40,828 nucleotides of DNA, taken from assembly GCA_044342325.1 (NCBI GenBank), contig JBIIPZ010000030.1, forward strand, positions 1 to 40,828. Direction: 5' to 3'. Position 1 is the first letter of the stretch, and each line of letters opens with the position of its first letter. This DNA is from Terrimicrobiaceae bacterium (lineage in GTDB: Bacteria; Verrucomicrobiota; Verrucomicrobiia; Chthoniobacterales; Terrimicrobiaceae). The notes beneath the pieces were generated by a model. The model did no database searches and was not told where the DNA came from. It was given only the letters and a program-made list of their open reading frames with translations. The translations under genes and the position numbers were made by a program. Below are positions 1 to 40,828 of this stretch, one piece after another.

Positions 1-335
1 TAGATTCCGCATTTTAATGCGATCTAAAGCTGTGATCTTCAAATGCGTCACACCTATTTTCGGTTGCAATTGCTTCATCTTGAATTTTTAATTTAACCCA
101 TTTCTTCTCTCAACCGGACACTAGTGATGCAAAGTCCAATTTCAAAAAGACATTGGTATTACTTCCTCCTGCGCGGGCCATTTTTGTGCTGTGTTCCAGT
201 GGGGAGCATCTTTTAAAAATTCGCCCGCGTGTGACTCGTTGCCAGCAACTCGCCACAGTGCCCGCTCCGCCCTCCCCATTTCGCATTTTCAATTTGATTT
301 CTGTTTGCAAAGCCTCCTTTTTCAGATGATGAGTT

Positions 336-1037
336 GTGATTATAGATGACACAAAAAATCCAGCAACTCGCCCAAGTGCGATTGAATCAGCCATCGCGCA
401 CATCGAGCGAAGCCTATGCCCAAATGGAACGGGCCATGAGGGCATCCCAGAAGGTGAGCGAGTTGGATATGAGTGGCGTGCGATCTTCCGTTGGGCTGAG
501 AGAGAAAGCCTCGTCATCCCGCCGCAGTTAGCCCCGGAGCGCGTCGGCGGGCGGGAACATGATTTGACTTTCCTGCCACTTGAGCGCCGTTGGAGGAAGT
601 TCACCAAACCGGATGGTTGCGGACTCATGGTGGATTTTGCTGACGGATGTCCGTTATTGCTGCCAGGCACTCCCTTGCAATATCTCAAGCGCCTGCAACT
701 CCAGAACAGCTTCTGGGGCGATGATATCCGGCTTGAAGGCGTGCAAATCATGGTGCCCGGCGCAAAGATTGTTACGAACCAACCTGATGTGAAAGGGGAA
801 GCGCCGACGCAGGATTTTTTGAACGATTATTTGTGCGGCGAATTTGGTTTCCGAAAATTGAAAATCCCTCCGATGGGCTACTATAAATCCCATTCCTACC
901 TCCACGGGCGTTTTGCCATGTTTGATGTGCACCCGGCAAATTTCGTTCAGGTCTCGTCCAAGGTCGTCCTGCCGATTGATGTGATTATGATGGAGTGTGA
1001 AGGGGTTGAACTTGCCGCACTGGAAGCCGCGCTTTGA
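336..1037 (+). CDS. Kinase-PolyVal-like Ser/Thr/Tyr kinase (polyvalent-protein kinase domain), stand-alone
   Basis: 233-aa ORF with GGREH, a K in RKFTK, TPLQYLKRLQLQNSFWGDDIRLEGV, IVTNQP, catalytic-loop-like DVHPAN and PIDV. The pattern matches the remembered kinase family of polyvalent proteins. Confidence 0.65.
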   Translation: MIIDDTKNPATRPSAIESAIAHIERSLCPNGTGHEGIPEGERVGYEWRAIFRWAERESLVIPPQLAPERVGGREHDLTFLPLERRWRKFTKPDGCGLMVDFADGCPLLLPGTPLQYLKRLQLQNSFWGDDIRLEGVQIMVPGAKIVTNQPDVKGEAPTQDFLNDYLCGEFGFRKLKIPPMGYYKSHSYLHGRFAMFDVHPANFVQVSSKVVLPIDVIMMECEGVELAALEAAL

Positions 1038-1106
1038 TTGTCCAATCCGCAATCTGTTTCAGGATTTGGCACCGGCACGCGTTACCAGCATCAGAATGCT
1101 CCAAAA

Positions 1107-3341
1107 TCAGGCGGCTTGGAGTTTCTCGACGCGCACATGGGCGTTGTAGTCGGGCACTCCGCCGTGGGCGTCCACCACGCCTTTGCGAATGATGGTGTTT
1201 CCCTCGGGCCAATGGACCTGCAAATTCCCCTGGGCGATCGGCGCGCAGTGCACGCGGCCTTCATAGCGTCCCAGAGTATTTACAAGGGCGATCCGGTCGC
1301 CGGTCACCACATGCAAACGCGCCGCATCCTCGGGGCTCATCAGGATGGCATCACGCGGAGCGTTGTTGAGGGGATCGATCTCGGCGTAGATGAGTGTGTT
1401 GAATTGCTTGCCTCGGCGTGTGCTGACATGAAATTCGCCGGGTTTGCGGTGGAGCGGGGGAATCGCGACATTGCGGAAGTGCCCCCGGCCGTCTGTCGTT
1501 GGAAACTGCCCGTCGGCGCAAAGGTGTGGGCCGCCGTATTGAAAGGCATCACCGGTCTTCCTGAGGTGCTGGACTCCATCGTAGAAGGGGACGACCCGCG
1601 CAATTTCCTCGCGCATTTTCCAACCTGTCTCGCAGCCGAAGAGTGATGCTTTTTCGGGATAGGCCGCCAGCGCGAGGTCGCGCAGGATTTTCCATTCCGC
1701 CTTGGCCTCGCCGACCTGACGAGGAATTTCCGGGGTGAACATGACGCGTCGCTCGGTGCTCGTCTCCATGCCCCCGTCGTCCTGTTCATATCGGGTCTTG
1801 GCTGGCAACAAAAAGACCGCTTCTTGCGTTGGTATGAACATCTGATCGGTGAGGATGATGTCCTGATGCACACGCACCGGCACTCGACTCATCGCCTCCC
1901 TCACATAGTCGGGCTCTGGCAGGGTGCGGAGAAAATTTCCGCCCAGACAGTAAAAGACATCAAGCTCGCCGCGTTCGCAGGCCTCGACCATTTCGGTCGC
2001 CGGCATTCCAGGCCAATCGGGAACGGGGAAGCCGTATTCTTTCGAGAGTTTTTCGGCGTTTTCGGGAGTGATCGATTTGTTTCCGGGAAAAGCGGTGGCA
2101 TAGGCTCCCATCTCGGCACCGCCTTGCACCGAGGAGTGACCGCGGATCGGCATGACGCCGTTTTTGTCGCGGCCGATGTAGCCCCGTGCCAGAGCGAGAT
2201 TGAGAATCGTCTGAACCCCGTCGCCGCCGAACGGATGCTGGGTGATGCCCATGCTCCAGACGAGAACGGCGTTTTTTGCATCGCGGATGAGTTCCGCAAA
2301 GTCGCGCATCGCCGCGCGGTCGAGTCCGGCGTCTTTTTCCAGCGCTTCCCAGTCCATCGCCGCCACATGGGCCTTGAGTTCCTCGAATCCCGTTGTGTGC
2401 TGGTCGATGAAGTTTTGATTAACCCATCCCTCGGCGAAGAGGATTTTCATTATGCCCGAGAGGAACGCGATATCGCCGCCTTGGCTCACTGGGAACCAGT
2501 AGTCGGCGATGTTCGTGCCGAAGAGCGCGGAGTCGGCATTCGAGGGAACCCAATACTTTTTCATTCCGGGCTCGAAGTAGGGATTCACCAGAACGATTTT
2601 CGTCCCGAGCTTTTTGGATTCGTGCAGATACTTTGTGGAAACTGGTTGGTCGTTGGCGGGGTTTGAGCCGAAAAAAATCACGAGGTCGGTTCCATACCAA
2701 TCCTTGTAGCTGCAGGTCGTGGCGGCCACGCCGAGCGCCTCTTTCATGGCCGCGCCCGAGGGCGAGTGGCAAATGCGGGCCGCGTTGTCCACATGGTTGG
2801 TGCCGAGGAATCGGGCCGCCTTCTGTGCCATGTAGTAGATTTCATTCGTCACGCCGCGCGCCGTCACAAAAAACGCCATGCGGTGCGGATCGGTGGCTCG
2901 TAGCTTCGCCCCGAGGCGTTGATCGACCTCATTCCACGAAATGCGGCGAAATCCCGGCGCGCCCTTTTCGCGGACCATGGGATAGGGCAGGCGTCCCAGT
3001 TCCCGCAGTTGCGCGTTGTCCATTTTTTCCAATTTCGAGACATCAGCCAGAAGCCGCTCGTCGAGGGCGGAAACCGTGTTTAGACGCAGAAGATTCAGAC
3101 GCGTCATGCACAGATGCGGCCCCTTCACCGTCCAATCGTGCAGACCCGCCACGCCGAGCGCGCAGCCATCGCAGACGCCGCGAGTGATGACTTTCCAAGC
3201 ATAAGGAAGGTTGTCCTTGTTCTTCCAAACGACATGGAGCATGTCGCGAAAGTGCTTCGGCTTGGTGCGGCCAATGCCGAATGGCGCGCAACCCTTGAGT
3301 TTCTGAAGGAACGAACGGCGGACGGCGTGGGATGAACTCAT
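1107..3341 (-). CDS. FdhF/YdeP family molybdopterin oxidoreductase
   Basis: GVCDGCALG, RFLGTNHVDNAARICHSPS, MPIRGHSSVQG and a C-terminal STRRGKQFN molybdopterin-dinucleotide-binding domain. ATG 3341 preferred over 3359. Confidence 0.9.
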   Translation of the reverse strand: MSSSHAVRRSFLQKLKGCAPFGIGRTKPKHFRDMLHVVWKNKDNLPYAWKVITRGVCDGCALGVAGLHDWTVKGPHLCMTRLNLLRLNTVSALDERLLADVSKLEKMDNAQLRELGRLPYPMVREKGAPGFRRISWNEVDQRLGAKLRATDPHRMAFFVTARGVTNEIYYMAQKAARFLGTNHVDNAARICHSPSGAAMKEALGVAATTCSYKDWYGTDLVIFFGSNPANDQPVSTKYLHESKKLGTKIVLVNPYFEPGMKKYWVPSNADSALFGTNIADYWFPVSQGGDIAFLSGIMKILFAEGWVNQNFIDQHTTGFEELKAHVAAMDWEALEKDAGLDRAAMRDFAELIRDAKNAVLVWSMGITQHPFGGDGVQTILNLALARGYIGRDKNGVMPIRGHSSVQGGAEMGAYATAFPGNKSITPENAEKLSKEYGFPVPDWPGMPATEMVEACERGELDVFYCLGGNFLRTLPEPDYVREAMSRVPVRVHQDIILTDQMFIPTQEAVFLLPAKTRYEQDDGGMETSTERRVMFTPEIPRQVGEAKAEWKILRDLALAAYPEKASLFGCETGWKMREEIARVVPFYDGVQHLRKTGDAFQYGGPHLCADGQFPTTDGRGHFRNVAIPPLHRKPGEFHVSTRRGKQFNTLIYAEIDPLNNAPRDAILMSPEDAARLHVVTGDRIALVNTLGRYEGRVHCAPIAQGNLQVHWPEGNTIIRKGVVDAHGGVPDYNAHVRVEKLQAA

Positions 3342-3362
3342 AAAAAGAATAATCCACAAACA

Positions 3363-3378
3363 TTGACAGTCTGGTCAA
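3363..3378. promoter_or_regulatory. Candidate operator palindrome TTGAC-N6-GTCAA upstream of the FdhF/YdeP gene
   Basis: ttgacagtctggtcaa lies 22-37 nt upstream of ATG 3341. Confidence 0.25.
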
Positions 3379-3463
3379 AACATCTTTCACATGGAAAGCA
3401 GGTTATGCCAAGGCCTGATTGCTTTGGGGCTTCTGGATTATAGAAATGCGGAATTCGGAAGAG

Positions 3464-4312
3464 CTACTCGGCGAGGATTTCGTTCCAGATTTTTTTGATG
3501 TCGTTGCCGAGAACGACTGTGTCCTGCCAGATGTTCGGGAAGCAGCTCAGGTTGTAGCCGATGGTGGTGCCTTGTTCGGGCATGACCCATAGTTCGTTGT
3601 TCGGGCGTGGGCCTGCGAGCCAGTGCTTGAGGGCTTGACGGATGAACGGGCGGCAATCTTCGTATTCGGGCGAGAAGTTGCCTTTGCCGTCGGTGATCGG
3701 AATCATGCAGTGGTGGCCGTTGAATGGGCGCATGTGCCAGAGGTTCGCCTGCTGGAAGACCGGGATGTTGGATTCGTCAAAGAGGCGGGTGATGTAGTCC
3801 TTCGGGACGAGGTGCTTGACGATGGCCGGGTGCGAGAAGTCGTAGTTCATGCGGGGTGCCTGGCCTGTGGCTTTGAGGACTCCGGCCACAATGGCGGCGG
3901 CTTTTTCCGGAGTCTCGGTGCAGGTGTCGCGGTGGACTTCAAGGTGGACCAGGGCGTTCTGTTTTTTCGCCTCCGCCATCAAGGCGATCGTCAAAGCGAC
4001 AGCCTCGTCGCTTGGCGTGTCATGGTCGGCGAGTTGGCAATTGATCGGGCCGTTGTCGATGGCCATGAGAGCGGCGATTTTGGGGGCGAATTGCTCGACC
4101 CGTCCGGCGTCGAACGCCCCGCCGAACCGCAAGCCGTATTCCTTGATCAGCTCCTTGATCTTCGGGAAATCGGGCGTGCCGCAGTAGCCTTGGAAGCCGG
4201 CATCCCGGACCAGCGACAAATGGGTGCGCAGGCCCTCCTCGGTGGTGGGATCGCCTTCGTGGAGGAGCGACCAGTAGTTGATGTGGATTTTCAGGGTCGG
4301 GGCGGTAGACAT
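3464..4312 (-). CDS. Xylose isomerase-like TIM-barrel protein (sugar phosphate isomerase/epimerase family)
   Basis: AGFQG, HLEVHRDTCTETP, NYDFSHP, WHMRPFNGH and WVMPEQG supply the E/H/D/H/E metal-ligand pattern. The gene starts 16 nt downstream of the fusion gene. Confidence 0.75.
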   Translation of the reverse strand: MSTAPTLKIHINYWSLLHEGDPTTEEGLRTHLSLVRDAGFQGYCGTPDFPKIKELIKEYGLRFGGAFDAGRVEQFAPKIAALMAIDNGPINCQLADHDTPSDEAVALTIALMAEAKKQNALVHLEVHRDTCTETPEKAAAIVAGVLKATGQAPRMNYDFSHPAIVKHLVPKDYITRLFDESNIPVFQQANLWHMRPFNGHHCMIPITDGKGNFSPEYEDCRPFIRQALKHWLAGPRPNNELWVMPEQGTTIGYNLSCFPNIWQDTVVLGNDIKKIWNEILAE

Positions 4313-4328
4313 AGCAGTGCTTTCGTTT

Positions 4329-6623
4329 TTAGAATTCGTCGAAGGCGATGTGGTTTTTATCGACGCCCATGCCTTCGAGCATGGTGCGGGCGGCTTGGAT
4401 CATCGGTTGCGGGCCGCAGAGATAGTATTCCAAGGTGGCAGGGTCTTTGTGTTGGCCGAGGTATTCGCGGTGGAGCACTTCGTGGATGAAGCCGGTGTGT
4501 GAGGTCCAGTTGTCCTCCGGCAGCGGCTCGGAGAGGGCGATGTGGAATTTGAAGTTCGGGAACTTCCGCGCGAGGTCTTCGAAGTAGTCTTGATAGAAAA
4601 CTTCCTGCTTCGAGCGGGCGCCATACCAGAAGCTGACCTTGCGTCCGGTTTTCAGCGTGTCGAAGAGGTGCGAGAGGTGGGAGCGGAGCGGGGCCATGCC
4701 GGCGCCGCCGCCGAGGTAGATCATTTCGTTTTCCGTATCCTTCACGAGGAAGTCGCCGAAGGGGCCGAACGCCTTCACGGTGTCGCCTGGCTTGAGGTTC
4801 CAGACATAGGAGGACCCGACGCCGGCTTTGCAGTCCTGCCCGCGCGGCGGCGTGGCGATGCGGACATTGAAGCGGATTTGGGTGTCCGTTTTGGGATTTG
4901 TCGCGAGCGAGTAGTTGCGGCGCACCTCGGCGTGGTTCTCGGTGGCGTAGTCAAAGACATGGTTGGCCTTCCAGACGGCGTCGAATGGCGGGCGGATATT
5001 GAAGTTTTCAAACGAGATCTTCCCGTAGGCAGGGATGAACATTTGGATGTATTGGCCGGCCTGGTAGTCGAGCTTGGGCGTGTCGGGAAGAGGCTCAAGA
5101 ACGACCTCTTTGATAAATGTGGAGACATTCTCGTTGCTAACAACGCGGAAGGTGTAGGCCGTGGCGGCTTGCTTCGCGCCTTCGCCGCCGGCTTTGTAGA
5201 CATTCATAAAAATCCGGCCCTCGGTGACGCGGACCGGATAGGTTTTGAGGGCAATGCAGACCGGTGGACGCTGGGTCGAACCGTCGCGCATGTCGAAGCG
5301 GCCATTGTGTTTCGGGCACTCGATGAGGTTTCCTTTCACCATGCCGGTGGCGAGGTGCGTGTTGCCGTGGGTGCAGATGCCGTCGGTCGCGTGGTATTGG
5401 TCATCACCCGAGCGGTAGACCGCATAGGTGCTGCCGCCGTAGTCGAAGCGCAGCACATCCTCGCGCAGGAGCGCATCCACAGGGGCGACTTCGATCCAAC
5501 CTTCGGCGTCCGCCATGCCGGTTGAGACGATGGTTTTTGCCGCCTCGTTTGCTGCGGAGCGGACGGTGGGCGTCGGGAGAACGCGCTTCACAAAATAGCC
5601 GGGGTCTTTGACCTGACGCAGAACGGCGGGAATGATCTCGCTCCACGCATGGAAGATGCTGCGGTAGGGAGTCGGCATGTCGGGCTTCACGACTTCGTGG
5701 AGTTTCGGCAGGTTGTGATACGGCACCAACGGGAACATGTGGTGCTCCACATGGTAGTTCATGTTCCAATACAAAAATCGGTTGATCGGATTCATGTAAA
5801 CCGTCCGGCAGTTCATGCGGTGGTCGAGCACATTTTCAGCAAGACCGGCGTGCTGTGTGAAGCCATAGATCGGCATCATCCAGGCCCCGAGGAGGTTTGG
5901 CAGGCCGATGTAAAGAAGCGGCAGGATGCTGCCCAAATAGAAGCATGCGGCGATCACCGTGATGTAGATGGCAAGGTAAACGCGCGCTTTGAAATAAATC
6001 GCGGGACGCGCCGACTCGGGAATGTAGGTCGCCTCTTCGGCATCCAGACTGCCTGCGGCGTGGCGGAACACCTTCTTGAAATAGGCGATGGCGGCTGGGT
6101 AGCCGAGAAATGTCGTCAGAAAGCTTTTAATGCTGGCCGGGCGGGGAACGGCGATTTCGGGGTCGCGGCCAACGACAATCGTGTCGCTGTGATGCCGAGT
6201 GTGGCTCCAACGCCAAACAGTGCTCTCACGCATGACCATGAACGAGGAAATCTCGTAAAGCGCGTTGTTCATCCAATCGCTCTTGAACGCGGTGCCGTGG
6301 CTCGACTCGTGCCAGCGCGAATCCGAGGTCGTGCCGTAAATCACCCAATACGCCATGAAGGGAACCAGCGCCCAGGCACTTGGCCAGAGGAGAAATCCCG
6401 CATAGCCGAAAAGACCGAGTAGGCCGAACCAAATGATTGTGTCGCGAATGGCAGGGCCGTTTTTGCGTTCGAGCAATTGGCGCATCACATCACGCGGAAC
6501 GGGGGATTGATACCACTCCGCTTCGGCGAGGCCTTTTTCAACGGCCAGTTTGGAATTCACACCGACGAGACTGTAGTCACTCAGTTGATGGGGTTTTGAA
6601 TCGGATTCGGCAATGGCGCTCAT
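4329..6623 (-). CDS. Fusion protein: MocD-like membrane di-iron oxygenase (fatty-acid desaturase fold) + Rieske [2Fe-2S] ferredoxin (MocE-like) + NqrF-like FAD/NADH reductase
   Basis: His boxes HESSH, HTRHH, QH and HVEHH plus TM helices (aa ~1-350). Rieske CTH...CPKH (Cys417). NqrF-like RNYSLA, NVRIATPP, SSYVWNLKPGD, GGGAGMAPLRSH, WYGARS, EYYLCGP and terminal FDEF. Confidence 0.9.
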   Translation of the reverse strand: MSAIAESDSKPHQLSDYSLVGVNSKLAVEKGLAEAEWYQSPVPRDVMRQLLERKNGPAIRDTIIWFGLLGLFGYAGFLLWPSAWALVPFMAYWVIYGTTSDSRWHESSHGTAFKSDWMNNALYEISSFMVMRESTVWRWSHTRHHSDTIVVGRDPEIAVPRPASIKSFLTTFLGYPAAIAYFKKVFRHAAGSLDAEEATYIPESARPAIYFKARVYLAIYITVIAACFYLGSILPLLYIGLPNLLGAWMMPIYGFTQHAGLAENVLDHRMNCRTVYMNPINRFLYWNMNYHVEHHMFPLVPYHNLPKLHEVVKPDMPTPYRSIFHAWSEIIPAVLRQVKDPGYFVKRVLPTPTVRSAANEAAKTIVSTGMADAEGWIEVAPVDALLREDVLRFDYGGSTYAVYRSGDDQYHATDGICTHGNTHLATGMVKGNLIECPKHNGRFDMRDGSTQRPPVCIALKTYPVRVTEGRIFMNVYKAGGEGAKQAATAYTFRVVSNENVSTFIKEVVLEPLPDTPKLDYQAGQYIQMFIPAYGKISFENFNIRPPFDAVWKANHVFDYATENHAEVRRNYSLATNPKTDTQIRFNVRIATPPRGQDCKAGVGSSYVWNLKPGDTVKAFGPFGDFLVKDTENEMIYLGGGAGMAPLRSHLSHLFDTLKTGRKVSFWYGARSKQEVFYQDYFEDLARKFPNFKFHIALSEPLPEDNWTSHTGFIHEVLHREYLGQHKDPATLEYYLCGPQPMIQAARTMLEGMGVDKNHIAFDEF

Positions 6624-6722
6624 TGTTTTTGGGGTGTTAGTTGATTTTGGGATTTTATGAAGTCAGGGAGGGGATTTGCGGCTCTTTGGGGAAGGTGCGA
6701 ATCCATCCATTTGGCTTATGCG

Positions 6723-6769
6723 ACGATAGAGTGGGCTGGGATTTTGCCAATGGGCTGGAGTTCGTTAAA
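6723..6769 (-). promoter_or_regulatory. Putative promoter (TTGGCA-16-TATCGT) of the fusion gene, overlapped by tandem TGGGCTGG direct repeats (candidate AraC sites)
   Basis: TGGGCTGG at 6732-6739 and 6751-6758. Minus-strand -35 at 6750-6745 and -10 at 6728-6723. Confidence 0.3.
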
Positions 6770-6829
6770 TATGCACAAAATTCGCATTTCGACTTGTAGC
6801 TGGTTTGGGAGTGCTGCGAGAATTTCGGT

Positions 6830-7723
6830 ATGGACCCGATACCCGTGTCGCCGCGCTTGGAACTCAAATATATTTACGGCTCGGTGGTGCATTACCGTCC
6901 GGGTGACAAGCTCGCGCCGCGTTTGCTTCAGGATTTCGAGTTAGTGTTGATGATCGAGGGGACGGCCAACTACCGCTGCGGCGCGGTGGACCACAAGGCG
7001 CCGCCTGGGAGTTTGATTCTGGCTCGGCCTGGCTTTCAGGAGGCTTACAGCTGGGATACGGGAGGTGCAACGCGACATGCGTATGTGCATTTCGATATAG
7101 AGGCCATTCCTGAAGGCTGGGCGCAGCCAGATAAGTGGCCGATTCTGATTAAAAATCCCGCTCCCGTGGTCGCGCCAATGCTGCGCCACCTGCTGGGCCG
7201 TATTTCCGCCCATGGTGAAACAGCCTGGCCCACTTTGCGCGCTTGGCCAGAGGAGAGTCTTTTCATGGAGTGTCTGTTGGGAATTTTGATTCAACCCTCG
7301 CGAGACGAGGCCCTCGCCGTGGGGGACCGCTTGCCCGAGCAGGTGCACGCTTCGTTGAATTTCATGAGAGCGATCCTGGACACGAATCCTCATTACGCCC
7401 TGCAACTCGGCGAACTCTCAAAACGAGCGGGAGTCACCGAAAAACACCTCTGCCGCGTTTTCCAGACATCACTCGGCCATGCGCCCATGGAGACATTTCG
7501 CCTCCTCAAACTCCAACTCGCCATGGCCCTGCTGGGGCGATCCAGTTTGGCTATTAAAGAAATTGCCGACCGCTGCGGGTTTGAGAATCCGCTTTATTTT
7601 ACGCGATGCTTCACACGGGTGTATGGAAAATCCCCCACCGAAACGCGGCAGTCGTTGCTCAAGCAAGAAGCCCCTCCGCCGAACCCGCTGCCACCGGATA
7701 TCGCGCCGAGGATATATTGGTGA
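6830..7723 (+). CDS. AraC family transcriptional regulator
   Basis: N-terminal cupin-like ligand domain and C-terminal double HTH (LSKRAGVTEKHLCRVF; IKEIADRCGFENPLYFTRCFTRVYGKSP). Divergent from the fusion gene. Confidence 0.95.
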   Translation: MDPIPVSPRLELKYIYGSVVHYRPGDKLAPRLLQDFELVLMIEGTANYRCGAVDHKAPPGSLILARPGFQEAYSWDTGGATRHAYVHFDIEAIPEGWAQPDKWPILIKNPAPVVAPMLRHLLGRISAHGETAWPTLRAWPEESLFMECLLGILIQPSRDEALAVGDRLPEQVHASLNFMRAILDTNPHYALQLGELSKRAGVTEKHLCRVFQTSLGHAPMETFRLLKLQLAMALLGRSSLAIKEIADRCGFENPLYFTRCFTRVYGKSPTETRQSLLKQEAPPPNPLPPDIAPRIYW

Positions 7724-7725
7724 AC

Positions 7726-7753
7726 CATCCATGCAGGAGATCCCGCATGAATG
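7726..7753. terminator. Hairpin between convergent araC and gpmA
   Basis: catccatgcagga-ga-tcccgcatgaatg. The mismatches become G-U pairs on the minus strand; the U-tract is weak. Confidence 0.35.
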
Positions 7754-7786
7754 ATTTTCCGAGGTGTCTGCGGACGGGACGGGCCC

Positions 7787-8533
7787 TTACTTGGACTTGC
7801 CTTGATTGGCCACGGCGTTCATCGCAGCTGCAATGGCATCCTGGTCGCCCAGGTAGTAGCTCTTGATTGGCTTGAGATCGGCGTCGAGCTCGTAAACCAG
7901 CGGAATGCCGGTCGGGATGTTCAGCTTCAGAACCTGCTCTTCTGTGAGGTTGTCGAGATACTTCACGAGGGCGCGGAGGCTGTTGCCGTGGGCGGCGATA
8001 ATCACCTTTTTTCCGGACTTCACAGTCGGGGCGATCTTTTCATGCCAGAGCGGAAGGAAGCGATCGACAGTGTCCTTGAGGCACTCCGTAAGGGGGAGTT
8101 GGGATTCGGAGATGCCTGCGTAGCGTGGGTCGTGTCCGGGCCAGCGCTCGTCGGATTTCTCGAGTGGTGGTGGAGGAATGTCATAGCTACGGCGCCAGAC
8201 CAGAACCTGCTCGTCGCCGAACTTCGCGGCGGTCTCGGCTTTGTTGAGGCCTTGGAGCGCGCCGTAGTGGCGTTCGTTGAGACGCCAGTCCTTTTCCATG
8301 GGAATCCAGAGTTGATCGAGCTCGGTCAGAACGCCCCAGAGCGTGTTGAGGGCTCGTTTCAGGACCGAGACATAGGCGATATCGAAGGTGAAGCCCTCTT
8401 TTTTGAGTAGCTCGCCGGCAGCCTTCGCCTCGGCGCGGCCTTTGTCGCTGAGTTCGACATCGTGCCAACCTGTGAAGCGGTTTTCTTTGTTCCAAGTGCT
8501 TTCGCCGTGACGGATGAGGACAAGTTTATGCAT
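7787..8533 (-). CDS. gpmA: 2,3-bisphosphoglycerate-dependent phosphoglycerate mutase
   Basis: [43 protein letters not shown] and [12 protein letters not shown]. Start at ATG 8533 (MHKLV). Confidence 0.97.
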
Positions 8534-8636
8534 TGAGTAAAAAAGGATCGAGCGCTGGTTATAGGAAGCCCTCTGCTCCTTGGCAATTTTTACCGGCAAA
8601 AAGAGACTTTCTCATGCCGACGCAAGTGAGCGGATA

Positions 8637-10175
8637 TTAACTTTCCAGTTGAATTGGATAAATGCTGTCCGGCCCAAGCGCCTGTGATGTGATCTCCATT
8701 TGTGCCGTCTCTGCAGCGAGCGGCAAGTCGGGCGGAGCCTCAGGAATGGAGGAGGCGATTCTAAGAAACTCCTCCGCATATCGTGTCGGAGTGTGCGGTG
8801 CTTGAGTTGGCCAAGGGGTAGGGGCGAAGCGTGTGTTGCGGATTTTTGCAAGGTAAGGATTGAGGGCCTCGCAGGCTCTCCAACTCTCCACAGGCGGATG
8901 GGAGAGCACTTCCATCTGGGCGCACCGGGAGAGGCGGCTGAAGGAAAATGGACCTCTGGCATCTGCTGCCAAAACCGGAAATATCTTTTGAAATGGTAAA
9001 GGAAGATGCCCTCTCGCTGAATCGGCGAGTTGCGATTGTCGATGCATCTCCGCTTCGACATCAAAGAGCCCGGGTGCGATTTGGATGTCATTGTAAAGCT
9101 GCGGAAACTCAAAGCCCATCGCGGCGAGGTCTGGCATGACTGCTGGAATCGCTCGCGCGATGAGGGGCGTGCCGGCGGCTGCGGTCTCCACAAAGGTCAT
9201 GCCGAAGCCCTCCTGCACAGAGGTGTGCACGACCACTTCGGCAATTTGTAAGAGGTCAGCGACGCGCGGTGCGCCCGGCTTGTCGAGCAAGCCGAAATGC
9301 ACACGCCAACCGTGTTTCGCCGCCGCTTGCTTGAGATCGTGCGCGTAGTTTGCCTCGTCTTGCGAATACTGGCCGGATGTGGTGGCTAAAATCGCTTCCG
9401 GCTTGAGCCAGCGTGTGAGCAGGATGGCCTCTAGGAGGTTTTTACGTCTCAGAAAACGGGTTGGGTAAATCCACAGCGGGGCTTCGCTTTTGAGTTCCTT
9501 CGCCACCCATGCCTTGGCTGCGTCGATATTCGCCGGGCTTGATGCGGCGGGTCGCAGAACGGGGTTGGGCAAATGAAAAGCGTTCGCCGGAAAGCAGCGC
9601 TTGAGTGTTTGGAAGTCCTGCAAATTGATTCCCGCATGCACGGAGCGTGTGCCGGAGGCGAATAGGATATCGGCCGCACTGGAGAGGTCTGGGCAGCCGC
9701 ATTGCTGCAGTTCGCTCCAGCGCGCCCAGCGGCCGGCGCACCAGAAATCATGGTGATGCAAGATCAGCGCCGCGCCCGTTTCCTTCGAGATTTTCGCGAC
9801 TTCTCGGCATAGGATGGCATTGCGGGCGAGGGCGGGATTTTGAAACCAAATCAGCGTGCGAGAGGCGGCGCTGCCCTCCATTACCCGCCAGAGAGAGCGC
9901 TGAATTTTTCCCGAGATGACCTCTGGAGTCTCTGCTTGATTCGAAAAATAGTCGCAGGCCGGTTCCTGGATGAAATCGGTGGGCAAGCCGAGCGTTCCCA
10001 GTTCGGGGCGCTCGCTTTCATTTCCTCCGCTGAGCAAGGTGATCCGTTTGAGCGAGGTGCCCGCCGCTGCGGCAATGGCGGGCAGCGTTAACTCCACCAC
10101 CCTCCGGACGCCGCCCGGACGCCAGTGGTAATGAATCACCACTAGATGCTCGAATGGTATGGACGCCTTGCTCAT
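8637..10175 (-). CDS. GT-B fold glycosyltransferase (GT4-like)
   Basis: HYHWRPGGVRRVV, HHHDFW, YPTRFLRRKNLLEA and the EX7E motif SVQEGFGMTFVE. Confidence 0.8.
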   Translation of the reverse strand: MSKASIPFEHLVVIHYHWRPGGVRRVVELTLPAIAAAAGTSLKRITLLSGGNESERPELGTLGLPTDFIQEPACDYFSNQAETPEVISGKIQRSLWRVMEGSAASRTLIWFQNPALARNAILCREVAKISKETGAALILHHHDFWCAGRWARWSELQQCGCPDLSSAADILFASGTRSVHAGINLQDFQTLKRCFPANAFHLPNPVLRPAASSPANIDAAKAWVAKELKSEAPLWIYPTRFLRRKNLLEAILLTRWLKPEAILATTSGQYSQDEANYAHDLKQAAAKHGWRVHFGLLDKPGAPRVADLLQIAEVVVHTSVQEGFGMTFVETAAAGTPLIARAIPAVMPDLAAMGFEFPQLYNDIQIAPGLFDVEAEMHRQSQLADSARGHLPLPFQKIFPVLAADARGPFSFSRLSRCAQMEVLSHPPVESWRACEALNPYLAKIRNTRFAPTPWPTQAPHTPTRYAEEFLRIASSIPEAPPDLPLAAETAQMEITSQALGPDSIYPIQLES

Positions 10176-10243
10176 CGCTGCAGGCTATCATTTCCCCGGG
10201 CTTGCTCAATGCCGCTCAGGCGCTGAGAGTGGCGGGCGTCTTT

Positions 10244-11455
10244 ATGGCGGATTTTTACCAGCACGGCACGATTGCGACTCTTCATCGCCTCGGAAACCCT
10301 AACTACAAGAAACTCGAGGAGGAAATGGTCTCTCTGGCCCGCACTTCGCCTCTTGCGCTCGTGCTTCCCTGTCATGCGAGGGATTTGAACTCCACCGCTC
10401 TTGCCGCAATCGTCGCTGAGCTTCGTGATGCCCGTTTTGTGAGTTATGTCACAGTCGGCCTCGACGGGGGTGATGCGTCGGACTTCGACACGGCGCATCG
10501 GATTTTTTCCATGCTCCCGCAGCGGGTTTCGATTCTCTGGAATGATGGCCCACGCATCAAAGCCCTTCTCGCCGATCTGGTTCGCGCCGGCCTCGATCCC
10601 GGGCCAATGGGCAAAGGCCGCAATATGCGTCTCTGTGTTGGGCAGGTGCTCTCTGGCACAGACGCGACAGCCGTGGCCATCCATGATTGCGACATACTCC
10701 ACTACCGGCGCGAACTGCTCGTGCGCCTTTGTTTTCCAGTGCTCCATCCCGACATGGCGTTTCATGTCAGCAAGGGTTTCAGTGCCCGTTTTTCGACGCA
10801 GCTGAATGGTCGCGTCATGAGGCTTCTCATCACTCCTCTGCTTCGCGCGATGGAGGGCCTCGAGGGCTTCTCTGAAACGCTAGCGCCGTTGCAGTTTTTC
10901 CGCTACCCGATCAGCGGCGAGGTTTGCCTGCATCGATGCGTTGCGGAAAGCGTGAGATTCCCTTCCGACTGGGGTGTGGAAACCGGCATGATGGCAGATG
11001 TTTTTCGCGTGGCTGCCATGCAAAGAATTTGCCAGGTCGATATCGCCGAGAGTTACGACCACAAGCACCAGAGCCTCTCGGAGGGAGACCCTGATGCCGG
11101 GCTGAACAAAATGGCATGCGAGGTCGCCCTCTGCCTGTTGCGCGCCGCTGCCCTTGGAATTGCGACCACGGCATCGAATCCGTTCCAGGGCCTTGTTGAA
11201 AAATTCCGTCAAGCTGCCAAGGGCATGCTGCACTGTTACTCGGCCGACGCTCGCATCAACACTCTCAAGTTTGACGGTGAACTCGAAGCACGAACGATCG
11301 AGCTTTTTGCCGCAAGTCTTGGGCGGGCGATTTCCATTCACGAGGCCGATCCCGGCAAGCCTGCCGGAGCGCCATGCTGGCAGGAAATCGAGTCCAACTT
11401 GCCAGGCTTCGGTATCGCCCTCGCGCAGGCTGCGAGCGACTATGCGGCGCGGTGA
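10244..11455 (+). CDS. gpgS: Glucosyl-3-phosphoglycerate synthase-like GT-A glycosyltransferase
   Basis: MADFYQHGTIATLH N-terminus, GKGRN, DxD in HDCD, NGRVMRLLITPLL, RYPISGE, DWGVE and QVDIAESYDHKHQ. Confidence 0.75.
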   Translation: MADFYQHGTIATLHRLGNPNYKKLEEEMVSLARTSPLALVLPCHARDLNSTALAAIVAELRDARFVSYVTVGLDGGDASDFDTAHRIFSMLPQRVSILWNDGPRIKALLADLVRAGLDPGPMGKGRNMRLCVGQVLSGTDATAVAIHDCDILHYRRELLVRLCFPVLHPDMAFHVSKGFSARFSTQLNGRVMRLLITPLLRAMEGLEGFSETLAPLQFFRYPISGEVCLHRCVAESVRFPSDWGVETGMMADVFRVAAMQRICQVDIAESYDHKHQSLSEGDPDAGLNKMACEVALCLLRAAALGIATTASNPFQGLVEKFRQAAKGMLHCYSADARINTLKFDGELEARTIELFAASLGRAISIHEADPGKPAGAPCWQEIESNLPGFGIALAQAASDYAAR

Positions 11456-11489
11456 ACAGAAGCCCTCGGAACATTTACTCAAAAACTGC

Positions 11490-11517
11490 TTGCCATAATA
11501 AGGGAAATCCCTAACTT
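11490..11517 (+). promoter_or_regulatory. sigma70-type promoter of rpsJ (TTGCCA-16-TAACTT, GC-rich discriminator)
   Basis: Hexamers at 11490-11495 and 11512-11517, followed by gcccgctcc. Confidence 0.45.
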
Positions 11518-11573
11518 GCCCGCTCCGCTGATTTGGGGGCTCAAGAAAAATCCTCAATCGCTCTTTATCAATC

Positions 11574-11891
11574 ATGGCAGCACAAAACAGTCAGAAAATC
11601 CGGATTCGCCTCAAGGCATTCGACTATCGTATTCTTGACGCCTCGGCCTCAGAAATCGTCGAAACCGCCAAGCGCACCGGTTCCAAAGTCACCGGCCCGA
11701 TCCCGCTCCCCACACGCATCGAGCGCTTCACCGTCAACCGCTCCCCTCACGTTGACAAAAAATCAATGGAACAATTTGAGATTCGCACTCACAAACGCCT
11801 TCTCGATATTGTTGAGCCCACATCAAAAACTGTGGATGAGCTCCGTAAGCTCAACCTGCCTGCAGGCGTCGACATCACAATCAAAATCTAA
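11574..11891 (+). CDS. rpsJ: 30S ribosomal protein S10
   Basis: [22 protein letters not shown] and [21 protein letters not shown]. Confidence 0.99.
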
Positions 11892-11900
11892 TTTCAAGCC

Positions 11901-12542
11901 ATGAGCATCGGACTTCTCGGAAAAAAACTCGGCATGACCCGCATCTATGATGAAAAGGGCCGTGTCACACCAGCCACCGTCATCGAAGCGGGAGGCAACC
12001 ATATTCTTCAGGTAAAGACCGCTGATAAAGACGGCTACGCCGCTGTCCAAGTCGGCTACGGGGAACAAAAGCCCCAGCGTGTTGGCAAGGCCATGACCGG
12101 TCATTTCGCCAAATCCTCATCCACACCCAAGCGTTTCATTCGCGAGTTCCGCCTGGCTGACGGCGAAGCCGCACCGGAATCAGCCCCGCTTCCCGTTACA
12201 AACTTTGAGATCGGTCAGTTCGTGGACATCATTGGTCAGTCGAAGGGCAAAGGCTTCCAAGGCACCATCAAACGGCACAATTTCGCCGGGCAGCCTGCCA
12301 GCCACGGTTCCACCATGCATCGTCGTAACGGCGCTATCGGTAACCGCTCGACTCCTGGTCGTGTTTGGAAAAACATGGGCATGCCAGGCCACATGGGCGA
12401 TGAGCGCGTCACCGTTCAAAACCTCCGCATCCTTCAGGTGCGCGGAGAGGAAGGCGTCCTCGTGGTTGCGGGAGCAATTCCTGGAGCGATCGGATCTTTC
12501 GTGGTCGTTCGTCCTTCCAAGAAAAAATCCGTTAAGAAGTAA
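11901..12542 (+). CDS. rplC: 50S ribosomal protein L3
   Basis: GLLGKKLGMT, DGYAAVQVG, SKGKGFQGTIKRHNF and PGRVWKNMGMPGHMG. Confidence 0.99.
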   Translation: MSIGLLGKKLGMTRIYDEKGRVTPATVIEAGGNHILQVKTADKDGYAAVQVGYGEQKPQRVGKAMTGHFAKSSSTPKRFIREFRLADGEAAPESAPLPVTNFEIGQFVDIIGQSKGKGFQGTIKRHNFAGQPASHGSTMHRRNGAIGNRSTPGRVWKNMGMPGHMGDERVTVQNLRILQVRGEEGVLVVAGAIPGAIGSFVVVRPSKKKSVKK

Positions 12543-12579
12543 AAAATTTCCCGGAGTTGGTTCGGGGTTTTCATAGCAA

Positions 12580-12618
12580 AGTGCCCGTGGAGGAAACTTC
12601 ACGGGCACTCTTGTTTTC
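12580..12618 (+). terminator. Rho-independent terminator after rplC
   Basis: 13-bp stem agtgcccgtggag/cttcacgggcact (one G-U pair), GAAA loop, followed by cttgtttt. Confidence 0.8.
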
Positions 12619-12796
12619 CTGCAAAATCTCCCTTCACTCGAATCGTTGTGGACGTAGTCGCCTATGGTTTATCAACCCGTTGGTGCGCTTGCTCGGGCAG
12701 GAGGCCTTTATTTTGAGGACGCTTTCTCTGCCATTCAGCGTTGGCGGATTCGTTTCGTATCTGTCCAAGATTCAATCTTTGGGCTAACTATCGCCC

Positions 12797-13672
12797 GTGA
12801 TCTCCTTCCTTTCACAACCATGGCGTGTGACTTGTGCGGCGGTGTCGCTTTTTGGCGAGATCGAGGGGGAGCAGCGGGCGGCTTCGTTTGCCTACTATGC
12901 GTTGTTTTCGTTGTTTCCGCTCTTGGCGTTGTTGCTCACGGTAGGTTCGGTGTTTGTGGACCCGGTTTCAGCGATTTCGGCGGCTGAGAAAATTTTCCCG
13001 ATGGATGAAGGGCAGCGGGATTTGGTTTGGAAAATGTCGGAGTCACTCCAACGGGCGCGTGGTGGCGTGGGCTTGGCCTCTTTGCTCGTGCTTGTATGGA
13101 GTTCGTTGCGGTTCTTTCAGGCCCTCGTGCAGGGTGTGAACCGGGCTTGGCACCGGACATTGCTCCCTTGGTGGAAGCTACCGGTGAAAAATCTTCTCAT
13201 GATGGGCGTCGTGGCCAGCGCGCTGGGACTGGGTTTGGTGGTGCCGGCGATTTTGCAGGCGATCCTCAAAACCCTGCTTGCCGCGCAGGTTTGGTTCGGC
13301 GGCATACTCCCACTGCCGACGCCGGGCGAAATGACGCTCCTCTACGCAGCGGGTCGCTATGTTCTTGCAGGGGGATTGGTCTTTTACGCCTTGGTTGCCC
13401 TCTACATGCTGGCTCCCGGAAGGCGGATTTATTTCCGTCAGGTGTGGATCACTGCGCTTGTTGTGGCGATCGCCCTGCAAGCCGGGCAGAGCCTTTTTGG
13501 AACCTATGTGGCAAAGATCGTGAACTACAATGCCATCTACGGCTCCGTTGGGGCGCTCATGTTGGCCCTCATGTGGGTTTATCTGGCCGGTGTGATGATT
13601 CTTCTGGGGAGTTGCTTTTGCGCCGCTGCGGATGGCCGCGGCGAGACTACTCCATCCAGTTCAGAAAATTGA
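12797..13672 (+). CDS. YihY/virulence factor BrkB family membrane protein
   Basis: AASFAYYALFSLFPLL, multiple TM helices and YNAIYGSVGALMLALMWVYL. Confidence 0.9.
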   Translation: MISFLSQPWRVTCAAVSLFGEIEGEQRAASFAYYALFSLFPLLALLLTVGSVFVDPVSAISAAEKIFPMDEGQRDLVWKMSESLQRARGGVGLASLLVLVWSSLRFFQALVQGVNRAWHRTLLPWWKLPVKNLLMMGVVASALGLGLVVPAILQAILKTLLAAQVWFGGILPLPTPGEMTLLYAAGRYVLAGGLVFYALVALYMLAPGRRIYFRQVWITALVVAIALQAGQSLFGTYVAKIVNYNAIYGSVGALMLALMWVYLAGVMILLGSCFCAAADGRGETTPSSSEN

Positions 13673-13799
13673 AATTTGCGGCGACCAGCGCCACCACGAC
13701 GAATGCGGAGGTCAGAATGCCTCCGGCGATTGCCACAGCGGTTGAGACGAGGAGGACGCGGATGAGTGGATCTTGAGGATCGGAGGCTGGTTCAGACAT
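13647..13799 (-). CDS. Putative 50-aa single-TM small protein (not in ORF track)
   Basis: ATG 13799 to TAG 13647, translating as MSEPASDPQDPLIRVLLVSTAVAIAGGILTSAFVVVALVAANFNFLNWME. It fills the gap behind lolC/E on the same strand. Confidence 0.5.
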   Translation of the reverse strand: MSEPASDPQDPLIRVLLVSTAVAIAGGILTSAFVVVALVAANFNFLNWME

Positions 13800-13835
13800 G
13801 GCGCAAGTCAAATAGAGGGAGCCGCATTTGTCAAA

Positions 13836-15122
13836 TCACTCGTGCCGCAAAGCCTTCACGGGATCAAGTCGCGCGGCGAACCATGCTGGGATCAGAGCCG
13901 CCAGCGAGCAGATGGCAAAGGCGCTCACGCAGATCAGGACGACATCCGAGGGAACGATCTCGGCAGGGATTTCGCTGAATTGATAAACCGAGGCGGGAAA
14001 AATCTCGATGTTCAATGCGGATGACAGGAAATGGCTAACCTCATTGCGGTATTGGACCATCGTAATGCCCATGGCGAGGCCAGTGAGTGTTCCAAAAACA
14101 CCGACGACCATTCCCTGCGCGACAAAGACTCCGATGATCTGGTGCGTCTGCGCCCCGAGCGCCTTCATGACGCCAATCTCGCGGGTTTTTTGCACGGTCA
14201 CTGTAATGAGCGTGTTCATGATTCCGAAAGCCGCCACCAAAATGATGAACATAAGAAGAAAAAACATGACATTCCGTTCCATGCGGATCGCGTCGAAGAT
14301 TTGTTTGTTCATGTCGATCCAGCTCATCGCGAACTGTGGGCGTGGGAGGGAGGTGTTCAGTTCGTCGCGCACGGCATTGGCGAGGTAGGGGTCGGTGGTG
14401 GCCAGGGCCAGTCCGTGTGCGCCGCCGCCGAGATTGTAAAGTTCCTGGCCGATGTGAAGCGGCACGAGGAGGAACTCGCTGTCGTAAAGATAGCGTCCGC
14501 TCTCAAAGATGCCGGCCACTTCCAGTTCGGTTGGCAGGATCATTTGCTTCAAAGCTGAGACATCGGTGGATTTGTCGCCTGAGCGCTGGATGCGGTCGAG
14601 TTCGTCGAGGATCTGGTTAAAATTTCCGGGCGAAAAAATCGTCACATTCTCTCCGATGCCCACTCCGAGTTCGCGGGCGAGTTCGGACCCGATCACGGTC
14701 TTGTTGCCATCCAAGTCGTAGCTACCATCGACAATGAAATCCGCGACATTCACGACTTTGCGCTCGAGTTGGGCATCGACGCCCCGGATTTTTGGAGCGA
14801 GGCGGCGGTTTTGATATTCCACGATGACCGGCCCTTGAACGAATGGCGCGGCGGCTTTGACATGGGGATTTTTCATCGCCTGCTCCGCTGTGGCCTCCCA
14901 GTTTTCCAGGACCCCTCCGTTGCTCACGATGACATGGGCATCAAAGCCGATGACCTTGCGGCGGAGTTCCTGCTCGAAGCCGGTCATCACCGAAATAACC
15001 AAAATCAAAACCATGATCCCGAGCGTAACGCCGAGAATGGAAACCAGGGTGATGATCGAAAGAAATGTGCGCTTGGGCTTGAGGTAGCGCAGGGCGAGAA
15101 AAAGACTGAAACTTTTCGGCAT
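13836..15122 (-). CDS. lolE: Lipoprotein-releasing ABC transporter permease, LolC/LolE family
   Basis: LALRYLKPKR, GVTLGIMVLILVISVMTGF, VQKTREIGVMKALG and PAWFAARLDPVKALRHE. Start at ATG 15122. Confidence 0.9.
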   Translation of the reverse strand: MPKSFSLFLALRYLKPKRTFLSIITLVSILGVTLGIMVLILVISVMTGFEQELRRKVIGFDAHVIVSNGGVLENWEATAEQAMKNPHVKAAAPFVQGPVIVEYQNRRLAPKIRGVDAQLERKVVNVADFIVDGSYDLDGNKTVIGSELARELGVGIGENVTIFSPGNFNQILDELDRIQRSGDKSTDVSALKQMILPTELEVAGIFESGRYLYDSEFLLVPLHIGQELYNLGGGAHGLALATTDPYLANAVRDELNTSLPRPQFAMSWIDMNKQIFDAIRMERNVMFFLLMFIILVAAFGIMNTLITVTVQKTREIGVMKALGAQTHQIIGVFVAQGMVVGVFGTLTGLAMGITMVQYRNEVSHFLSSALNIEIFPASVYQFSEIPAEIVPSDVVLICVSAFAICSLAALIPAWFAARLDPVKALRHE

Positions 15123-15138
15123 GGGTCGGGCAGTATCC

Positions 15139-15546
15139 TTACACGGGCCCTGCGCCGAGCGCATTCCTTGTTTTAGCCGGGATGGGCGCTGGGGCATGAA
15201 GCCCAGGGTCGATATGGCAGAGCGTGGCCTTGCCGCCAAAACATGCGGTGCCATCCGCTTTCGCCGCTGTGAATGAAAACCCGAGCGATGAGGTGCCGAT
15301 CTTATCCATGCTCAAAGAGACCGTGATTTCATCCTGGAAACGGCACCCTGCCGAGTAGTCAGCGTGAATGGAAACGACAGGCCAAGCTGTTGCTGCATTA
15401 AGAATGGGCAAGCCTCTGCTTTGAAAAAAGTCATGAACCGCTTCTTCGATGATCACCAACAGGCGCGAGAAGTGGGCGACTCCGGCGGCATCGGTGTCGG
15501 CAAAGCGGATGGAACGCCGGTAAACATGTGTGGCAGAGGCTGGCAT
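15139..15546 (-). CDS. Hot-dog acyl-CoA thioesterase (4HBT-like), probable DHNA-CoA hydrolase
   Basis: IRFADTDAAGVAHF motif; divergent from the menFDH operon. Confidence 0.75.
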   Translation of the reverse strand: MPASATHVYRRSIRFADTDAAGVAHFSRLLVIIEEAVHDFFQSRGLPILNAATAWPVVSIHADYSAGCRFQDEITVSLSMDKIGTSSLGFSFTAAKADGTACFGGKATLCHIDPGLHAPAPIPAKTRNALGAGPV

Positions 15547-15680
15547 GATCGAAATTCTCTACCTGTTTTCATCCGGCAGGGAAAGGAAACGACAACACAA
15601 TGGGGCTGCGGTGCGTAATGCTTGATGCCGCCAAATTTGCCGCAGGGAGTTAATTCCCCTATCGCATCCTGCGTCGGTCT

Positions 15681-17027
15681 TTGGAAGAATGGTCGCACTC
15701 TATGGTTTTTCATCACAGCTCGAATCTTCGTGCGGGAACCCGCCCTGACCTGCGTGGGCTTGTGGGAGGGGCGCGGATTTCCTTTTCCGGCATCCGCCGC
15801 TTCGAGTGGGATCTTGAGGATCTGGGGGGCTTTTCACCGCTGTGGCTGGATGCCGCCGCGATTTATCCCAAGGTCTTCTGGAGATCGCGCTCCGGTGCGG
15901 CACAAACGCTGGCGGTGGGAGCATTGCAGGGAGGCAGCCTGCGGGATTTGTTGCCGCTCCTGGATGGCGCCGACGAAGGGGTGCGACTCTTCGGGGGTGA
16001 GCGGTTTGCTGCAGCTGCTGATCCAAAGGAGGGTTGGAAGGAGTTTCCCGAGCGTTACTTTTTTATTCCGAGGGCGGAGATCATTCATGCTGGAGGGCGC
16101 ACTCTGCTTGCGGTGAATCTGGCTGGAGGCGATGAGGCGATGGACGAGTTGGAGGATTGGGTTGCGGCGCTCGGGGAGTGCCCTCCGCCGCACCAGCCTG
16201 CTGTTCTGACACGCTGGGACATTCCGAATTTTACCCAATGGTCTTCGGCTGTCAGTGCCGCGCTGGAGGGCTTTGCTTCGGGTCCGTTGCGCAAGGTGGT
16301 TCTAGCCCGGCGCTCCACACTCGATCTTGTGGAAAAGGTATCGCCTCATCTTCTGCTTGCTGTGCTGATGGGAGCCGCCCCGGCATGCTTTCACTTTTCA
16401 TTCCAACCCTCCGCACGGGCTGGAGCTTTTCTCGGAGCGAGTCCGGAATTGCTCTACCGCCGTATTGGGACACGCCTCGAGAGTGAGGCCGTCGCGGGAA
16501 CCCGTCCGCGCAGTCTGGATGCCGCTGAGGATGAAAGGTTGGAATCCCAGCTCTTGAAACTTTCCAAGGAACAATTGGAGCACCGCCTTGTCGTGGAGGC
16601 TCTGGAGCAAACCTTCCGCCGTCTCTGCGTCGATTACGCCTGCGATGAAAAGCCAGGCGTGCTCAAGCTCTCCCGCGTGCAACACCTCCGAACTGCCGTT
16701 TCCGGAACGCTCCGCGGGGCGGTGGATGACGCCGCAATTCTTGAAGCCTTTCATCCCACGCCCGCCACATGCGGAGCCCCCGTTGCCGATGCGCTGCGTT
16801 TTATCTCCGATCACGAGAATTTCGACAGGGGCTGGTATGCCGGTCCTTTTGGATGCGTCTCGAAGGACTCTACTGAATTCGCCGTCGCGATCCGGTCGAT
16901 GCTGGCCAAAGGATCTCAAGTCGAGGTTTTCGCAGGAGCGGGGATCGTCGAGGGGTCTGATCCCGAGCGGGAGTGGTTCGAGCTGGAGGATAAAATCTCG
17001 GGCGTCTTGAATGTGCTTTCGGCATGA
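15681..17027 (+). CDS. menF: Isochorismate synthase
   Basis: KVVLARR, FLGASPELL, EAVAGT, HPTPATCG, DRGWYAG and FAGAGIVEGS. Start is either TTG 15681 or ATG 15702. Confidence 0.93.
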   Translation: MEEWSHSMVFHHSSNLRAGTRPDLRGLVGGARISFSGIRRFEWDLEDLGGFSPLWLDAAAIYPKVFWRSRSGAAQTLAVGALQGGSLRDLLPLLDGADEGVRLFGGERFAAAADPKEGWKEFPERYFFIPRAEIIHAGGRTLLAVNLAGGDEAMDELEDWVAALGECPPPHQPAVLTRWDIPNFTQWSSAVSAALEGFASGPLRKVVLARRSTLDLVEKVSPHLLLAVLMGAAPACFHFSFQPSARAGAFLGASPELLYRRIGTRLESEAVAGTRPRSLDAAEDERLESQLLKLSKEQLEHRLVVEALEQTFRRLCVDYACDEKPGVLKLSRVQHLRTAVSGTLRGAVDDAAILEAFHPTPATCGAPVADALRFISDHENFDRGWYAGPFGCVSKDSTEFAVAIRSMLAKGSQVEVFAGAGIVEGSDPEREWFELEDKISGVLNVLSA

Positions 17028-18700
17028 GCGGTGTTCCGTCCAACCGCACTTGGGGGCAGTCGCTCGTGGATGGGCTTTGCCAACTGGGCGCGGATCGGTT
17101 TTTTCTCAGCCCTGGAGCGCGCAGTGCCCCATTGGCCGCCGCCTTGAGCGGACACAATGTGACCACCCATTACGACGAACGCGGCATGGCCTTTGCCGCT
17201 CTGGGATGGGCGATGGCAACCGGACGCCCTGCCGTTTGCGTGACAACCAGCGGGTCTGCCGTGGCAAACCTCCTTCCCGCTTGCGTGGAAGCCTTCCACT
17301 CGAATGTGCCGCTCATCTTTCTGACAGCCGACCGTCCACCGGAATTGAGGGGCACGGGTGCAAACCAAACGATTCATCAGCCCGGTCTCTTCGGAGGGTT
17401 TGTCCGGTATGCCGTGGATTTGCCATGTGCCCAGGATGCCGGGGCCATGTCGCGTCTCGCTGGTGTGCTTTCGCAGGTTGTCGCGATAGCAATGGGGCCT
17501 CAGTCCGGGCCTGTGCATTTGAATGTCCCGATTCGCGAGCCTTTGCTCGAAAGCGGGATTGCGGCGCTTGATGAGAAAATCGAGTTTTCGAGGGTTGCGA
17601 ATTCATTTCCATTTGATTGGCCATCCGATTTCGATTTCCAGAGGTTCGCATCCGGTCGCGGCGTTGTTGTGATCGGTCGATTGCCTGTCGGGGAGCAGAA
17701 CAAGGTGGGTGCCATTTTGGATTTGGCAAAAAAATTGGGCTGGCCAGTCCTTGCGGATGCCGCTTCAGGAGTGCGTTTGCGGCCTGAGATCATTCGCCAT
17801 GCGGATTGGATTCTCCAGCGCCACGATGTGCCCGGGCCGGAGCGAGTCCTGCATTTCGGGGGCGCACTAGTTTCGAAGCGCATCGGGAAATGGTTGTCGG
17901 CATGTAGTGGAGCCGACTGCCTGCAGGTGCGGATGTTCCCCGAGCGGCTTGATCCTTGGAATCAGAATCCCGTTTTCCTCCGTGCTGGGATTCAGCCGTT
18001 TTGCGAATTGGTGAATTCATTCGCCCTGCCGATGCCAGTCGACACTTGGATCGAATCCTGGCGCCGGGCGGATGTGGCCGTCGGGGCCGCGATTGAGGCC
18101 GAGTTGCCCGCAGATGATGCTGTCAGTGAACCGGCGATTCTCCGTGCTTTAGCTGATGTCGCCGCCGAGACAAATTGGCCAGTGTTCCTTGGAAATTCCA
18201 TGCCGATCCGGGATTTTGATTCCTGTGTGTCTGCGGTTTCGAATGATGTGGTCAATGTTTTTGCCAACCGGGGAGCCAGTGGAATCGATGGGAATATCGC
18301 CACTGTGGCTGGACTGGCTCTGGGCTGCGTGTCTCCTCTTCTGGCCGTCATGGGTGACCTTGCCGCACTGCACGACTTGAATTCACTTCCGCTCCTGCAT
18401 GGATTGTCCGTCACGCTGGTGATTATCAATAATGGGGGGGGCGGCATTTTCCGTTTTCTACCGCTCGATGTGGAGGAGAGATTGCTGGAAACTCCCCATG
18501 CATGGGAATTTCGCGGAGCCGCACAGCAGTTTGGCATCGAATACCACCAAGTGGCCTCGCTTTCGGAACTACGCAGATTTCTCGCAGAGCGCCATGTCGC
18601 GCCTCGAATCCTCGAGTGCCGCACAGACCGCACTGAGAATCACGCTCTCCACCTTCGCATCGCCGAATCTTGTCGTTCGCTTCCTTTGTCATGGAGCTGA
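17024..18700 (+). CDS. menD: SEPHCHC synthase
   Basis: SPGARSAPL, DERGMAF, TTSGSAVANL, TADRPPEL, NRGASGIDG, GDLAALHDLN and NNGGGGIF. ATGA overlap with menF. Confidence 0.96.
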   Translation: MSGVPSNRTWGQSLVDGLCQLGADRFFLSPGARSAPLAAALSGHNVTTHYDERGMAFAALGWAMATGRPAVCVTTSGSAVANLLPACVEAFHSNVPLIFLTADRPPELRGTGANQTIHQPGLFGGFVRYAVDLPCAQDAGAMSRLAGVLSQVVAIAMGPQSGPVHLNVPIREPLLESGIAALDEKIEFSRVANSFPFDWPSDFDFQRFASGRGVVVIGRLPVGEQNKVGAILDLAKKLGWPVLADAASGVRLRPEIIRHADWILQRHDVPGPERVLHFGGALVSKRIGKWLSACSGADCLQVRMFPERLDPWNQNPVFLRAGIQPFCELVNSFALPMPVDTWIESWRRADVAVGAAIEAELPADDAVSEPAILRALADVAAETNWPVFLGNSMPIRDFDSCVSAVSNDVVNVFANRGASGIDGNIATVAGLALGCVSPLLAVMGDLAALHDLNSLPLLHGLSVTLVIINNGGGGIFRFLPLDVEERLLETPHAWEFRGAAQQFGIEYHQVASLSELRRFLAERHVAPRILECRTDRTENHALHLRIAESCRSLPLSWS

Positions 18701-19488
18701 AATTCCGCACGCTCGGCACCGGCAGTCGAGTTCTGCTCTGCCTTCACGGGTTCTTGGGCGAAGGGAGTGATTGGGAGAAATTTGCAGATGCATTCCTCGT
18801 GCACTCGCCGGACTGGCAACTCGCCCTGATCGACCTGCCGGGCCATTCTGACGAGGAAGCTGGCTGGCTTTGTCCGACGGTGGCTGAATTTTCTCAATCC
18901 ATGGGTGACTTGGTGTTCGCCGAAGGGTGGGGGACAGCGGCGATTGCTGGATATTCTTTGGGTGGGCGTCTGGGGCTTCAGACGGCTCTTTCTTTTCCTG
19001 AGGTCTTTCCGGTTTTTATCGGAATCTCCACCACAGCTGGAATCGATGATGAGGAAGAGCGCACACGCCGGGTGGATTCCGATGCGGCCCTCGCCAAGCG
19101 GCTCCGCTCGGGCGCCGATTTTGACGGTTTTCTCCGCGAGTGGTGGCATCAACCGGTCTTTGCATCCCCTGCTCGGGTGGGTGACGATGTGGAAAATTTT
19201 GTGACCTCCCGCCAACGGCGTGACCCTATCCGCATGGCGGCGTGTCTCGAGACTTGGAGCTCCGGCAAGATGCCTTCGCAATGGTCTGCCTTACCTGATT
19301 ATCCGGGTCGCGCCCTGCTGCTCAGCGGCGAGGTCGATACAAAATACATAACGACCGCTGAGCGAATGCAGGCTGGATTTCAGAATGCCAAGCACTTCGT
19401 CGTTCACGGAGTCGGACATCAGATTCTCATGGAAAAGCCCCAAGAAGTGGCCCTCGCCATGGCTGCTTTTCTAAACCAGCGCGAGTGA
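18691..19488 (+). CDS. menH: SHCHC synthase (alpha/beta hydrolase)
   Basis: LHGFLG, DLPGH and nucleophile GYSLGGR; overlaps the menD 3' end. Confidence 0.88.
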   Translation: MELKFRTLGTGSRVLLCLHGFLGEGSDWEKFADAFLVHSPDWQLALIDLPGHSDEEAGWLCPTVAEFSQSMGDLVFAEGWGTAAIAGYSLGGRLGLQTALSFPEVFPVFIGISTTAGIDDEEERTRRVDSDAALAKRLRSGADFDGFLREWWHQPVFASPARVGDDVENFVTSRQRRDPIRMAACLETWSSGKMPSQWSALPDYPGRALLLSGEVDTKYITTAERMQAGFQNAKHFVVHGVGHQILMEKPQEVALAMAAFLNQRE

Positions 19489-20028
19489 CCTCGCGCGGCA
19501 GTGCGATTGTTTAAATTGGAGGGTCATCGTCCCGCATGGCCCAAATATTGATCACGGAGGCTGCAAAACCACTCACGGACACCACCACGCCCAAAACCGC
19601 CCGAACCACACCTGTAACAATTATCGGTTCACCAGATTTTCTTGCCCGTTGGTATGTCTTACACTGCTAAAGTTCGAAATCCGGTCGGATCAATTGACCT
19701 GCAAAATAGAGAGGGTGAAACCGCATTCGTTCTTCTACCAGCCTTGCGGGCGGGCGTGAGGAAAGAATGACTCCCGTGGGGCAGTTTGGATAATTCTGCA
19801 AAAAACGATGAAGGCTTCGCTGCCCCAACGATCGCTTTGGCCGCTTCAGACATGTGGATATTGTTTCTCAGGGTAAACAATTTAGAAATGAAGTGTTTTT
19901 TTAAAGAAACGAAACCTCATCGCTTCTCAGAAGGGAGCACGCTTGTCTCGAGCGTGGATTGCAAAAGCCTGGCAACCTCATCTTTGCTCAAGTGCCGCAC
20001 TCCGCCTGCACGCTGGAATGCGCGGGGT

Positions 20029-20811
20029 TTACTTTTGAATCCGGAAGGCGCCTGTTTGTTTGTCGGGGTTGCTTTCCTTCATGATGAAGGGGATGCCTTT
20101 GAGCCAGAGGCGGAGGGCTTCCCAGTGGATGAGGAAGATGATTTTCAGGGTGACGAGGGGGAATGCGAGGGTGAGTCGGGCGAGGTTGGAGGTGGTGAGT
20201 TCTGTCCGCTTGCCGGTGAGGGTGCTGATGAGGTTTTTTTTGTCGCCTTGATAGTTGTCGATCGCGATGTGGAGGTGCTGGCCGGGGTTTTTGAAGCGGA
20301 AGTCAAACGCGAGGTCGAGCGCGGAGAAGGGGGAGACATAGTAGTTTTTCGGCACTCGGATGTGGAAGCCATTGCCGGACTCGTCGAGCGAGACGAGGTA
20401 GGGCTTGAGTTCGCCGAAGGTATTGCCGACTTGAACGACGGATGTGAGCGGGCGGTTTTCCGAGTCGAAGCAGAAAAAAATGGAGATCGGGTTGAAGGTG
20501 TAGCCGAGCATGCGGGGGAGTGTGAGGAGGCGGATGCGGGCGGGACGTGCGGAGATGTTTTGGGTTTGGAGAAAGGTCTCAAGATTCGCGCGGAGGCCGC
20601 GTGAGTGGAATTGGAAGTAATCCTCGTTGCGGAGCGAGTAGAGATTCGGTTCCTCCGCGCTGAAGATCGGCACGGTGCGGGTGAGCGAGGGGATTTCGTC
20701 GAGATCGAGGAGGAATAGGAAAATCCGGTAAACGAACTCGTGTGGCTTAGGGTGCAGTCTGCGGTGCATCACAGTGCACTCGTAGAGGCAGGATGCCGCC
20801 GGGTGGTTCAT
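20029..20811 (-). CDS. DUF1365 family protein
   Basis: VMHRRLHP, LLTLPRMLGYTFNPISIFFC, NTFGE, KNYYVSPF and IHWEALRLWLKG. ATGA overlap with the upstream gene. Confidence 0.9.
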   Translation of the reverse strand: MNHPAASCLYECTVMHRRLHPKPHEFVYRIFLFLLDLDEIPSLTRTVPIFSAEEPNLYSLRNEDYFQFHSRGLRANLETFLQTQNISARPARIRLLTLPRMLGYTFNPISIFFCFDSENRPLTSVVQVGNTFGELKPYLVSLDESGNGFHIRVPKNYYVSPFSALDLAFDFRFKNPGQHLHIAIDNYQGDKKNLISTLTGKRTELTTSNLARLTLAFPLVTLKIIFLIHWEALRLWLKGIPFIMKESNPDKQTGAFRIQK

Positions 20812-22079
20812 TGGCCGAGGAGCGGGCGCAGCACGGCGGTGAGGTCCACGGCGGAGCTGTAGGCGTCCTCGTGAAACCCATGCCGGAAGTAGCTTCCGCA
20901 AAAGAAAATTCGTTGCCGTGGCGAGCGGGTGTTTAGCGTCGGGAGTTCATGCTGGGCTTCCATGGCGCGCAGCGTGAAGACGGGGTGCTCGTAGTCGGTC
21001 TGGTAGAGGACGGCCTCGGGGCGGATTTTGTCGGCGCCGTTCACGGAGACAAAGTAGTCGCGGGTTTTGCTGACGCCTTGAAGGGCGTTCATCCAGTAGT
21101 GAGTGGTCGCCTCGCGGTCGCCGTGGGCATCCTGCTCGACTCGGTAGTTCCAGGACGCCCAGGCTCGACGGATGCGTGGCATGACGGAGTGGTCTGTATG
21201 AAGCGTGGCGGTGTTTTTTTGATATCCGAACGCGCCCAGCAGGCGGCATTGGGCTTCATCGGGCGCAGCCAGCATGGCGAGGGCCTCGTCGGCATGGGCG
21301 GCGATGATGACGCGATCGAACTCGCACACTGTTCCATCCTCGATGCACACGGTGGCCGAGATTTCGGATTCCTTCACTTCGACGGCCTTGGCGGGGAGTT
21401 GGACGGGGCGAAGATGGGCGAGGAGCTTGTCTCTGTAGCTGCGCGAGCCTCCGCTGACGGTGAACCATGGGTGGTGGGTCGTGACTCCGAGAAATCCGTG
21501 GTTTTGAAAAAAGCGGATGAGGCTCAATGCAGGGAAATCGAGCATCTGGCGCGGATCGGTGGACCAGACCGCAGAGCTCATCGGGATAAGGTAGAGGTTG
21601 AGGAAATCGACGCCCAAGGCGTTCCGGTGCACAAATTCGCCGACGGTGCAGTTCAGCGAGTCGGGTTTTTCCAGAAGTGCGCGGGCGACACGGAAGAAGC
21701 GCAGGATTTGGAAAACGAGGGCATGAAAGCGCGGGTTAAGGATGTTGCCGCGCTGGGCGAAAAGTTTGTCGAGCCCCATACCATTGTATTCAAGGCCGCT
21801 CGGCACGTGCTGGACGCTGAAGGACATTTCCGAGGGCTTTGTCTCGACGCCGAGTTCCTCGAAGAGCCGCACCAGATTGGGGTATGTGGCATGGTTGAAG
21901 ACGATGAATCCTGTATCAATCGGGATTTCGCGTCCGTTTTCCTCCACCGTCACGGTGTTCGTGTGTCCACCGGGCCGAGCCTCGCGTTCGATGAGTGTGA
22001 TGTCGGCATGGTTGCGGAGTTGCCACGCCGCTCCCATGCCGGCGATGCCAGAGCCGATGATGCCGATGCGTTCTCTCAC
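20808..22079 (-). CDS. FAD-dependent oxidoreductase (amine-oxidase-like, COG2907 type)
   Basis: IGIIGSGIAG, GGHTNT, IDTGFIVFNHATYPNL, WASWNY and FCGSYFRHGFHEDA. GTG start overlaps the desaturase stop. Confidence 0.9.
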   Translation of the reverse strand: MRERIGIIGSGIAGMGAAWQLRNHADITLIEREARPGGHTNTVTVEENGREIPIDTGFIVFNHATYPNLVRLFEELGVETKPSEMSFSVQHVPSGLEYNGMGLDKLFAQRGNILNPRFHALVFQILRFFRVARALLEKPDSLNCTVGEFVHRNALGVDFLNLYLIPMSSAVWSTDPRQMLDFPALSLIRFFQNHGFLGVTTHHPWFTVSGGSRSYRDKLLAHLRPVQLPAKAVEVKESEISATVCIEDGTVCEFDRVIIAAHADEALAMLAAPDEAQCRLLGAFGYQKNTATLHTDHSVMPRIRRAWASWNYRVEQDAHGDREATTHYWMNALQGVSKTRDYFVSVNGADKIRPEAVLYQTDYEHPVFTLRAMEAQHELPTLNTRSPRQRIFFCGSYFRHGFHEDAYSSAVDLTAVLRPLLGQ

Positions 22080-23032
22080 TGGCGTGTGGGTTGCTCGACC
22101 GGGGCTTTGTCGTAAATGCGGGCTGGAACTCCCTTGATGTCCCACACGAGACCAAATGTGCTGAGCAGGCGGATTACATAGTAGGAGATGTCGATTTCCC
22201 ACCAAAAGAAACCCTGCCGTGCGGAGGATTGGAAGTGGTGGTGGTTGTTGTGCCAGCCCTCACCGAGTGTCAGCAGCGCAAGAAGCAAGCTGTTCCGGCT
22301 TTCATCACCCGTATTGAAGCGTTTTTTTCCGAAGCAATGCGTGAGTGAATTGATGGTGCAAGTGGCATGGAACAAAACTGTGGTGCTGATGAAAAATCCC
22401 CAGATGACCATTTGCCATGGTGAGGTTCCAAGTCCGGGTGCAAAGGCTTCCAGTGAGGCTCCGAAGCCGTAGAGACCGGTAAACAAAAGCGCCGGGCCGA
22501 TCAAGTCGAAGCGGTTCAGGAAAACCAGCTCGGGATATCTTGCGAGATCCTTCACGCGGTCGTAGTCGGTGGGGAAATTCCTGCTGCTGGTCAACCAGCC
22601 AATGTGGGACCAAAGGAAACCCTTCATGCCGGGGGAGTGGACGTCGTGCTCGTCATCCGAGTGCCTGTGGTGGTGGCGGTGCACGGATGCCCACCAGAGA
22701 GGGCCGCGTTGCACGGCGGTGAGACCAAGAAGGGCGAAGAGGAATTGGGTGATCCGCGAGGTGTGGTAGGCGCGGTGGCAGAAGTAGCGGTGGTAGATAG
22801 CTGTCACAGCAAACATGCGGGTGAAATACAGCACCACGGCAGTGATGACGGCCGCCCAGCTCCAGCCTGTCCAGATGACGCCGAGGCAACCGAGATGCAG
22901 GATGATAAAAGGAATAGCCCGCGAGAATTCAAAGCGCTCTGGCATCTCACGCACTTTCTCAGCGCCAGCGGGAAAGTAATCCGAGTCGATGGCGCGGATG
23001 AAAGGTGCGAATAGTTTTTTTAAAACGGGCAT
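22076..23032 (-). CDS. Acyl-CoA/acyl-lipid delta-9-type desaturase
   Basis: His boxes HRYFCH, HRHHH and GEGWHNNHH; WWEIDISY. Alternative TTG start at 23041 overlaps the parB stop. Confidence 0.92.
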   Translation of the reverse strand: MPVLKKLFAPFIRAIDSDYFPAGAEKVREMPERFEFSRAIPFIILHLGCLGVIWTGWSWAAVITAVVLYFTRMFAVTAIYHRYFCHRAYHTSRITQFLFALLGLTAVQRGPLWWASVHRHHHRHSDDEHDVHSPGMKGFLWSHIGWLTSSRNFPTDYDRVKDLARYPELVFLNRFDLIGPALLFTGLYGFGASLEAFAPGLGTSPWQMVIWGFFISTTVLFHATCTINSLTHCFGKKRFNTGDESRNSLLLALLTLGEGWHNNHHHFQSSARQGFFWWEIDISYYVIRLLSTFGLVWDIKGVPARIYDKAPVEQPTRQ

Positions 23033-23037
23033 TGGTA

Positions 23038-23925
23038 TCAATCCTCCTCGAGGCCGAGCAAATCAAGAATTCGGTTCAGGTCGTCTGTGCCGTAATATTC
23101 GATCTGGATGTGACCCTTCTTTTCGGAGTGGTTCACTTGAACGCGGGTGGCAAGTCGGTGGGTGAGGAGGTTTTGGACGCGTTGAATGGCGGGAGCGGGC
23201 TCGGTGGTGACTCCAGTGCCGTTGCGGCGTGGTCGGGTGATGCCGGTATCCGCCAACTTTTGCGCGGCCATTTTTTCCGCGATTCGCACGGAGAGGCTTC
23301 CTCGGACGATCTGGTCGGCGAGCCATTTCTGTTCGCTGTGGTTTTTTAGCGAGAGGAGGACTTTGGCGTGTCCTACAGAAATCCGGCCGTGTTTGAGAAG
23401 CGATTGCGCATCGGACTCCAAGTCGAGTAGTCGCATCGCATTCGCTACCGAGGCCCGGCTTTTGCCGACGCGGCGGGAGATTTCCTCCTGCGTGAGGCTG
23501 AATTCTTGGTGAAGCCTGGCGTAGGCTGCGGCCTCTTCGATCGGGTTCAGGCCTTCGCGCTGGAGATTTTCGATGAGGGCGAGTTCCAGCACTTCACGGT
23601 CGCTGGCTTCGCGAACGATGACGGGAACATCCGCGAGACCGACTTCTTTTGCCGCCCGCCAGCGGCGTTCGCCGGCGATGAGTTCATAGACTCCATTCGA
23701 CTGTCGGACGATGAGTGGCTGGATGATGCCGCGTTCCCGGATGCTCTCGACCAGTTCGTGCAATTGATCCGAGGAAAAATCCACGCGCGGTTGAAGCGGG
23801 CTGGGGGTAATGTTCGCAAGCGGGAGCCTTTGGATTCTCTCGCCGTGTTCTTCAATTGGGGCCGGACTGGCCACGCGCTTGTTAATGAGTGCGCCGAGGC
23901 CCTTGCCGAGTGCTTGCTTTGCCAT
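23038..23925 (-). CDS. parB: Chromosome partitioning protein ParB/Spo0J
   Basis: ALGKGLGALI, LIAGERRWRAA, ALIENLQREGLNPIEEA and HTH KSRASVANAMRLL. Confidence 0.96.
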   Translation of the reverse strand: MAKQALGKGLGALINKRVASPAPIEEHGERIQRLPLANITPSPLQPRVDFSSDQLHELVESIRERGIIQPLIVRQSNGVYELIAGERRWRAAKEVGLADVPVIVREASDREVLELALIENLQREGLNPIEEAAAYARLHQEFSLTQEEISRRVGKSRASVANAMRLLDLESDAQSLLKHGRISVGHAKVLLSLKNHSEQKWLADQIVRGSLSVRIAEKMAAQKLADTGITRPRRNGTGVTTEPAPAIQRVQNLLTHRLATRVQVNHSEKKGHIQIEYYGTDDLNRILDLLGLEED

Positions 23926-23999
23926 GGATGCGGAGCCTAAACATGGAGCCAGTCGCCGACAAGTAGAAGGCGCGTTTCATTTTTTTCAAACCAGGCCCA

Positions 24000-24659
24000 A
24001 TGCCAAAAATACTTAGCCGTCTTCAGCTCTGGGAGGATTCCTCGACGCGCACACCTGCCGGGCAGATGGCGTGTGACGAGGCGCTATTGCATTTTTGCGA
24101 GATGCCGGTTTTGCGTGTCTATCGTTGGGCCGCGCCTGCGGTGACATTTGGATACGCACAGAGGCTTGCGGCGGTTGAGCCCTTGGCGCGCAGATTGCCC
24201 CTCATGCGTCGATGGAGTGGGGGCGGGATGGTTTTTCACGGCAGCGATGTCACGCTGGCGCTGGCGATTCCCGCTTCAGAAGCGGCGGCATCCGGCAGCT
24301 CGCGGGATATCTACAGTGCGATCCACGAGATCCTGCTTCCAGCGATTCAAAAATACCTTCCGGATGCGCGTTCGGTGCTCCCAGAGGAATGCCGTTGCGG
24401 GCCTGTTTGTTTTGAGAGTCCCGTGGCTTTTGACATCATCGCTGGCGCCTCAAAAATCTGCGGCGGAGCCCTCCGGCGCTCGAAAGCGGGCGTTCTTTAT
24501 CAAGGTTCGCTTCATCTGCTGGGTGCGGACCCAGCTGAAATCGCCAACTCGCTTGCAGCCGAAGTTTCCCGCTTTGAAGAAGCCAACTCGCTGGACCCGC
24601 TCATCGAAAATCTTACTTCCGGCAAATACGAAACCCCGGCGTGGTTGGCGATGCGCTGA
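24000..24659 (+). CDS. Lipoate-protein ligase family protein (BPL/LplA/LipB catalytic domain)
   Basis: MACDEALL, LRVYRW, RRWSGGGMVFH, KICGGA and LYQGSL. Confidence 0.82.
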   Translation: MPKILSRLQLWEDSSTRTPAGQMACDEALLHFCEMPVLRVYRWAAPAVTFGYAQRLAAVEPLARRLPLMRRWSGGGMVFHGSDVTLALAIPASEAAASGSSRDIYSAIHEILLPAIQKYLPDARSVLPEECRCGPVCFESPVAFDIIAGASKICGGALRRSKAGVLYQGSLHLLGADPAEIANSLAAEVSRFEEANSLDPLIENLTSGKYETPAWLAMR

Positions 24660-24690
24660 GTGATGTGAGGAGATCAATGTCCCAAACTCT

Positions 24691-25311
24691 ATGGCAATAA
24701 TCGGCATCACCGGCGGCATAGCCTCGGGCAAATCAACTTTCAGCCGCGCCTTAGCTGAAATCCGGGGAGCGAGCATTTTCGATTCCGATGCCTGTGCCCG
24801 CGAGCTTCTCGATTCCGATCCCTCCGTGCGCGACGCCGTGATTCGCGACATTCTGCCCACGGCGTATCGAGCGGATGGAACGCCGGACCGCTCTGCCATT
24901 CGGGCTCTTGTTTTTTCAGATCCTGCAGCCAAAGCCCGACTCGAAGCGATTCTGCATCCCCTTGTTCGCACCCAGAGGCAGGCTCTGGCCTATCAAGCGA
25001 GAGCCGATGGGCTCGATCTGCTGGTGGATATTCCACTCCTTTTTGAAACCAGCGCCTCGTCTGAATTTGATCTCGTAGTGACAGTCGCCTGCTCCCCGGA
25101 AATTCAGGCACGGCGCGCCATGACGAGAGGTCTGACACTGGCCCAGGTGGAGCAAATCGTGGCCTCGCAGTGGGGCAGCGCGCAAAAAATAGCTCAGTCG
25201 GATTTTGTCATTTGGAATGATGGCTCCCTGTTGATGCTTCAGGCTCAGGCGGAGGAACTGGCCGCCCGCTTGGAATCGAGGGCGCGAAAAATAAAGCCTT
25301 CGGTTTCTTGA
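24691..25311 (+). CDS. coaE: Dephospho-CoA kinase
   Basis: IGITGGIASGKST, LEAILHPLV and DIPLLFE. Confidence 0.95.
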   Translation: MAIIGITGGIASGKSTFSRALAEIRGASIFDSDACARELLDSDPSVRDAVIRDILPTAYRADGTPDRSAIRALVFSDPAAKARLEAILHPLVRTQRQALAYQARADGLDLLVDIPLLFETSASSEFDLVVTVACSPEIQARRAMTRGLTLAQVEQIVASQWGSAQKIAQSDFVIWNDGSLLMLQAQAEELAARLESRARKIKPSVS

Positions 25312-25335
25312 CATCCTTTCCACACCCGATAGTTT
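25308..25335 (+). promoter_or_regulatory. sigma70-type promoter of rplI (TTGACA-16-TAGTTT)
   Basis: Perfect -35 overlapping the coaE stop; -10 at 25330-25335. Confidence 0.6.
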
Positions 25336-25362
25336 CTCCCCTCCGTTCACAAAATTGATCCT

Positions 25363-25893
25363 ATGGCATTCACAGAAGTCATTCTTACCGCAAATATTCC
25401 TAAGCTCGGCGCAGAGGCCGACATCGTCAAAGTCCGCCGTGGCTTCGCCCGCAACTTTCTCTATCCCCAAGGCAAGGCCCTTGAAATCACTGCCGGATCC
25501 CTCCGTCAGATCAACCATCTCAAAGCCAAGCGCGCCGAGCGTGAGGCCCGCGAGGTGACCGCTGCCGAGGAAATCGCTTCCAAGATTAACAAACTCTCGA
25601 TCAGCTTCACGCTGGATGCCGGAGCAACAGGCAAGGCCTTCGGTTCTGTCACTGCGAAAGACATCCACGACCGCATCACTGCCGATCTCAAACTCGAAGA
25701 CCTTCCCAAGCACGCTGTCGTTCTTGAGAAGGCCATCAAGGAAAGCGGCGCCCACACTGTGGCCGTCAAGCTCCACCCTGATGTCACAGCAAACCTCAAG
25801 ATCGAGGTTAAGGTGAACGCTCCTGCAGTCGAGGAACCGACCGAAGCGGCTCCGGAAAAGAAATATCGCCGCAAAGTCACCACCGAGGCCTGA
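25363..25893 (+). CDS. rplI: 50S ribosomal protein L9
   Basis: VKVRRGFARNFLYPQGKA, GKAFGSVT and KLHPDV. Confidence 0.97.
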   Translation: MAFTEVILTANIPKLGAEADIVKVRRGFARNFLYPQGKALEITAGSLRQINHLKAKRAEREAREVTAAEEIASKINKLSISFTLDAGATGKAFGSVTAKDIHDRITADLKLEDLPKHAVVLEKAIKESGAHTVAVKLHPDVTANLKIEVKVNAPAVEEPTEAAPEKKYRRKVTTEA

Positions 25894-25927
25894 TTTTTCA
25901 GCCCCGCGCAATCATTTCAAATTCACC

Positions 25928-25975
25928 ATGAGGCCGTGCGTGGAAGTTATCTTTCCGTCCGGCCTCATTCTTTTC
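25928..25975 (+). terminator. Terminator-like hairpin between rplI and dnaB
   Basis: atgaggccg...cggcctcat 9-bp outer stem with inner pairing, followed by tcttttc. Confidence 0.5.
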
Positions 25976-26005
25976 CCCAAGCTCTTAAGTTTTTCCTGAT
26001 CGACC

Positions 26006-27484
26006 ATGTCCTCCACTCCTGAACAAAACGTCGGCGCCCCCTCTTCAAATGGCGATGCGGCAGGCAAGGGTCGCGGAAAAAAGAAGCCTGATTACCAACA
26101 GCGCGGAGCGGCCTATCTTCCAGACGCCCGTCGTCCGCTACCGCAGAGTCTCGATGCCGAGAAGGGGCTCCTTGGCTCGATTTTGCACTCCGCCACGGCG
26201 TTGGACGACACCATGGCGCAGATGGAGGCGCGGCACTTCCATCTGCCGGCCCACCAGAAAATTTTCGAGCTCTTGGTCGAGATGCGAAATGGCGGGAAGC
26301 CGATCGACCTCATCGCGCTCACGCAGACGCTTGAGGACCGCCGCATGCTCGACGAGGTCGGTGGGGCGGTCGCCATCACCGAGCTTTTTACTTTCGTCCC
26401 GACGGCGGCAAATGCTGATTACTACCGCGAGATCATTCTCGAAAAATATCTCCTCCGCCGCGTCATCACGACCTGCACCGAGTATGTCGCCCGCGCCCAC
26501 GATGAGCAGGGCGATGTGAGGATCCTCCTCGACGAGGTCGAGGCCCGCGTGCTTGAGATTGGCGAGCAGCGATTCCAATCCATCATGCCAACCATGAAGC
26601 AGATGGTGAGCGACGCCATCGACAATATCGAGAAGCTCTCGCGCTCCGGAGGCGGCATCACCGGCCTCCCGACCGGATTCCATGAACTCGACCGCATGAC
26701 GAGTGGCATGCACGAGGGTGAGATGTTCGTCATCGCCGCGCGTCCCTCGATGGGCAAAACCGCGCTCGCCATGAATATCGCAGAACATGTGGCGATCGAT
26801 GCCGGAAAGCCCGTAGCTGTTTTTTCGCTGGAAATGGGCGCCCAGCAACTCGTGCAGCGTCTCCTTTGCTCCCGGGCGAGGGTGAACGGCTCCAAGCTCC
26901 GCGACGGCTTCATCGCCAATCGCGAGATGACGAATCTCATCAATATCGCCGGTCAGCTCTCCAAGGCAAAAATCTTCGTCGATGACACTCCCGGCTTGAG
27001 CATTTTGGAACTCCGCGCCAAGGCCCGCCGCCTGCACAACCGCGAAAAAATCCAACTCATCGTCATCGATTACCTCCAGCTCCTGAGATCCGGTTCCCGC
27101 CGCGCCCAAGAGAATCGCCAGATCGAAATCCAGGAAATCTCCTACGGTATCAAAGCCCTCGCCAAGGAACTCAAACTCCCCGTCATCGTCCTCGCCCAGC
27201 TGAACCGAAATCCCGAGCAGCGCACCGGCTCCAGCGCGGGACGCCCCCGCCTCAGCGATCTGCGCGAATCCGGCACCATTGAGCAGGATGCCGACATCGT
27301 CGGACTCCTCATCCGCGACAAATACTATGCAGAGGACGAGGAGGCCAAAAAGGAAGCTGCCGGCAAGGCCACCCTCATCATCGCCAAACAGCGAAACGGT
27401 CCCACCGGCGATGTGCCTCTGACCTTCCTCGAGGAATACACCCGCTTCGAAGACGCCGCTGTCGAGCGCACCGATCCGCAATAA
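26006..27484 (+). CDS. dnaB: Replicative DNA helicase
   Basis: PQSLDAEKGLLG, Walker A AARPSMGKT, FSLEM, IDYLQL, LAQLNR, RPRLSDLRESGTIEQDAD and KQRNGPTG. No intein-sized insert. Confidence 0.98.
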   Translation: MSSTPEQNVGAPSSNGDAAGKGRGKKKPDYQQRGAAYLPDARRPLPQSLDAEKGLLGSILHSATALDDTMAQMEARHFHLPAHQKIFELLVEMRNGGKPIDLIALTQTLEDRRMLDEVGGAVAITELFTFVPTAANADYYREIILEKYLLRRVITTCTEYVARAHDEQGDVRILLDEVEARVLEIGEQRFQSIMPTMKQMVSDAIDNIEKLSRSGGGITGLPTGFHELDRMTSGMHEGEMFVIAARPSMGKTALAMNIAEHVAIDAGKPVAVFSLEMGAQQLVQRLLCSRARVNGSKLRDGFIANREMTNLINIAGQLSKAKIFVDDTPGLSILELRAKARRLHNREKIQLIVIDYLQLLRSGSRRAQENRQIEIQEISYGIKALAKELKLPVIVLAQLNRNPEQRTGSSAGRPRLSDLRESGTIEQDADIVGLLIRDKYYAEDEEAKKEAAGKATLIIAKQRNGPTGDVPLTFLEEYTRFEDAAVERTDPQ

Positions 27485-27607
27485 AGCCCCCACCTCGCCG
27501 GAAAGGCAGTTTTTTCCCACCCGCTCCCTTCTCGCTCCTCCCTCGCCGATTTCGCGCGCTCATGCCTAAGAGAAAGCGTCCTCTTAAAATTTTATAACAC
27601 TCTCCCC

Positions 27608-27634
27608 CTCTGTGCTCTCTGTGTCCTCTGTGGT
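27608..27634. repeat. 3x 9-bp tandem repeat CTCTGTGNN
   Basis: ctctgtgct ctctgtgtc ctctgtggt in the dnaB-TPR intergenic region. Confidence 0.8.
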
Positions 27635-27668
27635 CAATCCCTTCAGAGGCCCGTCGCTCCGCAAAAAG

Positions 27669-27685
27669 TTGGTTCGGGAATTGCT
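27669..27685 (+). promoter_or_regulatory. Candidate sigma54 (-24/-12) promoter of the TPR-like gene
   Basis: TTGGTTCGGGAATTGCT has exact GG-N10-GC spacing and two mismatches to YTGGCACGRNNNTTGCW. Confidence 0.4.
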
Positions 27686-27752
27686 ACGTAAGAAAGCATA
27701 ACCCGGCCTCACGGCTACCAAGAAACCAATCGACCATTTTTTCCAAAAAATC

Positions 27753-29198
27753 ATGAGCCAAGACGATATTGCCTCTCGCATCGACGAAGCCCTCGCCCTC
27801 CTAGATATCGGCCTCGAAAAAGAGTCCGAAGCCATCATCCAGACTCTCCTCGCGCAGACCCCCACTGCCGAAGTCCACTCGGCGGCCATTTTTGTTTTCA
27901 ACCGCCTCGGTCGCTTCATCCGCGCTTCTGTATCGGCGGATATCCTCCTCGATCAAAAAAAGCCCCTCCCTCCCGAAGAGCTTTTCCGAATCTCCCTCGC
28001 TTTCAATTTTTCCGGACGTCTCCAAGAGGCCTACGAGATCGAAAAATCCATCGCCCCGCAAAACAACGAGCAGTCCCTCGTCCGCCTCTACGGCCTCGCC
28101 TGCAAGGCGAACCGTCTCGGTCGCCACGCTGAGGCCCTCATCCATTTGCTCGGCTGCTTCTCGTTTCAGAACACAGAAGCGGGGGACGCCCACCGCAAAA
28201 TTTTCCTCGATAGCGAACTTTGCTCACTTTGGGAAAAAATCCCCTCTATCCCGCTCACGCTTCGTCAGGCCATGCGCTACTGCAACTTGCCGTTCGACGA
28301 AATCCTCGACCTCAACGAATCGGTGACTCCTCTTCGCTGCGTGGACCAGATGGATATGCATATGATGCCGGCTAAATTCCACGCCTTGCTCCACCCGGTC
28401 TACGCCACCTGTTTTGAGGTTGCCCCCTCTGCCGAGGCTGCCAATCCCGAATTGGCTGCTGAGTTTGCCGCCTGGCAGGGAGCTGTGGTAGCGCCCCGCT
28501 TGGATGCCTTCCGTGCGCTCCGCGACCGCATTTCCGCGATGGTCTTGGAGCAGCAGCTCACCTTCGCCCGATTCCAAGCCGCCAAAGGCCGCTTCGGCTG
28601 CGCCCGCAACCACCTCGTTTGCCATCTGCTCAAAAGTCCCGGCGCAAGCCTTGCAAACCTTCCCGAGATCCCGCTTCTGCGCCCTCTCATCGAGGAATTC
28701 CGCGCTCAGGAAGCCGAGTGCCCGGAGTCTTTTCGCACGCTCATTTCGTGGGCATACCGCGACGAACCTGAAAAATTCCTCCGCGATGTTCTGCCGGAAA
28801 TGCCCGCTCTGAATCGCACTTCTGGCTACGCCCTGCTGGCCGCCGGTTGCATGCACTACCGCCTTGGCGACAGCGCCGCTGCTATCGAGAGCTGGTCAGC
28901 CTGCGCCAACAAGTGGCCCCTCGACGACGCGCCTGTCATGAATGCGGCCATGCTCCTCAGCGGCGAAAAACGCTGGGACGAAGCTACCCAACTCATCAAC
29001 TGCCTGCCCGACGAGTGCATGAAATCCTTGCTCTGGAAACGGGCGCAGCATGCCATCAGCGAACGCCGCACCTTCTCTCTCAGTAGCAAAACAAATCCCA
29101 CGCCTCGCATTCCCACGCCCACTTTCGGGAATCTCTACTCGGGCGCGGACGAGGAATTCCTTGTGGAACACAAGCAATTCACGCCCATCGTTTGCTGA
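27753..29198 (+). CDS. Tetratricopeptide-repeat-like hypothetical protein
   Basis: Helical repeats YGLACKANRLGRHAEAL...DSELCSLW and AGCMHYRLGDSAAAIESW; 481-aa ORF with host-like codon use. Confidence 0.65.
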   Translation: MSQDDIASRIDEALALLDIGLEKESEAIIQTLLAQTPTAEVHSAAIFVFNRLGRFIRASVSADILLDQKKPLPPEELFRISLAFNFSGRLQEAYEIEKSIAPQNNEQSLVRLYGLACKANRLGRHAEALIHLLGCFSFQNTEAGDAHRKIFLDSELCSLWEKIPSIPLTLRQAMRYCNLPFDEILDLNESVTPLRCVDQMDMHMMPAKFHALLHPVYATCFEVAPSAEAANPELAAEFAAWQGAVVAPRLDAFRALRDRISAMVLEQQLTFARFQAAKGRFGCARNHLVCHLLKSPGASLANLPEIPLLRPLIEEFRAQEAECPESFRTLISWAYRDEPEKFLRDVLPEMPALNRTSGYALLAAGCMHYRLGDSAAAIESWSACANKWPLDDAPVMNAAMLLSGEKRWDEATQLINCLPDECMKSLLWKRAQHAISERRTFSLSSKTNPTPRIPTPTFGNLYSGADEEFLVEHKQFTPIVC

Positions 29199-29266
29199 AG
29201 GCTGCGCCGAAACTGGCGCGCCAGGCATAGTTGCTCAGTTACGCAGTCACATTGTTCTATCAAACG

Positions 29267-29305
29267 AAAACACCCCGGCAGCCTTGATGCTACCGGGGTG
29301 TTTTT
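29267..29305. terminator. Bidirectional Rho-independent terminator (TPR-like gene / ahcY)
   Basis: aaaacaccccggcagc-cttgat-gctaccggggtgtttt(t). Confidence 0.85.
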
Positions 29306-29328
29306 ATTGAATCGAACTGCTTCTGTTT

Positions 29329-30843
29329 TTAGTAGCGGTAGTGCTCGGGCTTGTAGGGGCCTTCGGACGGCACGCCGAGGTATTCGGCTTGGCTCTTGGT
29401 GAGCTTGGTGAGGACGACGCCGATTTTTTCGAGGTGCAGGCGGGCGACTTCCTCGTCGAGCTTCTTGGGCAGGCGATAGACGGTGTTTTTGTATTTGTCC
29501 TTGTTCTGCCAGAGGTCGATTTGGGCGAGCGTCTGGTTGGTGAAGGAATTCGACATCACGAAGCTTGGGTGGCCTGTGGCGCAGCCGAGGTTCACGAGGC
29601 GGCCATCGGCGAGCATGTAGATGCTCTTCTTGCCGCCGGGCAGGAAGTAGCGGTCGTATTGCGGCTTGATGGTTTCGCAGCGGATGCCTTTGTGTTTCTT
29701 GAGTTCCTCGACTTGGATTTCGTTGTCGAAGTGTCCGATGTTGCAGACGATCGCTTGGTCTTTCATCGCGAGCATGTGCTGGAGCGTGATGATGTCTTTG
29801 TTGCCGGTGGTGGTGACATAAATGTCGCCGACGCCGAGCGTGCTTTCGATGGTGTTGACCTGGAAGCCCTCCATGGCGGCCTGCAAGGCGTTGATGGGGT
29901 CGATCTCGGTGACAATAACTCGGGCGCCGTAAGCGCGGAGCGAGTGGGCGCTGCCTTTGCCGACATCGCCGTAGCCGCAGACGACGGCAACTTTTCCGGC
30001 GATCATGACATCGGTCGCACGCTTGAGGCCGTCAGCGAGGGACTCGCGGCAGCCGTAGAGGTTGTCGAATTTGGACTTCGTGACCGAGTCGTTCACATTG
30101 ATAGCTGGCACGAGGAGTTTGCCTACCTCGGCGAGTTGGTAGAGGCGGTGGACGCCTGTCGTTGTTTCCTCGGAGACGCCTTTCCAAGCCTTGGCCACCT
30201 TGGTCCAGTAGCCGGGGCGCTCCTCGGCGACGCGGCGGAGGAGGGCCTTGACGACCGAGACTTCATGGTTTTCGGCGGGTTGGTAGGCCCACTTGTCACC
30301 TTTTTCGAGTTCGGCACCTTTGTGGATAAGAAGGGTCACATCGCCGCCGTCATCAACCACGAGTTGTGGGCCGAGGTTGCCGGGGAAGGTGATCGCTTTG
30401 AGGGTGAGTTCCCAATACTCTTCGAGGGTTTCGCCTTTCCATGCGAAAACTGGCGTGCCGGTCTCCGCGATGGCTGCAGCGGCGTGGTCTTGAGTGGAGA
30501 AAATATTGCAGCTGGCCCAGCGCACATCAGCGCCGAGATCAACCAGCGTCTCGATAAGAACTGCCGTCTGAATCGTCATGTGGAGTGAGCCAGTCACGCG
30601 GACGCCTTTGAGTGGCTTCTGCTTGGCGTATTTTTTACGAACCGCCATGAGGCCCGGCATTTCATGCTCGGCAACGCTGATTTCCTTGCGTCCCCAGTCG
30701 GCCAAGGCGATGTCAGAAACAATGTAATCCGCGCCCTTCGGAGTGGCTGCGGCATATTTTGCGAGATTGGCAGTCGCGGCGGTGAGTTCAGCGAGAACAG
30801 CGGCGGCGGATGCTTTTGATTTGGAAGCGGATTTGGTGGCCAT
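29329..30843 (-). CDS. ahcY: Adenosylhomocysteinase
   Basis: [69 protein letters not shown] and KPEHYRY. Confidence 0.98.
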
Positions 30844-30845
30844 AA

Positions 30846-31002
30846 GAGTTTTAAGTTTTAAGAATTAAGTTTTAAGTGGTTTTGGTTCGGGTGTTGTTGG
30901 GCTTGGGTGCGGTTTTTAGATTGGAGAGAAGAAACAAGTCTTCGGAATCAAGCGCGGCGCGGTAGCGCCAACTTAAAACTTAATTCTTAAAACTTAAGAC
31001 TC
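30846..31002. repeat. 32-bp inverted repeat built of 7-nt units (AGTTTTA/AGAATTA) enclosing a 93-nt spacer
   Basis: Left arm 30846-30877 gagttttaagttttaagaattaagttttaagt; right arm 30971-31002 acttaaaacttaattcttaaaacttaagactc; 31/32 complementary. Confidence 0.92.
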
Positions 31003-31012
31003 GTCTTTGTCC

Positions 31013-32209
31013 TTATCTCGCCGCCTTTTTCAGCGCCGCCGCTTTGTCTGTCTTCTCCCAAGTGATGTCTTTGTCTTCCTTGCCGAAGTGACCGTAGTTG
31101 GTGGTCTTGCTGTAGATCGGGCGGAGGAGGTTGAGTTGGGTGACGATGTCGGCGGGTTTGAATGAGAAGACGGATTTGACGGCTTTTTCGATGTTTTCCT
31201 CGTTCACTTTGTGCGTTCCAAAGGTATCAATATGGATGCTAACGGGTTGCGGGTGGCCGATGGCGTAGGCGAATTGGACTTCGCAGCGATCGGCGAGGCC
31301 GGCGGCAACGACATTCTTCGCGACATAGCGGCCCATGTAGGCTGCGCTGCGGTCAACTTTCGAAGGATCTTTTCCAGAGAAGGCTCCGCCTCCGTGACGG
31401 CCCATGCCGCCGTAGGTGTCGACGATGATTTTACGGCCGGTGAGTCCAGAGTCGCCTTGCGGGCCGCCAATAACGAAGCGGCCGGTTGGATTGATGAGGA
31501 ACTCGGTGGAGGCGTCGAGGAAGTCCTTCGGAATCACCTTGCGAATCACATTTGCGATCAGGAACTTGCGGATTTCCTCGATCTCGACATCTTCGCTATG
31601 TTGGGTCGAGATGACGACATTGGTCACGCGGACTGGTTTGCCGTCTTGATAGAGAACGGAAACTTGGCTTTTCGCGTCAGGGCGGAGCCATTTCACCTTG
31701 CCGGCTTTGCGGATGGCAGTGAGTTCGCGGCCGAGGCGGTGGGCGAACATGATCGGAGCTGGCATGAGTTCCGGGGTCTCGTTGCAGGCGTAACCGAACA
31801 TGAGGCCTTGGTCGCCGGCGCCTTGCTCGGCGGTGGCTTTGCCTTTGGCTTTTTTGTTATCTACGCCCTGCGCGATGTCGGCGCTCTGTGCGGTGAGGAG
31901 GTTTGAAATGAAGACGCGGTCGGCGTGGAAGACATCGTCGTTGTTCGTGTAGCCGATGCCACGGATCGCCTCGCGGATGATCGAGCCGATGTTCATCACG
32001 GAATCAAGTGCGGCGCCTTTGATTTTCGGAATGGTGATTTCACCGCCTACCACGACGGTGTTGCTTTTCACAAAGGTCTCGCAGGCGACGCGGCTGGTTT
32101 TGTCAATCGTGAGGCATGCGTCGAGCACGGCATCGGAGATGGTGTCGCAGACTTTGTCGGGATGGCCTTCGCCAACGGATTCGGATGAAAAGATGTAACG
32201 GCGTGACAT
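31013..32209 (-). CDS. metK: S-adenosylmethionine synthetase
   Basis: [48 protein letters not shown] and [15 protein letters not shown]. Start at ATG 32209. Confidence 0.98.
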
Positions 32210-32253
32210 GGGATTTATTGAGTTTGGGTTGATGTTGAGCTTTACGTATCTTC

Positions 32254-32273
32254 GCATCCGAATATATTGATAT
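32254..32273. promoter_or_regulatory. Candidate SahR operator (ATC-N10-GAT) in the 69-bp metK/sahR divergent region
   Basis: gcATCCGaatataTTGATat resembles remembered ATCAA-N6-TTGAT-type SahR boxes. Confidence 0.4.
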
Positions 32274-32278
32274 GTTCA

Positions 32279-33199
32279 ATGGCGTCAATCCTGAAATCTC
32301 TCCGTGTTTTGTCGGATCCGATCCGTTTGCGCCTGCTGTTGCTTTTGATGGAAGAGGAGCTCACGGTCGCCGAGTTGCAGGAGATACTTGGTCTCGCGCA
32401 GTCGCGCATTTCGACCAGTCTGTCACAGCTGAAACGCGAGGAGTTGGTGAAAGACCGTCGGGTGGGAAAAAACATCTTCTACTCGGTTGGGGAGGATCCC
32501 GGTGAGGCTACTTTGGCGGTTCTGGAGGCGGCACGGGCGGAGCTGAAGGAGGCCTCGGCGGACAAGGCGCACCTAGTGTTCACGCTCAAAAAGCGCAAGG
32601 ACCGCGCGGCGGATTATTTCAACAAGCTGGCGGGAAAATTTGGCCGTGCGTATGTGCCCGGCCGCTCGTGGGAGGCGCTCTCACACGGGCTTCTGCGCCT
32701 ACTGCCGCCCATGGTCATCGCGGACCTCGGGGCAGGCGAGGGGACCCTCTCGCAACTGCTGGCCCGGACCTCAAAGAAGGTCATCGCCATTGATAACTCG
32801 GAGAAGATGGTCGAATTCGGTTCCGCCCTTGCCAAGGAGCACGGGTTTTCCAACCTCGAATACCGACTCGGTGACATCGAAGATCCGCCGATCGATGCAA
32901 ACTCTGTCGATGTGGCTCTTTTCAGCCAGGCTTTGCATCATGCCGCCGTCCCACAGCGAGCTTTGAATGCGGCTCAGCGGATTCTCAAGCCTGGCGGGCG
33001 TGTGATGATTCTCGATTTGCTGAGCCATACTCACGAGCCGGCCCGCGAGCTTTACGGGCATGTGTGGCTGGGTTTTTCCGAAATCGAGCTTCACCGCATG
33101 ATGAAAAAGGCGGGGTTCTCTAAAATCGAATCCTCCATCGTCTCGCGTGAAGCAGAGGCGCCGTTTTTTCAGACCGTGCTGGCAACGGGCATGAAATGA
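32279..33199 (+). CDS. sahR: ArsR-HTH + SAM-methyltransferase-fold regulator (SahR/SamR type)
   Basis: N-terminal LSDPIRLRLL...ELTVAELQEIL..QSRISTSL and C-terminal ADLGAGEG SAM-binding motif; divergent from metK-ahcY. Confidence 0.85.
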   Translation: MASILKSLRVLSDPIRLRLLLLLMEEELTVAELQEILGLAQSRISTSLSQLKREELVKDRRVGKNIFYSVGEDPGEATLAVLEAARAELKEASADKAHLVFTLKKRKDRAADYFNKLAGKFGRAYVPGRSWEALSHGLLRLLPPMVIADLGAGEGTLSQLLARTSKKVIAIDNSEKMVEFGSALAKEHGFSNLEYRLGDIEDPPIDANSVDVALFSQALHHAAVPQRALNAAQRILKPGGRVMILDLLSHTHEPARELYGHVWLGFSEIELHRMMKKAGFSKIESSIVSREAEAPFFQTVLATGMK

Positions 33200-33282
33200 G
33201 GGCGAGTTGTCGTCTGATGTCTTTTTTATCCTCGCCAATCCTCTGCTTCGCCGCTTAACCTGCCGCACGCTTTTTCCAAATT

Positions 33283-35058
33283 ATGAAGACTAAAAAATCC
33301 GCCGCTACGAAATCCACCGCTACGCCTGAACGGGGCAAAGTCATGAATGGTGCGGAGATTCTCGTAGAGTGTCTCGAGCGCGAGGGCGTTGAGGTTGTTT
33401 TCGCCTACCCCGGCGGGTGCTCGATGCCGATTCACCAAGCGCTCACGAAAACAAAAAAAATCCGCACCATCCTTCCCCGCCACGAGCAGGGCGGGGTTTT
33501 CGCCGCCGAAGGCTACGCTCGTGTCACCGGCAAAGTCGGAGTCTGCATGGCGACCTCCGGCCCTGGCGCGACGAATCTTGTCACAGGCATCGCGGACGCC
33601 TTTATGGACTCGATTCCTCTCGTTGCGATCACCGGTCAGGTTCCTCAGGAAATGATCGGACGCGGAGCTTTCCAAGAGACCGATGTTTTTGGAATGACAC
33701 TTCCGATGGTGAAACACAGCTACCTTGTGTGGGATGTGAATGAGCTTCCCCGCATCGTCAAGGAGGCCTTCCACATCGCGTCCACCGGTCGCCCAGGCCC
33801 AGTTCTCATCGACATTCCGAAGAATATCCAAAATCTCACCACGCAGCCTATTTTTCCGAAAACCATCAACCTGCGCGGCTACAAACCCGAACGCAAAGCT
33901 GATGATGTTGCCCTCAACGAGCTCATCGGAATGCTTGGCGATGCGAAAGCCCCGATGATCTATTGCGGTGGCGGAGTGATCTCCGGCGAGGCTTCAGCCG
34001 AGTTGCTTGAGTTCGCCGAGCGCACCCAGATTCCTGTGGCCACGACGCTCATGGGCATTGGTGGATTTCCAGAGACGCACACTCTTTCCCTCAAATGGCT
34101 CGGCATGCACGGCACTGTGTATGCAAATAATGCCGTCAACGAAGCCGACCTCCTGCTGGCTATTGGTGTGCGTTTCGACGACCGCGTCACGGGCAAGGTC
34201 GAGAAATTCTGCGAACACGGCAAAATCGTCCACATCGACATCGACAACTCCGAGATCAATAAAAACAAAACCGTCTGCCTGCCGATCCTGAGCGATCTCA
34301 AATACGCCCTGACTCGCCTAAACAAGCTCCTCGATCAAGCCGGCTACAAACGCACGACGAAGAATTTCTCCCGCTATCCGGATTGGTATAAACAGATCGA
34401 CGCGTGGAAGACTAAGCACCCGCTATCGTTCAAGGACACAGAGGATGTTATCCAACCGCAGTATGTCATCCAGCTCCTCTGCGAAATGACAAAAGGTGAG
34501 GCCATCATCACCACTGGCGTCGGTCAGCACCAGATGTGGGCTGCTCAATTCTACGACTTTGACTCGCCCCGCCGCCTTGTTACCTCCGCTGGTCTCGGAT
34601 CCATGGGCTTCGGCTATCCCTCCGCTATGGGTGCCAAAGTCGGAATGCCTCACAAGCAAGTCATCGACATCGATGGCGACGGTTCATTCCTCATGAATGT
34701 CCAAGAGCTCGCCACCGCGCACATCGAAGGCATCGCCGCAAAGGCAATTATTCTGAACAACCAGCACCTCGGCATGGTCGTGCAATGGGAAGACCGCTTC
34801 CACGGCGGCAACCGTGGCCATACCTTCCTCGGCGATCCCCGCGACTTGCAGCGCATCTATCCCGATTATGTCGACATTGCGAAAGGCTTCGGCGTAACCT
34901 GCGAGCGGGTCATCCATAAAAAAGATCTTCCTGCCGCGATGAAGCGCATGCTTGATTCTAAGGAAGTCTATCTCCTCGATGTCATGACTCCTTACACCGA
35001 ACATGTGTTGCCAATGATTCCATCGGGCAAGACTTACAAGGACATCATCACCGAATAA
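33283..35058 (+). CDS. ilvB: Acetolactate synthase large subunit
   Basis: FAYPGG, RHEQGG, TSGPGATN, RFDDRVTG, GVGQHQMW and the TPP motif GDGSFLMN...NNQHLGMV. Confidence 0.97.
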   Translation: MKTKKSAATKSTATPERGKVMNGAEILVECLEREGVEVVFAYPGGCSMPIHQALTKTKKIRTILPRHEQGGVFAAEGYARVTGKVGVCMATSGPGATNLVTGIADAFMDSIPLVAITGQVPQEMIGRGAFQETDVFGMTLPMVKHSYLVWDVNELPRIVKEAFHIASTGRPGPVLIDIPKNIQNLTTQPIFPKTINLRGYKPERKADDVALNELIGMLGDAKAPMIYCGGGVISGEASAELLEFAERTQIPVATTLMGIGGFPETHTLSLKWLGMHGTVYANNAVNEADLLLAIGVRFDDRVTGKVEKFCEHGKIVHIDIDNSEINKNKTVCLPILSDLKYALTRLNKLLDQAGYKRTTKNFSRYPDWYKQIDAWKTKHPLSFKDTEDVIQPQYVIQLLCEMTKGEAIITTGVGQHQMWAAQFYDFDSPRRLVTSAGLGSMGFGYPSAMGAKVGMPHKQVIDIDGDGSFLMNVQELATAHIEGIAAKAIILNNQHLGMVVQWEDRFHGGNRGHTFLGDPRDLQRIYPDYVDIAKGFGVTCERVIHKKDLPAAMKRMLDSKEVYLLDVMTPYTEHVLPMIPSGKTYKDIITE

Positions 35059-35088
35059 CGCCCTGCTTCTCAGTCAAGGTTTGCAAAC

Positions 35089-35120
35089 ACGGAGCCCGTC
35101 GAGAGACAGGCTCTGTTTTT
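35089..35120 (+). terminator. Rho-independent terminator after ilvB
   Basis: acggagcccgtc-gaga-gacaggctctgt followed by a T-run. Confidence 0.75.
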
Positions 35121-35184
35121 CGCGTCAAGGCTTACAGGGCAAACTGCTCGATTGCCTCTGCAAGTAACTTCGCGGTGGCCAGCG

Positions 35185-36546
35185 TCAGCTGATTTTTTCC
35201 AACAGGTAGTTTTTGAGGTCGGAGATGGCGATGCGTTCCTGGGTCATCGAGTCGCGATGGCGCAGGGTGACGGTGTTTTCCTTTTCAGGGCCGTTTTCGC
35301 CGATGGTGTCGAAGTCAATCGTGACGCAGAAGGGTGTGCCGGCCTCGTCTTGGCGGCGGTAACGGCGTCCGATGGCACCGGCTTCATCGTAGAAGACATT
35401 CATGATCGGTCGCAGGGCGGTGGCGATCTCCTTGGCTTTTTCCACAAGCTGGGGCTTGTTTTTCAGCAGCGGGAAGATGCCGCATTTGATCGGGGCCATG
35501 CGGGGATGGAAACGCAGGACGGTGCGGGTCTCGGAGTTTCCTTTCTCGTCGGTGACCGTTTCCTCGTCGAAGGCCTCGCAGAGGAGCGCGAGTGTGGTGC
35601 GGTCGACGCCGGCGCTAGGTTCAACGACATGCGGGACGAAGCGTTGCTTGGTGGCCTCGTCGAAGTAGTCGAGCGGCTTGCCGGAGTGCTCGATGTGTTT
35701 ACCCAGGTCGTAGTCAGTGCGGTAGGCGATGCCTTCCAGCTCGCTCACGCCGAATGGAAACTCGTATTCCAGATCGTAGGTCTTCTTCGAGTAGAACGCT
35801 CTTTCTCCATCCGGAATGTCATTGATGTGAATCTTCGAGCGGGGAATGCCGATGTCCTCGTAGAATTTGAGTCGTTGCTCGAGCCAGTAGTCGGTGAGTT
35901 GCATTCCATCCTCTGGACGGCAGAAATACTCGATCTCCATTTGCTCGAATTCGCGGGAGCGGAAGATGTAGTTGCGGGGATTGATCTCATTACGAAAGGC
36001 CTTTCCGATCTGAGCGATGCCGAAGGGGAGCTTCTGGCGCGAGGTGTCGAGCACATTGCGGAAATTCACAAAGATCGCCTGCGCGGTCTCCGGACGGAGA
36101 TAAACAAGGTTGTCCTCGCTCTCAAGTGGACCCGCGTGGCTCTTGAACATGAGATTGAAATCGCGCGCTTCCGTGAGGTCGCGGCTTCCGCATTGTGGGC
36201 AGTATTTTTTCCCGTCCTTCTCAGGTAGTTGGTCAGCGCGGTTGCGGGAGTTGCACACTTTGCAGTCGACCATCGGATCGCTGAATGTCTCCTCGTGACC
36301 CGAGGCCTTCCAAACCGCACGGTTCATGATGATCGATCCATCCATTCCCTCCATGTCGTCACGCTCGCGCACATTGCGCCGCCACCAGAAGTCCTTGAGG
36401 TTTTTCTTCAATTCCACGCCCAGCGGGCCGTAGTCCCAGAAGCCGTTCAGGCCGCCGTAGATTTCGGAGGATTGGAAAATGAACCCGCGTCGCTTGCACA
36501 GGCTGACGATTTTTTCCATTCGGGTGGCAGAAGCATCTTTGGACAT
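35185..36546 (-). CDS. glyQS: Glycine--tRNA ligase, homodimeric (GlyQS) type
   Basis: LCKRRGFIF, DYGPLG, YLRPETAQ, GKAFRNEI, REFEQME, EPSAGVDR and GRRYRRQDEAGTP. Start at ATG 36546. Confidence 0.97.
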   Translation of the reverse strand: MSKDASATRMEKIVSLCKRRGFIFQSSEIYGGLNGFWDYGPLGVELKKNLKDFWWRRNVRERDDMEGMDGSIIMNRAVWKASGHEETFSDPMVDCKVCNSRNRADQLPEKDGKKYCPQCGSRDLTEARDFNLMFKSHAGPLESEDNLVYLRPETAQAIFVNFRNVLDTSRQKLPFGIAQIGKAFRNEINPRNYIFRSREFEQMEIEYFCRPEDGMQLTDYWLEQRLKFYEDIGIPRSKIHINDIPDGERAFYSKKTYDLEYEFPFGVSELEGIAYRTDYDLGKHIEHSGKPLDYFDEATKQRFVPHVVEPSAGVDRTTLALLCEAFDEETVTDEKGNSETRTVLRFHPRMAPIKCGIFPLLKNKPQLVEKAKEIATALRPIMNVFYDEAGAIGRRYRRQDEAGTPFCVTIDFDTIGENGPEKENTVTLRHRDSMTQERIAISDLKNYLLEKIS

Positions 36547-36675
36547 AAGCGCGGAATGAAACCCCACTCGCGCCGTGGCGTCAACGCGGCAGTCGTGCTT
36601 CCGCTTTTTACGAGGCGATGAATTTTGCGAATCACACGTCTTGCGCCGTGTGCGATTCGGTTTATCGTTTTCACC

Positions 36676-36816
36676 ATGTTTGAGCTGACGCGCCGCGAGC
36701 AGACGCTTGTTGTGGGCATTGTGTTCATTCTGGTGCTGGGCCTCGGTGTCCGGCACTGGAGAGAGTCACGCCCTGACATCGCCGCCCCCGCTGCCGAAGC
36801 CGCGAAGACCAACTAA
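36676..36816 (+). CDS. Small 46-aa single-TM protein
   Basis: MFELTRREQTLVVGIVFILVLGLGVRHWRESRP...; its stop overlaps the next ATG (TAATG). Confidence 0.65.
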   Translation: MFELTRREQTLVVGIVFILVLGLGVRHWRESRPDIAAPAAEAAKTN

Positions 36817-37247
36817 TGCAGAACACAGGATTTCAAGAAGCCGTCGAAACGGTCTGTCAAGAGGACCGTCGTTATCATCCCGAAGCCTATGCCTTCCTCC
36901 GCGACTCGCTCGAGGCCACGATCAAGCGCCGCAAGAAGTCGAAAAAGGAGCCCGGCCCCCATGTCGGTGCAGCCGAGTTGCTCGATGGCTTTCGCCTTCA
37001 CGCCCTCGCAGAGTTCGGTCCCATGGCGCTCATGGTTTTGAATTATTGGGGAGTCAAAGCCACGGCGGATGTTGGGCAGATGGTCTTCAATCTCGTTCAA
37101 GCCGGCATCTTCGGGAAGACCGATGAAGATACGGCGGAGAGCTTCCTGGATATCTTCGATTTCCGTGAAGCCTTTGTCGCTCCCTTCCGTCCACTAGCCG
37201 ATTCTTTGAACGGCGAGCCCCCATTGCAGGTCGGAAGCCTTCTATGA
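36816..37247 (+). CDS. Minf_1886 / TIGR04138-like Verrucomicrobia-Planctomycetes-restricted protein
   Basis: DRRYHPEAYAFLRDSL, HVGAAELLDG, EFGPMA..VL..WGV..T.DVG..VFNLV..G...K...D....F...FDF pattern. Confidence 0.85.
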   Translation: MQNTGFQEAVETVCQEDRRYHPEAYAFLRDSLEATIKRRKKSKKEPGPHVGAAELLDGFRLHALAEFGPMALMVLNYWGVKATADVGQMVFNLVQAGIFGKTDEDTAESFLDIFDFREAFVAPFRPLADSLNGEPPLQVGSLL

Positions 37248-39868
37248 AATCCCGTCTTCTCACCACTGCCATGGCAGTTGCCTTTTCCTTTATGCCCGAC
37301 CACACCCAAGCCAAAACCTTCGACAGCATCACGGTTCCCGAATCCAAAGCCCAGGTCTTCTCTTACGAAAACGGCCTCACGCTTATCGTCGAGGAGGATC
37401 GCAGCGCACCGGTGGCCAGCGTGCAGGCTTGGTGCGGCACGGGAAGTATTCACGAGGGTGAAAAGATGGGTGCCGGCCTCTCGCACATCCTTGAGCACAT
37501 GCTCTTCAAGGGCACCGAGAAACGCCCTCCAGGCGAGATTGCCAAGCAGGTCCAAAACCATGGCGGTTACATCAATGCCTACACTTCCTTCGACCGCACG
37601 GTTTACTGGATCGATGTCCCTAAAGAAGGCGCCTCGGATGCCGTAGCGATCCTTGCCGATGCAATGCAGAACGCCACGCTGCCCGAGGAAGAATACACCA
37701 AGGAGCAAGAAGTCATCCGCCGTGAGTTTGCGATGGGATTCGATGATCCCGGTCGCCAGAGCTCCCAGCTCATGCTTGACACGGTTTTTACCACCAGCCC
37801 ATTCCGGCATCCGGTGATCGGCTACCTCGATGTCTACAACAAGCTCACTCGCGAGGATGTCCTGAACTATTATAAATCCCGCTATGTCCCGAACAATCTA
37901 ACTTTCGTTGTGGTGGGAGATGTCGATGCCGCTGCGATCCACAAGGAACTCGGCGAGCTTTTTGATTCCGCTACCCGCAAGGCTCTCGAGCCGGTCTATG
38001 TCGCCACCGAGCCGCCTCAAATGGGCCGCCGTGAGATTCACGAGGAATTCCCCACCGAGCTTTCCCGGTTGTCGATGTCCTGGCGCGTGCCGGGTGTGAC
38101 AAATTCCGACACGCCCGCATTGGAAATCCTCGGAGAAATTCTCGGCTCCGGTGCGAGTTCCCGCCTGAACCGTGAAGTCCGCGAGCGAAAACAAATCGCC
38201 CACAGCGCTGGCGCCGGTATGTTTTCCCTCCAGTCCGAAGGCGTCTTTCTCATGCAGGCCGTTACCGATCCCGACAAGCGCGAGGCCGCCGAGAAGGAAT
38301 CCCTCGCCATTCTGGAAAACCTCAAAAAGGACGGCGTCACAGAGGCGGAACTCGACCGCGCCCGCCGCTCGCTGCTCTCCTCGCAGTTGCACGGCCTCAC
38401 CACGGCGCGCGGCAAAGCATCGGACCTCGGTTCGAACTGGATGCTTACCCGTAATCTGAATTTCACCCGCCACTATTTGGACCAGATTTCCAAAGTCACA
38501 GTCGCCGATGTTCTGCGCGTCGCCCGCGAATACCTCCGCGACGAGGCGCTCAATGTGACCTCTCTCAACCCGCCCGTTGCCAAGCAGGATGCCGCAGAGG
38601 TTGCCGAAAACAAAGCGGGCGAAATCAAGAAATTCACCCTTTCTAATGGCCTCCGCCTCCTCGTGCGTGAGGATTCTCGCATCCCGCTCGTTGCCATGAG
38701 TGCGGTCTTCCGTGGCGGCCTCCTCGCCGAGACGAAGGAAACAAATGGCATCACCCGCCTCTACTCCCGCACCATTCTCAAGGGCACAAAAAACCGCACC
38801 GCCGAGCAACTCGCCGACGATATCGAAGGCGTGGGCGGCAGTATCGGGTCGGACAGCGGTAATAATTCCTTCACCGTGTCGGTGGATGTCATGCGGCCGG
38901 ACCTGAAGCTCGGTGTCGATATCCTGGCCGATGTGCTTTTGAATCCCACCTTCCCCGAGCGCGAGGTCGAGTTGGAAAGGCGCACGCAGATCGCCGGCAT
39001 CAAGGCCGACGAGGAGCAAGTCACCTCGGTGGCCCGCAATCTTGTTCGGGAAAATCTCTTCGGCACGCATCCCTACGCCCTGCGCAATCTCGGTTCGCCG
39101 GATTCCGTCTCCGGCATCACTGCCACGCAACTCCGCGAGTTCCACAAAAAATTCGCCTGCGCTGCAAATGGCGTCATCTCCGTCTTCGGCGATGTGAAGG
39201 CGGAAGAGGTCGTGAAACTTTTTGAAAAATCCTTCGCCGCCATGCCCAAAGGCACGCTGGCATTTGAGAATGTCGAAAAGCCCGCTCCCGTTGCAGGCCT
39301 GGCTCCCGCCACCGCGCATCTCGACAAGAAACAGGCTGTCCTCATGCTCGGCTTCCAAGGCGCCTCGGTGAACGACTCCGATCGCATCGCTCTGGAATTG
39401 ATCAGCGAGGCCTCCAGCGATCTTGGCTCGCGGTTCTTCAATCGCATCCGCGAGCAGATGGGCCTCGCCTACTTTGTCGGAGCCGCGCAGTTCTGCGGCC
39501 TCGCGCCCGGCGCCTTCCTTTTCTACCTCGGCACCGATCCTCAAAAGATCGAGCCGGTCACCAAGGAAATGCGCTCCGAGATAGAGGACCTCGCCACAAA
39601 CGGCCTCACCGAAGAGGAACTCACCCGCGCACGCGCCAAGCTCCTCGGCGGCGAGGCGATTCGGAACCAAAGCAACAGCGCTTTCGGTGCCGCCGTGGCC
39701 GTCGATGAACTCATGGGCCTCGGCGTCGATGCCCACAAACGCCGCAAAGAGGAGATCGAGAAAATCACCCTCGACGACACGCGCCGCGTCGCCGCAAAGT
39801 ATTTCCACTCCGATTCCCGAGTCGAAGCCACCGTGCTTCCTCCCGACAAAAAAACATCCACCAACTAA
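37244..39868 (+). CDS. M16 family zinc protease (pitrilysin/PqqL-like, two-lobed single chain)
   Basis: Inverted zinc motif HILEH, NAYTSFDRT, a second LSNGLRL domain lacking HxxEH, and IREQMGLAY; possible signal peptide. Confidence 0.92.
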   Translation: MKSRLLTTAMAVAFSFMPDHTQAKTFDSITVPESKAQVFSYENGLTLIVEEDRSAPVASVQAWCGTGSIHEGEKMGAGLSHILEHMLFKGTEKRPPGEIAKQVQNHGGYINAYTSFDRTVYWIDVPKEGASDAVAILADAMQNATLPEEEYTKEQEVIRREFAMGFDDPGRQSSQLMLDTVFTTSPFRHPVIGYLDVYNKLTREDVLNYYKSRYVPNNLTFVVVGDVDAAAIHKELGELFDSATRKALEPVYVATEPPQMGRREIHEEFPTELSRLSMSWRVPGVTNSDTPALEILGEILGSGASSRLNREVRERKQIAHSAGAGMFSLQSEGVFLMQAVTDPDKREAAEKESLAILENLKKDGVTEAELDRARRSLLSSQLHGLTTARGKASDLGSNWMLTRNLNFTRHYLDQISKVTVADVLRVAREYLRDEALNVTSLNPPVAKQDAAEVAENKAGEIKKFTLSNGLRLLVREDSRIPLVAMSAVFRGGLLAETKETNGITRLYSRTILKGTKNRTAEQLADDIEGVGGSIGSDSGNNSFTVSVDVMRPDLKLGVDILADVLLNPTFPEREVELERRTQIAGIKADEEQVTSVARNLVRENLFGTHPYALRNLGSPDSVSGITATQLREFHKKFACAANGVISVFGDVKAEEVVKLFEKSFAAMPKGTLAFENVEKPAPVAGLAPATAHLDKKQAVLMLGFQGASVNDSDRIALELISEASSDLGSRFFNRIREQMGLAYFVGAAQFCGLAPGAFLFYLGTDPQKIEPVTKEMRSEIEDLATNGLTEEELTRARAKLLGGEAIRNQSNSAFGAAVAVDELMGLGVDAHKRRKEEIEKITLDDTRRVAAKYFHSDSRVEATVLPPDKKTSTN

Positions 39869-39875
39869 AAAAACC

Positions 39876-40277
39876 ATGCCCGAAGTCCAATCCGCCACCC
39901 ACTCCGGTGAAATGACCCAGCGTTTCATCGAACTCGTTATGATGCAGGCCCAGCAGGCCGCCATGTTTCTAGGCCATGTGCCGAATCCCCAAACCGGCCA
40001 GCCCGAGGTGAATCTCGAGTTCGCCCGCATGTTCATCGACCAAATCGAAATGCTTCAGGAAAAAACCCGTGGCAACTTGAGCAACGAAGAGACCCAGATG
40101 CTCACCAGCGTCCTCTCCGACCTCCGCCTCGCCTTCCTCCAAGCCTCCAAAAATCCTGCTCCCGCAGCGAGTCAACCCGTCGCGCCGGCAGTCGAAGCTG
40201 CGCCTACGCAAGTCACAGCGGCAGCGGAGCCCGAATCAGAGTCGCGCAAGCGTTTCAGCAAAAGCTACGGCTCATAA
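39876..40277 (+). CDS. DUF1844 domain protein
   Basis: AAMFLG.VPNP.TG....NLE.AR.FID.IEML.EKTRGNL..EE..ML..VL.DLRL.F pattern; start at ATG 39876. Confidence 0.85.
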   Translation: MPEVQSATHSGEMTQRFIELVMMQAQQAAMFLGHVPNPQTGQPEVNLEFARMFIDQIEMLQEKTRGNLSNEETQMLTSVLSDLRLAFLQASKNPAPAASQPVAPAVEAAPTQVTAAAEPESESRKRFSKSYGS

Positions 40278-40287
40278 GGACTCAGGC

Positions 40288-40350
40288 TGTAGCGGCGGTC
40301 TGTGACCGCCGATGGCTAAGGATTCCGGCGCTCACAGAGGCACCGCTAGA
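40288..40350. repeat. GTAG-type REP doublet (REPIN-like)
   Basis: tGTAG-cggcggtc-tgt-gaccgccg (40288-40311) and an inverted degenerate copy cggcgctc-aca-gaggcaccg-ctaga (40326-40350). Confidence 0.7.
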
Positions 40351-40712
40351 AATGAAAACGGTTCCCTGAAAATCCAGAGGGCCCGTGGCCGTTGGTATCA
40401 GGCCTTCTCGATGTTTTGGACGAAGCGCAGGCTCACATCGCCGATTTCGAGGTCCAGGGCTTTGGCGGCCGTGCGGAGAAAGCGCTCTGTAGCGTCTGTG
40501 AGGGTGACATCGAGTTTGCCTAGGCTTTCCGGTGGTGCGGAGAGGGCTTTTTTTCAAGAATGGCTTTGACGGCCAGCGCGCAGTTTTCTGCGGAGTCAAC
40601 AAGCGTGACCCCCGGCCGTGCGGTGCGGGCGATGGATTCGCGCAGCAACCCAGCATTTTCTGAATGAAAAGCGCTTGCCACGCCCGGGTTCTGGGATTAT
40701 GCAACACTACCG

Positions 40713-40752
40713 AAAAAATTGGCGGCCGGGAGGTTCAAGCTCCCGGCCGCCA
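40713..40752 (-). terminator. Rho-independent terminator for a minus-strand gene entering from the right edge
   Basis: 13-bp perfect stem tggcggccgggag/ctcccggccgcca with an A6 tract to its left. Confidence 0.75.
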
Positions 40753-40797
40753 TCACTAACACTGGGCCGTCAACCGCAAGGAAGACGGCCCTCTCTT

Positions 40798-40827
40798 TTA
40801 CTGCGCCTCCGGATCCGCAGAATCTTT
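40798..40827 (-). CDS. Probable 3' end of an unidentified gene (partial, ...KDSADPEAQ*)
   Basis: TAA at 40798-40800 in a frame open to the window edge, just upstream of the minus-strand terminator. Confidence 0.35.
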   Translation of the reverse strand, partial: KDSADPEAQ

Positions 40828-40828
40828 A

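What the first reader, a model, noticed from the sequence alone, without database searches (positions are those of the whole stretch)
4329..6623. Single-chain MocD-Rieske-NqrF fusion: candidate self-sufficient membrane di-iron O-demethylase
Seen: one uninterrupted 764-aa ORF carrying a complete electron path. It has a desaturase-fold domain with all His boxes (HESSH, HTRHH, QH, HVEHH), a Rieske domain (CTH-x17-CPKH) and an FAD/NAD reductase. Known: in rhizobial rhizopine catabolism MocD (oxygenase), MocE (Rieske ferredoxin) and MocF (reductase) are separate proteins proposed to demethylate 3-O-methyl-scyllo-inosamine. Inference: this is a P450BM3-like self-sufficient version acting on a methylated cyclitol or sugar rather than a lipid. 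I know of no biochemical characterisation of such a fusion.
Basis: partly seen in the sequence, partly recalled or inferred. Interest (0 to 1): 0.85.

Follow-up and report, generated by a model that had tools for sequence, protein, structure and literature searches.

The report
Self-powered membrane oxygenase for sugars
One gene joins a membrane iron oxygenase to both of its electron-supply proteins; it is a real, widespread, untested enzyme that probably strips methyl groups from sugars and is routinely mislabelled as a sodium-pump subunit.

Summary
Window 4329-6623, on the minus strand, is one uninterrupted 764-aa ORF. It carries a desaturase-fold di-iron domain with all His boxes, a MocE-like Rieske domain and an NqrF-type FAD/NAD reductase. 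It is not a misassembly.

The family is large, tightly conserved and patchy across phyla, and public sources name it NqrF or "MocE subfamily". The N-domain is 53-56% identical to rhizobial mocD-type genes and only 18-20% to this genome's lipid-type desaturases.

This scan met the same family at least seven times before on other DNA, with the same reading. What is new here:
- **A partner gene.** A Pfam-less xylose-isomerase-fold TIM barrel (here 3464-4312) lies beside the fusion in 31 of 82 loci. It co-occurs with the fusion in 22 of 24 carrier genomes, against 15 of 277 non-carriers.
- **A C1 link.** In this lineage a formate-dehydrogenase-like Mo enzyme (1107-3359) follows in the same gene row. 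Its maturation gene fdhD sits beside a second TIM/mutarotase cluster in the same genome.

Best reading: an NADH/O2-driven O-demethylase of a methylated sugar. I give that about 0.5. The substrate is unproven.

The parts
4329..6623 (-). 764-aa three-domain oxygenase gene (P0001), stop codon included
5565..6623 (-). Residues 1-353: MocD-type membrane di-iron domain. His boxes HESSH, HTRHH, (Q)H, HVEHH; two hydrophobic hairpin stretches.
   Evidence: Pfam PF00487, 121.7 bits; motifs; 53-56% identity to rhizobial mocD-type genes; NJ tree
5199..5498 (-). Residues 376-475: Rieske [2Fe-2S] ferredoxin domain, CTH-x16-CPKH
   Evidence: PF00355, 59.1 bits. TIGR02377 MocE family, 129.3 bits, just under the cut-off of 136.15. 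Z 19.2 and 18.1 to toluene and naphthalene dioxygenase ferredoxins.
4332..5159 (-). Residues 489-764: NqrF-type FAD/NAD(H) reductase domain (RNYS, GAGMAP, CGP)
   Evidence: TIGR01941, 347.9 bits, on model positions 129-403 only. 306 bits to the NqrF FAD domain 2r6h. Z 40.8, rmsd 1.2 A to 7qty.
3464..4312 (-). 282-aa partner (P0122): new-family xylose-isomerase-like TIM barrel. It starts 16 bp after the oxygenase stop.
   Evidence: No Pfam or NCBIfam hit. AF2 pLDDT 89.8. Foldseek hits to ketose 3-epimerases, IolE, IolI, UlaE and YcjR. Same superfamily as the commonest +1 neighbour: hhalign 99.3%, E 3.4e-20. Co-occurrence.
1107..3359 (-). 750-aa FdhF/YdeP-family molybdopterin oxidoreductase (formate-dehydrogenase-like), 104 bp downstream on the same strand
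   Evidence: TIGR01701, 642.8 bits against a cut-off of 582.15. The nearest solved relatives are all formate dehydrogenases. It is the only match over the cut-off in this genome.
6830..7723 (+). Divergent AraC-family regulator (297 aa) with a cupin-type ligand domain
   Evidence: Pfam HTH_18, HTH_AraC and AraC_binding. Orthologues at 55-93% identity lie next to the fusion in 11 fetched loci. An AraC gene lies within the fetched flank (up to 8 kb) in 33 of 82 loci.
6624..6829 (.). 206-bp divergent intergenic region, presumed promoter/operator
   Evidence: Position only. One weak sigma-70-like match on the minus strand at 6750-6723. Not evidence of function.

Best explanation
The gene encodes a self-sufficient, membrane-anchored, MocD-type di-iron monooxygenase.

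Proposed mechanism:
1. NADH reduces FAD in the C-terminal NqrF-type domain.
2. Electrons pass one at a time to the fused Rieske [2Fe-2S] centre, and from there to the di-iron site held by the His boxes on the cytoplasmic face of a four-helix membrane domain.
3. With O2, the enzyme hydroxylates the methyl carbon of an O-methyl ether on an imported free sugar, most likely an aldose from a methylated plant, algal or cyanobacterial polysaccharide.
4. The hemiacetal falls apart to the plain sugar and formaldehyde.

Roles of the neighbours:
- The divergent AraC regulator switches the operon on.
- The co-transcribed new-family TIM-barrel enzyme isomerises or epimerises the sugar (substrate or product).
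- In this lineage the formate-dehydrogenase-like Mo enzyme disposes of the C1 product as formate going to CO2.

Shown: the architecture, the cofactor motifs, the kinship with MocD-type genes, the sugar-type neighbourhood and the linkage to the TIM barrel.

Inferred: the direction of electron flow, demethylation as the reaction, the identity of the sugar, and the roles of the TIM barrel and the Mo enzyme.
For: **Architecture and motifs:**. The AF2 model of the whole chain has pLDDT 89.9 and pTM 0.69. Its reductase domain superposes on the NqrF FAD domain (Z 40.8) and its Rieske domain on dioxygenase ferredoxins (Z 18-19).

**Kinship:**
- The N-domain is 53-56% identical over 95% of its length to rhizobial genes annotated mocD or 'fatty acid desaturase family'.
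- In the three records inspected, these sit in a LacI-regulated row of mocD, mocE (Rieske), mocF in two of the three, and a PanB-like gene. Sugar ABC transporter genes are annotated downstream in one (L099).
- The tri-domain forms are monophyletic (90/100) inside the MocD-like group. That group separates 100/100 from this genome's other FA_desaturase genes.

**Neighbours in 82 loci** (80 fetched, plus this window and its paralogue, and tblastn):

| Neighbour | Loci of 82 |
|---|---|
| New TIM-barrel family | 31 |
| AraC regulator | 33 |
| Aldose 1-epimerase | 21 |
| Corrinoid methyltransferase parts (URO-D-like / B12-binding / RACo) | 10 |
| AP_endonuc_2 TIM barrels | 9 |
| Sugar_tr MFS | 5 |
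| RhaT | 5 |
| GFO/IDH/MocA | 5 |
| FdhF/YdeP-type Mo enzyme | 4 |

- L062 and L046 have GH35, GH43 and a PL11 rhamnogalacturonan lyase directly upstream.
- L071 packs a P450, two URO-D-like genes, two B12-binding genes, the fusion, the TIM barrel and the Mo enzyme into 18 kb.

**Linkage to the TIM barrel** in a 301-genome Verrucomicrobiota sample:
- 22 of 24 genomes with the fusion also have the TIM family, against 15 of 277 without the fusion.
- The two genes are directly adjacent in 11 genomes.

**C1 link in this genome:**
- The only FdhF/YdeP-type enzyme over its cut-off is the one in this gene row.
- The FdhD-MOSC maturation gene and Moco genes lie beside a second cluster of metallo-beta-lactamase, HIBADH-like dehydrogenase, TIM barrel and mutarotase on contig C42.

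**Precedent:** oxidative demethylation of 6-O-methyl-D-galactose to galactose plus formaldehyde is known for an unrelated P450 system. I saw only the abstracts of PMC6292453 and PMC10033563 in the search listings.
Against: - No member of the family, fused or not, has a measured activity in anything I could find. That rhizopine MocDEF demethylate 3-O-methyl-scyllo-inosamine is my recollection of Bahar et al. 1998; the passages I read (PMC10107442) say only that mocDEF are involved in catabolism and are rhizopine-inducible.
- Neighbourhoods are heterogeneous. 34 of 82 loci show none of my sugar-type seed families, and some loci are cut short by contig ends.
- C1-related neighbours occur in a minority: 10 loci with corrinoid parts and 4 with the Mo enzyme.
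- A simple demethylation does not need a TIM-barrel isomerase, so its role is unexplained.
- The MocE-family score is just under NCBIfam's cut-off (129.3 against 136.15).
- No class-III (glutathione-dependent) formaldehyde dehydrogenase over its cut-off was found in this 86%-complete genome. The formaldehyde-to-formate step therefore has no candidate.
- pTM of 0.69 leaves the domain packing uncertain. I could not measure cofactor distances because no coordinates are given.
- Genomes in the co-occurrence counts are related, so those counts overstate independence.
Confidence: 0.5

Rival explanations
1. Same enzyme type, but the substrate is an O-methyl cyclitol (pinitol, ononitol, a rhizopine-like inosamine) rather than an aldose. 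This is the cyclitol half of the first reader's reading.
For: - The closest named relatives are mocD-type genes.
- The TIM-barrel partner's fold matches IolE and IolI among others.
- Sugar_tr MFS and GFO/IDH/MocA neighbours (5 loci each) are families that, from recall, include inositol transporters and inositol dehydrogenases.
Against: - Aldose 1-epimerase, which acts on free aldoses, is next to the fusion in 21 of 82 loci.
- GH35, GH43, PL11 and RhaT neighbours point to polysaccharide-derived sugars.
- No MocR, MocA or MocB-type set surrounds the gene here.
- The rhizobial homologues I inspected are LacI-regulated operons; one has sugar ABC transporter genes annotated downstream. I did not locate the rhizopine cluster itself.
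Confidence: 0.12
2. The oxygenase performs another oxidation on a sugar. It might hydroxylate the C-methyl group of a 6-deoxy sugar (rhamnose or fucose), or oxidise or desaturate a ring carbon to a keto- or enol-sugar. The TIM-barrel partner then isomerises that product.
For: - RhaT-type rhamnose symporters are directly adjacent in 5 of 82 loci, and a rhamnogalacturonan lyase in 2.
- The TIM barrel is the most faithful partner. Its fold matches ketose 3-epimerases, the 3-keto-glucoside epimerase YcjR and a C-glycoside deglycosidase, all of which act on keto-sugars. A keto-sugar product would explain why an isomerase is needed.
- From general knowledge, membrane di-iron enzymes of this superfamily hydroxylate terminal methyl groups (AlkB, XylM).
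Against: - It explains neither the corrinoid methyltransferase parts (10 loci) nor the P450 in L071.
- It explains neither the formate-dehydrogenase-like enzyme with its FdhD link nor the PanB-like gene in all three rhizobial operons inspected. All of these point to a C1 unit.
- I know of no precedent for such a sugar reaction in this superfamily.
Confidence: 0.2
3. It is an acyl-lipid desaturase or hydroxylase that carries its own redox partners.
For: - The Pfam family is FA_desaturase.
- It is a membrane domain with desaturase-type His boxes.
- There are weak NCBIfam hits to DesB (33 bits).
Against: - It is 18-20% identical to the lipid-type desaturases of the same genome and separates from them at 100/100.
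- The DesB and GntB scores are far below their cut-offs of 500 and 380.
- No lipid-metabolism family appeared among the neighbours I annotated: cluster representatives and +1/-1 genes, 104 proteins and 31.
- Regulation is by AraC or LacI sugar-type regulators.
- Distribution is patchy and accessory: 24 of 301 genomes.
Confidence: 0.04
4. Artefact: a misassembled or frameshift-joined chimera of separate genes, or a true NqrF subunit as the databases say.
For: NCBI and JGI name many members NqrF, and TIGR01941 scores over its cut-off.
Against: - The same uninterrupted ORF occurs in 80 of 80 fetched loci and in 120 of 120 top database hits of 751-787 aa.
- Contigs of another sample bridge both domain junctions without joints.
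- The NqrF match covers model positions 129-403 only, so the TM helix and the plant-type 2Fe-2S domain of NqrF are missing.
- No nqr genes appeared among the window ORFs I scanned.
Confidence: 0.01

Closest known systems
MocD / MocE / MocF of rhizobial rhizopine catabolism, and the mocDEF-like LacI-regulated operons on rhizobial plasmids (e.g. R. etli CIAT 652 pA, genes annotated mocD, mocEa, mocFa)
   Same: - The catalytic domain is 53-56% identical over 95% of its length.
- A MocE-family Rieske ferredoxin is the electron carrier.
- It needs a flavin reductase.
- It is associated with sugar-type regulators, and in one inspected record (L099) with sugar ABC transporter genes.
   Different: - Here all three functions are in one chain.
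- The reductase is an NqrF-type FNR-fold domain, not the 408-aa FAD-dependent oxidoreductase annotated as MocF.
- The partners are an AraC regulator and a new TIM barrel instead of LacI and a PanB-like gene.
- The rhizopine demethylase assignment of MocDEF is recalled, not seen, and I know of no in-vitro assay.
Three-domain ferredoxin reductase-ferredoxin-AlkB alkane monooxygenase (ferr_ferrR_AlkB; passages of PMC8918992)
   Same: - A natural single-chain membrane class-III di-iron oxygenase with both redox partners fused.
- Also mis-annotated in public databases as a desaturase or a reductase.
   Different: - The domain order is opposite: redox partners at the N-terminus there, at the C-terminus here.
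- The carrier there is called a ferredoxin, here it is a Rieske domain.
- The catalytic domain there is AlkB acting on alkanes, here it is MocD-type in sugar operons.
Cytochrome P450 6-O-methyl-D-galactose demethylase system of marine bacteria (abstracts of PMC6292453 and PMC10033563 seen in search listings)
   Same: - The proposed reaction type is the same: O2-dependent oxidative demethylation of a methoxy sugar to sugar plus formaldehyde.
- It is also part of polysaccharide use.
   Different: - It is an unrelated soluble haem enzyme with separate redox partners.
- The activity is demonstrated there and only inferred here.
NqrF subunit of Na+-translocating NADH:quinone oxidoreductase
   Same: The FAD/NADH domain is 43-46% identical to it and superposes at Z 40.8, rmsd 1.2 A.
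   Different: - It lacks NqrF's N-terminal membrane helix and plant-type 2Fe-2S domain.
- No nqr genes appeared among the window ORFs I scanned.
- The database name 'NqrF' for this family is an annotation error caused by that one domain.
Xylose-isomerase-like TIM-barrel sugar epimerases and isomerases (ketose 3-epimerases, IolE, IolI, UlaE, YcjR), compared with the partner P0122
   Same: - The fold matches (Foldseek probability 1.0, TM 0.55-0.66).
- Invariant E125, D158, H193 and E246 sit at strand ends like the E-D-H-E metal site of that superfamily. The correspondence is inferred.
   Different: - It is 9-18% identical to the solved structures.
- It has no hit to Pfam PF01261 or any other Pfam or NCBIfam model and no PDB sequence relative.
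- Extra invariant residues H127, R128, S160, H161 and R195 suggest a chemistry of its own.

Membership tests
Membrane fatty-acid desaturase/hydroxylase superfamily (Pfam PF00487, class III di-iron) | Pfam model score above the gathering cut-off | tested here: met
   121.7 bits against 29.7, residues 80-326
Membrane fatty-acid desaturase/hydroxylase superfamily (Pfam PF00487, class III di-iron) | Three histidine boxes (HX3-4H, HX2-3HH, HX2-3HH) supplying eight His ligands | tested here: met
   HESSH 105-109, HTRHH 141-145, HVEHH 291-295, plus QH 257-258. All invariant in 11 sequences.
Membrane fatty-acid desaturase/hydroxylase superfamily (Pfam PF00487, class III di-iron) | Membrane-spanning hydrophobic hairpins | tested here: inconclusive
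   Two hydrophobic stretches, 61-95 and 208-250, each long enough for two helices (Kyte-Doolittle scan). Long helices there in the AF2 model. No topology predictor was run.
MocD-type oxygenase (rhizopine catabolism type) | Close sequence kinship with genes annotated mocD | tested here: met
   53.6% identity over 95% to R. etli CIAT 652 mocD; 288 plasmid records matched. It sits inside the MocD-like clade of the NJ tree, though deep nodes are weak at 18-36/100.
MocD-type oxygenase (rhizopine catabolism type) | Works with a MocE-family Rieske ferredoxin | tested here: inconclusive
   A Rieske domain is fused in cis. Its best NCBIfam match is TIGR02377 MocE_fam at 129.3 bits, just under the cut-off of 136.15.
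MocD-type oxygenase (rhizopine catabolism type) | Demethylates 3-O-methyl-scyllo-inosamine, and lies in a mocABC/mocR context | tested here: not met
   No mocA, mocB, mocC or mocR-type set appears among the window ORFs scanned. The activity itself is not testable with these tools.
NqrF (NCBIfam TIGR01941 equivalog) | Full-length match including the N-terminal TM helix and plant-type 2Fe-2S domain | tested here: not met
   The score of 347.9 exceeds the cut-off of 295, but only model positions 129-403 of 405 are matched, by residues 489-764.
NqrF (NCBIfam TIGR01941 equivalog) | Encoded in an nqrABCDEF operon | tested here: not met
   The neighbours are an AraC gene, a TIM barrel and an Mo enzyme. 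No Nqr family appeared in the Pfam and NCBIfam scans of the window ORFs I submitted.
Rieske [2Fe-2S] ferredoxin | CXH ... CXXH cluster ligands and the Rieske fold | tested here: met
   C417, H419, C436 and H439. PF00355 at 59.1 bits. Z 19.2, rmsd 1.1 A to 3dqy.
Ferredoxin-NADP reductase-fold flavoprotein | RxYS FAD motif, GxGxxP NAD(P)H motif and a C-terminal CGP | tested here: met
   RNYS 569-572, GAGMAP 640-645, CGP 736-738. The motif names are recalled. PF00970 and PF00175 both hit.
Three-domain AlkB (ferr_ferrR_AlkB) | AlkB hydroxylase domain with the reductase and ferredoxin fused at the N-terminus | tested here: not met
   The domain order here is oxygenase, Rieske, reductase. No AlkB family is among the 25 NCBIfam rows shown of 35. 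The description of the AlkB fusion comes from passages of PMC8918992.
Xylose isomerase-like TIM barrel (partner P0122) | The fold | tested here: met
   AF2 pLDDT 89.8, pTM 0.88. At least 500 Foldseek matches with E <= 0.001; the top ones are ketose 3-epimerases and IolE.
Xylose isomerase-like TIM barrel (partner P0122) | Match to Pfam PF01261 (AP_endonuc_2) | tested here: not met
   No Pfam family even at E <= 10.
FdhF/YdeP-family Mo oxidoreductase (window 1107-3359) | NCBIfam TIGR01701 score above the cut-off | tested here: met
   642.8 bits against 582.15. The nearest solved relatives are formate dehydrogenases. The substrate was not tested.

The most novel reading that the evidence does not exclude
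The fused oxygenase, its obligate new-family TIM-barrel partner and the formate-dehydrogenase-like Mo enzyme form an undescribed aerobic module. The module takes methyl ethers off sugars and burns the methyl carbon to CO2, through formaldehyde and formate. This would be a second route, unrelated to P450, by which abundant freshwater and soil Verrucomicrobiota and Acidobacteriota open methylated polysaccharides. The TIM barrel would catalyse a step that has no counterpart in the known P450 pathway.
Probability: 0.3. Interest if true: 0.75.

Novelty: new variant of a known kind. Interest (0 to 1): 0.55.

Why it matters
**Carbon turnover.** Methyl ethers block sugar catabolism. From the search listings, the only sugar demethylase I met is a P450 system of marine bacteria. 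A second, self-powered membrane enzyme would change how methylated polysaccharide turnover and its C1 by-products are modelled in lakes and soils. It is present in at least 584 species genomes.

**Enzymology.** It is a natural one-chain membrane di-iron oxygenase with a Rieske carrier. That makes it a handy system for studying electron delivery to this hard-to-study enzyme class, and for biocatalysis.

**Annotation.** Many of the database entries that carry a name are called NqrF, which falsely implies a sodium-pumping respiratory complex.

Tried and rejected
- **Complex prediction** (collected). I folded fusion residues 1-480 with the TIM barrel. The tool gave no answer (score 0.00), so I draw nothing from it.
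- **Tree programs.** treekit, FastTree and iqtree2 could not be loaded. I used a Biopython NJ tree with 100 bootstraps instead, so no ML tree or topology test exists.
- **VIA-wide fold search of the 764-aa model**. The reductase domain filled the list. The only N-domain row was 8xks_K (Z 21.0, 298 aligned, 12% identity), so nothing can be said about which solved desaturase or AlkB is closest.
- **PDB sequence search**. There was no N-domain match among the 60 rows shown of 120.
- **Literature searches**. None found a paper on this fusion. The library lacks most subscription journals, so this does not prove that none exists.
- **Formaldehyde dehydrogenase.** I looked for a class-III ADH (TIGR02818) in the genome and found nothing over the cut-off. 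The genome is 86% complete.
- **RNA evidence.** Contigs from RNA libraries (X19, X22) overlap the gene and the oxygenase/TIM junction. Contigs cannot show a transcript, and DNA carry-over is not excluded, so I do not claim expression.
- **Promoter and terminator scan**. Nothing above shuffled expectation.
- **My ORF caller.** The greedy caller missed the fusion in 3 of 82 loci, where long antisense ORFs won. tblastn found it in all 80 fetched loci.


Full report
**1. The observation**

The finding's coordinates are right, but the gene is on the minus strand. Window 4329..6623 (-) is an ATG-started ORF of 764 aa without stops.

Pfam finds four domains:
- FA_desaturase, residues 80-326, 121.7 bits
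- Rieske, 376-463
- FAD_binding_6, 553-625
- NAD_binding_1, 637-746

NCBIfam gives two informative matches:
- TIGR01941 (NqrF) at 347.9 bits, above its cut-off of 295. Only residues 489-764 match, on model positions 129-403.
- TIGR02377 (MocE family ferredoxin) at 129.3 bits, just under its cut-off of 136.15.

A script located the motifs:
- HESSH 105-109, HTRHH 141-145, QH 257-258, HVEHH 291-295
- The Rieske ligands C417-T-H419-x16-C436-P-K-H439.
- RNYS 569-572, GAGMAP 640-645, CGP 736-738
- Two hydrophobic stretches, 61-95 and 208-250

All box histidines and all Rieske ligands are invariant in an 11-member alignment.

**2. Not an artefact**

- The 120 best database hits are all 751-787 aa, 63-95% identical, with at least 98% query coverage and the same Pfam set.
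- tblastn finds the protein in 80 of 80 fetched loci.
- Contigs of public lake-water runs were laid on the window. DNA contigs of sample X3 cross 5335-5597 (0 mismatches) and 4632-5301 (2 mismatches). Both domain junctions are therefore bridged, and no joints were reported.
- X2 and X3 contigs cross the oxygenase/TIM-barrel junction.
- Contigs from RNA libraries also overlap the gene, but that does not show transcription.

**3. Size and spread of the family**

- The word-indexed search gave 3634 proteins with E <= 0.001 among 8000 scored candidates.
- The exhaustive search of 50%-identity representatives gave 17040 at E <= 0.001, 4336 at <= 1e-10 and 607 at <= 1e-30.
- Among the best 150 of those, only one is a full-length tri-domain protein (P0113, 760 aa, 65%). 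The whole fused family therefore seems to sit within about one 50% cluster.
- The rest are fragments, two-domain MocD-Rieske proteins of 456-498 aa (P0123, P0128, P0137, P0138, P0153, P0154, P0185), solo MocD-like proteins of 324-370 aa, and NqrF-like reductases.
- By record title, the best 80 come mainly from Verrucomicrobiota and Acidobacteriota. A few come from Planctomycetota, Chloroflexota, Kiritimatiellia and Proteobacteria.
- The nearest, at 95-98%, are freshwater Terrimicrobiaceae or 'Spartobacteria' MAGs.
- In an even sample of the window's phylum, 24 of 301 genomes (18 of 148 genera) have a full-length match. The gene is accessory and patchy.
- Sources name members either 'NADH:ubiquinone reductase (Na(+)-transporting) subunit F' or 'MocE subfamily Rieske protein'.

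**4. What the catalytic domain is related to**

- A tblastn of residues 1-353 against plasmids hit 288 records. The hits are mostly Rhizobium and Sinorhizobium, at 53-56% identity over 95% of the query.
- In R. etli CIAT 652 the hit is annotated mocD, followed by mocEa (a Rieske ferredoxin) and mocFa (a ferredoxin-NAD+ reductase), behind a divergent LacI gene.
- S. meliloti and R. sophoriradicis show the same row. R. sophoriradicis lacks the reductase but has a sugar ABC transporter. A PanB-like gene follows in all three.
- The rhizobial reductase is annotated as a 408-aa FAD-dependent oxidoreductase, a different class from the NqrF-type domain here.
- I built an NJ tree of the N-domain with 45 sequences, 322 columns and 100 bootstraps:
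  - The tri-domain proteins are monophyletic (90/100).
  - They are sister to the two-domain P0123 (97/100).
  - They lie inside a MocD-like group that separates 100/100 from this genome's two other FA_desaturase genes.
  - Identity to those two genes is 18-20%.
  - Deep nodes within the MocD-like group are weak (18-36/100).

**5. Structure**

- AF2 on a 79-row alignment gives pLDDT 89.9 and pTM 0.69, with a low-confidence linker at 354-358.
- The reductase superposes on the NqrF FAD domain (7qty: Z 40.8, rmsd 1.2 A, 46% identity).
- The Rieske domain superposes on dioxygenase ferredoxins (3dqy: Z 19.2; 2qpz: Z 18.1).
- The only N-domain row is 8xks_K (Z 21.0, 12% identity).
- No coordinates are given, so cofactor distances could not be measured.

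**6. Neighbourhood here**

- Upstream and divergent lies an AraC regulator, 6830-7723.
- P0122 (3464-4312, 282 aa) starts 16 bp after the oxygenase stop. It has no Pfam or NCBIfam family.
- An FdhF/YdeP-family Mo enzyme follows 104 bp further on: 1107-3359, TIGR01701 at 642.8 against a cut-off of 582.15.
- The Mo enzyme's nearest solved relatives are all formate dehydrogenases.

**7. Neighbourhood elsewhere**

I called ORFs in 82 loci (80 fetched, this window and the paralogue) and clustered them. I then annotated cluster representatives and +1/-1 genes.

| Neighbour | Loci of 82 | Note |
|---|---|---|
| Unnamed ~296-aa family | 24 | mostly the next gene on the same strand |
| AraC regulator | 33 | |
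| Aldose 1-epimerase | 21 | 17 directly adjacent |
| URO-D-like, B12-binding or RACo | 10 | corrinoid methyltransferase parts |
| AP_endonuc_2 TIM barrels | 9 | |
| Sugar_tr MFS | 5 | |
| RhaT | 5 | |
| GFO/IDH/MocA | 5 | |
| FdhF/YdeP-type Mo enzyme | 4 | |

- 34 of 82 loci showed none of the sugar-type seeds. Several of those loci are short contigs.
- L062 and L046 carry GH35, GH43 and a PL11 rhamnogalacturonan lyase just upstream.
- L071 carries a P450, two URO-D-like and two B12-binding genes, a mutarotase, the fusion, a P0122 homologue (58%), a HIBADH-like dehydrogenase, an alpha/beta hydrolase and a 28%-identical Mo enzyme.
- Orthologues at 89% identity (L014, L015) have a mutarotase and a GFO/IDH/MocA gene downstream instead.

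**8. The partner gene**

- P0122 homologues follow the fusion in 8 fetched loci.
- Their profile matches the ~296-aa cluster at hhalign probability 99.3%, E 3.4e-20, over 266 columns. They are one superfamily, present beside the fusion in 31 of 82 loci.
- AF2 (pLDDT 89.8, pTM 0.88) and Foldseek show a xylose-isomerase-like TIM barrel. The top matches are L-ribulose, D-psicose and D-tagatose 3-epimerases, IolE, IolI, UlaE, YcjR and a C-glycoside deglycosidase, at TM 0.55-0.66 and 9-18% identity.
- The invariant residues are E125, H127, R128, D158, S160, H161, H193, R195, P245 and E246.
- The ESM Atlas neighbours are 'putative xylose isomerase' clusters, mostly from Verrucomicrobiota.
- In the same 301-genome sample the TIM profile matches 37 genomes. 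That is 22 of the 24 fusion carriers and 15 of the 277 others. By coordinates the two genes are adjacent in 11 genomes.
- Kinship among the genomes inflates such counts.

**9. The C1 thread in this genome**

- The Mo enzyme of this gene row is the only TIGR01701 match over the cut-off.
- Contig C42 carries, in one direction: MoCF, MobA-MoaD, an FdhD-MOSC fusion, a metallo-beta-lactamase, a HIBADH-like dehydrogenase, a second TIM-family gene and an aldose 1-epimerase.
- The maturation factor of formate-dehydrogenase-type enzymes therefore sits in a sister sugar cluster.
- No class-III formaldehyde dehydrogenase over its cut-off was found. The genome is 86% complete.

**10. Paralogues**

- The genome has a second fusion on C27 (62% identity). 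It has its own divergent AraC gene, an NHL-repeat protein, a 675-aa unknown and an MFS transporter.
- It also has three solo MocD-like genes (C78 twice, C60). Two of them flank a pair of AraC genes.

**11. Reading**

The enzyme is a self-sufficient MocD-type monooxygenase working on an imported sugar. O-demethylation is the best-supported reaction for four reasons:
- the MocD kinship;
- the repeated company of other methyl-handling systems (corrinoid methyltransferases, a P450, and PanB-like genes in rhizobia);
- the formate-dehydrogenase-like enzyme and its FdhD link;
- the mutarotase, which fits release of an ordinary aldose.

It remains unproven. The faithful TIM-barrel partner is not explained by simple demethylation. 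That keeps alive a rival in which the oxygenase makes a keto- or hydroxymethyl-sugar.

**12. Literature**

- Eight searches found no study of this fusion.
- Passages of PMC10107442 say that mocDEF take part in rhizopine catabolism and that the mocD promoter is rhizopine-inducible.
- Passages of PMC8918992 describe an active three-domain ferredoxin reductase-ferredoxin-AlkB. The concept of a one-chain membrane di-iron oxygenase is therefore already known.
- Earlier notes of this scan describe the same family in at least seven other genomes with the same reading. They are not independent evidence.

**Verdict**

This is a new variant of a known kind, of moderate interest.

Noticed in passing
window 20029-23041 (-): A second, unrelated FA_desaturase gene (22076-23041, 321 aa, 63.6 bits) lies beside an amine-oxidase-type flavoprotein (20808-22205) and a DUF1365 gene (20029-20901). 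It is probably a true lipid-modifying cluster. It is 20% identical to the fusion's N-domain and served as an outgroup.
   Followed up: partly
L007 (G000 contig C27) 4212-11859: A paralogous three-domain oxygenase (758 aa, 62% identity) has its own divergent AraC gene. An NHL-repeat protein (316 aa), a 675-aa protein without a Pfam family and an MFS transporter follow it. This looks like a second substrate-specific operon of the same design.
   Followed up: partly
L008 (G000 contig C78) 89-4255: Two solo MocD-like genes (368 and 358 aa) flank two adjacent AraC genes. No Rieske or reductase gene appeared among the nearby ORFs I scanned, so their electron donor is unknown.
   Followed up: no
L101 (G000 contig C42) 5450-12982: One gene row holds MoCF, a MobA-MoaD fusion, an FdhD-MOSC fusion, a metallo-beta-lactamase, a HIBADH-like dehydrogenase, a new-family TIM barrel and an aldose 1-epimerase. 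Molybdoenzyme maturation genes are thus joined to a sugar cluster.
   Followed up: partly
L071 348-18209: An 18-kb stretch of a Verrucomicrobiia MAG holds a P450, two URO-D-like genes and two B12-binding genes, plus the fusion, the TIM barrel and an FdhF/YdeP-type enzyme. That is three different candidate demethylation systems side by side.
   Followed up: partly
L090 9670-10479; L091 9849-10649; L099 10490-11326: In all three rhizobial mocDE(F)-like operons inspected, a PanB-like gene (3-methyl-2-oxobutanoate hydroxymethyltransferase) follows directly. From recall, PanB uses methylene-tetrahydrofolate, so this may be a formaldehyde-handling hint.
   Followed up: no
window 8637-11455: A GT4 glycosyltransferase (8637-10175, -) overlaps by 22 bases the start of a glucosyl-3-phosphoglycerate-synthase-like gene (10154-11455, +). 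The latter scores 250 bits on NF040724, far below the cut-off of 700.
   Followed up: no
window 15681-19488 (+): A menaquinone-type row: an isochorismate-synthase-like gene (Chorismate_bind), a MenD-like TPP enzyme and an alpha/beta hydrolase.
   Followed up: no
P0123, P0128, P0137, P0138, P0153, P0154, P0185: Two-domain MocD-Rieske proteins of 456-498 aa without a reductase exist in the databases. They may be intermediates between the split and the fully fused forms. P0123 could instead be a truncated gene call.
   Followed up: partly
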